This document shows, one piece after another, positions 1 to 64,000 of a stretch of DNA of 64,000 nt (its first letter is position 1; every line of letters begins with the position of its first letter). Below the pieces are notes generated by a model. The model was not told where the DNA came from, searched no databases, and saw nothing but the letters and a program-made list of their open reading frames with translations. The DNA comes from Desulfuromonadaceae bacterium. Its GTDB lineage: Bacteria; Desulfobacterota; Desulfuromonadia; Geobacterales; Pseudopelobacteraceae. The stretch is taken from contig JAQTZV010000014.1 in NCBI GenBank assembly GCA_028687585.1, forward strand, positions 24,718 through 88,717, in the 5' to 3' direction. The position numbers and the translations under genes were made by a program.

Positions 1-1855
1 TTGCGGAGGTGACGGAATAACCAAGCATTTCAAGTAGTTCCTGCCCCAACTCAGCCAGCACTTTTTCGTCATCTACAAAGAGAATCCGTTCACTGCCGCC
101 ACAAAACGATTCGTCATCCGGTAGCTCGTGAGTGATCTCATCTGATATCTTCGGCAGTAAAATGGTAAAGACGGTGCCCTGTCCAGGTTCGCTGTAAACG
201 CTGATAGAACCCCCATGACTCTTGATTATCCCCTGTGATACCGCCAGCCCCATTCCGGTACCTTCCCCTGCTTTTTTAGTAGTGAAATAAGGATCAAAAA
301 TGCGTTCCTTAACGGACGCATCCATTCCATGGCCGGTATCGCTGACCGTTATCAGCAGATAGGGACCGGGTGTCAATTCGGGGTTGGCTGAAGTCAGCGG
401 GTCATCGTTCTTCACATCCGACAGCGAGACTTCCAGAACCCCGCCATGGTCTTGCATGGCATGACCAGCGTTGGTACCCATATTCATCAACACCTGGTGC
501 AGTTGGGTCGAGTCGGCCAGAACGGTGTCCTCATTCGGAGTGGTGCTGATCTGTTGGTTTATCTCGATAGTGGTCGGCAATGCTGAACGGAGCAGCTTGA
601 AAACCTCCTCAATAACGGCGGCAACCTGTACCGGTTTCTGCTCCTGCTCACCCTGGCGGCTGAAAGCAAGGATCTGCCGCACCAATTCCCTGGCGCGTAA
701 ACTGGCCTCCAGCACATGAGCCAGGTCGCGTGCCATCGCATCGTCACTGGCCGCTTTTCGCTGTGCCATCTCCGTATAGCCGATGATCGCCGTCAGGATA
801 TTATTGAAATCATGAGCGATACCGCCGGCAAGCGTTCCGATGGCCTCCATCTTCTGAGATTGTCGCAACTCTTTTTCCAGCTTCTTCAGGTTGGTAATAT
901 CGCGCCCTTCTGCGATGAGCTGAATGACGCGATCCTGTTTGTCGAAAACCGGCTTCAAGGAGAAATCTATGCAATAGAGTCTTCCATCAGGGCCAAGATA
1001 GTTCGCTTCAAACCGTACCAGATTGCCTGCGGCAGCAATGGCGACTCCGTCGCGTACTTTCACGGGGAGTTCCGCCGAATATGTCCACCAGGGGGTCTCC
1101 CAGAACAATTCACCGATTACATCCGGCGCAGAGACGCCACAGAGATCCAGAGCGGTCTGATTGGCCTCCAGCAGAATTCCTTCGGGTGTTAACAGCCCCA
1201 TCAACTGGAAGGTCTGTTCAAAGATGATGCGGAGCTTCTGTTCATTCTTCTGCAGTGCAGCTTGTGTCTGTTGCAGTTCGTCTATCTTTTCTTCCAGGAA
1301 CAGCGCCTGATCCTGAAGTTGTTCCTGGGCCATCTGGCGCTCGGCGATCTCATCTTCCAGTACCCTGTTTGCAATCGACAGATCTGTCGTGCGCTCTTCA
1401 ACCCGACGCTCCAGCGTTTCATTCGCTTCCTGAAGTTTTCTGGTCAACTCCCGGATGTGAAGATGCACGGCTATTCGGGCCAGTAACTCCTCCCGCTGGA
1501 ACGGCTTGGTGATATAGTCAACCGCGCCGACTTCAAGTCCTTTTACCTTGTGCCCGGTTTCGGCCAGCGACGTCATGAATATCACCGGAATTTCATGCGT
1601 GCTTTCCAGCAACTTTAGTCTGCGACAGGTTTCAAAACCGTCGATCCCCGGCATCATGACGTCAAGCAGAATAAGATCCGGCCGGGCATATTCAGCCCGT
1701 TTTATGGCACTTTCGCCATCCTCGGCCACAAGAATGGTATAATGCATCTCAACCAGACAGTCGCGTAACACAGACAAATTGTTGGGTTCGTCATCGACCA
1801 TCAGGATGACCGGAGTCCTCTGCACTGATTCAGTCGGCAACATATCGGCACTCAT
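1..1855 (-). CDS. Hybrid two-component protein (receiver, coiled coil, PAS, HisKA, HATPase, start of a second receiver); 3' end runs off the window
   Basis: Open-ended, so absent from the ORF track. My minus-strand translation from ATG 1855 gives MSADMLPTESVQRTPVILMVDDEPNN...DVMMPGIDGFE (receiver), GGIAHDFNNILTAIIGY (H-box), GTGMGLAVSQGIIKSHGGSI (G2 box), then ILFVDDEKVLAELG. ATGA start/stop overlap with the upstream gene at 1852-1855. Confidence 0.85.
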   Translation of the reverse strand, partial: MSADMLPTESVQRTPVILMVDDEPNNLSVLRDCLVEMHYTILVAEDGESAIKRAEYARPDLILLDVMMPGIDGFETCRRLKLLESTHEIPVIFMTSLAETGHKVKGLEVGAVDYITKPFQREELLARIAVHLHIRELTRKLQEANETLERRVEERTTDLSIANRVLEDEIAERQMAQEQLQDQALFLEEKIDELQQTQAALQKNEQKLRIIFEQTFQLMGLLTPEGILLEANQTALDLCGVSAPDVIGELFWETPWWTYSAELPVKVRDGVAIAAAGNLVRFEANYLGPDGRLYCIDFSLKPVFDKQDRVIQLIAEGRDITNLKKLEKELRQSQKMEAIGTLAGGIAHDFNNILTAIIGYTEMAQRKAASDDAMARDLAHVLEASLRARELVRQILAFSRQGEQEQKPVQVAAVIEEVFKLLRSALPTTIEINQQISTTPNEDTVLADSTQLHQVLMNMGTNAGHAMQDHGGVLEVSLSDVKNDDPLTSANPELTPGPYLLITVSDTGHGMDASVKERIFDPYFTTKKAGEGTGMGLAVSQGIIKSHGGSISVYSEPGQGTVFTILLPKISDEITHELPDDESFCGGSERILFVDDEKVLAELGQELLEMLGYSVTSA

Positions 1856-4179
1856 TTCCCTTCTCCTCTGTACTGTTCCACCAGTGCGAGAATTGCTTTG
1901 GCCTTGAATCCTCCGGCCAGCTCACGCAGTTTCGCAGCGAAGCTCCGGTATATGACATCTCTGGACTCCAGTTCGTTGGCCCAGACTTCAATTTTCAACA
2001 TATCGCCCATCATGGCCAATTCATATAACTCTTCCAACTTTTCTGCCGCAGGCGGCACCAGTTCTTCTTCACTATCTGCACTGTTTCGCCCGCCGTTCAG
2101 ACGCCCCGGTTCCGTCAGCACTGTTTTCCATTCGATCCCGAGCAGTCCCTCGATTTTTTCGAGCAGCAGATCAATCCGGATCGGTTTGATGACAAAGTCG
2201 TCGCACACGGCAATAAACGCCTCCTTGAAGGCACTATCGGTTGCGGTAGCCGATGCGCCGACGATTTTACTGTCCGCCAACGCCAGGTTTTCCCTCATTC
2301 GTGTCGCTGACGCCAGCCCGTTCATCTCGGGCATCACAAGGTCCATCAACACCAGATCAGGGCGATGTTCCCCGGCACGCTCCAGCGCTTCCCGGCCGTT
2401 TTGAGCCGTATCGATCATGAATCCGAGCGGTTCCAGCAAGGATACCAGCATCGAGATGTTGCCGATGTTGTCATCAACCACCAGTATTCTCTTCCGTGCT
2501 CCATGGTAGCCGACAACGTGGATATCACTGCTCTCCAGCGCGATTTCATCATCGACCAGCTCCGGCAGAGCCACCTCCACCCAGAATGTGCTCCCTTTGC
2601 CAAAAACGCTCTCAACACCCATTCTTCCATGCATCAGCTCCAGCAGGCGTTTCGTGATATTCAATCCCAGGCCGGTGCCTTCCGATACCTGCCGGTCGGA
2701 TACAAGCTGAGTGAACGGCTCGAATATCGTCTCCAGTTTGTCGGCCGGTATGCCGATGCCGCTATCGATAACTTCGCAGCGGAACAGGCCGCCCCCTGTC
2801 TGGTCATAGTGTACCCGCATGGTAACGCCACCCCGGCGGGTGTACTTGACCGAGTTACTGAGCAGGTTGAGCAGGATCTGGCGGAGTTTGCGTTCATCCC
2901 CCCGCACGTACGACGGCAGCGGGGTGGCGTCTTCGTACTCAAAACGGAGATCTTTTTCTTCGGCATGTAATCTGGTCAGATTGAATACCTGACGCACAAG
3001 AGCAGGAAGGTCGAAGACAACTTCTTCTACTTCCATCTTGCACGCCTCGATCTTGCCCACGTCCAGAATATCGTTGATCAGCGTCAGCAAATGTTCCCCG
3101 CTGCCGCGCATGATGCCGAGCTGCTGACGCTGGCTGTCGGTCAGATTTTCGTGATGTGTCATAATCTGTGCGTAACCGAGGATCGCATTGAGCGGCGTGC
3201 GCAGCTCATGGCTCATGCTGGCCAGAAAATCGCTCTTGGCACGATTGGCGCTCTCGGCGGCTTCCTTGGCGCTTTGCAGCTCAACGACCCCCTGAGCAAA
3301 GGCTCCGGCCAAATTATTAACCCCTGCTATCAGATTGCGCCACTCCCCTTCAAACTGTCCCGCATCGCTGCGGCTGTCCAGATGTCCCGCCTGTACCGCA
3401 ACAATAAGCCCATCGGTCTCCTGAAGTACCTTGCGAATAGTATGGCGCATGGCAGAGAATGAACGGGCCAGGATGCCCACCTCATCATACTGATGGATTT
3501 CGAGCTCGCGGCTGAAATCTCCATGGGATACACCGTCTGCCATCTTGACGATCTGGCGCAGAGGGCGGGTGGCCACACCCATCAGAAAAAAGGCCGCGAT
3601 ACAGCTTGCCATGGCAAAAGCTAACGACAGCAGTACTCCGCGCACGACGATGCGCCGCTCGTTCTCGTGGAGATATAATTTGGAAAAACCGATCCTGATC
3701 CAGCCGATTGTCTCCTTTACCTTCTCGCCGCCATCAATACCACTGATGATGTTGAAATCATCCTTCATCTTTTCAGTAAAGACCGGAGCATAAAAGACGA
3801 AGGCGTCCTGCTCTTCGGACATGGAGAGCGCCGTAGTTGCAGGAGGGGTGCTCAGATGACGGTATATCGGCTTACCGTCATGAATCAGCGGCATCATTTT
3901 GGAGTCGTAGAAGGTGACATCAGCCACCTCGGTGTTGGCTTTGAGGAATGTTGCGGTGCTCTTCAGCAGCTCGGGATTGCCGGAGAGGATCGGCAGTTCA
4001 CCGGTCTTGGTCGCCAGGGTGGTGATCGCTTCGGCGCGTTTGATGATTTCGCTCCGGATAACCCCCTTGCCGACCCGGATTGATTCCCAGGTATGGATGA
4101 ACGACATCATCAGCAGCAGCGGGACCATGAAGAGCAGCGCCTTGATACGAAAGGTCATTATCGGCTTCAGCCTGTTCAT
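1852..4179 (-). CDS. Hybrid sensor histidine kinase (TM, periplasmic domain, HAMP, HisKA, HATPase, receiver, C-terminal helical Hpt-like tail)
   Basis: 775-aa ORF with SHELRTPLNAILGY H-box, GTGLGLNITKRL G2 box and a receiver (ILVVDDN...DLVMPEMNG). Confidence 0.9.
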   Translation of the reverse strand: MNRLKPIMTFRIKALLFMVPLLLMMSFIHTWESIRVGKGVIRSEIIKRAEAITTLATKTGELPILSGNPELLKSTATFLKANTEVADVTFYDSKMMPLIHDGKPIYRHLSTPPATTALSMSEEQDAFVFYAPVFTEKMKDDFNIISGIDGGEKVKETIGWIRIGFSKLYLHENERRIVVRGVLLSLAFAMASCIAAFFLMGVATRPLRQIVKMADGVSHGDFSRELEIHQYDEVGILARSFSAMRHTIRKVLQETDGLIVAVQAGHLDSRSDAGQFEGEWRNLIAGVNNLAGAFAQGVVELQSAKEAAESANRAKSDFLASMSHELRTPLNAILGYAQIMTHHENLTDSQRQQLGIMRGSGEHLLTLINDILDVGKIEACKMEVEEVVFDLPALVRQVFNLTRLHAEEKDLRFEYEDATPLPSYVRGDERKLRQILLNLLSNSVKYTRRGGVTMRVHYDQTGGGLFRCEVIDSGIGIPADKLETIFEPFTQLVSDRQVSEGTGLGLNITKRLLELMHGRMGVESVFGKGSTFWVEVALPELVDDEIALESSDIHVVGYHGARKRILVVDDNIGNISMLVSLLEPLGFMIDTAQNGREALERAGEHRPDLVLMDLVMPEMNGLASATRMRENLALADSKIVGASATATDSAFKEAFIAVCDDFVIKPIRIDLLLEKIEGLLGIEWKTVLTEPGRLNGGRNSADSEEELVPPAAEKLEELYELAMMGDMLKIEVWANELESRDVIYRSFAAKLRELAGGFKAKAILALVEQYRGEGK

Positions 4180-4255
4180 GCCTGATTATCCCCGGCCCAT
4201 GCCTTACGGTTCGGGTGCGTGCTATCCAAAAAATCCATATGAGTATGTCCCCGTG

Positions 4256-5137
4256 TCATGGGTAGACTCTTTTGGTCATGCGCATGACCTCATCCGGAAT
4301 GCTGATGCGCATCTTGCGGGCCGTATCCATATTCAGGAACAGCTCGAACTTGCGAGGGGGCAAAGCCGCCAGCTTGCCAACACTCCCGCTCTTCAGCGCA
4401 GTGGTGGCATATTCGCCGATAATCATGCCGACATTGACCATGTCCACTACCAGCGCCAGCAGCGCCCCCTCCCTGACGTGCCGCTCGGAAATACCCATTA
4501 AAGGTATGCGCCTTCGGAAGGAGAGGAGATACGCTTCCTCCATGGCGGTCGAGGTCATGACTCCGCTATCCGGCAGGAGCAGGATAGCGTCGATATTCTC
4601 CAGATTTTTGACGGTGTTGACGAACTCAACCGTATTCCTGACGGAGTGGGAGAAGGTCGGAGCGGAGACATTATTGGCGAGAATGTTCAAAAAATCGTAG
4701 CTGGCCACCACCGCCATCCTCTTGAGGGACGGAAGATGTTTTCGCACCAGTTCGGCGTACTCGCTGGTCGGGGTCGCCATATAGAAACCGATGGTATTGG
4801 GGCGGTTGACAGCTGGCGGAGTCACCACCATGTCATAGATAACCGGGATGAATGCGGGAAGTGTCAGCGCCTCGGCCAGCGCCTCACGCCCAAGAGCGAT
4901 CACTACTCGCGCATCCTCCTGCTGAAGCAGTGCGGCCAGGTTGCCGCGCACCTCAGCGGGAGAATAGGTTTTTGTGGTAGCGTGCAGAGTCTTGTGCAAG
5001 CCGTGAGTAACTTCGATAACCGGTTTGAGCTGGGCATCGGCGATGATCAGCACATCTGCCGCCTGGCATGGTATGACGCTCAACAGGATGCAGAGCAGGA
5101 TATAACGGAGGGTATGGTGCACAGGTCGCTTTCTCAT
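4256..5137 (-). CDS. Periplasmic ABC-type substrate-binding-like protein (probable sensor partner of the kinases)
   Basis: 293-aa ORF with signal peptide (ILLSVIPCQA/AD), directly upstream of the hybrid kinases on the same strand. Family assignment is from overall resemblance only. Confidence 0.55.
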   Translation of the reverse strand: MRKRPVHHTLRYILLCILLSVIPCQAADVLIIADAQLKPVIEVTHGLHKTLHATTKTYSPAEVRGNLAALLQQEDARVVIALGREALAEALTLPAFIPVIYDMVVTPPAVNRPNTIGFYMATPTSEYAELVRKHLPSLKRMAVVASYDFLNILANNVSAPTFSHSVRNTVEFVNTVKNLENIDAILLLPDSGVMTSTAMEEAYLLSFRRRIPLMGISERHVREGALLALVVDMVNVGMIIGEYATTALKSGSVGKLAALPPRKFELFLNMDTARKMRISIPDEVMRMTKRVYP

Positions 5138-5409
5138 GAGAAATTAAAGTCCGGCAACTATAGGGATAAACAAACCAAATATCAATAAAAACAACGCAGT
5201 AATTTTTTAATTGCGACCAAATGGCACACAACAGCTTCTCGGCAGCGTTTGGGATATGCCGTTATTTAAAACAGCAGTTCCAAACTGCAGCAACAAAATT
5301 CACAATTGGTGAGATTATCGGTGCAGTTGAGGATAAGTTGTATGTAATTATTTAGCCAAATCCCGTTGTTAATCCATCTCATTATTTTTTAAAAGCGAGT
5401 TTTAATCGC

Positions 5410-5438
5410 TTGACAAATACATTTTATATGCATATAAA
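5410..5438 (+). promoter_or_regulatory. Sigma-70-like promoter, TTGACA-N17-TATAAA
   Basis: TTGACA at 5410-5415, a 17-nt spacer, TATAAA at 5433-5438. It lies about 120 nt upstream of the small peptide ORF in an AT-rich gene-free region. Confidence 0.45.
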
Positions 5439-5560
5439 CGCGCGTCCTTTTTAATTAATGAATGCACGGCAGTTTTTGTCAATAATACATATTTTACCTC
5501 TGACGGGGGAACGAGGCCGTCCCCTGCGGTTACATCACACGGAAAAGGAGAGAACCGAAC

Positions 5561-5662
5561 ATGAAAAAAAGTACTTTGGTTGTTCTGGAAAAAGGGAACG
5601 ATTGCGCATTCGAAGGGGAGATGGGCGCTTGCTGTATAATGTCTTTCACCCTGCTTATGTAG
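5561..5662 (+). CDS. 33-aa putative RiPP precursor peptide MKKSTLVVLEKGNDCAFEGEMGACCIMSFTLLM
   Basis: Hand-translated; below the 60-aa ORF-track cutoff. AGGAG at 5546-5550 sits 10 nt before ATG 5561, TAG at 5660-5662. Three Cys. Lies immediately upstream of a radical SAM/SPASM gene on the same strand. Confidence 0.6.
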   Translation: MKKSTLVVLEKGNDCAFEGEMGACCIMSFTLLM

Positions 5663-5688
5663 CCTATTGAGTGTATCGATGCACCGGA

Positions 5689-5714
5689 GGGGGGGGAGTA
5701 ATCCCCCCCTTTTT
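5689..5714 (+). terminator. Intrinsic terminator/attenuator hairpin between precursor and maturase
   Basis: G8 (5689-5696), loop AGTAAT, C7 (5703-5709), T5 (5710-5714). Confidence 0.6.
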
Positions 5715-5805
5715 GTATGTAACATACCCGTAACAGCGACTTCCCCACAATCCCTTTACACCCTGAAGGGTGCCTACAGGCTTACTACTCCTCCGGAGAC
5801 GCGAC

Positions 5806-7107
5806 ATGCAGCTATCTACCTATCTAAAAATCTACCCCTGTCCGGATCAGCCGGGGATGAACCTGGTGTACTCCACGCTCCGCTCTTCCGTCGTGCTGCT
5901 GCCGGACGACCTGCTGGAGGCGGCCCGTAATAAAACGCTGCCGGATGAAGAGCTCGAGACTCTGACAAAGCTTACTATCCTCACTCCGGACAGAGCTGTC
6001 GAGCGGGAGTGGATGCTGACGATTTTCGACACCCCCCGCCGCAGCACCCCGTTCAGCGCGATTGTCGTGCTCAATCTGGATTGCAATCTGGCCTGCCCCT
6101 ACTGTTATGAAGAGTCGTTCCGTGACAAGCGCTATATGGGCGCCGGGACCGCGGCGCTGCTGGTGGAGACTATCCGTCGAGAGAGAATTGAAAAAGGGCA
6201 GCCGGTCAGACTGACCTTCTATGGCGGCGAACCGCTTCTCTCCCTTGACCTGATCCGGGCCATCTCGCTGCCGCTGCGGGAAGCGGCGCTGGAGGCGGGC
6301 GTTTCCTACCGTTTTTCGCTGGTCAGCAACGGCACACTGCTGAATCGTGCCTGTGCCGAAGAGTTGGTCGCATTGGGGCTCAGTGGCGCCAAGATCACGA
6401 TCGACGGTCCGTCCGAGCTGCATAACTCGAGCCGCCCCTATCTCTCCGGGAACGGTAGCTATGAGACGATCGTAGGCAACGTGCTCGACATCTTTGACAT
6501 TGTCCCGCTGCAATTGGGAGGGAACTTCAGCCGCGACAACTATCGTGATTTTCCCGGCATGCTCGATGATCTGCTGGCCCGCGGCATTGACCCCGCCCGG
6601 ATCGGCGCGACGCTGTTTGCCCCGATTACTCCCAAATCGGGAGAACGGACCCTTTCGGACTTCAACACCGGCTGTGCCTGTTCGTATGAGCCGTGGCTGA
6701 TGGAGGCCGGAGTCTGGCTGCGCGAAGAGACCCTCAAACGGGGCTTCCCGGCTCCCCGGCCAAAGTTGTCGGCCTGTATGGTCGAACTGGAGAACGACCT
6801 GGTAATCACCTGCGACGGTTCGTACTACAAATGCCCGGCTTTCATCTCCCGCCCTGAGCTGCGCATCGGCTCGCTGGCCGAGGGGCTCCGGGATTATCAC
6901 GGCTCTCACAACATGGATCTCTGGAAAACGGAAGAGTGTCTGGAGTGCGCCTACCTGCCGATCTGTTTCGGAGGCTGCCGCCAGTTGACGCTGCTGCGCA
7001 GCGGTGAGATGAATGAAGTGGACTGCCGCCGGGAATATTACGATACGGTGCTGGAGCGGGTGGTCAGGCAGGATCTTGACTATCAGCGGACAAAACGGGA
7101 AACATGA
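5806..7107 (+). CDS. Radical SAM/SPASM-domain peptide maturase
   Basis: CNLACPYC (CxxxCxxC) at 6082-6105. C-terminal Cys-rich region CACSYEPW...CMVEL...CDGSYYKCPAF...CLECAYLPICFGGC is typical of SPASM auxiliary clusters. Preferred start is ATG 5806 with GGAG at 5795-5798; the track start at 5770 is GTG. Confidence 0.88.
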   Translation: MQLSTYLKIYPCPDQPGMNLVYSTLRSSVVLLPDDLLEAARNKTLPDEELETLTKLTILTPDRAVEREWMLTIFDTPRRSTPFSAIVVLNLDCNLACPYCYEESFRDKRYMGAGTAALLVETIRRERIEKGQPVRLTFYGGEPLLSLDLIRAISLPLREAALEAGVSYRFSLVSNGTLLNRACAEELVALGLSGAKITIDGPSELHNSSRPYLSGNGSYETIVGNVLDIFDIVPLQLGGNFSRDNYRDFPGMLDDLLARGIDPARIGATLFAPITPKSGERTLSDFNTGCACSYEPWLMEAGVWLREETLKRGFPAPRPKLSACMVELENDLVITCDGSYYKCPAFISRPELRIGSLAEGLRDYHGSHNMDLWKTEECLECAYLPICFGGCRQLTLLRSGEMNEVDCRREYYDTVLERVVRQDLDYQRTKRET

Positions 7108-7128
7108 ATTAATCAGCTCATCCGTAAA

Positions 7129-7167
7129 TAAAAAAGACCGCCGGGGGGTAGCCAGGAGGTCTTTTTT
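7129..7167. terminator. Bidirectional terminator shared by the convergent maturase and TonB-receptor genes
   Basis: A-run 7129-7135, stem AGACCGCC / GGAGGTCT with one mismatch, T-run 7162-7167. Confidence 0.5.
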
Positions 7168-7185
7168 ATTGAATTTACATGTTTT

Positions 7186-9171
7186 TCAAAACTTGAATCG
7201 CACCCCTCCCTCAACCCAGCGTCCCGGGTTCGGGTAGACCGATAAAGTGTAGTAGTTGCTGCCGAAGATGTTATGCAGCGTCAGGAACGTCTCCACTGCG
7301 TTCGTCTCGTCAAGGCGGAACTTTTTCGTCGCGGTCAGATCCCAGATGAAGTTGTCATACACCGGATCGGCATAGGCCGGCATGGTGGAAGCGAGATCCC
7401 ACCACACATATCTGCCGGAGAGCAGGGCGGTGAAGGAACGGCGGTCGTCGTACTTGACCCCGATCAGCCACGAGTAGTTGACATAGGAAGGATCGTCATG
7501 GCTGTTCTGTACCGTGTCCCCGGTGACGCGGGCATAGGCGTGCCCCAGCTTGAGGGAGAGATTATAGAAGGGGACGGTATCGAGTTCCAGTTCATACCCC
7601 TGGCGGGTAATGTCGTCCTGGTTGATGGCTGTTGTCGAGGAAGACGAATTAACTTGCGTGATAGCCTTGCTGGTCTCATGGCGGAACAGTGTCCCTTTCA
7701 GGCTGACCAGATCTGCCAGGCCGGATTCGAGGCCGACCTGGTACGACCAGCCGTATTCGGCCTTCAGATTCTTGTTGGCGGTGAAATAGGGTCCGCCGCC
7801 GGCGAGATAGCCGAGCGGCGGCGAAGAAAAACCGCGTGCTGCCGAGGCGCGTGCCACGGTATGCTCTCCCAGTTCCCAGGTAGCACCGAGGCTCGGACTG
7901 ACAAAAATGCCGAAGAAGCTGTCGTGGTCGAGCCTGATACCGGGAGTAACGGCGAATGGGCCGAATGCAACCGTGTCGTTGGCAAAAACAGCCCACTTAT
8001 TGACAGTGGAATTGATCAAAACGGAGGCGGGCAATCCGGCGTTCTGGAAGAGCGGCCCGGCGTCGGTGGTCTGGTCCAGGGTGCCGTGGCTCCGCTCCCC
8101 GCCAACTGTGAGGGTCTGAATGCCGCTGTTCCAGGTGGCGCGCAAGTTGGCGCCAACAGTCTGTTCGTCGGTTTTGTTCCGGATGCGCAGTTGGCCGGGA
8201 GAGGGGGGGTATGATGGCAGGAAGTATACGGGCTGATCGAATCTGGATTTGAGCAGGTGTACGCCGCCACGCACAGTCAGTTCAGGAGTGGCGCGGTATT
8301 CGAAGGTTCCGTTCAGGAACTGATTACGCAGCTGTGACCTGCCGCTGATAAAAAATGCCGGAATCTCACCTTCAGTTATGTCCGGGTTGCTGAAGCCGCC
8401 GCTTACGTTGATGTCAAGATCGCGGCTGGGGGTCAGGAGCAGCTTGCCGAAGACGCTGCTGCGCTGGTAGTCACGATTGTTGCGCAGACCGTCCGACTCC
8501 AGTTGCCCGGCGTAGAGGAAGTAGCCGAGCGGGCCGTTCTTGCCGCGCAGTTCGGCTGCCAGATCGCGGGACTTGGCGGTACCGTACGAGCCGCTCAGCA
8601 TGCCGTTTGGGGTGGCGTTATCGCCGGTGCTGCGGGTGATGATGTTGATTACCCCCCCAAGCGCCGAGCCCCAGGCCGAGGAGGCGGCCCCCTTGATGAT
8701 TTCGATCCGCTCGACGATCCTGACCGGAATGAAGCTGGTTTCGCCATTGCCTCCGGAGAGGAAATTTATCGGCATGCCGTCCAGCAGCACCGTCACATGG
8801 CGGTTTTCAGACCCCTGGATATGGAGCTGCGCGCCTGAGACAAAATCGTTGGTTGAAAAGTCCACGAAGAGGCCGGGGAGACGGGTCAGCACCTCAGCCA
8901 CGCTGTTGACGTTCATCGCCTCGATCTCTTTGGCGGTGATGACGCTCATGTTCTCGGCGGTCTGCATGATCGGCTTTTCGCTGCGGGTGGCGGTCTGGAC
9001 GTACAGCTCCTTCTCTTCCCAGAACATCAGCAGATCGCTGTTATCGGCTGGGCCGTTCTGCGCCACTACCAGATTCGGCCGGGATGCAGGCGTCTCCTCA
9101 CCAAGAACTGTCCCGTTACCCCCAAGAGTAGCGATAACAGACAGACATGTTATAAATGTTCGTTTATTCAT
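7186..9171 (-). CDS. TonB-dependent outer-membrane receptor
   Basis: Signal peptide, plug-like N-terminus (NMSVITAKEIEAMNVNSVAEVLTRLPG), long beta-barrel, C-terminal ...GGVRFKF. Preferred start is ATG 9171 (MNKRTF) with a GGAGAGGG SD. Confidence 0.9.
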   Translation of the reverse strand: MNKRTFITCLSVIATLGGNGTVLGEETPASRPNLVVAQNGPADNSDLLMFWEEKELYVQTATRSEKPIMQTAENMSVITAKEIEAMNVNSVAEVLTRLPGLFVDFSTNDFVSGAQLHIQGSENRHVTVLLDGMPINFLSGGNGETSFIPVRIVERIEIIKGAASSAWGSALGGVINIITRSTGDNATPNGMLSGSYGTAKSRDLAAELRGKNGPLGYFLYAGQLESDGLRNNRDYQRSSVFGKLLLTPSRDLDINVSGGFSNPDITEGEIPAFFISGRSQLRNQFLNGTFEYRATPELTVRGGVHLLKSRFDQPVYFLPSYPPSPGQLRIRNKTDEQTVGANLRATWNSGIQTLTVGGERSHGTLDQTTDAGPLFQNAGLPASVLINSTVNKWAVFANDTVAFGPFAVTPGIRLDHDSFFGIFVSPSLGATWELGEHTVARASAARGFSSPPLGYLAGGGPYFTANKNLKAEYGWSYQVGLESGLADLVSLKGTLFRHETSKAITQVNSSSSTTAINQDDITRQGYELELDTVPFYNLSLKLGHAYARVTGDTVQNSHDDPSYVNYSWLIGVKYDDRRSFTALLSGRYVWWDLASTMPAYADPVYDNFIWDLTATKKFRLDETNAVETFLTLHNIFGSNYYTLSVYPNPGRWVEGGVRFKF

Positions 9172-9260
9172 GGGGTAGCCCTCTCCGGTGGGTATGATAC
9201 ACAAAACTTCCGATAAAATAGCAATTAATTATAATACAAACAACTATTTATATTGTGCAT

Positions 9261-9304
9261 CAAAAAAAACGTCCCAAAGCCACACAAGCGAGGCAACGGG
9301 ACGT
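9261..9304 (-). terminator. Intrinsic terminator after the ferredoxin-like gene
   Basis: On the minus strand: ACGTCCC...GGGACGT stem (9269-9275 / 9298-9304) followed by T8 (plus-strand A-run 9262-9269). Confidence 0.55.
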
Positions 9305-9329
9305 TTAACATATCATTTTTTACAAACGT

Positions 9330-10079
9330 TTACTCTTTGATATCGCCTTTAATTCCGATGGTAACCTCCTGGTACGGAATATCCCTGCCGGATGCCGCCA
9401 GAGCCTGACGAGCCGCCACTGCGATGCCGCCGCAACAGGGTACTTCCATTTTCAGAACCGTTATGCTTTTCACGTCGGATTTGCTGAACAGTTCTGTCAG
9501 TTTCTGCTGATAGAAGCTGTTGTCATCCAGTTTCGGACACCCCATGACAACCGCTTTACCCGTCAAGAAATCATCATGATACCCGGCGTAGGCGACCGGT
9601 ACGCAGTCGGCGGTGATCAGCAGATCGGCACCCTGGAAATACGGGGCGGTGGTGGAAACCAGATGCAACTGCACCGGCCATTGCGCCAACTGGCTCTGAC
9701 GACTTCCGGCCGCAACGGCGAGGGTCGTTCCCTGCGGACGATCAAAACTCATGGCGCGGGAGCCGGGACAGCCGCCGCCATGGTGATGCAACGCGGCAGG
9801 CGGCCGGGGCGCCTGCTGATGAACCGGAGCCGGCTTACCCAGCGCCGCCAGATGCTGTTCAACGGCCACCTCATCAAACTCATCCGCCTCCCGCTCTTCA
9901 ATGTGAATGGCGTCACGCGGACATTCACCGAGGCATGCTCCCAGCCCGTCGCACAGATTGTCTGCCGACAGCACCGCTTTGCCGTTGATCATCGTGATGG
10001 CGCCTTCGGCGCATGACGGCACGCAGAGTCCGCAGCCGTCGCATTTTTCCGGATCAATAGTTACAATTTTTCTCAACAT
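9330..10079 (-). CDS. 4Fe-4S dicluster domain protein with Cys/His-rich C-terminal domain
   Basis: CDGCGLCVPSC and CDGLGACLGECP ferredoxin motifs, HHHGGGCPG, C-terminal VPCCGG. Preferred start is ATG 10079 (MLRKIV) with an AGGGAGA SD. Confidence 0.75.
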   Translation of the reverse strand: MLRKIVTIDPEKCDGCGLCVPSCAEGAITMINGKAVLSADNLCDGLGACLGECPRDAIHIEEREADEFDEVAVEQHLAALGKPAPVHQQAPRPPAALHHHGGGCPGSRAMSFDRPQGTTLAVAAGSRQSQLAQWPVQLHLVSTTAPYFQGADLLITADCVPVAYAGYHDDFLTGKAVVMGCPKLDDNSFYQQKLTELFSKSDVKSITVLKMEVPCCGGIAVAARQALAASGRDIPYQEVTIGIKGDIKE

Positions 10080-10110
10080 GGCAGTTCTCCCTTTGGTCGA
10101 AGTTGGTATA

Positions 10111-10455
10111 TTAACAAAAGTAATGCCAGAGATAATCAAGCCTGCCCCGCATCACCAGCCTGCGCCCCGCATAGGACATGATTTCCCGGACTTTCTCCCG
10201 GCGCGGCTTGTCATAGCAGTGAATCCGGCACTGTTTGCAGGTCGGCTTTTCCGCTTCCAGCGGACAATTCAGCCGTTTGGATATGGCATATTCCAATAAT
10301 GATGCACATTCCGGACAGAGCAGACGTGCTTCCAGCTCAGCGGGAAGATCAACTGCAGCGCGGCCGGCGCCATGATGTTTGGCTTCGCAGTAAACTTCAA
10401 CAAACTTTCCGAGTAGCTTGATGTCTTTTTTCTGTGCTCTGGTGATGGTTTCCAT
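10111..10455 (-). CDS. Nitrous-oxide-stimulated-promoter (YgbA-like) family protein
   Basis: 114 aa, Cys-rich pattern ...VYCEAKHH...LCPECASLLEYAISKRLNCP...KPTCKQCRIHCY, recalled as the YgbA family signature. Confidence 0.7.
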   Translation of the reverse strand: METITRAQKKDIKLLGKFVEVYCEAKHHGAGRAAVDLPAELEARLLCPECASLLEYAISKRLNCPLEAEKPTCKQCRIHCYDKPRREKVREIMSYAGRRLVMRGRLDYLWHYFC

Positions 10456-10549
10456 GCAGGTGATAATCCTTTGTTTTCACTCTGTAATACATGACCAAGG
10501 TCAATTATTCGCGGAAAACCGGATGGCAGGATGGAATCTTCGCCCAGTA

Positions 10550-12544
10550 TTATGAGCGCTGCTGATTCAGAGGAAATATCACGGTAAACAGGGAACCGGT
10601 TCCCGGTTCACTCCAGACGGTGATCATCCCGCCATGGTTCTTTGCTATGCCGTAGGAAACGGACAGGCCAAGTCCGGTTCCGGTTGGTCTGGTGGTAAAA
10701 AACGGCGTGAATATATCCTTGATCTGCTCCGGCGGGATGCCGTCCCCGCTATCCCCGATCTCGGTCCGGCAAACCGCCGCTTCGTTGTCAATAGCGGTCC
10801 GGATGGTCAGAATCCCTCCGTGATCCATGGACTGCACTGCATTCACGATCAGATTGGTGAACAGTTGGCAGAGCTGGTTTTCGTCACCCTCGACAGCCAC
10901 ATCCCCCATGCCGTATTCGCGCCTGACTTCGATGCCTGTCAGCGGCACATGGTGTTTTACCTGGCGCAGGATATCATCCAGAACCAGATCAAGTGCCACA
11001 GGCTTGAGAGCTTTGCGCTGATGCCGGGCAAACGAGAGTAGATTACCGACGATACCTTCCACGCGCGCCACCTGATGCGCAATGATTTCTGCCTCTTCCC
11101 GATTCGGATGCCCGGAGTGCAGATCAAACAACAGCACCTCTGCATTGCCCCGGATAATCGCCATCGGATTATTGATCTCGTGGGCGACTCCGGCCGCCAG
11201 TTCGCCGACGGCGGCCAGTTTTTCCGCCTTCAGCAACTCTCCCTGGGTCTTGAGCAACAGCAGGTTTTTGTCCTCCAGCTCGGCAGTGCGTTCCTGGACC
11301 TTGGCTTCGAGGCCTCTGTTCAGTTGTATAATGGCATATTCCCGCTGTCTGAGGACAGCGGTCATGGCATTGAATTCCTCTGCCAGCTCGCCGATCTCAT
11401 CCCCGGATGATGTTTCTATCCGCAGGTCCCGTTCTCCGGCGGAAAACCTCTGCACCAACCTTTTCAGCTCCCTGATGGGGCGTGAGAGCAGATTGCCGAT
11501 GTAACCGGAGACGGCAATACCGAACAGCGACCCTGCCAAAAGAACACCGGTAAAGAGCAGGCCGACCTTTTTCTTCAGGGCTGTATGCGGCTGTTCCAGC
11601 ATGCCGACGTACAATGATCCGATGACGCTGCCGGTCAGATCGAAAATCGGCTCATAGGCGGTGAAGTACCAGTCGTTGACGACAAAAGCCCGATCGACCC
11701 ACTTTTCTTTGTTCAGGTTCACGCGGTTATACACCTCGGCGGAGAGCCGGGTGCCGATGGCCCTGTTTCCCTCCAGGGTGTGGACGTTGGTGCTGATGCG
11801 GGTATCATCCAGAAAGATGGTGGCGGTGCCCACATCCTTCCCCTTGAACTGGACCCCCTCGAACACAATCTTTTTAATCCGGTCCACGACCGTATTGTTC
11901 CTGTTCAGCAGCACGCCACCGTACAGAGCGCCAACGACATACCCCTGACTGTTCCTGACCGGAGCGGAAGCGACCATTACCATGCCAAACGGCTCGCTTT
12001 TTTTACTCCCCGGCTTTGCCCGTTCGGTCGGGATCACGTCGATAACCGCCTGGCTCGCCAGGTTGTTTCCTTCGCGCTGCAGGCGCTCAGGAGAGAAGAG
12101 CTGACTCCCGGAAACGACTTCACCATTCAGCGCCCTGGCTATCAGAGGGTCCTTGTCGAGCAGTTCGCCGTAAGCCTTCGGATTACCGGCCCGGAACAGA
12201 ACCCGCCCGTTACTGTCCACTATTGTAAGTATATCCAGCTGTTCATTGGTAATCATGGCGGACAGCAGTGGGGCGATAATCTCCCGATTGCTGGTGGTGA
12301 CGGCATCCGCGGCATGCGGCATACTGGTGGAAAAGCGGATTACATCGCGAATATGGCTGATTTCGTTGGAATAGACTTCATGGGCCGAGTTGAGATCGGT
12401 GCGCACCTTTTCCTGGGCAAGCACATTGATGCGGGTGTTGATGATGTACATGCCGGCCAGCGAACAGAACAGGATGGCGACAAAAAGCGGCAGGAGCGAG
12501 CCGATCGTCAGTTTCTTGCGTATGGAGAGTCGGGGAAACGGCAT
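10550..12544 (-). CDS. Sensor histidine kinase with large periplasmic Cache-like domain, HAMP, HisKA, HATPase
   Basis: TM, about 300-aa extracytoplasmic region, TM, HAMP, GVAHEINNPMAII H-box, GTGLGLSVSYGI G2 box. ATG 12544 preferred; the track start is TTG 12550. Confidence 0.85.
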   Translation of the reverse strand: MPFPRLSIRKKLTIGSLLPLFVAILFCSLAGMYIINTRINVLAQEKVRTDLNSAHEVYSNEISHIRDVIRFSTSMPHAADAVTTSNREIIAPLLSAMITNEQLDILTIVDSNGRVLFRAGNPKAYGELLDKDPLIARALNGEVVSGSQLFSPERLQREGNNLASQAVIDVIPTERAKPGSKKSEPFGMVMVASAPVRNSQGYVVGALYGGVLLNRNNTVVDRIKKIVFEGVQFKGKDVGTATIFLDDTRISTNVHTLEGNRAIGTRLSAEVYNRVNLNKEKWVDRAFVVNDWYFTAYEPIFDLTGSVIGSLYVGMLEQPHTALKKKVGLLFTGVLLAGSLFGIAVSGYIGNLLSRPIRELKRLVQRFSAGERDLRIETSSGDEIGELAEEFNAMTAVLRQREYAIIQLNRGLEAKVQERTAELEDKNLLLLKTQGELLKAEKLAAVGELAAGVAHEINNPMAIIRGNAEVLLFDLHSGHPNREEAEIIAHQVARVEGIVGNLLSFARHQRKALKPVALDLVLDDILRQVKHHVPLTGIEVRREYGMGDVAVEGDENQLCQLFTNLIVNAVQSMDHGGILTIRTAIDNEAAVCRTEIGDSGDGIPPEQIKDIFTPFFTTRPTGTGLGLSVSYGIAKNHGGMITVWSEPGTGSLFTVIFPLNQQRS

Positions 12545-12546
12545 AT

Positions 12547-13929
12547 TCAAACGGCTTCGGCACTGTTCCTGGGGATGGTCAGGCCATAATCGGCAATCTT
12601 CCGGTCCAGCGTCTTACGGGTGACCCCGAGAATGCCGGCGGTCCGGCTTTTGTGATACGCATTCTTCTTCAATACCCGAAGAATGTGATCTTTTTCGACA
12701 CTCTCCAGCGAATCAGTGCCATCGTCTGATAACGCCGTCCGAGCGCCTGTATCGGTGCGTATCGGAAGCAGATCGGCCGTTATCCGGTTCGATCCGGCCA
12801 GAATAACCGCCCGCTCTATGATATTCTCCAGTTCCCTGATATTTCCGGGCCAGTGGTAATCTTTCAAAAGCCGCAGGGCGTCGTCGCTTATGGTATCGAC
12901 ATGTTTCTTCATCCGGGCGGAGAACCGCTTCATGAAGTGCAGAGTGAGCGGCACCAGATCTTCCTTGCGCTCCCGTAACGGAGGTGGTGTGAGGGTAATG
13001 ACGTTGAGTCGGTAAAAGAGGTCTTCCCGGAAGCGCCCACAGGCAACCTCCTTCTCCAGTTCCTTGTTGGTGGCTGCGACAATGCGAATATCGCAGGTCA
13101 TAATTTCGGTCGCGCCGACGGGAGTAAACTCCCGTTCCTGAATAACTCTCAGCAGTTTCGCCTGCAGGGCCAGCGTCATGTCTCCAATTTCGTCCAGAAA
13201 CAGGGTGCCCCCGGTAGCGGCTTCGAGCAGCCCTTTCCGGGATGTCATCGCGCCGGTGAACGCTCCGCGCACATGGCCGAACAGCTGACTTTCCAGAAGG
13301 GTGTCGGTCAGAGCGGCGCAGTTGATGGTCAGGTAACGCCTGTCTCTTCTGGCACTGTTGAAATGTATCGCCCGTGCGATCAACTCCTTGCCGGTGCCGG
13401 ATTCGCCCTGGATAAGAATGTTTGCCTCGCTCGCCGCCACCTGCAGTGTCATGTCATAAACTTTGCGATAGCTGCTGCTGGTGAAGATGATCTCTCCGGG
13501 AGCGGTGCTGCGGATCAATTCCTCCGTCAGTCTCCGATTCTCCTTCAGCAATGTCTCCCGCTCCAGAGCCTTGTCGAGAACACCGAGAAGTTTTTCAATC
13601 GGAAACGGTTTGGTGATGTAGTCATATGCCCCCAGCTTGATCGACTCCACCGCTGAATCGATGCTGCCGAAAGCGGTCATGATCACTGCCGGCAGATCCG
13701 GCCGCAGTTTACGTACCTTCCGGAGCGTTTCGATACCGCTGATCCCCGGCATATTGATATCCTGAACCAGAAGATCCGGCATATAGGCGGTATCGGACTC
13801 AAATCGATCCAGCAGGGTCTGTCCGTTGGTGTAGGTTTCCACGCTGTAGCCATGGGAATGTAAAATTTTCTTCAAATAACGCAATATCTCTTTTTCATCA
13901 TCGCAGATGATGATTTTTCCTTCAGGCAC
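12547..13929 (-). CDS. Sigma-54-dependent response regulator (NtrC family)
   Basis: Receiver (DINMPGISG), AAA+ domain with GESGTGKE Walker A and GAFTGA sigma-54 contact motif, C-terminal HTH. GTG start with an AAGGAG SD. Confidence 0.9.
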
Positions 13930-14112
13930 TGATGACTCCTTGTGCGTTTCAATATCTCAGGCAGTGTTATGTATCATAAATATACTTGATGGATAAAAAG
14001 TATACGTTTTTTTCTGTAGCCGCAACATCCTGATCTCGTATTGCCCAGAGAGGTGCTTGTAATTTCAAGTCGTTATAAAGAGCAAACCTGAGTTCTATTA
14101 TAGCAGAGTCGT

Positions 14113-14128
14113 TGGCATGTCTATTGCT
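14113..14128 (+). promoter_or_regulatory. Sigma-54 (-24/-12) promoter TGGCATG-N4-TTGCT
   Basis: TGGCAT at 14113-14118 and TTGCT at 14124-14128. Spacing matches the TGGCACG-N4-TTGCW consensus with one mismatch. Faces the fdn operon and is divergent from the NtrC-type regulator. Confidence 0.65.
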
Positions 14129-14553
14129 CTTAAGAGACCTAGTTATATCACAACTTCTCTTGAAATGTCTTGATGCTCCCAGAATAATTGATTATTTACC
14201 GGTCATGCCATTTGTAGCTCAAACGGTGATTTGTATAACGATGATACAATGCATCATTTGCAAAGTGCCAGATAAATGTTTCAGCGTGTAGTGTTCGGGC
14301 ATTCCGCACGGCATTTTTTCAACAGACAGTATCCATCTCCGAGCCGCATCAGCCTAAGGAAACGGTTTCTATGGCATGCTGCCTGCGGGTATCGCTGGAA
14401 ACGGCGCTGCCCTCCTCTAGTGAGTTAGAATCTATTATCTCGCGGTGTTTTGCAGAAAATAGATTCGTTAACGAACTATCCTGTGTATTAGGGAGAGAAG
14501 GAGATGGTTGGCATCGGTAACGATTACAACCATTTTTACAGGGAGGTACAGCA

Positions 14554-17500
14554 ATGGCGGTTTCTCGAAGAGATTTTTTCAAACTCTCCGGTTCCGGGCT
14601 TGCGGCTGCCACCCTCGGTTTCAACCTCGCTCCCGTCGAGGCCAAAGCTGAGGATCTGGCCATCCGCTACGCCAAGGAATCCACAACCATTTGCCCCTAT
14701 TGTTCGGTCGGCTGCGGCATGATCGTACATACGCTGGGGGGCAATGTCATCAATGTCGAGGGTGACCCCGATCATCCGATCAGCGAAGGGGCACTCTGCC
14801 CGAAAGGTTCGTCGGTCTTCCAGCTGCGCGACAACAAGGCCCGCGTCACCACACCGATGTATCGCGCCCCCGGCGCCAGCGAATGGAAAGAAGTTTCCTG
14901 GGAGTGGGCGCTGGACGAAATTGCACTGAAGGTCAAAAAAACCCGCGATGCCTCATTCATGCCTACCTCAAAAATCAAGATCAAAGAAAAGATGGGCGGT
15001 GTTGATGTAGAAAAAGAGATCGAAGCCGTGGTAAACCGCACCATGGGTATGGCTTCGGTCGGCAGCGCCGCGCTTGACAATGAAGAATGCTATCTGTACC
15101 AGAAATTTCTACGGGGGTTAGGCCTGGTGTATATAGAACATCAGGCCCGCATTTGACACAGCGCAACAGTTGCGGCTCTGGCAGAGTCGTTCGGACGCGG
15201 TGCAATGACGAACCACTGGATAGATTTCAAAAATTCTGACGTAATCCTCATTATGGGGTCAAACCCTGCTGAAAACCACCCGGTCTCCTTCCGCTGGATC
15301 CTGAAGGCAAAAGAAGCCGGCGCCAAGGTGATCTGTGTTGATCCCCGCTTTACCCGCAGTGCAGCCAAGGCAGATCTGTACGCTCCACTCCGTTCAGGAA
15401 CCGATATCGCTTTTCTGGGCGGCATGATCAACTACATTCTGCAGAACAAGCTCTACTTTGAACAGTATGTGCGTGACTACACCAACTCATCCTATCTGGT
15501 CAACGCCGATTTCAAGATGCCGGGAGATCTTGCCGGCCTTTTCTCAGGCTACGACGCAAAAAAGCGCAGTTATAACGCCAAAGCCTGGTCGTTCCAGAAA
15601 AATGCTGATGAAAGTATCATGAAGGATCCGACTCTTCAGGACCCGAACTGCGTTTTCCAACTGTTGAAAAAACATTACGGTCGTTACACCCTGGATCTGG
15701 TGTCCAAAACCACCGGCACTTCAAAGGAAAAACTGCTGGAGGTCTACAAACTGTACGCTTCGACCGGTAAGCCGGACAAGGCAGGCACAGAGCTGTATGC
15801 CATGGGGTGGACCCAGCATACGGTAGGTACCCAGAACATCCGGGCCATGGTTATCGTTCAGCTGCTTCTGGGCAACATGGGTATAGCCGGCGGCGGCATC
15901 AACGCCTTGCGCGGCGAGTCAAATGTTCAAGGATCGACCGATCACGGACTGCTGTTCCACATACTCCCCGGATATCTGCCGGTACCGTCGGCCGACCTGA
16001 AGGACACTGCCGCCTATATCGAGAAATACACACCCAAAACCAAAGATCCGCAGAGCGCCAACTGGTGGGCTAACCGCAATAAATACCTGATCAGCTATCT
16101 GAAAGCGATTTACGGCGCCAAAGCCACCAAGGAAAATGACTTCGCCTATTCACTTCTTCCCAAGCTGGATCCAGGGATGAACGGCTCCTGGCTGATGATT
16201 TTTGACAACATGATCAAGGGCAAGTTCAAGGGCTTCTTTGCCTGGGGACAGAATCCCGCTTGTTCCGGTTCCAACTCGAACAAGGTGCGCAGTGCCCTCT
16301 CCAAGCTCGACTGGATGGTCACCGCCAATCTGTTCGACAACGAAACGGCTTCGTTTTGGAAAGGCCCCGGTGTAGATTCCTCCAAGGTCAAGACAGAGGT
16401 TTTCTTCCTCCCCGTCGCTGCCTCCTTCGAAAAGGAGGGCTCGATTACTAATTCCGGCCGGTGGGCCCAGTGGCGAACCGCTGCTGTCAAGCCTCAGGGA
16501 CAGAGTAAGCCGGACGCAGAAATAATTCATGAGCTGTATCAGAAAATAAAATCGCTCTATGCCAAGGATGGTGGCGCTCTCCCTGAGCAGCTTTCCGCAC
16601 TTACCTGGAACTATGGCTTCAAGCGGGCGGACGGCACTATCAAAAGCATTGACGCTCATGCAATCGCCAAGGAAATCAACGGCTACTTCCTGGAAGATGT
16701 CGAGGACAAGCCCAAGCCGCTCAAGCCGGGCGAAAAAGCACCGCTGCCACCACCACCGGGCACACCGAAGAAAATGCTTGGCAAGAAGGGGGAACTGGCA
16801 GGTAGTTTTGGCCAACTGCAGGCCGATGGCTCTACCTCCAGCGGCAATTGGCTCTATACGCAAAGCTATAATGAAAAGGGCAATCTGATGGCGCGACGCG
16901 GCAAGAAAGACCCAACCGGCCTCGGAATGTTCCCAGAATGGAGCTGGTGCTGGCCGGTTAACCGCCGCATTCTGTATAACCGCGCCTCCGTAGATTTGAA
17001 CGGTAAACCGTACAACCTGAAGAAGGCGGTGGTCTACTGGAATGCGAATGCGCCACTGCCGAATGGAAAAACGGGCGCCTGGGTCGGCGACGTACCGGAT
17101 GGCCCCTGGCCGCCAATGGCAAACGAAAAAGACGGAAAAAAACCGTTCATCATGAAACCGGACGGGGTTGCTTCTGTCTTCGGTTCCGGGCTGAAGGACG
17201 GCCCCTTTCCGGAGCATTACGAGCCGGTTGAATGTCCGGTGCCGGAAAACTTCTTTTCCAAGCAGATGAGCAATCCGGCCAGTAAGGTTTTTAGCGACGC
17301 CGGTGTCAAGGAAGACGTGCTGGCAACGTGCGATGTCCGTTTCCCGCTGGTTGCCACCACTTACCGGGTTACCGAACATTGGCAGACCGGTGTCATGACC
17401 CGCAACACCCCGTGGCTGCTGGAGCTCCAGCCGCGTCAGTTCTGCGAGATTAGTGTTGAATTGGCCAAGGAGAAGAGTATCGGCAATGGCGATATCATTG

Positions 17501-17733
17501 AGGTGTCCTCAGCCCGTGGCAAGATAGAGGCGGTAGCAATGGTCACCCCGCGCATTAAGCCGTTTCAGATCGGCGGTAAAACGGTGCATCAGATCGGACT
17601 CCCCTGGTGCTTTGGCTGGACCACCCCCGGCGTGGGTGACGCCGCTAATCTGCTGACCCCCACTGCGGGCGATGCCAATACGATGATCCCGGAGACCAAG
17701 GCATTTATGGTCGGGATCGCGAGAAAGGGGTAA
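14554..17733 (+). CDS. fdnG: Periplasmic formate dehydrogenase catalytic (alpha) subunit, selenocysteine-containing, Tat-exported
   Basis: Track ORFs 14554..15156 and 15205..17733 are in the same frame and are joined through TGA 15154-15156. Context ...EHQARI-U-HSATVAALAESFGRGAMTNHW is the classic FdnG/FdhA Sec site. SRRDFFK twin-arginine signal and N-terminal CPYCSVGC cluster. Confidence 0.9.
15154..15190 (+). other. UGA selenocysteine codon plus downstream hairpin (putative SECIS)
   Basis: In-frame TGA at 15154-15156. An 8-bp hairpin, GCGGCTCT-GGC-AGAGTCGT, lies at 15172-15190, 16 nt downstream. Confidence 0.6.
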
Positions 17734-17736
17734 GTC

Positions 17737-18528
17737 ATGGCTGACACTATTAACCAAACTGCCCGTAAAGGGTTTCTCGTCGATACCTCCCGGTGCATCG
17801 GCTGTCGCTCATGTCAGGTCGCCTGTAAACAGTGGAACAAGCTGGAAGCTGACAAAACGTCAAACAAGGGGACATTTGAAAATCCTCTCGATCTAACTCC
17901 GGCGCTCTACAATCGAATAAAGTTTATAGAACTGGAAAAATCGGGCGAGGTCTCCTGGCTTTTCTTCAATGAACGCTGCATGCATTGCGGTGATGCCGGC
18001 TGCATGAAGGTTTGTCCTTCTCCGGGCGCCTTGTACCGTACCAAAGACGGCATTGTTGCGTATAACAAGGACAAGTGTATTTCATGCAAATACTGTGTTT
18101 CAGCCTGCCCGTTTAATATTCCACGGTATGGTGATGATGACAAAGTCAGTAAATGCCATCTTTGCCAGGACAGAATCAGTGGCGGCATGACTCCGGCCTG
18201 CGCCAAGGCCTGTCCGACTGAAACGCTGAAATATGGCAATCGGAGTGAATTAATTGCCAAAGCTGCCGCTGCTAAAAAGACCCTCTATGGCGTAGATGAT
18301 CTTATGGGGCTTGGAGTGGTCTACGCGCTGGAAGGACCGCCGGAACAGTACGGTCTACCGGCCAAGCCGAGTATTCCTCTGTCAATTTTCCTCTGGAAGG
18401 ATGTCATCAAGCCACTCGGCATTCTCGGCTTCTGGGGCAGCATCGGTGCCATGCTGCTGCACTATGTGACGATCGGACCGAAAAAGGTAGACGATGATCT
18501 CGACGTCAAGGAGGAAGGCCATGAGTGA
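17737..18528 (+). CDS. fdnH: Formate dehydrogenase iron-sulfur (beta) subunit with C-terminal TM anchor
   Basis: Four Cys clusters (CIGCRSCQVAC, CMHCGDAGCMKVC, CISCKYCVSAC, CHLCQDR...C) and a hydrophobic C-terminal helix. Confidence 0.9.
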   Translation: MADTINQTARKGFLVDTSRCIGCRSCQVACKQWNKLEADKTSNKGTFENPLDLTPALYNRIKFIELEKSGEVSWLFFNERCMHCGDAGCMKVCPSPGALYRTKDGIVAYNKDKCISCKYCVSACPFNIPRYGDDDKVSKCHLCQDRISGGMTPACAKACPTETLKYGNRSELIAKAAAAKKTLYGVDDLMGLGVVYALEGPPEQYGLPAKPSIPLSIFLWKDVIKPLGILGFWGSIGAMLLHYVTIGPKKVDDDLDVKEEGHE

Positions 18529-19138
18529 GTATATCGAGCGATTCAGAACCAGCGAAAGAGTGTTGCACTGGGCCGTTACCGCCAGCTTTTTTACCTTGCT
18601 CCTGACCGGGCTCGGTTTGTATTCCCGCTTGTTTCACGGCTATTTCGGCCTGTTCGGCGGCGGGATTAATGCTATTATGATCCACAAAATTTCCGGGGTT
18701 ATATTTTTCTTCAGTTCCATTTATATGTTTCTTAACCATAAAAAGGACATTTCTACGTTTGATCAGGATGACAAACTGTGGATTGACAAAAGCGGCGGTT
18801 ATCTCTCCAAAGATGCAAGTCATTTCAACATTGGCAAGTATAATCCCGGGCAAAAACTGTTTGCGCTCTGTATAGCAGCAGCCACTGCTGTTCTTGGCGT
18901 TACCGGATTGATTGCCTGGCTGCCGCTGTACTTCCCGCGTTTTATCGTACAGGTCTCCTTGATGATGCATAGCCTGTTTTTTATCGGATCTATCATGTTC
19001 GTTGTCGTGCATGTATATCTGGCGACCATCGGTAATCCTGGTACCATTGAGGCTATGCTGTATGGCGATGTCAAACGGGTCTGGGCAAAAAAACATCATC
19101 CCAAGTGGTATAAGGAAACAACCGGAGAAAATCAGTGA
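18521..19138 (+). CDS. fdnI: Formate dehydrogenase cytochrome b (gamma) subunit
   Basis: Four TM helices with conserved His (RVLHWAV..., IHKISG...). ATG 18521 follows AGGAGG and overlaps the fdnH stop codon. Confidence 0.85.
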   Translation: MSEYIERFRTSERVLHWAVTASFFTLLLTGLGLYSRLFHGYFGLFGGGINAIMIHKISGVIFFFSSIYMFLNHKKDISTFDQDDKLWIDKSGGYLSKDASHFNIGKYNPGQKLFALCIAAATAVLGVTGLIAWLPLYFPRFIVQVSLMMHSLFFIGSIMFVVVHVYLATIGNPGTIEAMLYGDVKRVWAKKHHPKWYKETTGENQ

Positions 19139-19167
19139 CACATTCGGTCTCATTTCGTGCTGCGTCG

Positions 19168-19194
19168 AAGGCGGCCTGCCGGCCGCCTTTTGTT
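19168..19194 (+). terminator. Intrinsic terminator after fdnI
   Basis: AAGGCGGCC-TGCC-GGCCGCCTT stem-loop followed by TTTGTT. Confidence 0.6.
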
Positions 19195-19227
19195 AACTAA
19201 ATATATTTCCCGGTGGAGGTCTGTCGT

Positions 19228-19620
19228 ATGCTTAGTGTAATAAAAACATTACTCTCTCTGCTGCTCATCGCGGCATGCATTATTTCTGCCGACAACGGCG
19301 TGTATGCCGCCGGCTCATCTTCTCAAACGGTACTCAACCCGGCGGCACCAAGAAAATCTCTCTATCCCAGAATTGTCATCTACACGGTTGCCTGGTGTCC
19401 GCACTGTCGTGAGCTGAAGGAGTATCTGACTACCCGTAACATCCCGTTTATAAACAGAGACGTCGAGCTTGAAACTGCGGCTATGGATGACCTGATGCAA
19501 AAATACAAAACCTATAGCGTGCCTGTTGTGGTCATCGGCAATGACCAGGAAATTCTCAAGGGCTTCACCAGCGAGCAGTTTGAAAAAGCGGTCGTTAAGG
19601 TGAATGCTGCCGGCCGGTAG
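19228..19620 (+). CDS. Exported glutaredoxin-like (thioredoxin-fold, CPHC) protein
   Basis: Signal peptide MLSVIKTLLSLLLIAACIISA, then IYTVAWCPHCRELKEYL...SVPVVVIG glutaredoxin pattern. GGAGG SD 7 nt before ATG 19228. Confidence 0.75.
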   Translation: MLSVIKTLLSLLLIAACIISADNGVYAAGSSSQTVLNPAAPRKSLYPRIVIYTVAWCPHCRELKEYLTTRNIPFINRDVELETAAMDDLMQKYKTYSVPVVVIGNDQEILKGFTSEQFEKAVVKVNAAGR

Positions 19621-19649
19621 CAATTAATTTGGTAGTACGGAGGTATCCC

Positions 19650-20285
19650 TTGAATTTTTCAATGACAGTAACTGCAGTTCGAACGTTTTCACTGATCCTG
19701 TTACTCATGCTCTGCTCTGTACCGAGCCGTGCCGCTGAATCTGTTGCGGTTGTCCGCAGCGGCAGCGCCAAAGTGGGAGAACCTGCTCCGACATTCAAGG
19801 TTGAAGCTGTTGCCGGCGCGGAAATCAAGAGTGTCAGCCTTGAGGATTACCGTGGTAAATGGCTGGTGCTTTTTTTCTATCCGGCGGATTTTTCTTTTAT
19901 CTGCCCGACCGAAATCACCGGCTTTAACAAGGAACTGGACCGGTTTAAAAAACTGGACGCTGAGGTTCTTGGGGGGTCAGTAGACAGCAAGTATGCCCAC
20001 CTGGCCTGGATCAAGCGGGGTGACCTGGGAGAACTGAAATACCCACTGTTTTCAGACATGAAAAAAGAGATGGCCGAACGCTACGGAATACTCGACGCAA
20101 AGGAAGGTGTCGCCTTGCGGGGCCTTTTCATTATTGATCCCAATGGGGTCGTTCAATATCAGGTCGTTCATAATCTTTCCGTCGGACGGAGTGTTGAAGA
20201 GGTCCTGAGGGTTCTGGAAGGGCTGCAGACCGCTAACCTCTGCCCCCTGAATTGGAAGCCGGGCCAGAAAACCCTCAACAGATAG
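19650..20285 (+). CDS. Exported typical 2-Cys peroxiredoxin (AhpC/Prx1 type)
   Basis: FFYPADFSFICPTEI peroxidatic Cys motif and ANLCPLNWKPG resolving Cys motif. N-terminal signal peptide ...LLLMLCSVPSRAAES. TTG 19650 lies 6 nt after GGAGG; ATG 19662 is the alternative start. Confidence 0.85.
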   Translation: MNFSMTVTAVRTFSLILLLMLCSVPSRAAESVAVVRSGSAKVGEPAPTFKVEAVAGAEIKSVSLEDYRGKWLVLFFYPADFSFICPTEITGFNKELDRFKKLDAEVLGGSVDSKYAHLAWIKRGDLGELKYPLFSDMKKEMAERYGILDAKEGVALRGLFIIDPNGVVQYQVVHNLSVGRSVEEVLRVLEGLQTANLCPLNWKPGQKTLNR

Positions 20286-20317
20286 TATCAGAATCTAACT
20301 GAACGAGAGGAATCGTC

Positions 20318-21160
20318 ATGCCTTCAACGGGACAAAAAATCGCCGCACTCCTGCAAGCAGCTCAGACATCACCGGAATATGCTGATGTTGTTCCCCTGTT
20401 TATTGGCATATATCAATACATTTCCGGTCGGGAGAAGCAGACCGGCATTTCGGTTGAACTATCACATGACGATGCGGCGGCAAGGATCGATAAAAACATC
20501 CCGCTGCTTGCATTTTCCGATCTGCGGATAAATCGGGAGGTGACTGTTGCCTTTCTGCTCGGGATTGTTGAGGTGTTATCCCGCATAGGTCATGAAAATG
20601 CTGCATACCTTCAGCATATCGGCGCAGCCCTGCAGGAAGGAACCATTGATCCGTCCTCTTTGTATGCCGCAATTATGGAACGCCGTCGAGCGCCGATAAA
20701 TGAACTTTCCGATGTGCTGGCTGTCCCCGCTCCGCTTATTGAGTATATCTTTGAGATACCACTTAAAACCGGGCTCGAACAGTATTCCGCCGGGTATAGA
20801 GCAGATAGTTTTGTCGAGTGGCAGGAGAATTCCTGTCCGATCTGCGGCTCCCGGGCTGGTATGGCAGAGTTATCCGGCGAGGAGGGGCGGCGCTCGCTTT
20901 CATGTTCAACCTGTTCCTTCAGATGGCCGTTCAAACGCCTAACATGTCCCTTTTGCGGCTGTGACGATCCCGAAAAACGATCCTACTTTACCGCCGGAGA
21001 CGGGGCAACGCGGGTTGACACCTGCACGGCCTGCAGTCGCTATATCAAAACTCGGGATTCGCGAAAAACAGACAGCGACGTACCACTAGAGGTTGAGGAT
21101 CTGCTGACGATACATCTTGATCTGCTGGCAGCTAAAGAAGGATTTGAACGAGGCAAATAA
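20318..21160 (+). CDS. fdhE: Formate dehydrogenase accessory protein FdhE
   Basis: Four CxxC pairs (CPICGS, CSTCSF, CPFCGC, CTACSRY) in the FdhE arrangement, within fdh operon context. Confidence 0.85.
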   Translation: MPSTGQKIAALLQAAQTSPEYADVVPLFIGIYQYISGREKQTGISVELSHDDAAARIDKNIPLLAFSDLRINREVTVAFLLGIVEVLSRIGHENAAYLQHIGAALQEGTIDPSSLYAAIMERRRAPINELSDVLAVPAPLIEYIFEIPLKTGLEQYSAGYRADSFVEWQENSCPICGSRAGMAELSGEEGRRSLSCSTCSFRWPFKRLTCPFCGCDDPEKRSYFTAGDGATRVDTCTACSRYIKTRDSRKTDSDVPLEVEDLLTIHLDLLAAKEGFERGK

Positions 21161-21188
21161 ATACAACTCCGGAATAGCGTGGTGAACT

Positions 21189-21863
21189 ATGACAAATAAT
21201 CATGCAAACCTTATTCACGACGTAACTGCTGTTATTCTGGCCGGAGGGCGCTCTTCCCGCATGCAGAGTAACAAGGCACTGCTGCCGTATCGAGGGGGGA
21301 GGTTCATCGAAGCCATCCACCGACTGCTTCAGACAATCTTCCCCGAGGTGATTCTGGTCACCAACAATCCCGAGCAGTACGAGTTTCTCCCCTGCAGAAA
21401 GGTGCCCGACCTGTACGAGGGAATGGGGGTGTTGGCCGGAATCCATTCCGGTCTGTATCACAGCAGCAATCCGGCTATATTTGCTGTTGCGTGCGACATG
21501 CCCTATCTGACGGAAAGCCTGATCAGGTACATTGCTTCCCGGGCTGATGCCGGCGGTGTGCAGCTTCCGGAAAGCCCGGGCGGGCTTGAACCGCTCCATG
21601 CGGCCTACGGCAAGGAATGCCTTGCAGCCATCGAGGCAACTCTGCTGAGCGGCCAGAGGAGAATTGTCTCTTTTTTTGACCGTACCAATGTCAACAAGAT
21701 ACCTGTTGAGCAGGTAGCCCACTTCGACCCCGAATTTGTTTCCTTCATAAACATTAACACTCCTCGCGAGTACTACGATCTTCGAGACAAAGAGCGCATC
21801 AGTGAACAGCACGCCCGCAATAACAGACTCGTGGCGGAATTTTCTCTGAAAGCAGCAGTCTGA
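21189..21863 (+). CDS. mobA: Molybdenum cofactor guanylyltransferase
   Basis: N-terminal VILAGGRSSRM...NKALL motif, about 220 aa, fdh context. Confidence 0.85.
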   Translation: MTNNHANLIHDVTAVILAGGRSSRMQSNKALLPYRGGRFIEAIHRLLQTIFPEVILVTNNPEQYEFLPCRKVPDLYEGMGVLAGIHSGLYHSSNPAIFAVACDMPYLTESLIRYIASRADAGGVQLPESPGGLEPLHAAYGKECLAAIEATLLSGQRRIVSFFDRTNVNKIPVEQVAHFDPEFVSFININTPREYYDLRDKERISEQHARNNRLVAEFSLKAAV

Positions 21864-22125
21864 TACATCCAGCATCACCAGAGATCACCATGCGGATTGT
21901 AGAGAAACACCGTCTCCAGGATGCGGTGAAGTCGTTTACCGGCCTCGTTTCGTATTTTTTTCGTTTTTTCTTTGCCTCGCTGACCCCATTCCTTGTAGTA
22001 TATGCCGGTTGCAAACACCAATTTTACATCAAAGATGAAATCAAGGTGCTGAAGGCGAGCCAACGATGATAGCACTTTGATTTGGAATTGGAATCCATCT
22101 CTATTTTCCGGATACCGATACAAAC

Positions 22126-24459
22126 ATGGACGAACCAAAAAAAGATAAAATGACCAAAGAGCTGCAAGGAATGGCGCTGGGAACCGTCGGCACCTTTATC
22201 CTCCTCGCGTTTCTGACGTATAATGCCGCAGATGTTTCCTGGAACAGCTATTCCAACGAAGGGAATATTCAAAATCTCGGGGGTCGCCTTGGTGCTCAGA
22301 TTGCTGATCTTTTTTTCAGTGGATTTGGCCTGGCATCCTACCTTATTCCACTTGCGTTGCTCTATATAGCCTACACCCTGCTCAGATTCAAAGAGATCCG
22401 GTTACGCTCATACAAGCTGCTGGCGTCGTTCGGACTACTGTTTTCGCTCTCCACGCTGTTCGCATTTTTCCGCATGACTACCATAGTTTTTGAGCAACAG
22501 GTACAGACAGGGGGACTCGTCGGCAAAGTGACCGCCAATTTTCTCAAGGCGGCGGTCGGGCCCTATGGAGCGCTGCTCCTGTTGCTTCCGCTGCTTGCGG
22601 CATCGATCATGGTGCTTTCAAAGTTTTCCTTTATTCTTTTTGCCGGGTGGTGGCTGGAGAACTTTAAACATAAATTTGCCGTTTGGCAGGAACGTCGCGC
22701 CCGTGACCAGAAAGAGCAGCTGAAAGAAAAGGCCAAAAACGTAGGGATGCCTATTGCAGCTACGGGGCCGGTCATCAAACCGATGCCGCCGCCTCCCGCA
22801 AAACCTAACCTGATCAAGAAGGAAAAAGATAAAAAGAAAGAGGACGCCAAGACGGCCGCCGTTCAGGAAACGTTTGAATTCATCAAAGCTGAAGGTGATT
22901 TTCATACGCCGCCATTCTCGCTGCTGGACATACCGCCAGTCACGGAGAAAATGCTCGACAGCGAGGCCCTGACCATGAACGCGCGGCTGCTGGAGAAAAA
23001 ACTCAAAGATTACAACATCGACGGCGAAGTCGTTGAAATCTGCCCCGGCCCGGTCATCACCATGTATGAATACGCCCCGGCCCCCGGCATCAAGATCAGT
23101 AAAATTGCCGGTCTGACTGATGACCTGACCATGGCGCTCCAGGCCATGTCGATCCGCATCGTCGCCCCGATCCCCGGCAAAGGAGTGGTCGGTATCGAGG
23201 TTCCGAATCGCGACCGCGATATGGTGTTCCTGCGGGAAATTTTCAACTGCGAACATTTTTCCCATAGCAAAATGAAGTTGCCGCTTGCTCTTGGAAAAGA
23301 TATCGCCGGGCACCCGGTCGTAACTGACCTGGCTAAGGCGCCGCATCTGCTGGTGGCCGGTTCAACAGGCTCCGGCAAGTCAGTGTCGATCAACACCATG
23401 ATTCTCTCTCTGCTCTACACCTCCACCCCCAAAGATGTGCGCATGATTATGGTTGACCCGAAGATGCTGGAATTCTCCATGTACGAGGGGATTCCGCACC
23501 TGCTGCTGCCGGTCGTGACTGAGCCGAAGAAGGCGTCACTCGCGCTGAAATGGGCGGTAAACGAGATGGAACGCCGCTATGCGCTGTTGTCAGACAAGGG
23601 CGTCCGCAATATAGATTCATACAACAAAAAACTGGCCGCCGAACTCCTCGAACTGGAAGAGCATGGTTCGATATCGGATGCCGAAATTATTGAAGATCTG
23701 GAAGAACTCCGCGAAGGAGGAGTCGCCGATATTGATCCGATCCCGTTTGTCGTTGATGACGGTGACATTCTGGAGCATAGCCACCTCCCGTATATCGTCG
23801 TCATAGTGGACGAGCTGGCCGACCTGATGATGGTTGCCGGGCGTGAAGTCGAGGAGCATATCGCCCGCCTGGCCCAGAAGGCGCGTGCTTCCGGCATTCA
23901 CCTGATTCTGGCGACACAGCGCCCCTCGGTGGATGTCATCACCGGCCTGATCAAAGCCAACCTCCCGTCCCGCATCTCCTTTCAGGTGACCTCAAAAGTG
24001 GATTCGCGCACCATTCTGGATACCAATGGCGCTGAGAGCCTGCTGGGCAATGGCGACATGCTGTATATGCCCCCCGGTTCCTCACGTTTGCAGCGTATTC
24101 ACGGCGCGTTTGTTTCCGACTCCGAAGTTCAGCGGGTGGTTGATTTCCTCAAGAAGCAGGGGAAACCGGTCTATGAAAAATCGATTCTGGAGATGAAGGA
24201 CAGTGATGAAAAGGGAGCCGCAGACGACGAGGAACAGGATGAACGCTGGGAGGATGCGCTGCGGCTGGTTGCAGAAACCAAACAGGCCAGCATCTCGATG
24301 GTACAGCGACGTCTGCGTATCGGCTATAACCGCGCCGCACGCATTGTCGAAATGATGGAAAGTGAAGGAATGATCGCCCATAGTGACGGCACCAGCAAGC
24401 CCCGTGAGATATATATGGAAGTCATTCACGCCTATCTGAATTCGCAGTTGACGAGGTAA
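22126..24459 (+). CDS. ftsK: DNA translocase FtsK
   Basis: N-terminal TM helices, Pro/Lys-rich linker, motor domain with GSTGSGKS Walker A and ATQRPS, C-terminal gamma winged-helix (ASISMVQRRLRIGYNRAARIVE). Confidence 0.95.
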   Translation: MDEPKKDKMTKELQGMALGTVGTFILLAFLTYNAADVSWNSYSNEGNIQNLGGRLGAQIADLFFSGFGLASYLIPLALLYIAYTLLRFKEIRLRSYKLLASFGLLFSLSTLFAFFRMTTIVFEQQVQTGGLVGKVTANFLKAAVGPYGALLLLLPLLAASIMVLSKFSFILFAGWWLENFKHKFAVWQERRARDQKEQLKEKAKNVGMPIAATGPVIKPMPPPPAKPNLIKKEKDKKKEDAKTAAVQETFEFIKAEGDFHTPPFSLLDIPPVTEKMLDSEALTMNARLLEKKLKDYNIDGEVVEICPGPVITMYEYAPAPGIKISKIAGLTDDLTMALQAMSIRIVAPIPGKGVVGIEVPNRDRDMVFLREIFNCEHFSHSKMKLPLALGKDIAGHPVVTDLAKAPHLLVAGSTGSGKSVSINTMILSLLYTSTPKDVRMIMVDPKMLEFSMYEGIPHLLLPVVTEPKKASLALKWAVNEMERRYALLSDKGVRNIDSYNKKLAAELLELEEHGSISDAEIIEDLEELREGGVADIDPIPFVVDDGDILEHSHLPYIVVIVDELADLMMVAGREVEEHIARLAQKARASGIHLILATQRPSVDVITGLIKANLPSRISFQVTSKVDSRTILDTNGAESLLGNGDMLYMPPGSSRLQRIHGAFVSDSEVQRVVDFLKKQGKPVYEKSILEMKDSDEKGAADDEEQDERWEDALRLVAETKQASISMVQRRLRIGYNRAARIVEMMESEGMIAHSDGTSKPREIYMEVIHAYLNSQLTR

Positions 24460-24462
24460 CAC

Positions 24463-25239
24463 ATGAGTTCAATACAAGCCGCCGCTATTCAGTTCAATGT
24501 TAAACAGGGAGATGTTGACGCCAACCTGGCCTACGTCCGGGAGGCGCTTGCACGCGTCGCCGCCCAGGGGGTTAACCTGGCTGTGCTGCCGGAAATGTGG
24601 TCAAGCGGATTTTCATATAAGAATCTGAACAAACTGGCGCTCCGAACCCAGGGGATCGTTGATGAACTGCTGGAACTGTCAAGCAGGCACAAGATGGTAA
24701 TCATCGGCAGCATGCCTGAACCGAACGGCGACAAGGTTTTCAATGCAGTCTATGTCATCGACAATGGTTCTTTGGCCGGGGTCTACCGCAAGATGCACCT
24801 TTTTTCACTTCTGGGGGAGGAGCGCGCTTTTTCCGGCGGCGATTCATGGCTTTGTGCCGAAACGTCGATCGGCAAGGTGGGGGTCATTATCTGTTACGAT
24901 CTGCGCTTTCCTGAACTTTCACGGCGTCTGGCCGTCGAAGGCGCTCAGGTGATCTGCGTCCCGGCGCAGTGGCCCAAGCCGCGGCAGGAACATTGGCGCA
25001 CGCTGCTGCGGGCACGGGCGATGGAAAACCAGCTCTTTATCGTCGCCTGCAACGCCTACGGTATCATCGGCAAACTGGATTTCTTCGGCATGAGCATGAT
25101 TATCGATGCGAAAGGGGAGCTGCTGGCAGAGGCGGGGGATTGCGAGGGGGAGATTGTCGCGTCACTTGACATGCAGGCAATGACCGACTGGCGGGCGCAG
25201 ATTCCCTGCTTTAACGACCGTAAACCGGAGTGCTATTAA
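24463..25239 (+). CDS. Carbon-nitrogen hydrolase (nitrilase-superfamily amidase)
   Basis: Glu-Lys-Cys triad context: LPEMW, YRKMHLF, GVIICYDLRFPE. Confidence 0.85.
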   Translation: MSSIQAAAIQFNVKQGDVDANLAYVREALARVAAQGVNLAVLPEMWSSGFSYKNLNKLALRTQGIVDELLELSSRHKMVIIGSMPEPNGDKVFNAVYVIDNGSLAGVYRKMHLFSLLGEERAFSGGDSWLCAETSIGKVGVIICYDLRFPELSRRLAVEGAQVICVPAQWPKPRQEHWRTLLRARAMENQLFIVACNAYGIIGKLDFFGMSMIIDAKGELLAEAGDCEGEIVASLDMQAMTDWRAQIPCFNDRKPECY

Positions 25240-25247
25240 CTCCTTTT

Positions 25248-26147
25248 TCAAACGTGCAGTTTTTTCAACAGTTCCGGTTTGTGCAGAGAATTGCGCAAAA
25301 TACTCCGCACGGCTTCAACCTGCTCAAAACCCTCAGACTTTGACATGATTCCGCTTTTATATCTCAGACGCAGATTTTTGCGCAGAATGTCTGCAGCAGC
25401 AAGCGCCTTCTCGCCAGTTGGATCCACGTCAAGAAACTTTGAACCTTCCGAGTTATTCAGAAAATCCACCATCGCTTCCCGGGCCATCTGCATGTACTCG
25501 TCCCGATCACTCTCCGACAATTGATACCGCGACTTGCTGGAAAGCGCCTGTACAAGTTTTTGCAGCCGCTCCATACGCGACAGCACCATGATGGAATTAA
25601 AAATTTTCCGGTTGGTACCGAACGAGAAGATGGTCGTGGTCAGCACATTGCGCAGCAAGACATCGTTGGCGCGCCGGTCAGCACGGCAGACAACACGCGC
25701 CAGTTCCCAGATATCCTTCTCGACAAAGGCCTCAAAACGCATCTCCCAATACGTGTGCTTCATGGTAATTGCGGGAAAAGAGCGGATTATTTTATAGGGG
25801 ACGTAGTAATTATGGGCGACCGTATCAGCGGCCAGATGGCAGAGATAGCCATATGCGCAGGCTTTCTGGTGGTCATTTTCGGCCTCTTTTAACAGAGTCC
25901 GCCCGATACCCCAGCGATGACAGTGCAACAGAGAGTGGGTGTATTTCTTCCCGAGCGTAATGTCCGGCGCGATACAGCCATAGAGAAAATCCTTTGGATG
26001 GAGCGCCAGAAGAGCCGCCATGTCACCCGGCAGCAGTCCGGGATTGGCTAGGACCTGAGCCCCCAACTGAAGATGGATACCCCCTCCCCAGGCAAATACA
26101 TCCGTTGGAATCAGGATTGCCGCAATGGCGATTAACAGAAATAGCAT
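25248..26147 (-). CDS. Zinc-dependent phospholipase C-like family protein
   Basis: Signal-like N-terminus ending ...FAWGGGIHL, plus HLAADTVAHN His-rich motifs. Family assignment is from memory. Confidence 0.5.
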   Translation of the reverse strand: MLFLLIAIAAILIPTDVFAWGGGIHLQLGAQVLANPGLLPGDMAALLALHPKDFLYGCIAPDITLGKKYTHSLLHCHRWGIGRTLLKEAENDHQKACAYGYLCHLAADTVAHNYYVPYKIIRSFPAITMKHTYWEMRFEAFVEKDIWELARVVCRADRRANDVLLRNVLTTTIFSFGTNRKIFNSIMVLSRMERLQKLVQALSSKSRYQLSESDRDEYMQMAREAMVDFLNNSEGSKFLDVDPTGEKALAAADILRKNLRLRYKSGIMSKSEGFEQVEAVRSILRNSLHKPELLKKLHV

Positions 26148-26255
26148 ATGGTTCTTTCTTTTGACAGGTTAACTGCTTACTGATAGATTACTGCAACGAT
26201 TGTACGCCATAGTTAGCTCACTTGCATAGAAAATTGACCGGCAGGAGCAGTTCCC

Positions 26256-27047
26256 GTGAATACTTGTTCAAATCGTCACTCCACCCAATCCAGCATGTTC
26301 GCTTCTCTCACGGCATATCTTGAGGATCTTCAGGAAAGCGGTGTCGATGGTATTCCGACAGAGTTGACGGCGGTTACGGAGGCAGAGATTGCACCGTATC
26401 AATCGGTACCTCCTGAGCAGAGCAGTGAAAACGAAGTGAACGGTAATACCGTGCCGAAAAAACATGAGACTCTTGAGCAGATCAGAAAAAATATGGGGGA
26501 TTGTCAACGCTGCAAGCTGGGAGCCACGAGAAAAAATCTGGTATTTGGCGCCGGCAATCCCAAAGCCAGGCTCGTTTTCGTCGGAGAAGGACCGGGCGCC
26601 GATGAGGATGCCCAAGGGGAACCGTTTGTCGGCGATGCCGGAAAAATGTTGAACCGTATTATAGCCGCGATGGAATTAAAACGCGAAGATGTATATATCT
26701 GCAATGTGGTCAAATGCCGCCCGCCGCAGAACCGGCCGCCGGAAACTGATGAAGTTGGCGCCTGTTCCCCCTTCCTCCTGCGACAGCTCCAGTCGATCAG
26801 GCCTGAAGCGATCGTTGCGCTCGGCACATCTGCCGCCCAGGCGCTGCTGCAGACGAAAGTCCCCATATCAAAGCTGCGCAGCAAGTTCCATGATTTTCAC
26901 GGGATTCCCCTCATGCCGACCTATCACCCATCCTATCTGCTCCGCACCGGCGGCAATTCTGATTCATTCTGGAGTGTCTGGGATGACATGACCCAGGTAC
27001 TGCAGTTCCTCAATCTGCCGGTTCCGAATAAAACCCGGAAGAAATAG
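26256..27047 (+). CDS. Uracil-DNA glycosylase, family 4
   Basis: GEGPGADED motif A, CNVVKCRPP, HPSYLLR motif B. GTG start at 26256; an internal ATG at 26295 is also possible. Confidence 0.85.
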   Translation: MNTCSNRHSTQSSMFASLTAYLEDLQESGVDGIPTELTAVTEAEIAPYQSVPPEQSSENEVNGNTVPKKHETLEQIRKNMGDCQRCKLGATRKNLVFGAGNPKARLVFVGEGPGADEDAQGEPFVGDAGKMLNRIIAAMELKREDVYICNVVKCRPPQNRPPETDEVGACSPFLLRQLQSIRPEAIVALGTSAAQALLQTKVPISKLRSKFHDFHGIPLMPTYHPSYLLRTGGNSDSFWSVWDDMTQVLQFLNLPVPNKTRKK

Positions 27048-27058
27048 AAACCGTACCG

Positions 27059-28285
27059 GTGTCCGTAATCATACCCTTTCTTAAAACCATCTTCCCTCCC
27101 TCTCTTCATGACCAGGTTTTCCTCGTCGGCGGTACGGTGCGAGATCTGCTGCTGGGAAGGGACTCCCGCGACACCGATCTGGTGGCGGCTCTTTCCCCTG
27201 AAGAGATCCTTGTCCTCGGTTTTCGCCGTGTAGAAGCGAGCAGCAGCGCAACGATCTACTTCAAACACCACCCCGACTTCGGTAATATTGAAGTAACCCG
27301 CATCAACACTGTCGATGATCTGGCGGGCGATCTTTTCCGTCGCGACTTCACCATCAACGCCATGGCGTACGACATGAACGGCTGTCACCTTGACCCGTTG
27401 GGTGGCAGAGAGGATTTGCACGCGGGGCTTCTTCGAGCGTGCAGCCAACAGAGCTTTACCGGTGACCCGCTACGCGTCTTTCGTGCGTTTCGCTTCGAGG
27501 CCGATGGCTGGCGCATGACCCCGGAAACCGCCGCACTGATCCGGCGAGAAGAGTGGGCGTCCGCCTTCAGCGGCATGCCGATCGAGCGCTTCAGTAGCGA
27601 GTTGCTGAAAGCACTGGCTGGTAAATCCCCTGAGAAATTTTTTCAGCGGATGATCGAGTTCAACGTAGGGGCTGAATTTCTTCCGGAACTGTTCCGGATG
27701 CCGCAGATTCCTGCCGGGCCGCTTCAGCACCACCCGGAGGGCGACCTGTTTACTCATTCCATCCAGGTTTTGCAGCGGGTTGCAACAGTGAGTGCCGACC
27801 AACTGGCCCGTTTTTGCGCACTCTTTCACGACCTCGGCAAACTGGCGACCGATCCCGCGCGGTATCCCAAACACCATGGCCATGATATCTCCGGTTTTGC
27901 CATGGCGGTAGATTTTTGCACGCGTCTCCATCTGTCGACGGAATACCGGAATGCGCTGGCGTGGACCAGTGCTTTGCATGGCAAGGCAAATCTGTGGGAG
28001 ACTCTGCGGGATGCGACAAAAATTTCCATGGCGGAACAGGCAATCAAAGGGGGCATTGTCCAAATATTACCTCTCGTTGCAGCAGCGGACAAAACAGGAA
28101 ATCAGCCGATGGATGGGTGGGACGCTGCCGTCCGGGTCGCCGGAATGAATACAGTGGAACTGGGGATTGATCGGGAGAAGCTGGAAGCCATGCCGATCGG
28201 GAAACGACCGGCATATATGTTACAAAAGCGGATTGAGGCGCTGAAAGGGCTGGAGCCGCCACGGCAAAACCACGGTTTTTCCTGA
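27059..28285 (+). CDS. tRNA nucleotidyltransferase/poly(A) polymerase family protein with HD domain (CCA-adding type)
   Basis: VGGTVRDLLLGRDSRDTDLV head-domain motif and FHDLGK HD motif. Confidence 0.8.
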   Translation: MSVIIPFLKTIFPPSLHDQVFLVGGTVRDLLLGRDSRDTDLVAALSPEEILVLGFRRVEASSSATIYFKHHPDFGNIEVTRINTVDDLAGDLFRRDFTINAMAYDMNGCHLDPLGGREDLHAGLLRACSQQSFTGDPLRVFRAFRFEADGWRMTPETAALIRREEWASAFSGMPIERFSSELLKALAGKSPEKFFQRMIEFNVGAEFLPELFRMPQIPAGPLQHHPEGDLFTHSIQVLQRVATVSADQLARFCALFHDLGKLATDPARYPKHHGHDISGFAMAVDFCTRLHLSTEYRNALAWTSALHGKANLWETLRDATKISMAEQAIKGGIVQILPLVAAADKTGNQPMDGWDAAVRVAGMNTVELGIDREKLEAMPIGKRPAYMLQKRIEALKGLEPPRQNHGFS

Positions 28286-28374
28286 AAATAGCTCCGGTAA
28301 AAAGATGCGGGCCGGAGGAGATCCTTCCCTCCGGCCATGACCCGATACATCAGGATAAGTACGTTCACGAGCCT

Positions 28375-28481
28375 ATTTCTGAAAGAACCTCAGAAATAAG
28401 CTCTAACGTACTAAAAGGAGCACAAATGGCAGTATGTGCTCGTCCAGCCGCCGTAAGCTGCCACCATTACAGGTAGTGTTC
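28375..28481. repeat. Repeat family 1, copy A
   Basis: The core at 28414-28481 aligns by hand to 30121-30189 with about 60 of 69 positions identical and one 1-nt indel. The TTTCTGAAA...AGCTCT flank is also shared. Contains hairpin GAGCACA...TGTGCTC and TGGCAG...CTGCCA complementarity. Confidence 0.7.
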
Positions 28482-28682
28482 CTTCACCTCCGGGCCTTCA
28501 GGTAACGGCATCCAATGGGTAAAAACCGGAACCGTTTTACCCTTTAACATCGCATTACAGGTTGTAATGCTCTGCTTATCTCCAATGCATGAATGATCCT
28601 TGCCAAAAAAATCGTACGGCGTATACAGCACGACCCGTTCATCGTTTTCAGGCAGCTTGTCACTTATATTAACCCATTCCAT
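28467..28682 (-). CDS. DUF551-like (phage-associated) small protein
   Basis: 71 aa: MEWVNISDKLPENDERVVLY...THWMPLPEGP pattern, recalled from DUF551. GGGAGA SD. Confidence 0.6.
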   Translation of the reverse strand: MEWVNISDKLPENDERVVLYTPYDFFGKDHSCIGDKQSITTCNAMLKGKTVPVFTHWMPLPEGPEVKEHYL

Positions 28683-28979
28683 TTCGTTCTCCCTTCGCTG
28701 TTCGATTCAATTCTGATCGTATTATCCATTATTCCCTGTTCAAATCGCCTTGCGCCAGGCCAGCTGCTCTTCAAGCCAGGAATAGAAAGCAACGGTGTCA
28801 GGGCTACAGTGCGGCCTGGCAAGGTCGCATAATCTAGCGGGTGAGAATCCCGCCCCGGAAGGTTGGCCAGCCACCGGGTAGCTAGTCCTTGGAGGCTGCG
28901 TGGTAACATTCAGCTTTAAGCGTAGGACAGCAAGCAGGCAGGCCGTAAGCCGCAAGGTTGAAGGGAATGAGCCCCGTAA

Positions 28980-29140
28980 GGAGAAACATATGGAGAAACA
29001 TATGGGGTCAGCCCTTGACACGAGACAAACTGGCTTTCAGGGAGAAACATATGGGGTCAGCCCTTGACACGAGACAAACTGGCTTTCAGCGGAGAAACAT
29101 ATGGGGTCAGCCCTTGACACGAGACAAACTGGCTTTCAGC
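28980..29140. repeat. Tandem direct repeats: three copies of 49/50 bp plus a 12-bp partial copy
   Basis: The unit GGAGAAACATATGGGGTCAGCCCTTGACACGAGACAAACTGGCTTTCAG(C) occurs at 28992-29040, 29041-29090 and 29091-29140, identical apart from the terminal C, which copy 1 lacks. A partial GGAGAAACATAT lies at 28980-28991. Confidence 0.9.
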
Positions 29141-29182
29141 GGATATTGTTAACATAAATGTCTCATGTCAAGGGCTGACCCC
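29103..29182. repeat. Palindrome with 24-bp arms at the IS110 truncation point
   Basis: GGGGTCAGCCCTTGACACGAGACA (29103-29126) versus the reverse complement of 29159-29182, 23/24 identical. The 32-nt spacer contains TGTTAACA. Confidence 0.85.
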
Positions 29183-29462
29183 TACGGGGCTTCTGCTTCA
29201 TACCGGAATATTTCTGGATGGCTGAAGGATTCGCCAGGTGTACGGCGTATTCTTCAGCCATCAGCCCGTCGACAAGCCAATACCAGTTGTAGGTCGATTC
29301 GACGACAATACCGTCAAGCCAATTGCGGTACGGTTCAAACGCCCGAGCTATTGCCGCCATGTCGTTCGGCGACTTCTCTTTAAAGACATGTTTTCCGGTT
29401 TCATCAATGATTGCCAAATAGCTGTTACTTGAATGCAGATCGATTCCAGAGTAAAGTTTCAT
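29163..29462 (-). pseudogene. IS110-family transposase, N-terminal (DEDD/RuvC-like) fragment only
   Basis: MKLYSGIDLHSSNSY...VVESTYNWYWLVDGL...HLANPSAIQKYSGMK matches the IS110 N-terminus. The reading frame ends after about 92 conserved residues, where it enters the palindrome arm. No C-terminal domain follows. Confidence 0.8.
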
Positions 29463-29463
29463 G

Positions 29464-29549
29464 CGGCACCTCCTGAGTGAGCTCTAAAGATTGGTCTCTT
29501 TAAAAGCATATCGGGAAGTTTTTGCTCCTCGTTACTTCGGGAGGTGCCG
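29464..29549 (-). ncRNA. Structured IS110 5' leader (possible bridge-RNA remnant)
   Basis: 10-bp long-range pairing of CGGCACCTCC (29464-29473) with GGAGGTGCCG (29540-29549). On the minus strand this sequesters the AGGAGG SD of the transposase. The location matches where the IS110 subgroup encodes its ncRNA. Confidence 0.35.
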
Positions 29550-29564
29550 TTTATATGATTATCA

Positions 29565-29617
29565 GGTTCTAACTTCTGACAAAAGAGTAATAATCATGAC
29601 CCTTATTAGAATCTTTC
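29565..29617. repeat. Repeat family 2, copy A
   Basis: GGTTCTAACTTCTGACAAAAGAGTAATAATCA/TGACCCTTATTAGAATCTTTC aligns to 32202-32278, which carries an extra 23-nt insert. Confidence 0.65.
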
Positions 29618-29726
29618 AACTAGCGCCAAGATCGGCCCTAAAACCCGGCCGGTCAGGCTCTTGGCGTTGTGAAGACATAGCTGAATATGGACGCAAATCA
29701 AATATTTCTATCAGAAGGGGGAATGT

Positions 29727-30020
29727 ATGAAATTCAAACTGATCGCCATGCTTATGCTGCTTGTCTGTCTGGGAACGTCGTCTCTTGCTTGTGCAGAAGG
29801 TTTTACCGTCAAACCGGGGGACACCATTCAGAAGCTGTTGGAGGACCAGAAGGGGAAACGCGTCACGCTGCGCCTTCAAGGGAATGAGGAGCTTGCCGGC
29901 AAAGTCCGAAAAGTAACCAATGAACTGGTGCAACTTGGGGAGCTGAGTGGTCGGGAGTTTTTTGACGCCGTTGTGGAGGTGAGCAGGATCTCGGCGGTTA
30001 TTGTCAGGGTCAAGGAATAG
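29727..30020 (+). CDS. Small secreted protein of unknown function
   Basis: 97 aa, signal peptide MKFKLIAMLMLLVCLGTSSLACA, AGGGGGA SD 5 nt before the ATG. Confidence 0.6.
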   Translation: MKFKLIAMLMLLVCLGTSSLACAEGFTVKPGDTIQKLLEDQKGKRVTLRLQGNEELAGKVRKVTNELVQLGELSGREFFDAVVEVSRISAVIVRVKE

Positions 30021-30094
30021 CGGGACCTGATGGGGAAATGGAGTCTAAAAAAAGACAGATGGGTCACCCATTAGAAGAAAAGAAAAAGACAGAA

Positions 30095-30189
30095 GTTTCT
30101 GAAAAACAGCTCTGGCCATGAAAGGAGCACAAGTGGCAGTATGTGCTTGTCCAGCCCTCTGTAAGCTGCCACCATTGCGAGTTGTGTTC
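30095..30189. repeat. Repeat family 1, copy B
   Basis: See copy A. The hairpin keeps pairing through a G-T wobble (GAGCACA...TGTGCTT), which is compatible with an RNA read from the plus strand. Confidence 0.7.
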
Positions 30190-30420
30190 GTACGCAGTAA
30201 CAGTTGAAAACGCTAACGGGTAAAGTCCCGTCCGGGAATTGTCCGATTCGCCCCGGTAGTTCAAGGGAGCGGCGTTCAAGTCCCCTGTAGCTCTTGTTTT
30301 TCGGAAAGTCCCCCGTCCCCTTGGGGGAGGGGGAGGCATGTTTGCTAAAGAGTTACGTGGTGCTGGTATGAGAGATAGATTTTTATTTTCTCATCCCTCA
30401 TCGGTTTATTCAATCGGTAT

Positions 30421-32037
30421 TTATAAGATCTTGAACTGGCTGACAATCCTGCGCAGGTCGTCGGCGAGGTCGGTCAGCCTGCTGGCGGCCGCTGAGGATT
30501 CCTGTGCCCCTCTGGACGTTCTGGCAACGACTTCGGTAATCTGCTGCATGTTGTTGCTTATTTCAGAAGTGGTCGCGGTCTGCTCTTCCGCAGCGGTGGC
30601 GACCTGGTGAATCTGTGAGTTCACGTCGTTAATCTGCTCGAGAATCTGCTCAAGCGCTCTTCCAGAGTCGGCGGCCTTTTCACTCCCCTTGGTAACTTCA
30701 GCGACCCCTTGTTCCATGGCAATTACTGCGTCTTTTGTCTCTGTCTGAATCGCCTTGATCATGGTGCCAATTTCACGCGTGGCACGGGTGGTACGCTCGG
30801 CCAACGCCCGAACTTCATCGGCAACAACGGCAAAACCTCTTCCCTGCTCCCCTGCCCGGGCTGCTTCAATTGCCGCATTCAGTGCCAGCAGGTTAGTCTG
30901 GTCAGCAATGTCTTCGATGGTGCCGACAATATCGCCGATCTGGTCGGAGCGGCTGCCGAGGCTTTCAACCGCTTTTGCCGAACTTTTGACCCGCTCGGCA
31001 ATGCTCTCCATGACTGCAATTGTTTCGTCAACAACTTTGGCACCGGAAACCGCAGCAGCATTTGCCTGCTGGGAGCCTTCCGAGGCCATCTGACAGTTTT
31101 GGGCGATATCGCCCGATGTGGCGGACATCTCTTCGCCGGCGGTCGCTACGGTTTCTGCCTGTGCCGCAACCTCTTCAGCGCCGTTTGCCATCTGGGTGGC
31201 GTTGGTCTGGAGTTCTACGGCTGAAGCCGATACCTGCTCGCTGGTCTGGGAAATCTCAGTGATGATTCTCCTGATTTTATCAACCAGTGAATTAATTTCA
31301 TTGGCCAGTGTCCCGAATTCGTCATTGGAAGTGACGATGATTTTCTTGGTGAGGTCTCCTTCGCCCCTGGCAAGGTCGGTAACTTTTTCTACGAAGTCAT
31401 TCAATCTCCTGGTGACGGCCAGTTTCAGAACAACCATCAGACAGATGAAACTGGCGGCAAGCGCCACGGCGCCAGCAATAAGCAGCCAAAATGTGGCTTT
31501 CTTGCTGGCATCATACCCCTGTTCGATGCTGGTGTTGAGCTTTAATACGCCCAGTACCTTGGCCTCCTTGTCATGGCATCCCTGACAGCGCTCTTCGTTG
31601 GGAAGCGGCAGCAGCGTTTCAAGAACGTGGGTGCCGTTCAACATAGTATCAGTACTCGTGGTCTTGTTGGTTTTCAGCACCTCATCAACAAGCGCGTCGC
31701 CCTTGGCGCCGCTGACACGCTCGGTACCCTTTTCGCCATAGATGTTCAGGCCGATGGCATGTTTACGGTCAACCACTTCTTTGATGTAGGAATCGACCTT
31801 CTTCATATCATCCGACATCATGGCTGTCTTTATGTTGTCACCAATGATATTGACAAAGACAAGGCTGTTGGTTTTCTGTAGCCCGACTAAAGCCTGGCGT
31901 TCGAGATACAGAGCGGCACCGCCAACAATGATGAGACCGGTTATCAGTGCAATTGTAGCCGCAAGCAGAATCTTTGTGGCAATTCCAACTTTTCTGCCGG
32001 TCTGTACTGGCTGTGTTGAAAAGTCATGTCCGGACAT
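30421..32037 (-). CDS. Methyl-accepting chemotaxis protein with periplasmic c-type-heme (CxxCH) sensor domain
   Basis: TM, about 120-aa periplasmic domain containing CQGCH (31573-31587), TM, HAMP, and the signalling domain [34 protein letters not shown]. Confidence 0.9.
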
Positions 32038-32201
32038 ACAGTTTTCTCCTGTTCGTTGAAAAACATGGTGGAACGATTATTCGTCGTGGACCGCCATTTT
32101 GATAAACGGGCGAATTATACACCAATTTGCGGGAAAATCAAAAGGATAAGAACTTGTTTTTGGGTGGATGGAAAATATACCCGACTCAGGAACACTTAAA
32201 A

Positions 32202-32278
32202 GGGTCTCAACTGTTGACAAAAGAGAAATAATCAGCCAGTTATCAATAGTTGAGACCTGACACTTATTAGAAGTTTCC
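32202..32278. repeat. Repeat family 2, copy B (with internal 10-bp-stem hairpin)
   Basis: GGTCTCAACT (32203-32212) pairs with AGTTGAGACC (32248-32257). Flanks match copy A. Confidence 0.65.
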
Positions 32279-32345
32279 TTACATGAGTCTTGGAATTTAC
32301 ACTGGCATTTGGACTGTTATAGTTAAAAAGTCTTAGTGATAATCC

Positions 32346-33131
32346 ATGAGAATCTTTCTTTCAATACTATTGATATGTGTCACCGCAATAAGTGGGTTTG
32401 GTGCGGTATGCGAAAAAGAGGACTTTGAGGGCAAGGTGTCCGGAAACTCAGTGTGCCTTCTGATGCGACGTTACGGCTCAACCAACCCTGCTACAATGGT
32501 TATTTGGCTGCATGGCAACATATCTTCGGGCGGCCCTGCCAATTACCATTTCCCCATCGCGCAAAAGTTTGCGATCGATCATGCCTCAGAGAATGTCATG
32601 TCCGTAGCGCTCGTTCGCCCCGGATACCCCGACGGAAGCGGTGCGTACTCCAGCGGCAGTGACAATGGCCGTGCAGACAATTGGCCTCGGCAAACCATCG
32701 CAGAGGTCGGCACGGCGATCGAAAAGCTTCGTCTGAATTACAAGCCAAAATCCGTGATCATTGTCGGTCATTCCGGAGGCGCGGCAACAGCGGCTGTTCT
32801 TTTGGGCATGAGGCCGAAACTGGCCGAGGCTGCGGTCTTGGTCTCATGCCCCTGTGATTTGGTGGCATGGCGGATAGGCAGAAGAGGATCGCCATGGAAC
32901 AGTGAAAATCCGATTCTATGGACCGGAGACGTACCTGCTTCGTCCAGGGTGATCGCCTTAACCGGCTCGAAAGACACGACAACCTCTCCGTCGTTGGCGG
33001 CAAGCTACATCGATACATTGAAAGCTCGCAACATTAATGCCGCTTTCCATGTCATTCCGGATACGGAACACAGAAACGCGCTGGAAACGTCAGCGGTCTC
33101 GGAAGCCATTGTCAGACTCATGCACCAGTAA
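32346..33131 (+). CDS. Secreted alpha/beta hydrolase (esterase/dienelactone-hydrolase-like)
   Basis: Signal peptide, GHSGGA nucleophile elbow, late His (PDTEH). Confidence 0.7.
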   Translation: MRIFLSILLICVTAISGFGAVCEKEDFEGKVSGNSVCLLMRRYGSTNPATMVIWLHGNISSGGPANYHFPIAQKFAIDHASENVMSVALVRPGYPDGSGAYSSGSDNGRADNWPRQTIAEVGTAIEKLRLNYKPKSVIIVGHSGGAATAAVLLGMRPKLAEAAVLVSCPCDLVAWRIGRRGSPWNSENPILWTGDVPASSRVIALTGSKDTTTSPSLAASYIDTLKARNINAAFHVIPDTEHRNALETSAVSEAIVRLMHQ

Positions 33132-33254
33132 ATTTTCGGGAGAACTAGAGGATCAGGCTTACGCAGTTGACTTTTTGCGACATAGCGCTAATGGCGTAGG
33201 CCTGTCCCACCGTCCCCTCTACTTGTAAATTATTAACTATCAAGGAGCAGGCAA

Positions 33255-33659
33255 ATGATCAGTATTGAATTCCTCATTACCTCTCTCGTCGTCGTACTTA
33301 TTCCTGGTGCCGGAGTAATTTTCACCGTTTCCACTGGTATCACGCAGGGTCGCACGGCCAGCGTTTACGCAGCACTTGGCTGTACAGCCGGAATTATTCC
33401 CCAACTTTTAGCAACCACTCTCGGCCTTGCTGCAATCATGCATACCAGCGCGCTGGCGTTCCAGACCCTCAAGTACGCTGGTGTGGCTTATCTACTCTAC
33501 ATTGCCTACGCAACATGGAAAGACACTGCTGCTTTTGCTCTGGAAAACAGACCGTCATGTAGCACAGGCATGTCATTAGTGGTAAAGGCTTTGCTGCGCC
33601 GGAGTTTTGCCGCTGCTTTTACCGGGTTGGGTGTGCATCTGGCATTTTCGGAAAAATAA
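33255..33659 (+). CDS. LysE/RhtB-family translocator, apparently C-terminally truncated
   Basis: N-terminal LIPGAGVIF...KYAGVAYLLYIAY fits LysE. The ORF is 134 aa, whereas I recall about 200 aa for the family, and the tail lacks the usual second half. Confidence 0.5.
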   Translation: MISIEFLITSLVVVLIPGAGVIFTVSTGITQGRTASVYAALGCTAGIIPQLLATTLGLAAIMHTSALAFQTLKYAGVAYLLYIAYATWKDTAAFALENRPSCSTGMSLVVKALLRRSFAAAFTGLGVHLAFSEK

Positions 33660-33797
33660 AGTCAGAGAAACAGAGCGTACCATAAAAGGGGGCAGGCCCC
33701 GGTCTCTTGACGTTAGCAGAGTAAATGAGGGCTGTGTGTCAGGAGTTGCGGCCTTTCCTGGTATGCTCTTTATCTGTGGTTATGGTATACAGGCAAC

Positions 33798-34457
33798 ATG
33801 TCAAGATCAATGTTATACATAGTCTGTATGTTAATGCCGCTGTCACTCGTGCTGAATAGTTGTTCTGCATCCTATGTACCGGTAAGTTGGGATTATTTCA
33901 ACGAAGTACATGAACTGTCCCGGTCAGATATGCTGCTGGCGATACTATATGACCGCTACGACCCGGATCGGAAAACCCTTCGAGGAACCAGCACTTCGTT
34001 TCAGGAGGTGCTGATGCCAGCCGAAGTCAAGAACCATCTCGGCGCCTACCGTAAAGACACGAAGCTTATCTATCGCAACCTCTACAACAAGTATACGACT
34101 GCCGACCTGCGCACCCTGCTCGCTCACGAATTCGCCCACCACATCTGGTTCTCGTCTATGACACCTGCCCAGCGTGTGCAATGGGAAGAGCACCTGGTGC
34201 GAAATCCGAGTCCTGTACAGGTCATGGTACGCCGCGTTTACGGCCGGATAACTGATTACGCTGCTGAAGATTTCGCGTTTACGGTTGAGTCCGGCCGTCC
34301 GGTCGATATCAAGGAGCTCGCCGTTATTGGCTTGATCACGATCACGGAGCGCGACACGTTGCTTGCAACACAAAACCAGCGCCAGTCGTCGTCCACGCAT
34401 CCGGCTGTGTTCATACCCACGCCGACCGACTCCTGTCAGACCCGAGTAGCCGATTAA
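33798..34457 (+). CDS. Putative lipoprotein with HExxH zinc-peptidase motif
   Basis: Lipobox-like LVLNSC near the N-terminus. LLAHEFAHHIWF contains HEFAH. Confidence 0.45.
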   Translation: MSRSMLYIVCMLMPLSLVLNSCSASYVPVSWDYFNEVHELSRSDMLLAILYDRYDPDRKTLRGTSTSFQEVLMPAEVKNHLGAYRKDTKLIYRNLYNKYTTADLRTLLAHEFAHHIWFSSMTPAQRVQWEEHLVRNPSPVQVMVRRVYGRITDYAAEDFAFTVESGRPVDIKELAVIGLITITERDTLLATQNQRQSSSTHPAVFIPTPTDSCQTRVAD

Positions 34458-34487
34458 TTGTGATTGACGCTCCTCTATGCAGTTGTA

Positions 34488-35705
34488 TTATAACTCATCG
34501 GAAACATTGGATGCCTTGAAGTTTCTGTACAGGATGAGGTCATATACTATTTTCAGACCTCCGGCGATTATGAACGGCCCGCCAAGAAACACCGACATCA
34601 GTGCACCTGCAGCGACCGGTGAAATTGAAGCGCCGATCGAACGAGCGATGCCGGTTATGCCTGCTGCGGCAGAGCGCTCATCAGGATCAACAACGGCCAT
34701 GGTATAGGCCTGACGTGTCGGAACATCCATCTGGGAAATACTGAAACGTAACAGGAGCATCGTTATTGCCAGCGGGAAATTAGGCATCAGCGGTACTAAT
34801 ATGAGAAGAATATTCGATGGTAGATGGGTAAATACCATTGTCCGGATAAGTCCAATTTTTTTTGCAAGCGGCACAGCCAGCAACGCCGAAACTCCGGCAA
34901 ACAGGTTTGCTCCGAAGAAGATGCTTCCCAGCATCGCTTCATTCGCTCCGTAACGAAGATGAAACCAGTACGCCATAAAACTCTGCAGAACAAAGCCACC
35001 CGCAAACGCATCCAGCGAAAACAGCATCGATAGCTTGACAACGACTCCACGAGACTTGTGCAGCCCCAGGCGGTTCCGTGAGGCAACAGAGTCACCAGAT
35101 TGATACGCCTCACAATCGTGCGATAGCCCGCAAAAAACAAAAGCCAGAGCTCCACCAATGAGTGCGTAGCCGAGCAGTATCAAACGATAGGAGTCGAGCG
35201 CGCTTGTTCCGCCATTTTGAAGCAGCTTGGCAAGAAATCCGCCAACCAGTGCCCCGAAGGCGGTAGCCAGTGAGCCGACCAGGCCATACCAGGCGAATAC
35301 TCCCGTGCGCTGTTCTTTTGATACGAGCTGGGAAAGCATTGCCTGTTCAATCGGAAGAAATGGACCTATTTCATTGCCGCTCGGGCTGATCACTCCGACA
35401 ATTGCAGCAATTATCAGTAATAATGGATTGTTCGTCAGAATAAATACGACGCCGGCAACCATCATGAGCAGTGCGCCAATGATGAGCGTTTTCTTGCGGC
35501 CGAAACGGTCTGCTGTAGTGGTAAGCAATAACGAAATGCCCGCATCACCCACGAGCGTTAAGGAGAACAACAACCCCATCAGAAAATCATCAAAACCGGA
35601 CTCTACCAAATAAAGTGCCAGCACAACCGACAAGAAACCATAGCCAAACAACCTGAGGGTTCGAGTAGTGAACAGCAGGACAATGTTGCGGTTCTTGGTG
35701 AACAC
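34488..35705 (-). CDS. MFS transporter
   Basis: 405 aa, about 12 hydrophobic segments, DRFGRKK loop motif between TM2 and TM3. Confidence 0.85.
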   Translation of the reverse strand: MFTKNRNIVLLFTTRTLRLFGYGFLSVVLALYLVESGFDDFLMGLLFSLTLVGDAGISLLLTTTADRFGRKKTLIIGALLMMVAGVVFILTNNPLLLIIAAIVGVISPSGNEIGPFLPIEQAMLSQLVSKEQRTGVFAWYGLVGSLATAFGALVGGFLAKLLQNGGTSALDSYRLILLGYALIGGALAFVFCGLSHDCEAYQSGDSVASRNRLGLHKSRGVVVKLSMLFSLDAFAGGFVLQSFMAYWFHLRYGANEAMLGSIFFGANLFAGVSALLAVPLAKKIGLIRTMVFTHLPSNILLILVPLMPNFPLAITMLLLRFSISQMDVPTRQAYTMAVVDPDERSAAAGITGIARSIGASISPVAAGALMSVFLGGPFIIAGGLKIVYDLILYRNFKASNVSDEL

Positions 35706-35767
35706 AGGTTGTCCCCCCCTGATAACATCAACAACTCAATCCCGATTCGAAACACGTTTATGAATAG

Positions 35768-37918
35768 TTACAGCCTGCCAATAAATGCCGATATTTCCGC
35801 ATGCACATTCTGGGACCCTTCTCCCGCCAAAATCCCATGTCGGCTGAAATCGAGGGGCAGATATCTCTTGTCTGCCGCTCCGATCAGATCGAACATACGT
35901 GCGGTCACTTCAGAATTGACCACCGGATCTTTGAGCCCCTGAACAACCAGGGTCGGGACGGTAACGTCCGTCAGGCGCGGCTCAAGACCTTTCATGAAAT
36001 GCAGTAACTCCAGTAACACCGCTACCGGCATCCGTGCATAGTTGATCTGTGGCCGTTCCGAAGTTGTTTCAATAAACTCTTTTGCAGCTCCGGTGCAGTG
36101 AACCGTGTCCATGATTTTGTTCCATGTGGTAACTGCTGCCGCGAAGCGAGAGGATACGTTCTGCAGTTGAAAAGGGGGGGAAACTGCAAATACCCCGGCT
36201 AACCGGGGAATACGCACGGCGCAGTCAAGTGCCAGGCCGCCGCCAAAGGAAAAACCGCCAACCACTACCCGTGTGCAGATGGCACTCATCACAGCATAGC
36301 CGATATCCACCGATTCGATCCAGTCGCTGCCGACCCGGGTGGCAAGATCTTCAGGCGATGTTCCGTGTCCGCGGAGGCGAACAGAGTATACCCAATATCC
36401 TTTGCCGTGCAGATGTGTCGCAAGCTCAAACACCTCGCGAGGTGCTGCGAGTAATCCGTGTACAAGCACGATGCCCAGCTTTCGTGAACTCCCTTTCAGG
36501 AGAAGCGGTGCACCGACCCTGCGCTCTTTGGACTCTTCGGAGTGATGAAAACGGAGATAATCGGCTTCAAATTGATCAGCTGCCTGCCGCAGCAACACCT
36601 CAATAATCTGGTGCCGGATCACTATTTCCGGCAGCCACGCCAGCCAGCGCACCTGACGTTTCAGGCCTTCCAGCGGTTGTACCTCATTAGCTGCAACCCC
36701 GAGCGGATTATCAATTCGTATTCGATGAAATTTGCTGTCGGCAGAGAAGTTCGCACTCTGTCTCAGCAAAAAACCCTTTTCATGGCGGACAACGCCGGTC
36801 TCCCGGGCAAGATCCAGGAAATCACGGTATTTGTGGTACCGGTCATCGGTCAACAGTGCTACCTGAGCAATTTCAAGACTGTGATGGCAAAAGACCAGCG
36901 TTTTATCCGGTACCAGATCGGTCAGAAGGAAAACGCGCCGTCTGAAGTCTTCCTCGGATATTTTGCAAAAGGGGAGCGCCTTGAGCAGTGATGCGAAAAG
37001 ATGGTCGTGGTTGACGGTGGTCATACGGTAAATGTCCGCCATGAAGCGGTGCATCAGAGCCGTTGCTTCCCGGCGCATTGCCGGGAGAGATGCCAGCTGA
37101 TCGTCAAAATTAATCTGTTGCTGTGAAAAAATGTCCCGCCTGATTTGTGAAGAGGTCAGCGACTCGGCAGCCGGGATTGCCTGACCAAAACGGAGGTCGA
37201 TATCCACGCCGTCGAAAAACATGGTGCCTTCCGTCAGCAGCTCCTCTCGCAGGCGTTCGGATATATTTCCCGAGAATCGGCTGGCCAGCGTACTGAACAC
37301 GTTCTCCCGTGCCCGGAGCGGGTAGTAGGTGAGGTTGATCGGGACAATCCAGGTTTTTCCGGTTAGAACCGGTGCCAGATCATCTATCCGGAACATGATC
37401 CGGAGACGCTCGGCCTCTGCGGGGTTTTCTGCAAGCAGATGACGTAACCGCTTGCGGTAGAATTCGGTCCGAAGCGCTAATGTTGCCGCACCGGTATGAG
37501 CGGAGCGTCGACCGCCACGGCGCAGGTTAAAGAATGAGGGCTTGCTGACGGCTTCCTTGTCTTTGACCATGCGCCCTTCCGGAAAGATGATCCAGTTGGC
37601 TTCGCCCGTCAGAAGGCTTTTAACGATCAGCCTGTCCCGCTCCGGATTTCTGGTCGAAACAGCGCCGACCTTTCCCAGAATACTGCTCAGCGGGCCTTCA
37701 AAAAATGTGTGATCAGCCAATGACCACACCGGTACGTGCGTATGCGTATAAATGTGGTACGGCAGCAGGAGTGTTTCTATACGGGTAAAGTGATTAATGA
37801 CAAAAATGATCGAGCCTTCCGGTAGAGTTTCCTGGCCGTGAACCATGACTTTGATTTTGGAGAAACTCTGCATGAGAGCAATCATTTTTCCGGTAGCAAG
37901 ATAGGCGGAATAATTCAT
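35768..37918 (-). CDS. Fusion protein: N-terminal PlsC-type acyltransferase plus C-terminal alpha/beta hydrolase
   Basis: N-terminus has VINHFTRIE (HX4E in place of HX4D) and IIFPEGRMV. C-terminus has LVHGLLAAP and GGFSFGG nucleophile elbow. Confidence 0.7.
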   Translation of the reverse strand: MNYSAYLATGKMIALMQSFSKIKVMVHGQETLPEGSIIFVINHFTRIETLLLPYHIYTHTHVPVWSLADHTFFEGPLSSILGKVGAVSTRNPERDRLIVKSLLTGEANWIIFPEGRMVKDKEAVSKPSFFNLRRGGRRSAHTGAATLALRTEFYRKRLRHLLAENPAEAERLRIMFRIDDLAPVLTGKTWIVPINLTYYPLRARENVFSTLASRFSGNISERLREELLTEGTMFFDGVDIDLRFGQAIPAAESLTSSQIRRDIFSQQQINFDDQLASLPAMRREATALMHRFMADIYRMTTVNHDHLFASLLKALPFCKISEEDFRRRVFLLTDLVPDKTLVFCHHSLEIAQVALLTDDRYHKYRDFLDLARETGVVRHEKGFLLRQSANFSADSKFHRIRIDNPLGVAANEVQPLEGLKRQVRWLAWLPEIVIRHQIIEVLLRQAADQFEADYLRFHHSEESKERRVGAPLLLKGSSRKLGIVLVHGLLAAPREVFELATHLHGKGYWVYSVRLRGHGTSPEDLATRVGSDWIESVDIGYAVMSAICTRVVVGGFSFGGGLALDCAVRIPRLAGVFAVSPPFQLQNVSSRFAAAVTTWNKIMDTVHCTGAAKEFIETTSERPQINYARMPVAVLLELLHFMKGLEPRLTDVTVPTLVVQGLKDPVVNSEVTARMFDLIGAADKRYLPLDFSRHGILAGEGSQNVHAEISAFIGRL

Positions 37919-37921
37919 GAT

Positions 37922-38551
37922 TCAGCCCCGGACGTCATGTTGCGTTGTTTTGTTTGTCATCGCCCGGTTTTTTCCGGTTATCCCGGCATAAAAGGACTGT
38001 ATTTCAACAAGGTCAGCATCATAGTTGCCGGTTGGAATAAATGTACCGCCAAAACCGGCAATTTTGCGTTTAAAATCTATAAAACCCAGCGAAATAGGCA
38101 CTTGAGCACCGTAAGCAATATGGTAGAAACCGTTTTTCCAGTAACGGACCAGCTTCCTTGTTCCTTCAGGGGGTACAACCAAAACAAGATCATCATGTGC
38201 CGAGAATAACTCAACTGCCTGTTCAACTAAATTATTCGCTTTGCTTCTGTTAACCGGAATGCCTCCCAGCCAGCGCAAAAATAATCCGAACGGCGGGGTG
38301 AACAGGGTATGTTTTGCAAGAAAATAGACCTTGATCCTGCAGGCAAAAACTAATGCTAACGACATGGGCATATCCCAGTTGCTGGTATGCGGGGCGGCAA
38401 TCACCACCGACCTGCGGGCTACAGGCGCCTCCATCACGAGTTTCCAACCGGTAATTTTCAAATAAACTCTGGAAGCGACGCGCAATAGTGTATTCAGAAT
38501 CGGGGTGTCAAAAATTGTAAAAGCGGCCAGACGGACGTCAGCCATACACAC
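37922..38551 (-). CDS. 1-acyl-sn-glycerol-3-phosphate acyltransferase family protein
   Basis: AAPHTSNWD (HX4D) and VPPEGTRK motifs. Confidence 0.8.
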   Translation of the reverse strand: MCMADVRLAAFTIFDTPILNTLLRVASRVYLKITGWKLVMEAPVARRSVVIAAPHTSNWDMPMSLALVFACRIKVYFLAKHTLFTPPFGLFLRWLGGIPVNRSKANNLVEQAVELFSAHDDLVLVVPPEGTRKLVRYWKNGFYHIAYGAQVPISLGFIDFKRKIAGFGGTFIPTGNYDADLVEIQSFYAGITGKNRAMTNKTTQHDVRG

Positions 38552-38743
38552 CCCTTTGTTTCATAAGTGTTTCATTGCCTTGTGATATGGAGTTTAGACC
38601 ATGTTACGGCTGAGTGCAATTTGCTTGTGGGTGTGCCCGCATTTTATGCATAAATGACCACATAACTGCGCGAAACGTAGTGAAAAATCTTGACAAAAAA
38701 CGGACCTGGACTTATAGGTTAATAATTGACACGGGGGTAAAGT

Positions 38744-39142
38744 ATGAGGCTGAGTAACGAAGACCATATGCAGATCAGTGACTTGGCCGAAATGCTGGGA
38801 ATTACGACAAGAACGATCAGGCTCTATGAAAAACTCGGTCTGGTAGAACCTCCCAAACGAACTGACGGACGAGTCAGATACTATGAAAAAACGGATGTAA
38901 AACGGTTCAAATTTGTCCTCAAAGTCAAAGAGTTGGGGCTCTCATTGGAAGAGATGCGGGAGCTCGCCATTCTCTTTGACAAGGAACAAAAGGTACCGGA
39001 TAAAATTATGCCGCGGTTAACGGAACTGCTTGATACACACCTCAAAAGCATCAAACAGAAAGTTTCCACTCTTCAATCACTTGAAAAAGATATTACCGCC
39101 TATCGCCAACGGATCATTGATCAATACAATCTGACCAAGTAG
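38744..39142 (+). CDS. MerR-family transcriptional regulator
   Basis: ISDLAEMLGITTRTIRLYEKLGLV HTH plus a coiled-coil C-terminus. Confidence 0.85.
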   Translation: MRLSNEDHMQISDLAEMLGITTRTIRLYEKLGLVEPPKRTDGRVRYYEKTDVKRFKFVLKVKELGLSLEEMRELAILFDKEQKVPDKIMPRLTELLDTHLKSIKQKVSTLQSLEKDITAYRQRIIDQYNLTK

Positions 39143-39326
39143 CCTTCCCAATTCCAGATCAAAGTGTACTAAATCAGTATGTTCCAGCCTTTTCAATCTT
39201 TACACCTATTTTACGTTGTGGCTACCCCAAATCAGGAATATTCAATGATACCAGCAGGAAATACCCTGTGCTGTAAAAAATTTAAAACACGGTATACTTG
39301 CGGCATGCGAATGTAATGGAATATTT

Positions 39327-39342
39327 CGGCACTGAAATTGCT
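39327..39342 (+). promoter_or_regulatory. Candidate sigma-54 promoter cGGCACT-N4-TTGCT
   Basis: GGCAC at 39328-39332 and TTGCT at 39338-39342 with canonical spacing, about 40 nt upstream of ATG 39384. Confidence 0.45.
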
Positions 39343-39383
39343 GATAGGTGGTATACTGTCTAAAACAGAAAAGGAGATTCCGT

Positions 39384-39935
39384 ATGAAAAAAACAGTACT
39401 GGTTTTTGTCTTGGTCGCCTTGACGGCATCAACTGCACAGGCAGGGGTGAACGTCAATGTGAATGTCGGTGTGCCGGCCCCCCGGGTTGTTGTGTCCTCG
39501 CCATCGGTGTACTTTGAAGTCGCACCGCTCTTTGTCGCCCCCTCCCGGCTCGGTTTTTATGTCGGCGCTGAAACTCCGTATGACATCATCTTCAGCTCGG
39601 ATTACTACTATCTGTACTATGGTAACAGCTGGCATAATTCCCGCCATTACAACGGCCCCTGGGTTGAAGTCCACTACCGGGATCTGCCCCCTGCTATACG
39701 GAATCACCGGATAGAGGAGATTCGCTCATATCGCGACCGGGAATATCGCTCGTATCGAAATGAGCGGAATAACTATCGCGGGCGACACTTCCGCCCCGAC
39801 CATGAGCGGAAGGAAGAGATGAAACAAGATCGTCGGCGCGATAAAGAAGAGCGGAAATATGAAAAGCGGCGTGACAAGGAAGAGCGGAAGGAAGAAAAGC
39901 GGGATCAAAAACAGCACGGCCATGGCAGAGACTGA
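39384..39935 (+). CDS. Secreted protein with highly charged Arg/Lys/Glu/Asp-rich C-terminal tail, unknown function
   Basis: AAGGAG SD, signal peptide MKKTVLVFVLVALTASTAQA, Tyr/Trp-rich core, C-terminal ...RRDKEERKYEKRRDKEERKEEKRDQK. Confidence 0.55.
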   Translation: MKKTVLVFVLVALTASTAQAGVNVNVNVGVPAPRVVVSSPSVYFEVAPLFVAPSRLGFYVGAETPYDIIFSSDYYYLYYGNSWHNSRHYNGPWVEVHYRDLPPAIRNHRIEEIRSYRDREYRSYRNERNNYRGRHFRPDHERKEEMKQDRRRDKEERKYEKRRDKEERKEEKRDQKQHGHGRD

Positions 39936-39943
39936 AGTAACCT

Positions 39944-41230
39944 TCAGGCGATGCTGACGATCTCACCGGCTTCATCGTCAAGTTTATCGACCTGTTCCAG
40001 CAGGTCATTAATATTGATCTGGCTTAATTCCAGGCTGGTAAAGGTCATATCCATGATCTCTTCCGGTTGACTGTTCAGGTAGGCCATGGCATTTGAGAGG
40101 TTGATCACCTCCGCAAGATTGACATTTTCTTTGGCTTGATCCGGAATGTGGTGATAGCGGATAACATCCTTGATGTCACTTCCGAAGTTCCACTTTTCGG
40201 CCAGCAAGTAGCCGACCTCGGCATGATTCTCTTCTATCAGCTGTTCTCGCTCGTCGGGCAACAACAGGTAATCACTGAGCATGTCTATCAGGATTGTTTT
40301 GCCGATGTCGTGCAGAAGGCCGCTGATAAAAGCTAATTCATGGTTGCCACGCATGGCTTGGGTAATTTGACGGGCTATCATGCCACAGACCAGACAGTGC
40401 TGAAGCACTTTCTTGATCTCCTTGGCGTTGCACGGGCTGAAACTGCTCATCGCATGCACGGTGACAATACTCAAAAGTGATTTAAGGCCGATGAATACAA
40501 CCGCTGCTTTCAGGCTGGAAAAAGTGCCGAGATGGCCATAGTAGGGCGAGTTGCATATTCTGAGAATCTTTGAAACAAGAATCTGGTCTGTTATGCATTC
40601 GACAATTTCATTTATTGAGATGGTCGGGATATCAATCTTTTCTGCAAGTTCCATCATAACATCGGGGATCGGCGGTAGTTCGAAATTCCCCTCTTTAATC
40701 TGATCACGGATTTCGTTTAACACCTTCCCGGCATTAACTTGATTCCCCGGACTCTCTACGTCGAAGTTCCGGGCCGATGTCATCAGGACATGGATTGATT
40801 CGAGCCTGATAGGGCTGTTTAGTACGAAACGGGGGAGTTCATCTATAAACTCGAATGTACCGGTGTTCCATTTGAGCGCATTTGTCAGGACTACTTCAGC
40901 GGCTTTTCTGAGTATATCCTCCAGTTGGTCTATTAAGAAAACCTGTTCTGACAAAAGGTAACCGATAAATGGCAGTCCGAGTGACACTGATTCGGTAAAA
41001 GCCTTGTCAAGTATATCCTGGCTGATATGGGTCCGGTCTTTCAAGAAATAGCCGAAATGCTCTTCCTCGCAGTTTGACCAGATAAAGATTATTTTTCCTT
41101 CCTGAAAATAGATCTTTTTCTGCTCTCCATGGCGATTCAGTATGAGGGTACCGGAACGCATACTGTGAACAGCCAGTTGGACTAGGTCTGCAAGAGGCAT
41201 GAGGCTGAGATTGCCGTTGAATTTTCGCAT
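39944..41230 (-). CDS. DUF4388 (PATAN-like) plus HDOD domain signalling protein
   Basis: LADLVQLAVHSMRSGTLIL...IYFQEGKIIF at the N-terminus. HDOD-like ELPPIPDVMMEL...ILRICNSPYYG and HD-like LLHDIGK. ATG 41230 preferred over TTG 41260. Confidence 0.65.
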   Translation of the reverse strand: MRKFNGNLSLMPLADLVQLAVHSMRSGTLILNRHGEQKKIYFQEGKIIFIWSNCEEEHFGYFLKDRTHISQDILDKAFTESVSLGLPFIGYLLSEQVFLIDQLEDILRKAAEVVLTNALKWNTGTFEFIDELPRFVLNSPIRLESIHVLMTSARNFDVESPGNQVNAGKVLNEIRDQIKEGNFELPPIPDVMMELAEKIDIPTISINEIVECITDQILVSKILRICNSPYYGHLGTFSSLKAAVVFIGLKSLLSIVTVHAMSSFSPCNAKEIKKVLQHCLVCGMIARQITQAMRGNHELAFISGLLHDIGKTILIDMLSDYLLLPDEREQLIEENHAEVGYLLAEKWNFGSDIKDVIRYHHIPDQAKENVNLAEVINLSNAMAYLNSQPEEIMDMTFTSLELSQININDLLEQVDKLDDEAGEIVSIA

Positions 41231-41368
41231 GGTGCAATCCTGTGATTCTGCAGAGATCAAAATAGTGGTGGGCTCTATTTCGGCAAGTATAATTAAAAAT
41301 AGTCAAAAAACATATGGATAATTTTTGCCGGTTTTAATAATGCGTTTTGCATCCCAGTGCAACGCACA

Positions 41369-41393
41369 CAAAAAAGGCGACATTTCTGTCGCC
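41369..41393 (-). terminator. Intrinsic terminator downstream of the 565-aa dehydrogenase gene
   Basis: GGCGACA-TTTC-TGTCGCC stem (41376-41393), followed on the minus strand by a T-run. Confidence 0.7.
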
Positions 41394-41423
41394 TTTCAGA
41401 TCCTTCTTGAGTAAAGTAAGTTG

Positions 41424-43121
41424 TTATCCCGCCATCTCATATACCCCGTTCAAGCTGTACACATACCGTTGCAGAACCGTCTGATATCGTGATTCATCAA
41501 CGTGTGACTTGCGCACAAGCTTCATGCAGTACGCCATCTGTGCCTCTGTGCTGGAAGGTTTGCTGTACAACTGCAGGGCGAACTTTGACAAATCCCGCAC
41601 CATGAAATCGAAAATCTGGTCGACAACTGCTTCATCGGTGGCAAGCAGGGTTGCGTTTTCAAGGATCAACTGGCCATAGACCACCAGGGTGAAAATCTCT
41701 CCGACGGTCAGCAGGAAGTCGATATCCTTCTGCTGCCCCGCATCCGGTGTTGCCTTTACCAGGAACTCGCGAAACACGCCGATCTGCTCTGTGAAGATTC
41801 TGACATTGGGAAGGGCGCTCCCTACATAAGCCGGACGGTAGTCGTGGAAGCGTACTTTGCCGAGCCCCTTGGTTGCGCCCTGATTGAAGAGAAAATCGTC
41901 GTTGGTCGCTTCGAGGCGGCGCGGCACGGCGGTGTATTCTGACGGATTGAAGAAGTAATTTTGCATGAACTTGACGATCAGCGCGATGTTGACATGCACG
42001 GTCCCTTCAAGCTTGGGAAGCGCCCTGATGTCGCGGGCTGCCGTGTCGAAATACATATCCTTCTCAAACCCCTTGGCCGCGATCACATCCCAGAGCAGGT
42101 TGATTACCTCTTCCCCCTGAGTTGTTACTTTCATTTTTACCACCGGATTATATAACAGGTAACGGCGGTCTTCGGCCGAGGCGCTCCGCATATAGTCAGA
42201 AGCACGCATGGCAAAGAGTTTCATGGCGACCAGACGGGCATAGGCATCGACGAACATCTGCTTCACATGGGAGAAGTCAGTGACATGCATGCCGTAGAGG
42301 CTGCGTGCCGATGCGTGATTGATCGCCTCGTAGAAGGCGTGGGTGCAGATGCCGATGGTGGCCCAGCCAAGATTGTATTTGCCGATATTGACGGTGTTGA
42401 GCGTTGCGTTCCAGGCGTCATCGCCTGTTGACAGGATGTCGGCTTCCGTCACCGGATAGTCGTGCAGATTGAATTCGGCTACATAGGATTGGGTGGCGGT
42501 GATGTTCTTGGCCAGCTCGTACTGCTCATGCTTGCTGTTAACGACAAAAAAGACGTATTCGCCGCCATCCGGTTTGCGTCCGAAGGTCGAAACCATCGAC
42601 GCTTCATTGCCGTTGCCGATGTAGTATTTGTCGCCCCGTGCCAGATAACTGCCGTCAGCCTGCGGAATCAGCAGCATGTCGCTCGCGTAGATGTCGGCGC
42701 CATGCTCCTTCTCCGACAGGCCGAAGGCGAAGATCGCACCGTCGTCAAGTAATTGTGCCGCTTTCCGCTTCAACTCCTCGTTGCCGCTCATCCAGATCGG
42801 TCCGAGCCCCAGAATGGTCACCTGCCAGGTATACCAGTAACAGAGGCCGTAAAAACCGAGCAGCTCGTTGAAGGCACAGAGACGAGAGGTGTCCCAGCGG
42901 CAGTCGCTGCCGCCGTAGCCGGCGGGTGTCAGCAGGGTGGCAAAGATCCGCTCCCGCTTCACGAAGTCGAGAAAATCGGCATACCAGGCCCGGTTCAGGT
43001 CGTCTTCCTTGAGCTGCTTCTTTCCCTTCGTTTCAAAAAACGCGACGGTCTTGCGGAGCATGTCGTTCAACACCGGATCGGGATGGTTTTCTATCAGTTG
43101 TTTCGGATTGAGCAGGAACAT
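41424..43121 (-). CDS. Long acyl-CoA dehydrogenase-family protein
   Basis: 565 aa with an overall ACAD-like layout. Placed in a beta-oxidation cluster and separated by 3 nt from the upstream Fe-S gene. Confidence 0.7.
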   Translation of the reverse strand: MFLLNPKQLIENHPDPVLNDMLRKTVAFFETKGKKQLKEDDLNRAWYADFLDFVKRERIFATLLTPAGYGGSDCRWDTSRLCAFNELLGFYGLCYWYTWQVTILGLGPIWMSGNEELKRKAAQLLDDGAIFAFGLSEKEHGADIYASDMLLIPQADGSYLARGDKYYIGNGNEASMVSTFGRKPDGGEYVFFVVNSKHEQYELAKNITATQSYVAEFNLHDYPVTEADILSTGDDAWNATLNTVNIGKYNLGWATIGICTHAFYEAINHASARSLYGMHVTDFSHVKQMFVDAYARLVAMKLFAMRASDYMRSASAEDRRYLLYNPVVKMKVTTQGEEVINLLWDVIAAKGFEKDMYFDTAARDIRALPKLEGTVHVNIALIVKFMQNYFFNPSEYTAVPRRLEATNDDFLFNQGATKGLGKVRFHDYRPAYVGSALPNVRIFTEQIGVFREFLVKATPDAGQQKDIDFLLTVGEIFTLVVYGQLILENATLLATDEAVVDQIFDFMVRDLSKFALQLYSKPSSTEAQMAYCMKLVRKSHVDESRYQTVLQRYVYSLNGVYEMAG

Positions 43122-43124
43122 GGG

Positions 43125-44333
43125 TTACTCCTTAATAATTGGTATGGTTTTACCGGTCGGTTTCCCGAGGAAGAGGCCACGCAGACTTTTCTTGATGCCG
43201 CTGACGACAAACGGTGCCAGGCGGCGCTTCTCCTTGAGGATGCGGATGAACAGATCCTTGCGCTTCAACGGCGGTGTCTCCCGGTTGGCGACCGGAACCA
43301 TCGAGAGCGCGCCAAGCTTGCAGGCGGTTACACAGGCGCCGCAACCGAGGCAGATCTCTTCATCAGCCACCGCGTAGCGGTCGCTTTTCTGTGAAAACGT
43401 CACTCCCTGCGGCAGGGCGATAGCCTTGACGTTGCAGGCACGGAAGCAGAGACCGCAGCCGCTGCAGCGCTCCCGGTCGATAACGGCGCGGAAACCGGTT
43501 TTAGCGACTCCCGTATGGTAGCCCATCTGCACCCCGGCCAACAGTTCGCAGCAGCAGCTGCAGCAGTTGCAGATGAACGATGGCTTGTGACGTATATTGT
43601 CGGTAATGTGCGTCAGGTTCAGCGCTCTGGCGCTTTCAAGCACCGCCAGCAGTTCATCAACGCTCTTCTCCCGGGCAAAGCCGCGCCGTGCCATGAAGCG
43701 GGCGGCGCTCCCGAGCGAAATGCAGATGCCATCAGTTGGCGCTCCTTTGTCACAGGTTTCGCCGAGATGCTCTTTCTTGTGGCGGCAGTAGCACATCCCG
43801 ACCGCGCCGAATCCGGCCTCACGAATGATGTCGCGGGCTCGGTCATAGCTGGTGACTTCCGAGGTGACCGGGATATGCTCTTCATAGAGCAGCGAGCGGG
43901 TCAGCGGCGTCTTGCCACCGAAAAACTCCGCTGCCTGGCTCTCTTCAAGATATTCCCGCATCAACAGCGCAAGACGCGGGAGTGGCAGATCGGCACGGTT
44001 CTTCATGAATGTGAACTCGAAGAAACCGATCAATCCCGGCAGCAGCAGGTAATAGACTTCGTCGCCATAGGGCATATCCATCACCAGCCCCTTGTCGGCC
44101 ATCTTCTCCAACAGTGATTGCAGCTCGTCCGCCGGTATCTTTGTCAGTCGCACCAGTTCCGGCAGAGTCGCCTCCTCCAACGGAAAACGGGATGCGACAA
44201 AGGCTTCCCGTTCATCAAAGAGGAGCGCCAGAATCTCGCGCAGTTTGTCCGTGTCCACGAGTCCAATCGGATATTTGTTGAGCCGGTCGATCAGCGGCAC
44301 GATACTGCTTTTAGAACCGAGGTGATGTCCCAT
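43125..44333 (-). CDS. Fe-S protein: Cys-rich core (MCYCRHK..C, CNCCSCCC) plus 2x[4Fe-4S] ferredoxin domain
   Basis: CNCCSCCC at 43548-43571, and CSGCGLCFRAC / CLGCGACVTAC ferredoxin motifs. Confidence 0.7.
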   Translation of the reverse strand: MGHHLGSKSSIVPLIDRLNKYPIGLVDTDKLREILALLFDEREAFVASRFPLEEATLPELVRLTKIPADELQSLLEKMADKGLVMDMPYGDEVYYLLLPGLIGFFEFTFMKNRADLPLPRLALLMREYLEESQAAEFFGGKTPLTRSLLYEEHIPVTSEVTSYDRARDIIREAGFGAVGMCYCRHKKEHLGETCDKGAPTDGICISLGSAARFMARRGFAREKSVDELLAVLESARALNLTHITDNIRHKPSFICNCCSCCCELLAGVQMGYHTGVAKTGFRAVIDRERCSGCGLCFRACNVKAIALPQGVTFSQKSDRYAVADEEICLGCGACVTACKLGALSMVPVANRETPPLKRKDLFIRILKEKRRLAPFVVSGIKKSLRGLFLGKPTGKTIPIIKE

Positions 44334-44434
44334 GGCATATTCCTTTAGGAACTGTAAATAAATGGCTTGGTTAATATTGCGCTCAGACGCTCAGATTCGG
44401 GTTATCTTTGACCGACCTTCAATCACCAAATCCC

Positions 44435-45217
44435 TTAGTCAAATTTTGTGAAATCCGGTTTTCTCCGCTCCATAAATGCCTGCAGTGCCTCGGCCGCTTC
44501 CGGCGATTTGAGCCGTGCCATGAATTGTGCCCCCTCTTCGGTGATGGTTTCCCGCAGCTCTGCTGCATAATCCCGCTTGAGAAGACTCTTTGCCAGACGC
44601 ACCGCGGCCGCCGGTTGGGCCGCAAGTTGCAGGGCACTGTTTCGTGCGGTGGGGAGAACATCCCCGTCCGGGCAGACAGCGGTTACAATTCCGACGGCAC
44701 AGGCTTTGTCCGAGCTGAATACTTCGCCCAGGAGCAGCAGTTCTGCTGCCCGCTGATGCCCCATGATACGCGGCAAAAGCAGTGTTGATCCCGCTTCCGG
44801 GCAGAGTCCCAGGTTGACAAACGGCATCTGGAAGGTGGCGCTGCTCCCGGCATACACCAGTTCGCAATGCAGCAGCATGGTGACGCCGACCCCGACCGCC
44901 AGACCATTGACCGCCGCCACAATCGGCTTGCGGGTCTCGCTGACGGCGATCAGAAACTGCATGACCGGACTGTTTGCGCCGGTTGGCGGCGTTGTGAGGA
45001 AGTCGGCCAGATCGTTGCCGCTGGTGAAGCAGTCATCACAGCCGCAGATCAGGATTACCCGGACCTCGGTATCACTGTCCGCCTCTGTAAGGCCATCAGC
45101 CAGGGCCTGATACATGGCCAGATTGAGGGCGTTTTTCTTGTCGGGGCGGTTGATGCGAAGCGTTAAAATGCCGTCGCTGAATTCGCTGTGGATATGTTGT
45201 GCGCTGCTCATGCTCAT
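44435..45217 (-). CDS. Enoyl-CoA hydratase/isomerase
   Basis: Crotonase fold motifs FTSGNDL and AAVNGLAVGVGVTMLLHCEL. Confidence 0.85.
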   Translation of the reverse strand: MSMSSAQHIHSEFSDGILTLRINRPDKKNALNLAMYQALADGLTEADSDTEVRVILICGCDDCFTSGNDLADFLTTPPTGANSPVMQFLIAVSETRKPIVAAVNGLAVGVGVTMLLHCELVYAGSSATFQMPFVNLGLCPEAGSTLLLPRIMGHQRAAELLLLGEVFSSDKACAVGIVTAVCPDGDVLPTARNSALQLAAQPAAAVRLAKSLLKRDYAAELRETITEEGAQFMARLKSPEAAEALQAFMERRKPDFTKFD

Positions 45218-45235
45218 AGTGACTGCTCCTTTGAG

Positions 45236-45622
45236 TTACGCCATCGCCTTGATGATTTCCGGAATTGCTACCGTTTTGCCCTTGATGCTGTCAAAACAGA
45301 CCATTGTGGTGCGGGCCGTGGCGTAGGTTTTGTCCTGGTCGTCATGAAGCCGATATTCCAGGTCGAAACTTGATCGTCCTGTTTTTGCTATCCAGAGCGT
45401 AACGATGACAGTGTCATAGAGTGTGATCGGGATCTTGAAGTCGCATTCCGCACGTGCGACAAGCGTGAAGATGCCATGCTGCGTGACTTCCCTGAAGAAT
45501 GCATTGAATAGCTTGACCCGCGCTGTTTCCAGATAGGTGAAGTAGATGGCGCTGTTTACGTGGCCATAGGCGTCAAGGTCGGAAAAACGTAATTCAATGC
45601 TGGTTGAGTATGTCTGCGGCAT
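45236..45622 (-). CDS. Acyl-CoA thioesterase (4HBT/YbgC-like hotdog)
   Basis: ELRFSDLDAYGHVNSAIYFTYLE motif. The ATG pair at 45625/45622 follows AAGGAG. Confidence 0.7.
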   Translation of the reverse strand: MPQTYSTSIELRFSDLDAYGHVNSAIYFTYLETARVKLFNAFFREVTQHGIFTLVARAECDFKIPITLYDTVIVTLWIAKTGRSSFDLEYRLHDDQDKTYATARTTMVCFDSIKGKTVAIPEIIKAMA

Positions 45623-46541
45623 CATAAACTCCTTCTTTGTAAGCGTCCTGTTGAAGCCATTCGAGCACTTCAGGAAAATGGTCGTGTATGGCATCGGGGT
45701 GGGTAAGCATGCTTATGTGGTCATAGTCGTGCAGATTACCGTTGGTGCGGGAGAGCACCGTATAGCGGCATTGCTGTCTGCCGGCGGATTTCATAAAATC
45801 CTGCACATCACGCGGGTGCCCGAGGACATGGTCGTTTTCTGCGGCAATATACCAGATCGGCGGGAGGGATATCTTCTTTATGGCCGCGCCATAGTCGAAA
45901 CCATTGTCGGAATCTATCCAGGCGTCGTGTTTTACCCAGGCCGCGCTCTGCCGGTATGACTTGACCGTTTCGCTGTCGGAGCCTATGCGAAGCCACCGCG
46001 CCGGGAGATAGCCGGCAACGAGGCATGACAGCGGGCAGAGCAGCTTCCAGACCAGTTCCACCTTGAAAATTCGCTCGAAGCTCCAGACCCGTATGGTTCG
46101 TTTGCTCCCGAAATATACCAGCGAACGAACCAACTCCGTGTACTCGGGAAATCGTGCCAAAACGGAGGAGAAAAGGACACCGCCCCACGAATGCGCCACC
46201 CACTGCTGCGGAACCGGGCCGCGCAGCCGTTTTATCGCTTCGACGCATGCCGGAATATCTTCGCTAATCGCCTCGGTCTGGCCGAAACGCGAGCTCCGCT
46301 TGATAGGCGGTCTGCTTTTGCCGCGTCCGCGCAGGTCGGCAACATAGACGTCAAAGCCGTTGCGCGCCAGAAAAGGCGCCAGACCCTTTCCTGATCCTGA
46401 GTAGAATATGCGGCCGTTTTCGATGGCGCCGTGCAGCATGAGAACCGGCGGTCCCGATTCCGGACCGGTAAACCGCTGAAGGTTGAGAATGTCACCGCCC
46501 GACAGTGGCACCGGTATTGATTGCTGCCGAACAGTCCGCAT
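45594..46541 (-). CDS. Alpha/beta hydrolase
   Basis: LMLHG oxyanion region and AHSWGG nucleophile elbow. Confidence 0.7.
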   Translation of the reverse strand: MRTVRQQSIPVPLSGGDILNLQRFTGPESGPPVLMLHGAIENGRIFYSGSGKGLAPFLARNGFDVYVADLRGRGKSRPPIKRSSRFGQTEAISEDIPACVEAIKRLRGPVPQQWVAHSWGGVLFSSVLARFPEYTELVRSLVYFGSKRTIRVWSFERIFKVELVWKLLCPLSCLVAGYLPARWLRIGSDSETVKSYRQSAAWVKHDAWIDSDNGFDYGAAIKKISLPPIWYIAAENDHVLGHPRDVQDFMKSAGRQQCRYTVLSRTNGNLHDYDHISMLTHPDAIHDHFPEVLEWLQQDAYKEGVYDAADILNQH

Positions 46542-47098
46542 TACTCCTTGCCGAGCATCCCTTTTTTGAGCGAGTCATCAGCCGGTTTTTCGCCGAGATA
46601 GATGGCGAGAACACCCTTGGCAAGTTTGGTGGAGGGAACGTTGCCCAGTGATTTTCCGTTATGACTGACTGAAACGCTACCGTCGGCTGAAAGAATCAGA
46701 TCAACGATATCGCCCTTGATAAAATCAACGGTAAAGAGTGATAAAAATTTTTTTACTTCAGGAGAGCCAATCAGATCAGGTGCATTGTTAGCCAGGCCCT
46801 CACCAAATATCTCGGTCATCTTCTCTTTTTCTATCTTTGAGTGCAGAAGGTTTATTCTGATTAATTTGTCTCCAATGTCCAACAGCGCTTCAGAGCCTGT
46901 AGAAAGACGTTTGTTGGAGTACAGTGAGCCGACATAAATCTTTACGAACCACTTCTTCCTGATTCCGGAACCGTTCAATTTCAGTTGCTGGCTGTTTACC
47001 GTTACGGTTGGATCCAGCTTCACCCCGGCTACTTCAACGGCATGTGACGGGGCGGTACATAACAGTGTCAAAACAAGTGCCACAAAAAGTTTTTTCAT
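46541..47098 (-). CDS. Periplasmic chalcone-isomerase-like (fatty-acid-binding fold) protein
   Basis: Signal peptide, then VAGVKLDPTV...LKLNGSGIRKKWFVKIYVGSLY, recalled from the CHI-like family. Confidence 0.55.
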   Translation of the reverse strand: MKKLFVALVLTLLCTAPSHAVEVAGVKLDPTVTVNSQQLKLNGSGIRKKWFVKIYVGSLYSNKRLSTGSEALLDIGDKLIRINLLHSKIEKEKMTEIFGEGLANNAPDLIGSPEVKKFLSLFTVDFIKGDIVDLILSADGSVSVSHNGKSLGNVPSTKLAKGVLAIYLGEKPADDSLKKGMLGKE

Positions 47099-47121
47099 AC
47101 GAACTCCTTTGATGAGTAATT

Positions 47122-49125
47122 TCAGCCGATCTCGCGACTGGCAATAAAGCCCTGATGAACGGCATCAAAAACCATGGCAGGCTGCAGAGCGTCACCTGCA
47201 ACCCTGAACGGAATGCCGCTTGCGGCAACCAGCTCCTGAAGCGGGTTGTGCGAGCGTGTTCCGACGGCCAGCACAACAGTGTCGGCAGCGATCTCCTCGA
47301 TACTCCCTTCGCATTCAATTGTTACGTACCCGGCAGTTATCTCAATCACCCGGGCTGCAGTACGGGTCTTGACGCCATATCGTTCCACATCCTGGATCAT
47401 CCCCCAGCGGGTACTTTTGCCGAAGTTTTTGCCCAGTTCACCCAGCATTTCAATTACCGTGACATCCTTGCTGCCCCGAGTTGCCAGTCCGTACAAATCA
47501 TCAACAGATTCGGCCCCATGAACGAGCAGAAACTTGAGTGCTTCGCCGGAAAGTGTGCCTTTCTCTGCAAGGAACAGCGCGGTTTCTACGCCAACCGCAC
47601 CGCCTCCGATTACCAACACTCTTCGCCCTGTTACGACAGCATCAGTCAGGACATCCCAGGCCTGGACAACATGCGGCAGATCGGCGCCCGGCACCGGCAG
47701 TGTGATCGGCAGTCCGCCGGTGGCAATAATAATCGCATCGGGCCTGGTCTCCTTGAGAAACTGCTCATTGACGCTTGAGCCAAGTACGACCGTGGTGCCG
47801 GATAATTCCACTTGTCGCTCCAGGTCGGCGGCCAGCTCAAGAAACTCTTCGCGTCCCGGAGGAGCCCCCGCCAGCAGAAGCTGTCCACCGAGGTGGTCGC
47901 CAGCTTCGTGGAGCGTTACCCGGTGCCCTCGCTCAGCCGCCGAGATTGCGGCGCTCATTCCGGCCGCTCCGCCGCCGATAACGGCAATATTCAGCGGGTG
48001 GTCGGTTTTGCTGCCCGCCCGTGATCGCTCATACCCTGCGCGAGGGTTGCAGAAACACTCCACCGCCATCATTTTGAACAGGTTGTCGAAACAGCCCTGA
48101 GCGCAAGCCACACAGTGAACGATGTCAGCTTCATGCCCGCTGCGCGCCTTTTCCGGAAAGAAGGGGTCAGCGATCAGCGCCCGCCCGACGGCCACCATAT
48201 CGCACAGACCATCGGCTATCATTTCACGGGCCAGATCCGGGTCATTGATGCGATGACTGGCGATGACCGGAATAGTGACGCGCTCCTTAATGCCGCGGGC
48301 CAGGTAACCAAAGACGCCGCGCGGCACTTCGGTAACGATCTGTGGTACCTGGGCTTCGTGCCAGCCGACGTTTATGCAGAGCGCATCCACACCGGTTTCT
48401 GCCAGACGGACGGCGTATTCCTGAAGATCCTGACGGCTGGAACCACCCTTCATGAATTCGTTGCCGTTCATTCTGACCAGCAGCGGAAACTCTGCACCTA
48501 CCGCAGCGCGGACGGCAGCAATCACTTCCAGGCCGAAACGGATACGCCCCTCAAAAGCGCCGCCATAGCGGTCCTCCCGTTTGTTGGTGAGCGGCGAGAG
48601 GAATTCGCTGATCAGATAGCCGGTGCCGGAGAGGATCTCTACCGCATCGAAGCCGGCCTCCTTGACCCGTTCGGCCGCCCGGACAAAGCGTGTGATGATC
48701 TCTGCTATCTCCGGTATTTCAAGCTCGTGGGGAGTTTCGCGGGTCAGTCGTGAAGGGATTGCCGATGGCGCCACCGGCTGTTTGCCGCCGGTCAGCATCG
48801 AATGGTTATAGCGTCCGGCATGGTTAAGCTGAACTGAGGAGCGGGCGCCATTATCGCGGATAGCGGTTGCCAGGCGCGTCAACCCGGGGATATAGATATC
48901 TTTGTGGGCACCGATATTGCCGGGATTTCCGGAGAGTTCATCAATGGTAGCATACCCTACCGTTATCATGCCGGCTCCGCCGCGTGCCCGCTCGGAGTAA
49001 AAGTCAACCAGCCGGTCACCCACTGCATAATTTCCTGCCATATTCATATGCATGGCCGGCATGAAGATACGGTTTTTTACCTCCATCCGGTTGATGGTAA
49101 TCGGTTGAAAAAGCGGGTCGATCAT
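47122..49125 (-). CDS. 2,4-dienoyl-CoA reductase-type NADH:flavin oxidoreductase (OYE domain plus FAD/NAD domain)
   Basis: OYE-like N-terminus (NRIFMPAMH..., CVACAQGC Fe-S motif) and VIGGGAAGMSAA dinucleotide fold. ATG 49125 with a GGGAGA SD. Confidence 0.85.
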   Translation of the reverse strand: MIDPLFQPITINRMEVKNRIFMPAMHMNMAGNYAVGDRLVDFYSERARGGAGMITVGYATIDELSGNPGNIGAHKDIYIPGLTRLATAIRDNGARSSVQLNHAGRYNHSMLTGGKQPVAPSAIPSRLTRETPHELEIPEIAEIITRFVRAAERVKEAGFDAVEILSGTGYLISEFLSPLTNKREDRYGGAFEGRIRFGLEVIAAVRAAVGAEFPLLVRMNGNEFMKGGSSRQDLQEYAVRLAETGVDALCINVGWHEAQVPQIVTEVPRGVFGYLARGIKERVTIPVIASHRINDPDLAREMIADGLCDMVAVGRALIADPFFPEKARSGHEADIVHCVACAQGCFDNLFKMMAVECFCNPRAGYERSRAGSKTDHPLNIAVIGGGAAGMSAAISAAERGHRVTLHEAGDHLGGQLLLAGAPPGREEFLELAADLERQVELSGTTVVLGSSVNEQFLKETRPDAIIIATGGLPITLPVPGADLPHVVQAWDVLTDAVVTGRRVLVIGGGAVGVETALFLAEKGTLSGEALKFLLVHGAESVDDLYGLATRGSKDVTVIEMLGELGKNFGKSTRWGMIQDVERYGVKTRTAARVIEITAGYVTIECEGSIEEIAADTVVLAVGTRSHNPLQELVAASGIPFRVAGDALQPAMVFDAVHQGFIASREIG

Positions 49126-49138
49126 GGTTCTCTCCCAG

Positions 49139-50074
49139 TTATGTAATGGCCTCATACGGTACGCTCACCTGATCAAACAGCCCGATCTGTTCCAGAGAAG
49201 CTTTGAGCCGCGTCGGGTCATCCAGAAAATCAAGCATGAACACAATTTCAGACACTTTCAGATAGACGAAAAATGGATCGACCAGCTTTCCCTTGAAGAG
49301 TTGCTCTACTATGTTGTTCAGTGCCAATCCTCTGAACGGGAGCAGTTGGACAACACGCTCCAGCAAAGTCCTGACGTAGAAAAGAAGGGCATCATCAACA
49401 GATTCGACAGAGCGGCGGTGTCCCGGCATGATAGACCTTCCGCGGAGTTGCACGAGGTTGAGCAGAGAGCTGCAGTAGGCATCATAATTTCTGAACCGTC
49501 CGGTAAAACTTTCCAGATCGATATCAAGCAGGGGGGCCTGGAAGATGTTCCGGAGCAGGATGTCCCCGGTGACTGCCGATCCACCGACCAGATATACCAG
49601 ATCACTCTGGGAGTGGCCCGGGCAGGGGAGGTAGCTGATGCCGAGCCGGGCCAGCACATCACATTCTTCTACAATACGGAATCGCTCCGGAATGGCGGGG
49701 AATACCTTATTGCGCTCAAACGATTCCCGTAACTGAACGGCAAAATCGCCTCCAAATCCGCATCCGCCGAGAAGTTCTACCATCCGCTCCATCCGCTCTG
49801 CGTGTCGTTGAAATTTGATGGCATCGCTTCGCGGAATATATATTGCTGCATCACTCTGCTGAAGAATAAAGTTGGCCAGTCCGTAGTGATCCACATGGCA
49901 ATGAGTGATACAGACGTGTTTCAGGCGTTTGAGATCGATCTCGTCACGCAGGCAGGCCTCTCCCTCGGGCGTTGGCGGGCCGGTGTCGAAGAGCACCAGC
50001 TCGCCGTTTAGTTCTACGCTGTAGAAGTGAACCTCACCAACTATGTAGGGTGTTTGTACGGTGTGCTGGCGCAT
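49139..50074 (-). CDS. MBL-fold metallo-hydrolase
   Basis: THCHVDHYG metal-binding motif. Confidence 0.8.
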   Translation of the reverse strand: MRQHTVQTPYIVGEVHFYSVELNGELVLFDTGPPTPEGEACLRDEIDLKRLKHVCITHCHVDHYGLANFILQQSDAAIYIPRSDAIKFQRHAERMERMVELLGGCGFGGDFAVQLRESFERNKVFPAIPERFRIVEECDVLARLGISYLPCPGHSQSDLVYLVGGSAVTGDILLRNIFQAPLLDIDLESFTGRFRNYDAYCSSLLNLVQLRGRSIMPGHRRSVESVDDALLFYVRTLLERVVQLLPFRGLALNNIVEQLFKGKLVDPFFVYLKVSEIVFMLDFLDDPTRLKASLEQIGLFDQVSVPYEAIT

Positions 50075-50088
50075 GGCGCTCCGATAGT

Positions 50089-51867
50089 TTAATAAAAATA
50101 TTTATCCGCTTCGATCGATGCTGCCGCCAGCAGGCGTTTCGCCTTGAGCAGTCCGGTCGCATCGTACTTGGTAAATCTGCGGATGCCGGCCAGCAGCATG
50201 GTCAGGGTGTCACCCTCTTCGATGAAGTAGGCGGCCCGGCGTGCGGCGGAGGCGGCTTTTTCTGTGCCGTTGAAGGTGAATATCTTCACGGCGGCGCTGA
50301 TGGAAGCCTTTTTGCCTTCGCTCAGTTTCGGCATGATCTTCTCGGCGCGCAGTACGGCGCTTTCGATGGCAAAGATGTTGATTGCCAGGTCGGCAACCGC
50401 CAGCAGGATCTCCTGCTCATCCTTGATTTTATCCATAAACTTCTGTACGCCGCTGCCGGCAAGAACCAGGAACGCCTGCTTCAGGTTGGCGACCAGCGCC
50501 TTCTCCGCAGCAAATGGAACAGAGTCGTCAAGCTCATCAAACGATGGTGACATCAGCGATTCGAATGCCTTCATCGCCTCTTTCTGGAGCGGGATTTCCC
50601 CTTTCATGGCGCGGCGGAGAATAATGCCGGGGATCAGCAGGCGGTTGATCTCGTTGGTCCCTTCCCAGATCCGGTTGATGCGTTCGTCACGATAGTACCC
50701 TTCTGCGGCGTATTCCTGGATGAAGCCGTATCCGCCATGAATCTGGACAACCTCATCGACGACATCCGCCAACACCTCACTGCAGAAAACCTTGGCAATG
50801 GCGCATTCTACCGAATATTCCTCGATGCCCTGCTGATAGGCCTCATAATAGTCGTCGGTTCCTTTCGCTACGGTCGCGAGACGATCGTCAATGAGACCGG
50901 CCAGGCGGTAGACAACCGATTCAGAAGCGAAGATGAGGGCGCTCATGTCGGCTATTTTTTCCTGAATAGCGCCGAATGTGCCGATCGTTACACCGAAAGC
51001 TTTTCGCTCATTGGCATATTTGATGCCGGTGGTAAGCGCGGTTTTAGCGGCGCCGGTTGCGCCTGCTCCCAGTTTGAAGCGGCCGACATTGAGGACATTG
51101 AAGGCGATTTTGTGCCCTTTGCCGATTTCGCCCAGAAGGTTCTCAACCGGTACTTTCGCATCTTCCAGAATGATCTGGGTGGTTGATGATCCTCTGACGC
51201 CCATTTTGTTCTCTTCCGTCCCGACGCTCAGCCCTTCGGTTGTCCGCTCAACCAGGAAGCCGGTGAAGTGCTGTTTGTCGATCTTGGCAAACACGGTATA
51301 GAAATCGGCGATGCCGCCATTGGTGATAAACTGTTTGGTGCCGTTCAGGATATAGTGTTTGCCGTCCGGAGAGAGAACTGCGGTTGCGGAGGCGCCAAGC
51401 GCATCGCTGCCGGAGCCCGGCTCGGTCAGGCAGTAGGCGGCAATCCATTCGCCGGAAATGATCTTGTGCAGATACTGTTCCTTCTGTTTTTTGGTCCCGT
51501 AATAAACCAGCGGCAACGTGCCGATACCGGTATGAGCCGAGTAGGTCACGGAAAACGAGCCGGCCTGGGCCAGCTTCTCAGCCGCCAGCATGCTGGTCGC
51601 CTTGTCAAGTTCCAGCCCGCCATACTCCTCGGGCGCATCGATCATGAGCAGTCCAAGTTCGCCGCACTTCTTCATCAATTCGACGGTCAGGGGAAGATCG
51701 TGATGTTCAATCGCTTCGCGCTGCGGGATAACTTCATTCAGGACGAACTGCTCGGTGGTATCGCCGATCTGGCGCTGTTCGTCTGTAAAGTCCTCCGGTG
51801 TGAAAATGTCATGTTTATCAGCTTCTGTAATCAGATATTCGGCGCCTTTGAATAGTTTTGCGGACAT
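50089..51867 (-). CDS. Acyl-CoA dehydrogenase (long, about 590-aa type)
   Basis: CLTEPGSGSD and IHGGYGF ACAD motifs. Confidence 0.9.
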   Translation of the reverse strand: MSAKLFKGAEYLITEADKHDIFTPEDFTDEQRQIGDTTEQFVLNEVIPQREAIEHHDLPLTVELMKKCGELGLLMIDAPEEYGGLELDKATSMLAAEKLAQAGSFSVTYSAHTGIGTLPLVYYGTKKQKEQYLHKIISGEWIAAYCLTEPGSGSDALGASATAVLSPDGKHYILNGTKQFITNGGIADFYTVFAKIDKQHFTGFLVERTTEGLSVGTEENKMGVRGSSTTQIILEDAKVPVENLLGEIGKGHKIAFNVLNVGRFKLGAGATGAAKTALTTGIKYANERKAFGVTIGTFGAIQEKIADMSALIFASESVVYRLAGLIDDRLATVAKGTDDYYEAYQQGIEEYSVECAIAKVFCSEVLADVVDEVVQIHGGYGFIQEYAAEGYYRDERINRIWEGTNEINRLLIPGIILRRAMKGEIPLQKEAMKAFESLMSPSFDELDDSVPFAAEKALVANLKQAFLVLAGSGVQKFMDKIKDEQEILLAVADLAINIFAIESAVLRAEKIMPKLSEGKKASISAAVKIFTFNGTEKAASAARRAAYFIEEGDTLTMLLAGIRRFTKYDATGLLKAKRLLAAASIEADKYFY

Positions 51868-51916
51868 GGTGTCACCTCGTAAAATTTTTTATTATTTGCT
51901 ATTTGTACTGAAACCC

Positions 51917-52041
51917 AACCACCCCCAACCCCTCCTTTAGTAAGGAGGGGAGCCCTACCAAAAGTAAGCGCTTTTAAGCGAAATAAGAGGGGGAGAATAA
52001 GCTCCCCCTCCTTCCTTTAAGGAGGGGGCTGGGGGGTGGTT
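51917..52041. repeat. GC-rich compound palindromic (REP-like) intergenic element
   Basis: AACCACCCCC (51917-51926) pairs with GGGGGTGGTT (52032-52041). Inner hairpins are CCCCTCCTT-TAGT-AAGGAGGGG and CCCCCTCCTT-CCTTT-AAGGAGGGGG. Confidence 0.8.
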
Positions 52042-53212
52042 ACACCTTCTCAAAAATACCGGCAGCACCCATGCCGCCGCCGATACACATGGATATCATG
52101 CCGTAACGGGTATCCGTTCGCTGCATCTCCTGGAGGATACCGGCGGTCAGTTTCGCGCCGGTACATCCAAGCGGGTGGCCAAGCGAAATGGCCCCGCCGT
52201 TCACGTTGACCCGCGCGGGATCTATGCCAAGCTCCTTGAGGCAGGCGAGTGACTGGGCTGCAAAAGCCTCATTCAGTTCAATCAGGCCGATGTCGTCCAG
52301 GTTCAGGCCGGCAAGTTTCAGCGCGGCAGGAATTGCTGCCACCGGGCCGATTCCCATCAACTCGGGCGGCACCCCTTTAACGGCAAAGGCGACGAAACGG
52401 GCCAGCGCCTTTTTACCAATCTTTTTAAGATAATCTTCCGATACCACCAGCACCGCAGCCGCTCCATCAGTCATCTGGGAGGTGTTTCCGGCGGTAACCG
52501 TTCCGGTTGCCTTAAAGGGCGGTTTCAGCTTTGCAAGGCCGGCGACCGTTGTATCACCACGCACTCCATCATCGGCGTCGACCAGCTCTGTACTTCGTTT
52601 CATCTTCCCGTTGATTAATTGGCAGTTCTCTATCTCCACCGGAATAATTTCATCCTTGAATTTCCCTGCAGCGATGGCAGCGGCAGCCTTGGCGTGGCTC
52701 GATGCGGCAAAAGCATCCTGCTGTTCCCGGGTGACGCCGTATTTCTCTGCGACAAGCTCCGCAGTAATACCCATGGAAGCAAATGCTTCCGGCCAGCTGG
52801 CCATCAGAGATGGGTTGGCGCTGTATTTCCCGCCGCCCATCGGAATCATGCTCATGCTCTCGGCGCCGCCGGCAATAATGCAGTCGGCAAATCCGGCCAT
52901 AATCCGTTCTGCAGCGGTCGCTATCGTCTGCAGGCCGGAGGAGCAGAACCGGTTAACCGTCTGGGCGGGGACTTCGACCGGCACGCCGGCCTTCATTGCT
53001 GCCACGCGAGCAAAGTTCATTCCCTGCTCTGCTTCGGGGAAGGCGCAACCGATAATGATATCTTCAACGTCGTGCGGATCAATACCGGTTCTCTCCAGCA
53101 GTCCCTTGATAGCGATCGCTGCGAGATCGTCCGGCCGGACATCTTTCAATTTTCCTTTTTTTGCGCGGCAGCCGGGGGTGCGGTAGGCGGCCAGAATATA
53201 TGCATTTCTCAT
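52040..53212 (-). CDS. Acetyl-CoA C-acyltransferase (thiolase)
   Basis: NRFCSSGLQ active-site Cys and C-terminal CIGGGMGAA. True start is ATG 53212 (MRNAYIL) after GGAGG. The 62 upstream codons of the track ORF read through a repeat element. Confidence 0.9.
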   Translation of the reverse strand: MRNAYILAAYRTPGCRAKKGKLKDVRPDDLAAIAIKGLLERTGIDPHDVEDIIIGCAFPEAEQGMNFARVAAMKAGVPVEVPAQTVNRFCSSGLQTIATAAERIMAGFADCIIAGGAESMSMIPMGGGKYSANPSLMASWPEAFASMGITAELVAEKYGVTREQQDAFAASSHAKAAAAIAAGKFKDEIIPVEIENCQLINGKMKRSTELVDADDGVRGDTTVAGLAKLKPPFKATGTVTAGNTSQMTDGAAAVLVVSEDYLKKIGKKALARFVAFAVKGVPPELMGIGPVAAIPAALKLAGLNLDDIGLIELNEAFAAQSLACLKELGIDPARVNVNGGAISLGHPLGCTGAKLTAGILQEMQRTDTRYGMISMCIGGGMGAAGIFEKV

Positions 53213-53236
53213 TTTTTCCTCCGTATGTGTTGTGTT

Positions 53237-53293
53237 GTAGGGGCGAATCTTGTATTCGCCTCGGCTGCGGGCGATCACAAGGATCGCCCCTAC
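53237..53293. repeat. REP-like palindromic element GTAGGGGCGA...TCGCCCCTAC
   Basis: Terminal 10-bp inverted repeat enclosing two hairpins (GGCGAAT...ATTCGCC and GGGCGATC...GATCGCCC). Confidence 0.75.
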
Positions 53294-53303
53294 AGCCGAC
53301 GCA

Positions 53304-55691
53304 TTAATTCCGCAGCGGCTTACCTTTCTTGAGCATATGTTGAATCCGCTCCAGCGTCTTCTTCTGTCCGCAGAGGCGTACAAAGGCCTCCCGTTCAAGA
53401 TCCAGAAGATACTCTTCGGTGATCAGGGTTCCGGCAGGAACATCCCCGCCAGTGATGACATCAGCAACCATGCCGGCCAGATACTGGTCATACTCGGAGA
53501 TGAAACCGCCTTGCTGCATATTCCAGAGCTGCGATTTGATGGAAGCGGCAACGCTGCGGCCCGGTGCTTTCAAGTCGGTCAGTGGCCGGGCGGGGCGATA
53601 GTTGGCAGCCAGCGAGATCGCCTTCAGCTTGGCGTCATGGATGCGTTTGTCGATATCCATGGTAATGGCGTCCCCTTGACGCATAAAGCCCATCGGTCCA
53701 AGCTCTGCCGCCGACATACTGACCTTGGCCATGGCAATGTTCATGAAGTTTTTGAAGATGAACGGGGTTGCATCCATTTCATATTCTTCTGCCAGCTTGA
53801 TGGCGCGAATCGCCATCTCCTTGGTGCCGCCACCTGCCGGGAGCAGGCCAACGCCCAGTTCCACCAGGCCCATGTAGGTTTCGGCGTGAGGAATGATCGC
53901 ATCGGAATGCAGGCAGGTTTCACAACCGCCCCCCATAACAAGATTGTGCGGAGCGGCCACGACCGGGATCTTCGAGTATTTGAGCGCTATCATCGCCTTT
54001 TGGAAACCTTTGACCGTCATGGCAATTTCGTCATACGCCCCTTCGGCGACCGCCATAACCAGCAGCATCAGGTTGGCGCCGGCGGAGAACATGGCTCCTT
54101 CATTGGCGATGACCAGGCCAACGCCATCTTCTTCTGTCCGTTTGACCGCCTTATGCACCATGGAGAGGATTTCGCCACCGATGGCGTTCATCTTGGTATG
54201 GAACTCGAGGCAGAAAACACCGTCGCCGAGGTCGATTACGGAAGCGCCGCTGTTCTTTTCCACGACGTTGTTATTTCTTTTGAGGATTGAAAGGCTGATG
54301 TGTCCCGGTTTCTGCGGCACTTCGCGGTATGTGCCATCAAGAACGTTATAGTAGTAATTACGGCCGTTTTCGAATTTGTAGAAATGCTCGATTGTTTTCA
54401 GTCCGGCCGGAACCGGGATGCCGTCCTTTTCAGCCCGCTCTACAAAATAGGCGACACCGATCGCATCGAGCATCTCAAACGGACCAAGTTCCCAGTTGAA
54501 GCCCCACTTCATGGCATTGTCAATGTTGACGATATCGTCGGCTATTTCCGGAATCCGGTTGAAGGTATAGATCAAGGTGTCACGCATATTGGCCCAGGCA
54601 AACTGTGCCGCCTTGTCGCTGCCGGTGACGAGCGCCTGCAGACGTTTGGCCGGATCGTCGATCGACTTTGCCGCTTCTATGGAGGCGAACTTGGGACGCT
54701 GTGAAGGCGCATATTCTCCGGTTTTATAATCGTAGTAGAAAAATTCTTGCCCCTTATCTCCTTTGACCTTCTTGAAAAAGCCCTGCCGACTCTTGTTGCC
54801 GAGCAGTCCTTTAGAGACCATTTCGCCGACAAAAGCAGGGAATTTGAAAATATTGCGCTGCTCATCATTGACCAGCAGTTCGTAGGAGTTATTGGCTACA
54901 TGCTGGAGGGTATCGATGCCGACCAGGTCGGCGGTACGGAAGGCCGCGCTTTTGGGGCGGGCGGTGGCCGGTCCTGCGATGGCATCAACCTCTTCAACAG
55001 TCATGTCACTCGCTATCATAGTGCGTACGCAGTTGCAGATCGCGTATACCCCGATGCGATTGGCGATGAAGTTGGGGGTGTCTTTGGCGTAGACAATGCC
55101 TTTGCCGAGACGCTTGGCGATGAAGTCGGCCATAAAGGCGGTGACCGCAGGGTCGGTAGCCGAGCAGGAGACGATTTCCAGCAGGCGCATATAGCGTGGC
55201 GGATTGAAGAAATGGGTGACCAGAAAATTCTTGCGGACATGTTCCGGCAGGCATTCAGCCATCTCGTTGACGGAGAGGCCGCTGGTGTTCGTGGAAAGGA
55301 TTGCCCCCTCTTTGAGGTTCGGCACAACCTTTTCGGTGAAGAGCTTCTTCTTGATCGCCATGTTTTCAATGACGACCTCAACAACCCAGTCGCACTCCTT
55401 GAGTTTTGCCATATCATCGTCAAAGTTTCCGACTTCGATGTTTCCGGCATAGCCCGGCAGAAAAAACGGGGCCGGCTTCATCTTTATCAGCCCGCCACGT
55501 CCGGCGGCGGCGATGCGGTTGCGCACCGTGCGGTCGGTGATGGTGAGTCCTGCTGCGCTCTCGGCATCGCTCGGTTCCCGCGGCACGATATCCATCAATA
55601 GCACCTGAATTCCTGCATTGGCAAGGTGTGCGGCGATAGTTGCCCCCATCACCCCCGCTCCCAGCACTGCTACCTTGGTAATCTGTTTCAT
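53304..55691 (-). CDS. Bifunctional 3-hydroxyacyl-CoA dehydrogenase / enoyl-CoA hydratase (FadB-like)
   Basis: N-terminal VAVLGAGVMGATIAAH Rossmann fold and a C-terminal crotonase-like domain; 795 aa. Confidence 0.9.
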   Translation of the reverse strand: MKQITKVAVLGAGVMGATIAAHLANAGIQVLLMDIVPREPSDAESAAGLTITDRTVRNRIAAAGRGGLIKMKPAPFFLPGYAGNIEVGNFDDDMAKLKECDWVVEVVIENMAIKKKLFTEKVVPNLKEGAILSTNTSGLSVNEMAECLPEHVRKNFLVTHFFNPPRYMRLLEIVSCSATDPAVTAFMADFIAKRLGKGIVYAKDTPNFIANRIGVYAICNCVRTMIASDMTVEEVDAIAGPATARPKSAAFRTADLVGIDTLQHVANNSYELLVNDEQRNIFKFPAFVGEMVSKGLLGNKSRQGFFKKVKGDKGQEFFYYDYKTGEYAPSQRPKFASIEAAKSIDDPAKRLQALVTGSDKAAQFAWANMRDTLIYTFNRIPEIADDIVNIDNAMKWGFNWELGPFEMLDAIGVAYFVERAEKDGIPVPAGLKTIEHFYKFENGRNYYYNVLDGTYREVPQKPGHISLSILKRNNNVVEKNSGASVIDLGDGVFCLEFHTKMNAIGGEILSMVHKAVKRTEEDGVGLVIANEGAMFSAGANLMLLVMAVAEGAYDEIAMTVKGFQKAMIALKYSKIPVVAAPHNLVMGGGCETCLHSDAIIPHAETYMGLVELGVGLLPAGGGTKEMAIRAIKLAEEYEMDATPFIFKNFMNIAMAKVSMSAAELGPMGFMRQGDAITMDIDKRIHDAKLKAISLAANYRPARPLTDLKAPGRSVAASIKSQLWNMQQGGFISEYDQYLAGMVADVITGGDVPAGTLITEEYLLDLEREAFVRLCGQKKTLERIQHMLKKGKPLRN

Positions 55692-55711
55692 TGTTTTCCT
55701 CCTTGTTGGCC

Positions 55712-57523
55712 TTAATTGCTGTGGTCTAAGTACATATCTTCTATGCGATGCTTGTACTTTTCATAAATAATTTTGCGTCTCAGTTTCAGTGTCGGGGTTA
55801 ATTCACCACCCTCAATGGAAAAATCGTGAGCCAGCAGCACAAACTTCTTGATGGTCTCGTACGGGGCAAGACGGCTGTTGATATCAGCGAGTCGCTGCTC
55901 GAAAAGTTTGTTAACCTGCTCATTCATGACGAGATCTTCCATCTCGAAATAATGGAGATGATGCTCTTTGGCGAACTCCAGCATTCTCTCCATGTTGGGC
56001 ACAATCAGAGCGGTAATAAACGGTTTGCGATCGCCGTACACGTAAGCAGAGGAGACGTACTTTATCATCTTCAATTCATTCTCTATCGGCTGAGGAGCGA
56101 TGTTTTTGCCTCCTGCAGTAATGATGAGCTCCTTCTTGCGATCAGTGATAAACACGAAGCCATCTTCGATATGTCCGATGTCGCCGGTTTTGAACCAGCC
56201 TTCCTGGATCGCTTCAGCCGTTGCTTCCGGGTCGTTATAGTATCCGAGCATGATCTGCGGACCCTTTACCAGGATTTCACCATCTGGGGCGATTTTGAAC
56301 TCGGTCTTCGCCAGTGGAAATCCGACCGAACCGAAGCGGATATGTTCAAAATTATTGAACGATATGGCCGGACTGGTTTCGGTCAGGCCATACCCCTCGA
56401 AAATCGGAATTCCGATAATCCAGAAAAATTCATTGATGCTTTTGTCCAAAGGAGCGCCGCCGGAGCAGAACAATTTCATCCTGCCGCCGAACTTTGCCCG
56501 TACCTTGCTGAAAATAAGTTTATCTGCCAGAGCATATTTAAAGTTGAGCAGTGAGGAGGACTGCTTGTGGATATACGTTGCGGCAACATACTGCTTGCCG
56601 ACTTCAACCGCCCAGTGGAAAAGCGCCTTCTTGGCTGACGGCATTTGGTGAGCAGTCTCAAAAATCCGGTGATAAATCTTTTCAAACAACCGTGGGACAC
56701 TCACCATAACGGTTGGCTGGATTTCAAACATATTATCGGGGACTTTTTCAATGCTGTCGGCAAACGCCATCAGAGCGCCATTGCGGATCGTCATGTAGTA
56801 GCCGGCAGTCCGTTCAAGAATGTGACTTAAGGGGAGAAAACTCAGCAGCACATCGTTCTTATTGATCGCGCCGCTCTGCTCAGTCAGGTATTGGGTGTTG
56901 GTCAGAATGTTATTGTGGGAAAGCATGACCCCCTTCGGTACTCCGGTAGTGCCGGACGTATAGATCAGCGTCAGCATATCCTCCGGTTTGATCATGTCGA
57001 TTTTCGCTTCAATTTCCTTCTTTTCTTCAGCCGTTATGGGTGAATCAATTTCGGAGAGCTGGTAGAAGGTGGTGACCGGCAGGCTCGGGTCCCCCAAAAA
57101 ACGTTCGAATGAAACAACCAGCTGCAGCCCCGGAATTGCTTCTCTGACTTTGAGCAGCTTGCTGTATTGGAACTTTCCTGACACAAAAATTATTTTGGCG
57201 CCTGAATGATTAACCATATATTCGATCTGCTCGGGGGTGTTGGTTGGATAGATCGGCACAGTAACGCTGCCGGTGCAGAGAATTCCCATGTCAGCGATAA
57301 CCCAGCCGGCCCGGTTTTCCGAGAGGATGGCAATCCGGTCTCCCTGCTTGATACCCATCTTGCCGAGTCCTCGTGCCACCATCAACGCCCGCTCATAGTA
57401 CGCGGCGTATGTCAGGGTGACAAATTCCCCTTGCTTGCGGTACTTGAGAGCCAGCCGGGAACTGAATTCTCTGGCATTGCTTCTGAGCATGTCTGGTATA
57501 GAGCGATACGTTTGAGTGCCCAT
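55712..57523 (-). CDS. Long-chain fatty acid-CoA ligase (AMP-forming)
   Basis: IYTSGTTGVPKG AMP-binding motif and GWFKTGD. Confidence 0.9.
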   Translation of the reverse strand: MGTQTYRSIPDMLRSNAREFSSRLALKYRKQGEFVTLTYAAYYERALMVARGLGKMGIKQGDRIAILSENRAGWVIADMGILCTGSVTVPIYPTNTPEQIEYMVNHSGAKIIFVSGKFQYSKLLKVREAIPGLQLVVSFERFLGDPSLPVTTFYQLSEIDSPITAEEKKEIEAKIDMIKPEDMLTLIYTSGTTGVPKGVMLSHNNILTNTQYLTEQSGAINKNDVLLSFLPLSHILERTAGYYMTIRNGALMAFADSIEKVPDNMFEIQPTVMVSVPRLFEKIYHRIFETAHQMPSAKKALFHWAVEVGKQYVAATYIHKQSSSLLNFKYALADKLIFSKVRAKFGGRMKLFCSGGAPLDKSINEFFWIIGIPIFEGYGLTETSPAISFNNFEHIRFGSVGFPLAKTEFKIAPDGEILVKGPQIMLGYYNDPEATAEAIQEGWFKTGDIGHIEDGFVFITDRKKELIITAGGKNIAPQPIENELKMIKYVSSAYVYGDRKPFITALIVPNMERMLEFAKEHHLHYFEMEDLVMNEQVNKLFEQRLADINSRLAPYETIKKFVLLAHDFSIEGGELTPTLKLRRKIIYEKYKHRIEDMYLDHSN

Positions 57524-57787
57524 ATATTCACCTCCGGGTGATTATCAATGATAACAGGCTATATATACTTAACGTTCATGTCAAGTATAATTTTATTCTA
57601 TTTTCGTTTTATTATGACGTGTAGGAATATACATACCACCGTTCAGCCCAAGTGCAATAGAGTGCCGATATATCTGCTCCGGTCATATTTTTTTCCGTTC
57701 GTATCGCTGTTGTCTGCAGATAGATTGACATTAACAGCAGTGGAAAAACGGTCGTTTTTTTTTATTTTGTTCGCCACATTTTTATTG

Positions 57788-57816
57788 TTGACATGCGTGT
57801 CAAGGTGGAATAGTTT
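57788..57816 (+). promoter_or_regulatory. Promoter-like TTGACA-N17-TAGTTT with perfect palindrome TTGACATGCGTGTCAA over the -35
   Basis: Palindrome at 57788-57803; -10-like TAGTTT at 57811-57816. Confidence 0.4.
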
Positions 57817-57848
57817 GTCCGGAAAATACTGTTCTAAAATTAAAATAT

Positions 57849-58055
57849 ATGGCAGGATTACGCACAAATACTATGAAACAGCAGACAAGAGGTCTTCGAA
57901 ACCACATACTATCTATGAGAGTCAACAAAGATGAATGGGGGGTGATTAAAGATTGCGCACATCAGAGGGGCGCACGCGTGTCAGAGGTCATGAGGGATGC
58001 ATTGCGAATGTACATGCAGCGAAGTGTAGATCATACATACGGAAAGGAGTGTTGA
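57849..58055 (+). CDS. Possible ribbon-helix-helix (CopG-like) small regulator
   Basis: ILSMRVNKDEWGVIKDCAHQRGARVSEVMRDALRMYM fits a beta-strand/helix/helix pattern. No convincing SD at any of the three candidate ATGs. Confidence 0.4.
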   Translation: MAGLRTNTMKQQTRGLRNHILSMRVNKDEWGVIKDCAHQRGARVSEVMRDALRMYMQRSVDHTYGKEC

Positions 58056-58056
58056 A

Positions 58057-59379
58057 ATGAAAAATAAACTGGTAGCAACGTGTATGCTGGCGACTCTGGC
58101 TGGGACAGCTTCTTTTGCTCTGGCGGCAGGACTGAAAGTAAATGAGCAGGGGGCAAAGGCGATGGCGATGGGAAATGCTTTTACCGCACAGGCCGATGAC
58201 CCTTCGGCACTATTCTACAATCCGGCCGGTATCTCCTTCCTCAAGGGGACCCAGGTCAGTCTCGGTTCTACAACTATTTATGTACCATCGACCGAGTTTA
58301 GAGGCACAACTCCACTCAGTGGCACTACACCGGTATTCGAAAAGGCAAAAGAGGACATTTTCATCGCACCCGCTTTCTATGTAACGCACTCTTTTGAAGG
58401 GCAACCGGTTTCAATCGGTTTGGCAGTGAACGCGATTTATCCTCTGGCAAAAAGCTGGGATGACAGCAGCGTTTTTCGTGCCGAAGTTATGAACATCGAA
58501 GTTAAGCCGATCAACTTTCAATCAACAGTAGCGTACCGTTTCGATAACTGGAACCTCTCCGTTGCTGCTGGACTCGATGTTACCTATGCGATAGTCACCA
58601 TGCAAAAGGCCGCCTACGCCACTCCCACTACCCCCGGCACTGCCTATGAGCTGGGAAATATGGGTCTTGACGCAACCGCCACAGATTTAGGCTGGAACGC
58701 CGGCCTGAAATGGAAACCGCTGCCGAATCTCTCTTTTGGTGTTGCCTACCGAAGTGAAATAGAGCTGAAACTCGAGGGTGATGCCAACTTCCTCGCAACG
58801 ACACCCCTCGGGTATACTGCAATCGGGATGACAACCGGCGCGACCTCACCCTATTCGAGAACGCGCGTCTCCTCGACGGTATCGTCAACGGTTACGCTTC
58901 CCGACAGCCTGGCCATGGGTGTCGCCTGGCAGCCGAACGACAAGCTGACCGTTGAATTTGATGCCGAACGAACCGGCTGGAGTTCCTTGGAAAAACTGGA
59001 TTTCAAATTTGATAGTCCGCAGTTTGCCAGCTTTAACAACAAACCAAAGCCTCTGAAGTGGGAGGACGTCTGGTGTTACAAGGTTGGCGGCCAATATGCG
59101 CTGACTAAAAATATTGATCTCCGTGCCGGTTACATGTATGACAAGAACCCTATCCCCGCTGACACTCTCGGACCGGTACTTCCGGATGCCACTCGCCACA
59201 GCTTCACTATCGGTCAGGGTTTTCACAACGATGTGTTCGCGCTTGACCTTGCTTACATGTATACCCACTTTCTTGACAGAACGGTCAATAACCAGGATAT
59301 GGTGGAGCTGAGAGGGGCGAACGGTACCTACAAGAGCGATGCTCATCTCTTCGGTGGTTCGGTTACCGTAAAGTTTTAA
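58057..59379 (+). CDS. FadL/OmpP1/TodX-family outer-membrane long-chain fatty acid channel
   Basis: Signal peptide, ...ALFYNPAGISFL motif, beta-barrel ending in ...GGSVTVKF. AAGGAG SD. Confidence 0.85.
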   Translation: MKNKLVATCMLATLAGTASFALAAGLKVNEQGAKAMAMGNAFTAQADDPSALFYNPAGISFLKGTQVSLGSTTIYVPSTEFRGTTPLSGTTPVFEKAKEDIFIAPAFYVTHSFEGQPVSIGLAVNAIYPLAKSWDDSSVFRAEVMNIEVKPINFQSTVAYRFDNWNLSVAAGLDVTYAIVTMQKAAYATPTTPGTAYELGNMGLDATATDLGWNAGLKWKPLPNLSFGVAYRSEIELKLEGDANFLATTPLGYTAIGMTTGATSPYSRTRVSSTVSSTVTLPDSLAMGVAWQPNDKLTVEFDAERTGWSSLEKLDFKFDSPQFASFNNKPKPLKWEDVWCYKVGGQYALTKNIDLRAGYMYDKNPIPADTLGPVLPDATRHSFTIGQGFHNDVFALDLAYMYTHFLDRTVNNQDMVELRGANGTYKSDAHLFGGSVTVKF

Positions 59380-59425
59380 CGACTCACAAACCAACGTACA
59401 CTATATAAACCAGAGAGGTAATGCC

Positions 59426-61762
59426 ATGAATACACGTATTATGAGACTACTGTTATATCTCGGCTTTATTTTGGTGACCGGCTGCTCCAGTTCGGACCCG
59501 TCAGGCACCAACAGCCCCAGAACACCACTCAGCAACAGTAACAACTCGGCGATTTTTAATCCCTTGACCGGGGATATACCGCTGCCGAACGTCCTGGCTA
59601 CAGCGACCGCCGCCGACCCGCTTACCGGGAGGGCTGCCAACAAGCCGATGACACCACCTGAGGCACTGGCATATATCAACAAATATGAAGTGGCCTCTAC
59701 CAACGCAGTCGCCGGTGTGAATGCCCCGATTTACATCAGATTCTCCGCTCCGGTGGACGCTGCAACGGTTACTGCCGCCAACATCAAGGTGTTTCAACTG
59801 ACTCCGGACTCTTTAGGCAACGAGCAATATCCGCTTGGATTTACCGATGTTTCAGGCCTGTTTGACTATACAAAATACAACGCTGGAAGCACGGATCTGT
59901 TGCTCTTTCCGAAATTTCCACTCACGCCGGGAACCCGCTATCTGTACGTAGTCACCAATCGGGTGCTGGATGCCGCCAGTGGCAAACCGATCATCAGTTC
60001 GACCTATTTCGATATGCTTAAATCAAAATACGAGCTTGTTGGCCAGACGGCTGCGTTGGAGCCGGTCCGCGCTAACGTCATGAGCGGAACCACGATCAAG
60101 TTTTCCGGTTATGCCAAAGTCATGGACGATCTTATTTTGGCGAAAGATACTACAACTGTTACCAGCCGCGACGATATCGCCCTCATGGGAAGATTTATCA
60201 CTACCGGGGCGGGATTTGTATCCAAAGACGCCATCGGTACCATGATACCGGTTGAAAGCGGTCTGCGCGCCTTCGCTGCTGGTGCAGCTCTTGGCGGTCT
60301 GACAGGAAAAACATGGACAAACGCAGTTAACGACGCAACAACGATTCCAGCTGCCGCATACTGGACAGCTGTGACCGGTTCCACAGCAAATCTTCCGAGT
60401 ACCGTGGCAAGCGTTGTAACCGGTACCATTAACAGTGCACAGCTTTCAATTGATCCGGTCGTGGCAAAGGCAAATGCTTCATCCATGGATCTTACAGAAG
60501 TTGCAGGCGCTTACAACTTTCAAGGCGCCGGTGTGGCGCAGCCGAATCGTGACGCTACCGGTGCATTAACCGGATATTATCACACGACAACCACTGTTCC
60601 GTTTGTTCTTCTGACTCCGGCAACTCCATCCGGGAAGGTTGTTATCTTCCAACACGGAATTACCGGTCAAAAAGAGCAGGTCTTGGCAGTTGGAGGGTCA
60701 CTTACCGCTGCTGGCTACACGGTCGTAGCCATAGATCTCCCGCTTCATGGCGCATTAGCCATTCCGACTCATACCAGCGGGGCGGTCTGGGGTCAGGATT
60801 TCATGGCGATCGGAGCACCGCTGGCAACACGCACCAACATTCAGCAGGGCGCATTCAACCTGAACCGGCTTGAACTCACCATGAGAACGGGCGGTTTTGC
60901 GGCTCAGGGGATTATACCCGCGCCGACCGTAGACATAAAATACGTCAGCATCAGTCTTGGCTCCATTGTTGGTTCATACTACCTGGCCGGTAACACGACA
61001 CTTGCCACTTCCGGTTATCCATATACACAGACCACCTTGGACAGCGACATGAAAGGATTTTTGAGTGTCCCCGGTGGCCGTCTCGCATATCTGCTGCAGA
61101 ACAGCCCTGCATTCAGTCCAAGTATTAACGCAGGATTGGCAGCAGTGGGTATCGCTGCAGGAACACCAACCTACAACAGTTTCTTCCAGGTAACACAGAG
61201 TGTTGTCGATACGGTTGATCCGGCAACAATGACGACTCCGCTTGCTGTTGGCCTTCCTTCTCGTCTTTCAGGCCGTGTTGCTATTCAGGAAGCGGTTGGC
61301 GACCTGGTCATTCCTAATGAAAACACCCGTTACCTTGGCAATGCTCTTGGCGGACGTGAAGTGCTTGGCGCCGCTGCTGCTGCGATAGCACCGGGATTCA
61401 AACAGTTGAGTTATATTGCTGAATCACGGGTTCCCTCCTCATTCATGTATACTCTGACGGCAGGAGCGCCACCGGTGATACTCAAGTCCGGCCCGGCAGC
61501 GGTAAGCGGTTCCGGATCGGCTACACCAGTGGAAGGCTACTTCCAGTTCGACCAAACGGGTATTGGCCACGGCTTCCTGATTGATAATACGACACCCGCC
61601 AATACCGCCCTTGCCCAATCGCAAATGGTGCAGTTCCTGCTGTACGGCGGGATTGTCGATCCTACCCCGGCAGCTGCAGCTAAACGGGCATTTTTAGATC
61701 AGATTCCGGCAATGTACACTGATATTCGTTTGCCGCCGGTGGTGAATATTATAGGGTACTGA
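59426..61762 (+). CDS. Lipoprotein, putative extracellular lipase/alpha-beta hydrolase
   Basis: Lipobox LVTGC, VIFQHGITGQKE oxyanion-type motif, SISLGS nucleophile-elbow variant. Lies between the fadL-like and SCP2 genes. Confidence 0.6.
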   Translation: MNTRIMRLLLYLGFILVTGCSSSDPSGTNSPRTPLSNSNNSAIFNPLTGDIPLPNVLATATAADPLTGRAANKPMTPPEALAYINKYEVASTNAVAGVNAPIYIRFSAPVDAATVTAANIKVFQLTPDSLGNEQYPLGFTDVSGLFDYTKYNAGSTDLLLFPKFPLTPGTRYLYVVTNRVLDAASGKPIISSTYFDMLKSKYELVGQTAALEPVRANVMSGTTIKFSGYAKVMDDLILAKDTTTVTSRDDIALMGRFITTGAGFVSKDAIGTMIPVESGLRAFAAGAALGGLTGKTWTNAVNDATTIPAAAYWTAVTGSTANLPSTVASVVTGTINSAQLSIDPVVAKANASSMDLTEVAGAYNFQGAGVAQPNRDATGALTGYYHTTTTVPFVLLTPATPSGKVVIFQHGITGQKEQVLAVGGSLTAAGYTVVAIDLPLHGALAIPTHTSGAVWGQDFMAIGAPLATRTNIQQGAFNLNRLELTMRTGGFAAQGIIPAPTVDIKYVSISLGSIVGSYYLAGNTTLATSGYPYTQTTLDSDMKGFLSVPGGRLAYLLQNSPAFSPSINAGLAAVGIAAGTPTYNSFFQVTQSVVDTVDPATMTTPLAVGLPSRLSGRVAIQEAVGDLVIPNENTRYLGNALGGREVLGAAAAAIAPGFKQLSYIAESRVPSSFMYTLTAGAPPVILKSGPAAVSGSGSATPVEGYFQFDQTGIGHGFLIDNTTPANTALAQSQMVQFLLYGGIVDPTPAAAAKRAFLDQIPAMYTDIRLPPVVNIIGY

Positions 61763-61787
61763 TACGCTGTAATACGTTTGTGTAGGA

Positions 61788-61817
61788 CTGAAGGCGGAGC
61801 TTCGGCTCCGCCTTCAG
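61788..61817 (+). terminator. Strong stem-loop after the lipase gene (weak T tract)
   Basis: CTGAAGGCGGAGC-TTCG-GCTCCGCCTTCAG. Confidence 0.5.
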
Positions 61818-61841
61818 TAATTTACCTGTAAGGAGAATCAG

Positions 61842-62147
61842 ATGCAGGAAGAAATATTCACTGCAATGCAGGAACAGTATCAAAAGGGTGTCTTCACCAT
61901 ACCGACAACATTCTACTTCTCCGTCGACGATATCAAAAAAACGGTGACGCTGGACGCTGAAAGCTGTACGGTCGAAAACGGCAAGACTGTTGCGGAGGCC
62001 GATTGCATCTGCAAAACCAGCTGGGAGATGTTCAGCAGGATCTGGAATGACGGGTATCGTCCCGGGATCATGGATTTTATGGGGGGCGCCATCAAGTCAA
62101 ATGCTCCACAACTCCTGCAGCAGTTGCTGGTTGCTTTTGGTAAGTAG
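61842..62147 (+). CDS. SCP-2 sterol/lipid-transfer domain protein
   Basis: 101 aa, ...DCICKTSWEMFSRIWNDGYRPGIMDFMGGAIKSNAPQLLQQL resembles the SCP2 C-terminal pattern. AAGGAGA SD. Confidence 0.65.
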   Translation: MQEEIFTAMQEQYQKGVFTIPTTFYFSVDDIKKTVTLDAESCTVENGKTVAEADCICKTSWEMFSRIWNDGYRPGIMDFMGGAIKSNAPQLLQQLLVAFGK

Positions 62148-62218
62148 CTCTTCAAGTGAATTTTTCAATCCATTCCCTTGACATCGGCAGTTCGCTCTGG
62201 TAGTCAGATACGTGTAAC

Positions 62219-62293
62219 GGGCGTTTAGCTCAGCGGGAGAGCACTGCCTTCACACGGCAGGGGTCACTGGTTCGATCCCAGTAACGCCCACCA
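62219..62293 (+). tRNA. tRNA-Val (anticodon CAC)
   Basis: Hand-folded cloverleaf: acceptor GGGCGTT/AACGCCC, D arm GCTC-AGCGGGA-GAGC, anticodon arm CTGCC-TTCACAC-GGCAG, T arm ACTGG-TTCGATC-CCAGT, encoded CCA. Confidence 0.95.
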
Positions 62294-62303
62294 TAAAAAT
62301 CAA

Positions 62304-62339
62304 GGGGTTAGAGAATTTCTCTAGCCCCTTTTGTTTTGC
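62304..62339 (+). terminator. Intrinsic terminator after tRNA-Val
   Basis: 11-bp stem GGGGTTAGAGA-ATT-TCTCTAGCCCC followed by TTTTGTTTT. Confidence 0.75.
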
Positions 62340-62534
62340 AATTACCTGCCATGCGGCAAATATAACAGTGGCAGAGGAAATTTCGTCAGCAGACAGGATC
62401 AGCTCAGCACGCAATGTTGAAGAGGATGCTTTCAGGGAAAGTCCGGATTGTCAGCGCTTTGTGTGCCATGGCACCAGCAGCAGTTTGTTCTGGCGGCCAC
62501 GGATTGAGTGACTTCAGGCTGAGTCATGTTGATG

Positions 62535-62610
62535 ATTCGTAAGTCCGGTTATGCCAGCACGCAACGAGACCTTGCCAAGGTCGAAGACGCGGGTTCGTAA
62601 ACCAATACGG
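62535..62610 (+). pseudogene. Degenerate tRNA-Gly(GCC)-like fragment
   Basis: AGCACG...GACCTTGCCAAGGTCG...CGCGGGTTCG resembles the D-stem, anticodon arm and T arm of tRNA-Gly-GCC. It has an insertion and no acceptor stem. Confidence 0.3.
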
Positions 62611-62741
62611 TTTGCTGTTGAGTTTAGTTAGATAACAAAGGGTGCAGCTGCCATAACAAGGCATGCAATTATAAGCAGTATGGTATGGCCGATGAAGTAT
62701 GGAACAATGAGGTTAGACGTCAATGGTAGACACGAAAGAAT

Positions 62742-62984
62742 TCACGCCGCTGCCAATAGTTGATGGTACTGCTGTTCGTATGCCACTGGCGAAAGATAGC
62801 CAAGTTTTGTCTGAATTCTCTGTCTGTTGTAAAACACCTCTATGTACTCCGTGATTTCCTTTGTCGCTTCCTGCTTGGTTGCAAACTGCCTGTGATGTAC
62901 CAGCTCGTTTTTCAAGGTTCTCCGGAAGTTTTCCATAGGGGCGTTATCATAACAGTTACCCTTTCTACTCATTGAGGAGGTCAT
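62742..62984 (-). pseudogene. IS3-family transposase (OrfB integrase core), C-terminal fragment
   Basis: SMSRKGNCYDNAPMENF...EYIEVFYNRQRIQTKLGYLSPVAYE is the conserved IS3 C-terminus. An in-frame stop lies just upstream, and no N-terminal part is present. Confidence 0.8.
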
Positions 62985-63142
62985 GCCAAACTGCTCCAGT
63001 CAGCAAACCTTTGCCTGGACGTTTTGCCGCTACAGCACGGAATAGAGACTGGCTGATAGATGTCGTGAAAGAATGCTCAAATGACGATATACACTCCTGC
63101 TAAATTGCAGTTAGTCGAAAAATACTGGCTACCTATCGGATT

Positions 63143-64000
63143 TTATGAAGTCGGTAAGTGCACAGTTGCCTCAGTCCCAACCCCCTTCTTGCTTGTAATA
63201 GCAAGCTTTCCGCCATGTTCCTCGATTATTTTCTTCACAATAGGCATGCCGAGGCCGGTCCCGCTTGTTTTTGTTGTATAGAACAGTTCAAATACATGCT
63301 CCAGGGTTTCCCGGTTCATGCCCGAACCACGGTCTGCAATAGAAACAACCAGTTCTTTTCTGCTCATTTTAGCGCTTATGATAACCTGTCCTCCTTGGTG
63401 GGAGGCGTCAATGGAATTATCGATCAGATTGACAAGGGCTCTCTCAATATGAAATCTATCAATCGTTATAGTGAAATTTCCCACAGGAACGTTCACCAGA
63501 ACGGTGACCTCCCGTTCCACTGCTTTTGTCCGGCATTCATCAACGGATCGAGTGATGGATTCCACGAGATTGCAATTATTGAGATCCAACTGTATCGGTT
63601 TGGCAAAATCGAGTACATCATTGACAATCCTCTGCATGGCGCGTGCTGACTCCGCAATAGCCTGTGCCGCTTGGCCACAGTCCCCCTTTCCCTCACAGAT
63701 GCGCCTGGCAAATCCTGAAATAGAGATAAGCGGGTTTTTCAGGTCATGCACGATAACGGTGGCAATCCTGCCAACACCCGCCAGGTACCGTTCATGTTCA
63801 ACTTCTTTACTCTTTTTTCGTTCTCGCTCCACAAGAGTACCAACTACAAGCGCAATCACCCCTGATAAAACAAGATGAAGCGTCCTGTCAGCATAACCCT
63901 GAATACTTGTCGTCCAGGGAGCGAAAAAGAAGGGAATGTAAGCGGCTGAAACAAAGAGCCAGGTGATAACAGCGCCCTGCATGCTGAAAAGCAACACCCC
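63143..64000 (-). CDS. Membrane sensor histidine kinase (N-terminus may extend beyond the window)
   Basis: TM segments, VHDLKNPLISISGFA H-box, GTGLGMPIVKKIIEEHGG G2 box. The frame is still open at position 64000. Confidence 0.8.
   Translation of the reverse strand, partial: GVLLFSMQGAVITWLFVSAAYIPFFFAPWTTSIQGYADRTLHLVLSGVIALVVGTLVERERKKSKEVEHERYLAGVGRIATVIVHDLKNPLISISGFARRICEGKGDCGQAAQAIAESARAMQRIVNDVLDFAKPIQLDLNNCNLVESITRSVDECRTKAVEREVTVLVNVPVGNFTITIDRFHIERALVNLIDNSIDASHQGGQVIISAKMSRKELVVSIADRGSGMNRETLEHVFELFYTTKTSGTGLGMPIVKKIIEEHGGKLAITSKKGVGTEATVHLPTS

Follow-up and report, generated by a model that had tools for sequence, protein, structure and literature searches.

A geopeptide-type precursor peptide and radical SAM/SPASM maturase with conserved receptor, binding-protein and kinase neighbours in a Desulfuromonadaceae bacterium

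What do a 33-residue reading frame and the radical SAM/SPASM gene downstream of it make in this Desulfuromonadaceae bacterium, and do the two genes work by themselves? Both lie in the window, the whole 64,000-nucleotide stretch of DNA that was analysed. An earlier note had seen in them a minimal, uncharacterised RiPP cassette. The pairing of a precursor peptide with a radical SAM/SPASM maturase is borne out by the profiles TIGR04280 and TIGR04085, and by 77 of 81 related loci. The word 'minimal' is not: a TonB-dependent outer-membrane receptor (TBDR), a PF04392 protein and a hybrid kinase flank the pair here and in most of the 81 loci. Gene content and conservation indicate a five-gene module of peptide, maturase, TBDR, PF04392 protein and hybrid kinase, not a two-gene island. 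The locus is read here as a geopeptide-type RiPP system with leader-guided modification, whose product may be re-imported and sensed by the adjacent receptor, binding protein and kinase. Taken as a whole, this reading is considered moderately probable.

The precursor gene occupies positions 5561-5662 of the forward strand and translates as MKKSTLVVLEKGNDCAFEGEMGACCIMSFTLLM. A leader motif, LVVLEKG (residues 6-12), is followed by a spacer, the pair Cys24-Cys25 and a hypervariable tail of eight residues, IMSFTLLM. A Shine-Dalgarno sequence, AGGAG (5546-5550, forward strand), stands 10 nt 5' of the ATG, and (A/G)GGAG is kept across the orthologue alignment. The databases hold this exact peptide only as an unnamed Logan gene call. 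The NCBIfam and Pfam profile libraries gave no match to it, and the curated geopeptide model TIGR04229 found nothing even at E<=10, so that its cutoff of 30 bits is not reached. The peptide of a close orthologous locus (L001) is likewise missed. Geotalea/Geobacter peptides score 40.5, 35.4 and 31.3 bits with the same model; those of Geotalea carry the label 'geopeptide' in RefSeq.

Comparison of related loci indicates that this small hidden reading frame is a real, unannotated gene and a divergent member of the geopeptide family. (i) A small ORF of the same architecture is found upstream of the maturase gene, on the same strand, in the 77 loci mentioned above. It consists of a leader h-x-h-h-[D/E]-x-G, then a CC pair, seen in 76 of the 77 peptides, and a hypervariable tail of 7-11 residues; in some loci the peptide gene is doubled or tripled in tandem. 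(ii) A regular expression for the peptide pattern matched once in the six frames of the window; related loci, 667 kb in all, gave 81 matches, of which 76 lay at the expected place. (iii) An HMM built only from distant peptides, 61 in number, placed the window ORF at the top of 1803 six-frame segments (E=1.7e-6). The next best segment (61219-61317; 0.068) was rejected as spurious, lying in another frame inside a 778-aa ORF. (iv) Selection on the leader is purifying, and the tail is hypervariable. In a set of 11 close orthologues, codon changes in the leader fall chiefly at the third position (111/108/392), with 327 synonymous and 207 non-synonymous differences, against 98 and 320 in the tail. 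No core residue is conserved besides the CC pair. The earlier note had proposed that the positions of all three cysteines be compared in related loci. Cys24 and Cys25 proved to be family-wide, whereas Cys15 was dropped as a family feature because it is kept in the nearest relatives only.

Several RNA and transcription elements accompany the gene. The peptide-gene promoter (5410-5438, forward strand) consists of TTGACA (5410-5415), a 17-nt spacer and TATAAA (5433-5438); like the ORF and its Shine-Dalgarno sequence, it had been described in the earlier note and is present in the sequence. In 15 orthologous loci, conservation extends over the -35 box, the -10 (of TGnTATAAA type) and an upstream tract rich in A/T. 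A consensus promoter scan does not list this promoter, only because the scan demands that the -10 hexamer end in T. A conserved 5'-UTR hairpin follows at 5500-5529 on the forward strand (CUGACGGGGGA...UCCCCUGCGG); it folds at -16.3 kcal/mol, and RNAalifold gives it nine pairs, two of them with compensatory changes. Distant loci have shorter hairpins with covarying stems upstream of the Shine-Dalgarno sequence. Rfam, applied to the whole window at gathering threshold and to 5140-5900 at E<=5, returned no match in the 5' UTR or spacer. Between peptide and maturase lies an intrinsic-terminator-like hairpin with a U-run (5686-5717, forward strand; -24.2 kcal/mol), which was also picked up by the consensus scan, at 5686-5712. 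The hairpin and T-run described at this place in the earlier note are present (z = -3.6), and the element recurs: terminator-like hairpins separate peptide and enzyme genes in 44/77 loci, compared with 27/1540 shuffles (1.8%), and a hairpin meeting strict criteria is absent in 33/77. A probable bidirectional terminator (7127-7170) lies between the convergent maturase and receptor genes. Its folding energy is -21.4 kcal/mol on one strand (z = -3.9) and -19.3 kcal/mol on the other (z = -4.4), and it is not among the elements listed by the consensus scan.

The maturase gene (5806-7107, forward strand) encodes 433 amino acids. Its product matches NCBIfam TIGR04280, 'geopeptide radical SAM maturase', with 609.7 bits (E=2.9e-183; cutoff 400), the alignment running over residues 1-426 and profile positions 1-427 of 428. 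An identical protein in GenBank already bears the name geopeptide radical SAM maturase. The 'geopeptide' precedent raised in the earlier note is confirmed for the enzyme. The radical SAM domain (PF04055, 54 bits) contains the [4Fe-4S] motif CX3CX2C that had been recognized at 6082-6105 of the forward strand; its residues C93, C97 and C100 are invariant in 40 homologues. The SPASM profile suggested as a check likewise found its domain (TIGR04085, 52.1 bits), at residues 324-404 (6775-7017, forward strand). Eight further cysteines are invariant (C290, C324, C343, C378, C381, C387, C391 and C407). Those of the SPASM domain, with C290 and C407, would be enough for two auxiliary [4Fe-4S] clusters.

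An N-terminal peptide-recognition element had also been suggested, and the AF2 model (pLDDT 85.5 for the whole maturase) agrees with this. Residues 1-75 (5806-6030, forward strand) are predicted to form an RRE-like domain of the order beta-beta-beta-alpha-alpha-alpha, with strands at 7-11, 18-23 and 28-33, helices at 34-41, 47-55 and 63-72, and pLDDT above 90. The RRE assignment is made from predicted fold only, because Pfam PqqD gives no match to this N-terminus. By sequence, the closest solved relative of the maturase is the thioether synthase CteB (E=1e-18; identity about 20%). Foldseek returns the same enzyme (5wgg/5why) as the best structure, in a near full-length alignment (E=3e-20, TM 0.66-0.69). 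Of the other NCBIfam families, PapB, the SCIFF maturase, QhpD and uncharacterised maturases of Cys-rich peptides score best, at 80-141 bits, each of them far below its cutoff.

The following course of biosynthesis is proposed. The strong sigma-70-type promoter would yield a short transcript for the 33-aa precursor. Precursor would exceed enzyme, because the hairpin and U-run would pass only part of transcription into the maturase gene. The leader strand (h-x-h-h-[D/E]-x-G, here LVVLEKG) would be bound by the RRE-like domain of the maturase, a step that is considered likely. The radical SAM cluster and the two SPASM auxiliary clusters would then modify the core at the near-invariant Cys-Cys, and the favoured product would be a peptide joined to carbons of its own short C-terminal tail by one or two thioether cross-links. 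For thioether chemistry at the CC pair the chances are judged even. It is argued by analogy only, because the tail has no conserved acceptor residue.

The same lack of an acceptor would suit another chemistry within the same system: conversion of one or both Cys to a thiooxazole, as by SbtM, formylglycine-type oxidation, as by anSME, or formation of a residue that is epimerised or C-C linked. The repertoire of SPASM enzymes is broad, and the maturase also matches anSME, TigE, ChlB, SuiB and EpeE significantly in structure. In Geobacter itself, the radical SAM/SPASM enzyme SbtM makes thio(seleno)oxazoles from Cys/Sec, forming a thiooxazole on Cys (PMC9204691). The SbtM family, however, is absent from the 25 best NCBIfam matches of the window enzyme. 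The best match in sequence and structure alike is a thioether synthase, CteB, and the best non-self families are Cys-peptide maturases, of which those with known chemistry form thioethers. A chemistry other than thioether formation is considered somewhat unlikely.

The second question concerns the genes on either side. A hybrid sensor histidine kinase is encoded at 1852-4179 on the reverse strand. Two transmembrane segments enclose a periplasmic domain of ~150 aa that resembles sCache_4 (a domain above threshold in the kinase of one related locus, L080). HAMP, HisKA, HATPase_c and receiver domains and a C-terminal tail of ~100 aa follow. Next to it, a gene for a periplasmic solute-binding-protein-like product (SBP) of family PF04392 (ABC_sub_bind; 50.9 bits) occupies 4256-5137 on the reverse strand. 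Its product has a Sec signal peptide, MRKRPVHHTLRYILLCILLSVIPCQA, and in many loci its gene and that of the kinase share 4 nt. At the window locus it has no ABC permease or ATPase gene beside it, and none is conserved in cis. On the far side of the cassette, the reverse-strand gene at 7186-9171 encodes the TBDR, with plug and beta-barrel; its start is likely the ATG at 9171. The closest solved receptors are PfeA/PirA, CirA and BtuB, with similarity mainly over the plug. As a clue to the ligand this comparison was rejected, because the matches are generic siderophore/B12 receptors and fall mainly in the plug.

Among the 81 loci, the cassette has a TBDR neighbour in 72, a PF04392 SBP in 69 and a sensor kinase in 66, the last count being possibly inflated because the kinase cluster was formed by single linkage on common domains. 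The neighbour genes fall into a few recurring layouts and are verified by Pfam in Nitrospirota, in other distant MAG loci and in Geotalea uraniireducens. Most further neighbour 'clusters' were rejected: the DNA is GC-rich, and they were the same genes read as ORFs in alternative frames. The genes that follow beyond 9204 do not share the conservation of the cassette; they are a ferredoxin-like gene, YgbA_NO, a second kinase gene and the gene of a sigma-54 regulator. A search for SBP homologues, aimed at triads that lack a cassette, returned close relatives only. The related loci conserve neither a protease nor an exporter in cis; a MOP-type exporter occurs in only two, those of Geotalea uraniireducens and Geobacter argillaceus, beside the peptide genes. 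The earlier statement that no transporter gene is present in cis is wrong, since a TBDR flanks the cassette.

The neighbours have also diversified together with the cassette. In nine of nine evaluable two-cassette genomes each cassette has its own receptor, and the receptor, binding-protein and kinase genes are duplicated with each paralogous cassette. The receptor (30-47% identity) and the binding protein (23-43%) have changed more quickly than the enzyme (49-59%). Enzyme and TBDR are correlated in their pairwise distances (r=0.80), as are enzyme and SBP (0.68) and TBDR and SBP (0.89), correlations that would also arise from co-inheritance alone.

For the product of the locus, the preferred reading continues as follows. 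The mature peptide would leave the cell via unlinked factors. The cognate TBDR would import it across the outer membrane, the periplasmic protein would bind it, and the binding protein would then signal to the kinase, much as LuxP does to LuxQ or TorT to TorS. The peptide might be a strain-specific signal or, loaded with metal, a carrier. This passage from export through re-import to sensing is advanced tentatively, at rather less than even confidence. That cassette, TBDR, PF04392 protein and kinase together form a self-contained circuit for making, releasing, re-importing and sensing the peptide, its hypervariable tail matched to a fast-evolving receptor and sensor, is a possible and somewhat bolder extension. 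We know of no described Gram-negative route of peptide sensing via a TBDR and a binding protein/kinase pair, and a search of the searchable literature found none. If the proposal is true, Geobacterales and Nitrospirota would have several private peptide channels per genome, for signalling or metal carriage.

A metallophore would use the same genes: a modified Cys-Cys chelator would be secreted, its metal-loaded form would be re-imported by the TBDR and handled by the SBP, and the kinase would tune expression to metal status. The sole difference from a pure pheromone is what the product carries. The vicinal Cys pair is the only near-invariant feature of the core, the gene set parallels methanobactin operons, a MOP-superfamily exporter stands beside the peptide genes in the two species named above, the closest solved receptors are those for siderophores and cobalamin, and the hosts are metal-respiring Geobacterales. 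Yet the likeness of the receptor lies mostly in a generic plug domain, an inner-membrane permease/ATPase is not conserved in cis, and the Cys sulfurs would be poor metal ligands if consumed in thioethers. Moreover, several divergent cassettes per genome fit signal channels equally well or better, and the ligands of the PF04392 members that have been solved are aromatic amino acids and not metal chelates (PMC10443332). Metal carriage is considered unlikely.

Alternatively, the product may stay inside the cell, and the triad may sense another imported compound and at most regulate the cassette. Intracellular action has been proposed for some SCIFF peptides, and two-gene radical SAM cassettes that lack transporters are common. 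The locus has no conserved exporter, leader peptidase or Sec/Tat signal for the peptide, and the shared divergent intergenic region would suit a purely regulatory link. On the other hand, loci from Geobacterales, Nitrospirota and other MAGs keep the triad beside the cassette, with several arrangements of the genes; every paralogous cassette has its own copy of the triad, which has diverged in parallel with it; and a hypervariable tail together with a fast-evolving receptor and SBP is a ligand-receptor pattern. Unrelated neighbours are thought distinctly improbable.

That the ORF is instead a Cys-sensing, trpL-like regulatory leader, in which ribosome stalling at the tandem Cys codons acts on the downstream terminator and through it on a Cys-rich Fe-S enzyme whose substrate is encoded elsewhere, would fit Cys codons about 50 nt before a strong and widely conserved terminator hairpin, but is very improbable: the leader motif is kept at the amino-acid level with mostly synonymous changes, the predicted RRE-like domain would need a leader-bearing substrate, the segment between CC codons and terminator is hypervariable and so would hardly allow a conserved antiterminator, the terminator is undetectable in 33/77 loci, and peptide genes are tandem in some loci. 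The centroid fold of the transcript, a single predicted structure, shows no antiterminator pairing over the Cys codons.

What is new must be separated from what was known. The geopeptide family is named and computationally defined, RefSeq has 'geopeptide' peptides and the maturase was already annotated, so that the novelty was overstated in the earlier note. In the searchable literature, there was no publication on geopeptide chemistry or role or on TIGR04280/TIGR04229, no paper on a Geobacter radical SAM precursor peptide with a TonB-dependent partner, and nothing relevant on PF04392 with TonB and kinase; matches to 'geopeptide' as a substring appear to be 'gageopeptide' (lipopeptides) and were set aside. 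Two points are new: the peptide clade that escapes the curated TIGR04229 model, and the conserved receptor/sensor neighbourhood, which was not found in that literature. TIGR04229 misses the whole clade, and its precursor genes therefore stand unannotated beside correctly named maturases; a broader peptide model would repair this. With a module that co-diversifies with it, the cassette is no longer an orphan 'two-gene RiPP' but offers a hypothesis, open to testing, of peptide signalling or metal acquisition in metal-respiring bacteria.

Among known systems, the geopeptide system of Geotalea/Geobacter (TIGR04229 and TIGR04280) is the closest. The window maturase belongs to it at equivalog level; the peptide lies directly upstream on the same strand with the same architecture of leader, CC and short tail; and Geotalea uraniireducens Rf4 has the same neighbours. 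The window clade (KKSTLVVLEKGNDCAFEGP.GACC and a hydrophobic tail) differs in being missed by TIGR04229, and in its extra Cys15, basic N-terminus and hydrophobic tail. The order of the genes is different too, the window cassette sitting between the SBP-kinase pair and the receptor. SCIFF systems, with CteB (5wgg/5why) and Tte1186, come closest in solved structure and sequence. They have the same succession of domains (RRE-like at the N-terminus, then the radical SAM core, last the SPASM domain and its two auxiliary clusters) and likewise a short Cys-containing peptide substrate encoded beside the enzyme. Identity is ~20%, however, and the SCIFF model TIGR03974 gives 79.5 bits against a cutoff of 425. 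SCIFF peptides have six Cys in about 45 residues and belong to Firmicutes; no TBDR, SBP or kinase module is known to us for them. The PapB ranthipeptide maturases and QhpD make Cys-to-Asp/Glu thioethers, with the Cys sulfur as cross-link donor. They are among the best sub-threshold families (NF047865, 119.8 bits; TIGR03906, 90.7 bits), but their cutoffs of 340 and 453 are far above these scores, and no Asp, Glu or Asn that could serve as acceptor is conserved in the geopeptide tail.

Two further systems resemble the neighbourhood. The mbn operon encodes the precursor MbnA, the enzyme MbnBC, the TonB-dependent MbnT, the periplasmic MbnE and the MATE exporter MbnM. Common to methanobactin and geopeptide loci are a short precursor that contains Cys, an enzyme to modify it, a dedicated TBDR and a periplasmic binding protein in cis, with a MOP/MATE superfamily exporter in two geopeptide loci. 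The geopeptide enzyme, in contrast, is a radical SAM/SPASM protein, enzymes of MbnB/MbnC type were not found in the conserved unit, and the binding protein is of family PF04392 and paired with a histidine kinase, not an importer. LuxP-LuxQ (AI-2) and TorT-TorS (TMAO) resemble the geopeptide loci in that a secreted binding protein is encoded beside a membrane hybrid kinase with a periplasmic domain; in the geopeptide loci the two genes often overlap by 4 nt. TorS and LuxQ are among the best family matches of the window kinase, because the kinase and receiver core is shared. The geopeptide-locus binding protein comes from another fold family (PF04392), and its locus differs from both in having a TBDR upstream in the same operon and a ligand that is presumed to be a peptide.

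With the window cassette, the known geopeptide family gains a new and divergent member. All elements described in the earlier note are found in the sequence: a precursor ORF of 33 aa (MKKSTLVVLEKGNDCAFEGEMGACCIMSFTLLM; 5561–5662, + strand), a Shine–Dalgarno (SD) sequence AGGAG 10 nt 5' of its ATG, a promoter TTGACA-N17-TATAAA (5410–5438, + strand), a G/C hairpin with a T-run between peptide and maturase (5686–5717, + strand) and a maturase ORF of 433 aa (5806–7107, + strand) with a CNLACPYC motif (6082–6105, + strand). When 16 orthologous upstream regions are aligned, they share a conserved −35 TTGACA, a −10 of the TGnTATAAA type and, further upstream, a tract rich in A/T. The consensus promoter scan does not list 5410–5438 because the tool demands T as the last −10 base.

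The geopeptide precedent named in the earlier note fits the enzyme. The maturase scores 609.7 bits against the NCBIfam model TIGR04280, 'geopeptide radical SAM maturase' (cutoff 400), and the SPASM profile TIGR04085 is also matched (52 bits). An identical protein from a Desulfuromonadaceae MAG already bears that name in GenBank. More than 1,100 homologues are found at E ≤ 1e-30, and the species-representative genomes contain 357 TIGR04280 hits. Eleven cysteines are invariant (C93, C97, C100, C290, C324, C343, C378, C381, C387, C391 and C407), a number sufficient for one SAM cluster plus two auxiliary ones. Among solved proteins, CteB, the thioether synthase for SCIFF peptides, is nearest in sequence (E = 1e-18). 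CteB is also the best structural match of the AlphaFold model (pLDDT 85.5, pTM 0.84), over almost the full length (E = 3e-20, TM 0.66–0.69), and is followed by anSME, TigE, ChlB, SuiB, SkfB and PqqE. Residues 7–72 of the model form three strands and then three helices, the predicted layout being that of a RiPP recognition element (RRE).

For the peptide, 80 loci retrieved by means of a maturase alignment were compared with the window, giving 81 loci. The peptide pattern comprises a leader motif h-x-h-h-[D/E]-x-G, 8–13 residues, CC, 7–11 residues and a stop. In 77 of the 81 loci the maturase is preceded by a small same-strand ORF of this pattern; in three others the upstream DNA is too short to judge. 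The fourth, L009, is the sole locus with enough upstream DNA in which no such ORF was found. Its maturase is preceded instead by an ORF (3599–3817; ...WQRNYYERVIRDDNELSRAREYIVSNPLKWELD) that, judged by eye, we take to resemble part of an IS200/RAYT-type transposase. Across the six frames of the whole window the pattern occurs once; the 667 kb of loci contain it 81 times, 76 occurrences being at the expected position. With an HMM built only from the 61 peptides of distant loci, the window ORF is the best-scoring of 1803 six-frame segments (E = 1.7e-6; runner-up 0.068). Leader codons of 11 equally long close orthologues vary chiefly at the third position (111/108/392 by codon position), with 327 synonymous versus 207 non-synonymous differences, whereas codons of the CC and tail are hypervariable (98 versus 320). 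Of the Cys positions, the CC pair is present in 76 of 77 peptides; Cys15 is confined to the nearest relatives. In L070 the peptide at the orthologous position (3619–3711) ends ...PTCWWCTCWLF, CWWC replacing the otherwise invariant CC. The other core positions are not conserved and show preferences only, for small residues at −1, +2 and +3 and for hydrophobic residues at +4 and +7.

The enzyme was already annotated; the peptide gene of the window clade is missed by the curated model. A profile search gives the window peptide no match to the peptide model TIGR04229, even at E ≤ 10. Geotalea and Geobacter peptides score 31–40 bits, other family members fall below the 30-bit cutoff and the window clade has no score. 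Geotalea peptides bear the RefSeq name 'geopeptide'; in the protein collection, the one exact counterpart of the window peptide is a gene call that carries no name. No paper on geopeptides was found in the searchable literature, which is no proof that none exists.

The terminator scan picks up the hairpin at 5686–5717, which has a folding energy of −24.2 kcal/mol (z = −3.6). In 44 of 77 loci the peptide stop is followed, after 20–30 nt, by a terminator-like hairpin and U-run, as against 27 of 1540 shuffled spacers, so that the proposed attenuator gains family-wide support. A second, 5'-UTR hairpin (5500–5529, + strand) shows two compensatory pairs in the window clade. Distant loci have a shorter hairpin just 5' of the SD, with stems that differ yet are complementary; it lies 10–35 nt upstream of the SD in L017–L079, and examples are CAUCCUUCGGGAUG and the stems CCUCC/GGAGG and CACCCC/GGGGUG. 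Rfam gives no match at the 5'-UTR hairpin, which may act in stabilisation, in processing or as a regulator site. The convergent maturase and receptor genes are separated by an A-run, a stem and a U-run (7127–7170). This element forms a stable hairpin on either strand (z = −3.9 and −4.4), probably as a bidirectional terminator, although it is not listed by the consensus terminator scan. Elsewhere in the window, Rfam matches comprise a group II intron D1-D4-6 (28844–29015, + strand; 63.6 bits, gathering score 49) and a tRNA gene (62219–62290, + strand; RF00005, 66.8 bits).

The cassette had been described as minimal, with no transporter in cis. Clustering of all ORFs of the 81 loci overturns this description: a TonB-dependent receptor (72/81), a PF04392 'ABC_sub_bind' periplasmic binding protein (69/81) and a sensor histidine kinase (66/81) recur beside it. 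In the window, Pfam places these at 7186–9171, 4256–5137 and 1852–4179, all on the − strand. Most frequently, kinase, binding protein and receptor share one strand, divergent from peptide and maturase; in a group including Nitrospirota the receptor is co-directional and directly 5' of the peptide, and in the window clade the cassette lies between binding protein/kinase and receptor. Overlaps of 4 nt are common between receptor and binding-protein genes and between binding-protein and kinase genes. Pfam backs the assignments in the window, in four distant MAG loci and in the genome of Geotalea uraniireducens, which was annotated independently. A Sec signal peptide is present on the window binding protein, and no ABC permease or ATPase recurs among the clustered ORFs of the 81 loci. 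In the kinase, two TM segments flank a periplasmic domain, followed by HAMP, HisKA, HATPase and receiver domains. A second PF04392 gene, besides the kinase-paired copy, lies between maturase and receptor in L003, L004, L008, L009 and L016–L020; the window lacks it. Past the window receptor, 9330–13929 (− strand) holds a ferredoxin-like gene, YgbA_NO, an sCache_3 histidine kinase and a sigma-54 response regulator, which are not kept with the cassette in other loci. The G. uraniireducens Rf4 locus (L081; CP000698.1, 2265586–2282896) is a tandem array of three geopeptide genes, each of 35 aa and almost identical, and two maturase genes, with the binding protein and receptor upstream. No paper linking receptor, binding protein and kinase to the cassette was found in the searchable literature; again, this does not prove that none exists.

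At least 10 genomes have two cassettes; in every one of the nine pairs that could be evaluated, both cassettes come with a receptor of their own. Identity within pairs is 49–59% for maturases, 30–47% for receptors and 23–43% for binding proteins. Pairwise distances over 61 loci correlate at 0.80 (maturase/receptor), 0.68 (maturase/binding protein) and 0.89 (receptor/binding protein). The module has therefore been inherited and duplicated as a unit, and its extracytoplasmic proteins, like the peptide tail, outpace the enzyme in evolution. A search of binding-protein homologues for the three genes without a cassette returned close relatives only.

The analysis shows which genes are present, to which family the enzyme belongs and that peptide, hairpin and neighbours are conserved; from there, the following route can be proposed. 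The leader strand would be bound by the RRE-like domain, and the CC pair would be the site of enzyme action, thioether link(s) to the tail being the most likely outcome. This chemistry is favoured by CteB, PapB and QhpD, the closest enzymes whose reactions are known, all of which form thioethers. The missing conserved acceptor residue is compatible with alpha-carbon (sactionine-type) links, and equally leaves room for other Cys chemistry, e.g. the thiooxazole formed by Geobacter SbtM (PMC9204691). The product would leave the cell through unlinked factors and be re-imported by its cognate receptor; the periplasmic protein would bind it and inform the kinase.

Export and re-import would be the same if the product were a metal carrier, a rather improbable variant proposed by analogy with methanobactin operons. 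It gains slightly from a PF01943 MOP-type exporter gene, which in L081 is divergent from the first peptide gene and otherwise recurs only in L027 (Geobacter argillaceus), in both loci beside peptide genes. Solved PF04392 proteins, however, are aromatic amino acid binders (PMC10443332), a preference that fits a peptide whose tail is aromatic or hydrophobic more readily than it fits a metal chelate. An intracellular role of the peptide, its neighbours being merely regulatory, is a shade less probable still, and is kept as a rival because no exporter or peptidase is conserved with the cassette. That the peptide is merely a Cys-sensing attenuation leader is unlikely, given a leader kept at the amino-acid level, hypervariability of the stretch needed for an antiterminator, the predicted RRE of the enzyme and tandem peptide genes in some loci.

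For the proposed export, re-import and sensing of a modified peptide, the conserved, co-diversifying receptor/sensor module provides a concrete lead, open to testing. Signalling from the binding protein to the kinase would follow a logic known from LuxP–LuxQ and TorT–TorS. Methanobactin operons encode the receptor MbnT, the binding protein MbnE and a MATE exporter; a receptor and a periplasmic binding protein are common to these operons and the geopeptide loci.

Follow-up and report, generated by a model that had tools for sequence, protein, structure and literature searches.

A multi-cluster iron-sulfur protein encoded next to a deep-branching acyl-CoA dehydrogenase: a possible electron relay in a beta-oxidation operon

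Introduction

Iron-sulfur (Fe-S) electron carriers are, in general, well known. The window studied here, i.e. the whole stretch of 64,000 nucleotides that was analyzed, encodes an Fe-S protein with a dense cysteine core and a ferredoxin domain, and its gene is immediately followed by that of a long acyl-CoA dehydrogenase (ACAD). As no ETF genes were seen in the cluster, an earlier note on this DNA had put the Fe-S protein forward as a dedicated electron acceptor or relay for the dehydrogenase. Which role does the Fe-S protein play in this locus? Direct electron exchange with ACADs would, if true, provide a flavin-free route beside ETF from beta-oxidation to anaerobic respiration, and the answer bears on how low-potential quinone users handle acyl-CoA oxidation.

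Results

The Fe-S gene and the ACAD gene form a tightly spaced pair in a beta-oxidation operon

The pair comprises the following elements:

43125..44333, minus strand: 402-aa Fe-S protein, a "type A" orthologue of an unnamed family (ORF list)
41424..43121, minus strand: ACAD565, a 565-aa deep-branching acyl-CoA dehydrogenase with a C-terminal extension of ~180 aa (ORF list, Pfam)
43122..43133, minus strand: junction AAGGAG-TAA-CCC, with the Shine-Dalgarno sequence of ACAD565 inside the last two Fe-S codons

According to the ORF coordinates, 3 nt separate the stop codon of the Fe-S gene from the ATG of ACAD565, as had been noted before. Inspection of the sequence gave ...AAG GAG TAA CCC ATG, i.e. 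the final two codons of the Fe-S gene double as an AAGGAG Shine-Dalgarno sequence 7 nt before the ACAD565 start. Judged from this junction, translation of ACAD565 is coupled here to that of the Fe-S gene.

Pfam searches identified the surrounding genes on the minus strand as a beta-oxidation operon of a Geobacter-like bacterium, with a divergently transcribed gene and a regulator gene nearby:

44435..45217, minus strand: enoyl-CoA hydratase/isomerase (ECH; Pfam ECH_1), directly upstream of the Fe-S gene
45236-45694, minus strand: 4HBT thioesterase (Pfam)
45594-46541, minus strand: alpha/beta hydrolase (Pfam)
46541-47098, minus strand: chalcone-isomerase-like protein (Pfam)
47122..49155, minus strand: 677-aa FadH-like 2,4-dienoyl-CoA reductase with OYE FMN and FAD/NAD(P) domains (Pfam Oxidored_FMN, Pyr_redox_2)
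49139..57523, minus strand: metallo-beta-lactamase-fold protein, VLCAD-type 592-aa ACAD, thiolase, FadB-like 3-hydroxyacyl-CoA dehydrogenase/hydratase and acyl-CoA synthetase (Pfam)
58057..59379, plus strand: FadL-type outer-membrane fatty-acid channel, divergently transcribed (Pfam Toluene_X)
38744-39142: MerR regulator near the operon (Pfam)

The ECH gene likewise lies directly upstream of the Fe-S gene in 15 related loci (twelve of them L009-L015, L039, L041, L045, L056 and L065, plus L095, L100 and L101). We tentatively assign the operon to beta-oxidation of long-chain or unsaturated fatty acids.

ACAD565 retains the catalytic glutamate of acyl-CoA dehydrogenases

In Pfam searches, Acyl-CoA_dh_1 matched ACAD565 with 57.9 bits (cut-off 22.4), Acyl-CoA_dh_M reached 25.9 bits and stayed under its cut-off of 33.3, and Acyl-CoA_dh_N did not match. 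The best PDB matches were ACADs as well, albeit weak (E 1e-22 to 1e-13) and extending over residues ~20-385. Alignments to 5jsc, 5idu and 5lnx pointed to the following residue, whose codon was checked:

42006..42008, minus strand: codon of E372, aligned to the catalytic Glu of the ACAD "YEG" motif

In 32 ACAD565 orthologues, E372-G373-T374 does not vary. As its C-terminal domain exceeds the Pfam cut-off and the catalytic Glu is in place, ACAD565 is classified by sequence as a member of the ACAD family. The core (residues ~20-385) and the Glu at the YEG position are common to ACAD565, to long ACADs (VLCAD/ACAD9 type, 2z1q, 3owa) and to short ACADs and enoyl-CoA reductases (Bcd, CarC), while the extra C-terminal helical length resembles that of the long ACADs. 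ACAD565 differs from known ACADs in its weak overall similarity, in an N-terminal domain that Pfam does not recognize and in its unmatched C-terminal 180 aa: residues 390-565 had no PDB or Pfam match, and the Atlas gave only weak leads (0.78-0.89) from this part to the C-terminal domains of ACOX/ACAD proteins.

The Fe-S protein has a four-part architecture with a ten-Cys central domain

The 402-aa protein (AF2 model, pLDDT 93.2) consists of a wHTH-like N-domain, a ten-Cys central domain, a 2x[4Fe-4S] ferredoxin domain and a basic tail:

44004..44258, minus strand: winged-helix-like N-domain, residues 26-110, net acidic (VIA-align, Pfam, charge)
43494..43916, minus strand: central alpha/beta domain, residues ~140-280, with ten conserved Cys (alignment; Pfam and PDB negative)
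43722..43793, minus strand: first Cys block C181-x-C183-R-H ... C194 ... C204 (translation)
43548..43571, minus strand: second Cys block CNCCSCCC, i.e. C255, C257, C258, C260, C261 and C262 (translation)
43299..43487, minus strand: 2x[4Fe-4S] bacterial ferredoxin domain, residues 283-345 (Pfam Fer4, Fer4_7, Fer4_21)
43128..43319, minus strand: basic C-terminal tail beyond the last cluster Cys (net charge, hydropathy)

Translation and Pfam thereby recovered the CYCRHK..C..C core, the CNCCSCCC motif and the two-cluster ferredoxin domain that the earlier note had read from the letters.

Residues 283-345 belong to the ferredoxin domains (Fer4 41.4 bits, cut-off 21.1; Fer4_7 38.5 bits, cut-off 27), and C290, C293, C296, C300, C328, C331, C334 and C338 are at least 90% conserved among 81 family members. 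This region matched FwdF, HdrA and PorD-type ferredoxin chains both in sequence (E 1e-15 to 1e-5) and in fold (Z 8-10), and the same canonical 2x[4Fe-4S] unit occurs in FwdF/FwdG, PorD, NuoI and the ferredoxin domain at the C-terminus of HdrA. The Fe-S protein would share the role of a single-electron relay with the FwdF/HdrA/PorD-type wires, which, in contrast, possess no counterpart of its ~280 N-terminal residues (wHTH plus ten-Cys domain) or of its basic tail. Accordingly labelled NCBIfam models of ferredoxin wires all matched far under their cut-offs (e.g. RsxB, 41 bits vs 281).

In the alignment of the 81 members (mean column identity 28%), C181, C183, C194, C204, C255, C257, C258 and C262 are invariant, C260 and C261 are at least 90% conserved and R184 is nearly invariant; judged from this alignment, the Cys pattern is no chance feature. 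Residues 1-280 of the 402-aa protein were matched by no Pfam or NCBIfam model, and the central domain had no Pfam match among the 81 members either. Searches with the central domain returned no PDB relative by profile (0 matches at E<=10) and no Foldseek match at E<=0.001; the VIA fold search, for which the model of the isolated domain had a pLDDT of only 74.6, gave a best Z of 4.8 and none of 48,161 chains at Z>=5. The ten Cys probably ligate either two additional Fe-S clusters or a single one of an unusual kind.

HdrB/CCG-domain proteins likewise have very densely packed conserved Cys, and HdrB employs ten Cys for two noncubane clusters. The motifs differ, i.e. CxCRH..C..C..CNCCxCCC in the Fe-S protein vs CXnCCGXmCXXC in HdrB/CCG proteins; PF02754 did not match at E<=0.01, and the fold searches with the isolated-domain model just described returned no such chain. 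In analogy to HdrB, the ten-Cys domain might be a catalytic site for a small substrate that receives electrons from the ferredoxin domain, in which case the position in the operon would reflect co-regulation or a lipid/CoA side reaction instead of electron exchange with ACAD565. Conservation of the ten Cys across phyla would be expected of an active or cofactor site. Against such an autonomous oxidoreductase, no substrate-binding feature was identified in the Fe-S protein, and no fold relative hinting at chemistry emerged from the Foldseek and VIA searches.

Residues ~26-110 resemble wHTH chains of the ArsR/SmtB/MarR type including CzrA and SmtB (VIA-align, Z 7.5-8.4), and Pfam TrmB and MarR matched five and one of the 81 members, respectively. 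The protein could thus be conceived as a regulator that binds DNA by its winged helix, senses redox by its clusters and controls the operon, to which the basic tail would also fit. However, the domain is acidic (net charge -9, family median -4), and so is the would-be recognition helix, helix 3 (-3, family median -2). In the family alignment this helix has conserved E70, E76 and D80 and no conserved Lys or Arg, which sets it apart from ArsR/SmtB, MarR and TrmB regulators; moreover, the winged helix is fused to three putative cluster-binding modules. DNA binding is unlikely on these sequence grounds. To our knowledge, up to four clusters are also far above the count in any known Fe-S sensor, the gene lies inside the operon and is coupled to an enzyme gene, and the MerR regulator is encoded separately nearby. 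We consider a regulatory role very improbable.

Residues 351-402 carry a net charge of +11, and the median for the tails of 63 type-A sequences is +10. The tail has no transmembrane-like stretch, and the best 19-aa hydropathy across the 63 sequences has a median of 0.31. The 402-aa protein may be an electron-transfer protein with several Fe-S clusters that is soluble or peripheral, an assignment we make with caution.

The Fe-S protein represents a sizeable uncharacterized family

The family spans Bacteria and Archaea and falls into 1,604 clusters at 50% identity. Protein P0121, which is 63% identical to the 402-aa protein over the full length and matched its N-terminal 280 aa at E 1.8e-131, is labelled [quoted passage not shown] in NCBI/UniRef records. 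Membership in the DVU0498 type is assigned through the full-length similarity to P0121, which bears that label. In the literature searched, no paper names DVU0498 or describes the ten-Cys domain. The earlier suspicion that the CNCCSCCC family is uncharacterized was therefore justified: the profile search of the Cys-rich core it had called for returned nothing for residues 1-280, PDB relatives are lacking, and the label itself reads "Uncharacterized". Even if electron exchange with ACADs proves false, the family is a sizeable annotation gap.

Adjacency to ACAD565 is tight but facultative

Co-occurrence was assessed in 301 genomes of the class, using thresholds set by us (Fe-S, E<1e-140 or >=58% identity; ACAD, E<=1e-100; OYE, E<=1e-150). 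ACAD565 was detected in 31 genomes, the type-A Fe-S orthologue in 68 and both in 26, counts that overstate independence since the genomes are related. Where both genes are present, they are adjacent within 200 bp in 21 genomes, within ~1 kb in two and on different contigs in three. The gene order is Fe-S to ACAD in families f1-f3 and ACAD to Fe-S in f7, f8 and f20. Tight adjacency that survives a change of gene order, as well as the coupling in the window, argues against an autonomous oxidoreductase, and the same adjacency, the 3-nt gap and the embedded Shine-Dalgarno sequence speak for a dedicated partner of ACAD565.

Conservation of the pair, which the earlier note had made a test of its proposal, holds mainly from the side of ACAD565, which nearly always adjoins the Fe-S gene; 42 of the 68 Fe-S genomes lack ACAD565. 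Exceptions exist on the ACAD565 side, too: in three of the five ACAD565 genomes without an Fe-S orthologue the ACAD gene lies at a contig edge, but the remaining two, G057 (100% complete) and G273 (87%), contain OYE-ECH-ACAD565 and no type-A Fe-S gene, neither adjoining ACAD565 nor elsewhere in the genome. In the congener G228 the same locus reads MBL-CHI-ECH-FeS-HDOD, without ACAD565.

Gene neighborhoods were compared for 80 fetched loci (55 type-A, 25 distant relatives). ACAD565 is next door in 24 and the FadH-like reductase in 26 of the 55 type-A loci. Type-A genes without ACAD565 often reside in fatty-acid contexts (ECH-FeS, VLCAD-MBL-ECH-FeS, FadL-MBL-FeS), and several adjoin unrelated genes, e.g. 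for an aminotransferase, an FKBP or a GGDEF protein. Orthologues of Holophagaceae, Nitrospinota and Chromatiaceae (55-70% identity) are found in unrelated, non-fatty-acid contexts. The distant relatives have functionally unrelated neighbors, and none of the 25 loci contains any gene of the operon. This mostly stand-alone occurrence of the wider family favors an autonomous oxidoreductase, as do the 21 of 68 type-A genomes in which neither ACAD565 nor the FadH-like reductase occurs and the at least six changes of the label "ACAD565-adjacent" within the type-A clade in a quick tree. Weighing this against the tight adjacency and the missing substrate site, we regard an autonomous enzyme as unlikely, though as the most serious alternative.

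ETF is present in the genome and accompanies the Fe-S orthologue

The statement that the cluster lacks ETF genes proved correct and extends to the whole contig of the window; the argument built on it did not survive the genome-wide search for etfAB that had been proposed alongside. All ten PF01012 matches lie on contigs C33, C35, C22 and C8 and correspond to about five etfAB pairs, four of which are near a CCG-domain Fe-S protein; ETF-QO (PF05187) was not found in this genome. Among the other ACAD565 genomes, 27 of 30 have ETF, in five of them with etf 3-15 kb from the Fe-S/ACAD565 pair. ETF is present in 63 of the 68 Fe-S genomes vs 239 of 301 overall, i.e. the Fe-S orthologue co-occurs with ETF rather than replacing it. 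G015 and G017, each with ACAD565, the Fe-S orthologue and ten ACAD-domain matches, had no detectable ETF alpha/beta, which would suit a replacement, but 8,000 bases each were outside the search and could hide etf. Together with the unpaired occurrences of both genes and the unrelated contexts of distant relatives, these data do not support the Fe-S protein as a dedicated replacement for ETF, a role we deem improbable.

If our preferred reading (see below) is right, the Fe-S protein would share a job with EtfAB plus ETF-QO or the CCG-domain EtfD/EMO-type Fe-S oxidoreductase, namely accepting electrons from an ACAD. The G. metallireducens genome paper puts forward the hypothesis that etf pairs beside Fe-S proteins connect ACADs with the respiratory chain (PMC2700814). 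The Fe-S protein differs from these systems in having no flavin-binding ETF, ETF-QO or CCG domain and no transmembrane stretch: PF01012/PF00766, PF05187 and PF02754 did not match the 402-aa protein (Pfam, E<=0.01), nor did ETF, ETF-QO or CCG match the 81 members at E<=0.001.

Discussion

We tentatively favor the view that the Fe-S protein relays electrons and was recruited into an operon for unsaturated fatty acids, where ACAD565 is a facultative client. The type-A clade would have been recruited into a long-chain/unsaturated fatty-acid operon in Desulfuromonadia-type bacteria, where the Fe-S protein would most likely act as redox relay for the flavoenzymes of that operon. ACAD565, having retained the catalytic Glu, may be one of its clients, and ETF with CCG-type Fe-S oxidoreductases encoded elsewhere would still, by default, connect ACADs to the quinone pool. 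The Fe-S protein and ACAD565 are probably redox partners; we infer their physical contact as well as the direction of electron flow between them. Several points weigh against such a relay: the Fe-S genomes without ACAD565 or without both ACAD565 and the reductase, the unrelated contexts of some orthologues, and the two genomes that have ACAD565 but no Fe-S orthologue. In addition, potentials of ferredoxin-type [4Fe-4S] clusters are usually far below that of the acyl-CoA/enoyl-CoA couple, so acceptance of electrons from an ACAD would need atypical clusters. In metal- and sulfur-cycling anaerobes, the conserved pairing with ACAD565 and with a dienoyl-CoA reductase provides a concrete functional handle on the Fe-S family.

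A more specific proposal is that the Fe-S protein wires ACAD565 to the FadH-like reductase: ACAD565, whose substrate is hypothetical, would convert 4-enoyl-CoA to 2,4-dienoyl-CoA, which is then reduced with the same electrons, yielding a redox-neutral bypass for unsaturated fatty acids that spares NADPH and ETF. In line with this, all three genes share one operon here, together with an ECH of the enoyl-CoA isomerase type. The reductase, however, has retained a FAD/NAD(P)-binding domain and hence needs no external donor; its orthologue is missing from 22 of the 68 Fe-S genomes, and 25 of 71 reductase genomes have no Fe-S orthologue. We give this wiring little chance. Distinctly doubtful, too, is the far-reaching version in which the ten-Cys domain is a new Fe-S site (a pair of clusters, or a single one that is larger or noncubane) in a fold without solved relative, and the protein a flavin-free, ETF-independent partner that connects ACAD565 to the FadH-like reductase; if true, double bonds at even positions would be processed redox-neutrally, without NADPH or ETF. 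The distribution of the genes is consistent with a link among the three: ACAD565 is nested in genomes with a FadH-like reductase orthologue (29 of 31), 25 genomes have all three genes, and an OYE-(small gene)-ACAD565-FeS module, the small gene being a DUF4442 gene, recurs in Desulfobulbales-type loci.

The Fe-S protein gene and ACAD565 end one long operon

Pfam searches and the ORFs delineate one long minus-strand operon in the window, which ends with the gene of the 402-aa Fe-S protein, followed by that of the 565-aa acyl-CoA dehydrogenase (ACAD565).

Genes of the operon in order of transcription (Pfam), and the divergent FadL gene
55712-57523 (-), acyl-CoA synthetase
53304-55691 (-), FadB-like 3-hydroxyacyl-CoA dehydrogenase/hydratase
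52040-53398 (-), thiolase
50089-51867 (-), VLCAD-type 592-aa ACAD
49139-50074 (-), metallo-beta-lactamase-fold protein
47122-49155 (-), 677-aa FadH-like reductase, OYE FMN domain plus FAD/NAD(P) domain
46541-47098 (-), chalcone-isomerase-like protein
45594-46541 (-), alpha/beta hydrolase
45236-45694 (-), 4HBT thioesterase
44435-45217 (-), enoyl-CoA hydratase/isomerase
43125-44333 (-), 402-aa Fe-S protein
41424-43121 (-), 565-aa ACAD (ACAD565)
58057-59379, FadL gene, divergent from the operon

The coordinates and Cys motifs which the earlier note had given for both proteins are exact, and the spacing of 3 nt between their genes was confirmed. Since the AAGGAG Shine-Dalgarno sequence of ACAD565 consists of the final two codons of the Fe-S gene, both genes are, judging from the sequence, translationally coupled in the window's genome. 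Scanning of positions 41000-45400 for promoters and terminators yielded nothing exceeding shuffled expectation. Overlaps of ~100 nt occur between the listed ORFs of thioesterase and alpha/beta hydrolase (45594-45694) and of thiolase and FadB-like protein (53304-53398); the real thioesterase start is probably an internal Met near residue 24-25, because tblastn matches of relatives mostly start at residues 17-29. Immediately 3' of the FadL gene lies a 778-aa ORF (59426-61762, +) with no Pfam match at E<=1e-5. A 195-aa ORF (39348-39935, +), likewise lacking a Pfam match, has a signal-peptide-like N-terminus and a repetitive, strongly charged C-terminus rich in Arg, Lys, Glu and Asp.

ACAD565 itself is placed as a deep branch of the ACAD family. 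Even the best PDB hits, which cover residues ~20-385, get no further than E 1e-20 to 1e-22, Pfam leaves the middle domain under cut-off and does not detect the N-terminal domain, and the last ~180 residues have no matches in Pfam or PDB and weak leads only in the ESM Atlas. In alignments the catalytic Glu of the YEG motif corresponds to Glu372, a residue which 32 orthologues share without exception, so ACAD565 is likely an active dehydrogenase or reductase.

The Fe-S protein contains a ten-cysteine domain without detected structural relative

Pfam recognises nothing but a 2x[4Fe-4S] ferredoxin domain (residues 283-345) in the Fe-S protein, whose NCBIfam matches are ferredoxin-domain models, all sub-threshold. 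AlphaFold2 produced a confident model (pLDDT 93.2, pTM 0.91) from an alignment of 81 diverse relatives. When the whole protein was searched against the PDB, Foldseek returned no match at E<=0.001, and VIA-align matches were confined to the ferredoxin domain (Z up to 10.2) and to a winged-helix domain at residues ~26-110 (Z 7.5-8.4 against ArsR/SmtB/MarR-type chains). The latter fold would suit a redox-sensing regulator. The domain carries a net charge of -9 (family median -4) and conserved Glu/Asp instead of Lys/Arg in the would-be recognition helix, and DNA binding therefore looks unlikely; we regard a regulatory role as very improbable. Beyond the last cluster Cys, the tail has a strongly positive net charge, with a median of +10 over ~52 aa in 63 sequences of type A, i.e. 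the orthologous clade of the Fe-S protein, and no transmembrane-like stretch was found in these tails.

Between winged-helix and ferredoxin domains lies a central alpha/beta domain (residues ~140-280) with ten conserved cysteines. C181, C183, C194, C204, C255, C257, C258 and C262 are invariant among the 81 aligned sequences, which share a mean column identity of 28%, and C260 and C261 are retained in at least 90% of them. Modelled alone (pLDDT 74.6), this domain gave no Foldseek match at E<=0.001 and a best VIA-align Z of 4.8, with none of 48,161 chains at Z>=5, and a PDB search with its sequence profile gave no hit at E<=10. The rows behind this best Z, GNAT-like and FliM-like, are weak and under the tool's quoted noise level, and we do not take them as signs of kinship. 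We consider this large, unmodelled ten-Cys Fe-S domain without detected structural relative the most notable result; the repeated association with a deep-branching ACAD and a dienoyl-CoA reductase, described below, gives a handle for studying it.

Searched by themselves, the N-terminal 280 residues retrieved 1,604 representative clusters (50% identity) at E<=0.001, of which 746 remain at E<=1e-10. Members are named '4Fe-4S binding protein' or 'ferredoxin' in the sources, the nearest ESM Atlas clusters carry generic names only ('4Fe-4S dicluster' or 'hypothetical'), and a 63%-identical relative is labelled 'Uncharacterized di-4Fe-4S ferredoxin domain-containing protein, DVU0498 type'. The literature searched makes no mention of 'DVU0498' in its text; Table 5 of a D. 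vulgaris transposon study lists DVU0498 as a putative iron-sulfur cluster-binding protein, not flagged essential (PMC10102598). For the motif strings CNCCGCCC, CNCCSCCC, CXCCXCCC and others, the matches listed were DNA motifs or primers by title, and queries on CCG domain, noncubane cluster and acyl-CoA dehydrogenase, Geobacter, and dienoyl-CoA reductase retrieved only ETF/EtfD and genome papers. Hence the view of the earlier note that the Cys-rich family is uncharacterised stands as far as the databases and literature searched reach: no Pfam or NCBIfam model, no structural relative and only generic or 'uncharacterized' labels were found. No fused forms appeared at E<=1e-5 among proteins of 705-2010 aa, which is weak evidence, and six longer or odd members (432-587 aa) had no informative additional Pfam domain.

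ACAD565 depends on the neighbourhood of the Fe-S protein

Each protein was searched against 301 genomes of the same class and the resulting sets were compared.

Co-occurrence in 301 genomes of the class (thresholds are our own choice; genomes are related, so that counts are descriptive and no statistical test)
Type-A Fe-S orthologue (>=58% identity, E<1e-140): 68/301
ACAD565 (E<=1e-100): 31/301
FadH-like reductase orthologue (E<=1e-150): 71/301
Fe-S and ACAD565: 26
ACAD565 without type-A Fe-S: 5
Type-A Fe-S without ACAD565: 42
Type-A Fe-S and reductase: 46
ACAD565 and reductase: 29/31
Fe-S, ACAD565 and reductase: 25
Type-A Fe-S without ACAD565 and reductase: 21

In the 26 genomes with both genes, these are at most 200 bp apart in 21, ~1 kb apart in 2 and on separate contigs in 3; Fe-S precedes ACAD in three families and follows it in three others. 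ACAD565 lies at a contig edge in three of the five ACAD-only genomes. The assemblies of the other two, G057 and G273, display OYE-ECH-ACAD565 followed by unrelated genes, and no type-A gene was found in them. A frameshifted Fe-S gene behind their ACAD565 was dismissed, since BLASTP gave no similarity and the G057 ORF encodes an Exo_endo_phos protein.

The species collection supplied 80 loci. Of these, 55 are type A, with ACAD565 adjoining in 24 and the reductase in 26; the 25 distant loci (33-39% identical) have functionally unrelated neighbours and none of the operon genes nearby. Five additional genomes reached through the loci include one with ACAD565. Type-A genes without ACAD565 reside partly in reduced fatty-acid contexts (VLCAD-MBL-ECH-FeS, FadL-MBL-FeS) and partly next to unrelated genes, and in the congener G228 the locus (MBL-CHI-ECH-FeS-HDOD) differs only in that ACAD565 is missing. 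In a quick maximum-likelihood tree, the type-A sequences all fall into a single, long-branched clade (SH-aLRT 100). Genes next to ACAD565, in other fatty-acid contexts and among unrelated neighbours are intermixed there, the ACAD label requiring at least 6 changes. The pairing noted earlier is thus real, but the Fe-S protein is not dedicated to ACAD565, as 42 of its 68 genomes lack the latter: by these counts, the dependence of ACAD565 on having the Fe-S gene nearby is much stronger than the opposite dependence. If the Fe-S protein were an autonomous oxidoreductase acting on a substrate of its own, this would agree with the unrelated contexts, and less with the recurrent ACAD565 neighbour; we rate this below our preferred reading, but as the most probable of its rivals. 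For a wire between ACAD565 and the FadH-like reductase speak the 25 genomes with all three genes, and against it the 22 of 68 Fe-S genomes that lack the reductase, leaving it improbable.

In two congeners the MerR regulator lies just 3' of the Fe-S gene (L100:6464-8180; L101:7439-7837; cf. window 38744-41260), in L100 together with a DUF4388-HDOD-HD protein. ACAD565 is missing from both loci and so seems to have been inserted or lost between flanks that stayed in place.

The Fe-S protein accompanies ETF

The earlier note had proposed the Fe-S protein as a candidate dedicated electron acceptor or relay of ACAD565 because the cluster has no ETF genes. This argument fails: other contigs of the window's genome carry 10 ETF-domain matches, which make up about five alpha/beta pairs. 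Within 3 kb of four of these pairs, a CCG-domain Fe-S protein is encoded, ~660 aa long in three cases and ~430 aa in one, an arrangement resembling EtfD/EMO.

Pairs of etf genes with CCG-domain Fe-S protein in the window's genome
C33:10169-14255
C33:16879-20926
C22:4601-8014
C35:56728-59492

The G. metallireducens genome paper hypothesises that this arrangement of etf and Fe-S genes connects ACADs to the respiratory chain (PMC2700814). ETF-QO (PF05187) was not found in the window's genome. ETF is present in 27 of 30 other ACAD565 genomes, in five of them 3-15 kb from the Fe-S/ACAD565 pair, and in 239 of the 301 class genomes. As 63 of the 68 Fe-S genomes possess it, the Fe-S protein accompanies ETF and does not replace it at class level. 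G015 (100% complete) and G017 (99%), both of one genus, hold ACAD565, Fe-S orthologue and FadH-like reductase (e.g. G015:C57:138181-142060) along with ten ACAD-domain (PF00441) matches each; no ETF alpha/beta (PF01012, PF00766) was detectable there, albeit 8,000 bases of each genome lay outside the search and may hide etf. These two genomes would favour an ETF substitute dedicated to ACAD565, to which we otherwise give little credence.

Our preferred, still tentative reading, which we rate somewhat short of an even chance, is that a redox relay from an uncharacterised family was recruited into an unsaturated-fatty-acid operon, with ACAD565 as facultative client and ETF as default acceptor for the ACADs of the genome. 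The ferredoxin domain and the second Cys-rich module would form a wire of up to four clusters, and the acidic winged-helix domain and the basic tail may provide docking surfaces; we infer cluster content, contact and electron direction. The nesting of ACAD565 within genomes holding the FadH-like reductase suggests that it acts in the branch handling double bonds at even positions, the substrate being presumed; the need for 2,4-dienoyl-CoA reductase at such bonds is established (PMC12691678).

Relatives within and beyond the class

A second, paralogous subfamily, type B (34-40% identical, open frames of ~430-500 aa, e.g. G106:C1:980473-981582), is common throughout the class; genus g17, for instance, has matches in all of its 19 genomes, mostly at 34-40% identity. 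None was found in the window's genome at E<=1e-40. Outside the class, Thiohalocapsa halophila (L043), Nitrospinota (L042/L059) and Holophagaceae (L049-L055) have type-A orthologues that are 55-71% identical. In these purple sulfur bacteria, Nitrospinota and Acidobacteriota no fatty-acid genes are near the type-A gene. Its distribution over several phyla suggests horizontal transfer of the Fe-S gene by itself. Locus L012, on a contig labelled Dongiaceae (Pseudomonadota), carries the entire OYE-CHI-TE-ECH-FeS-ACAD565 block, 63-88% identical to the window. In the tree it groups with Geobacteraceae sequences, so that the label is probably due to mis-binning of the contig and not to transfer.
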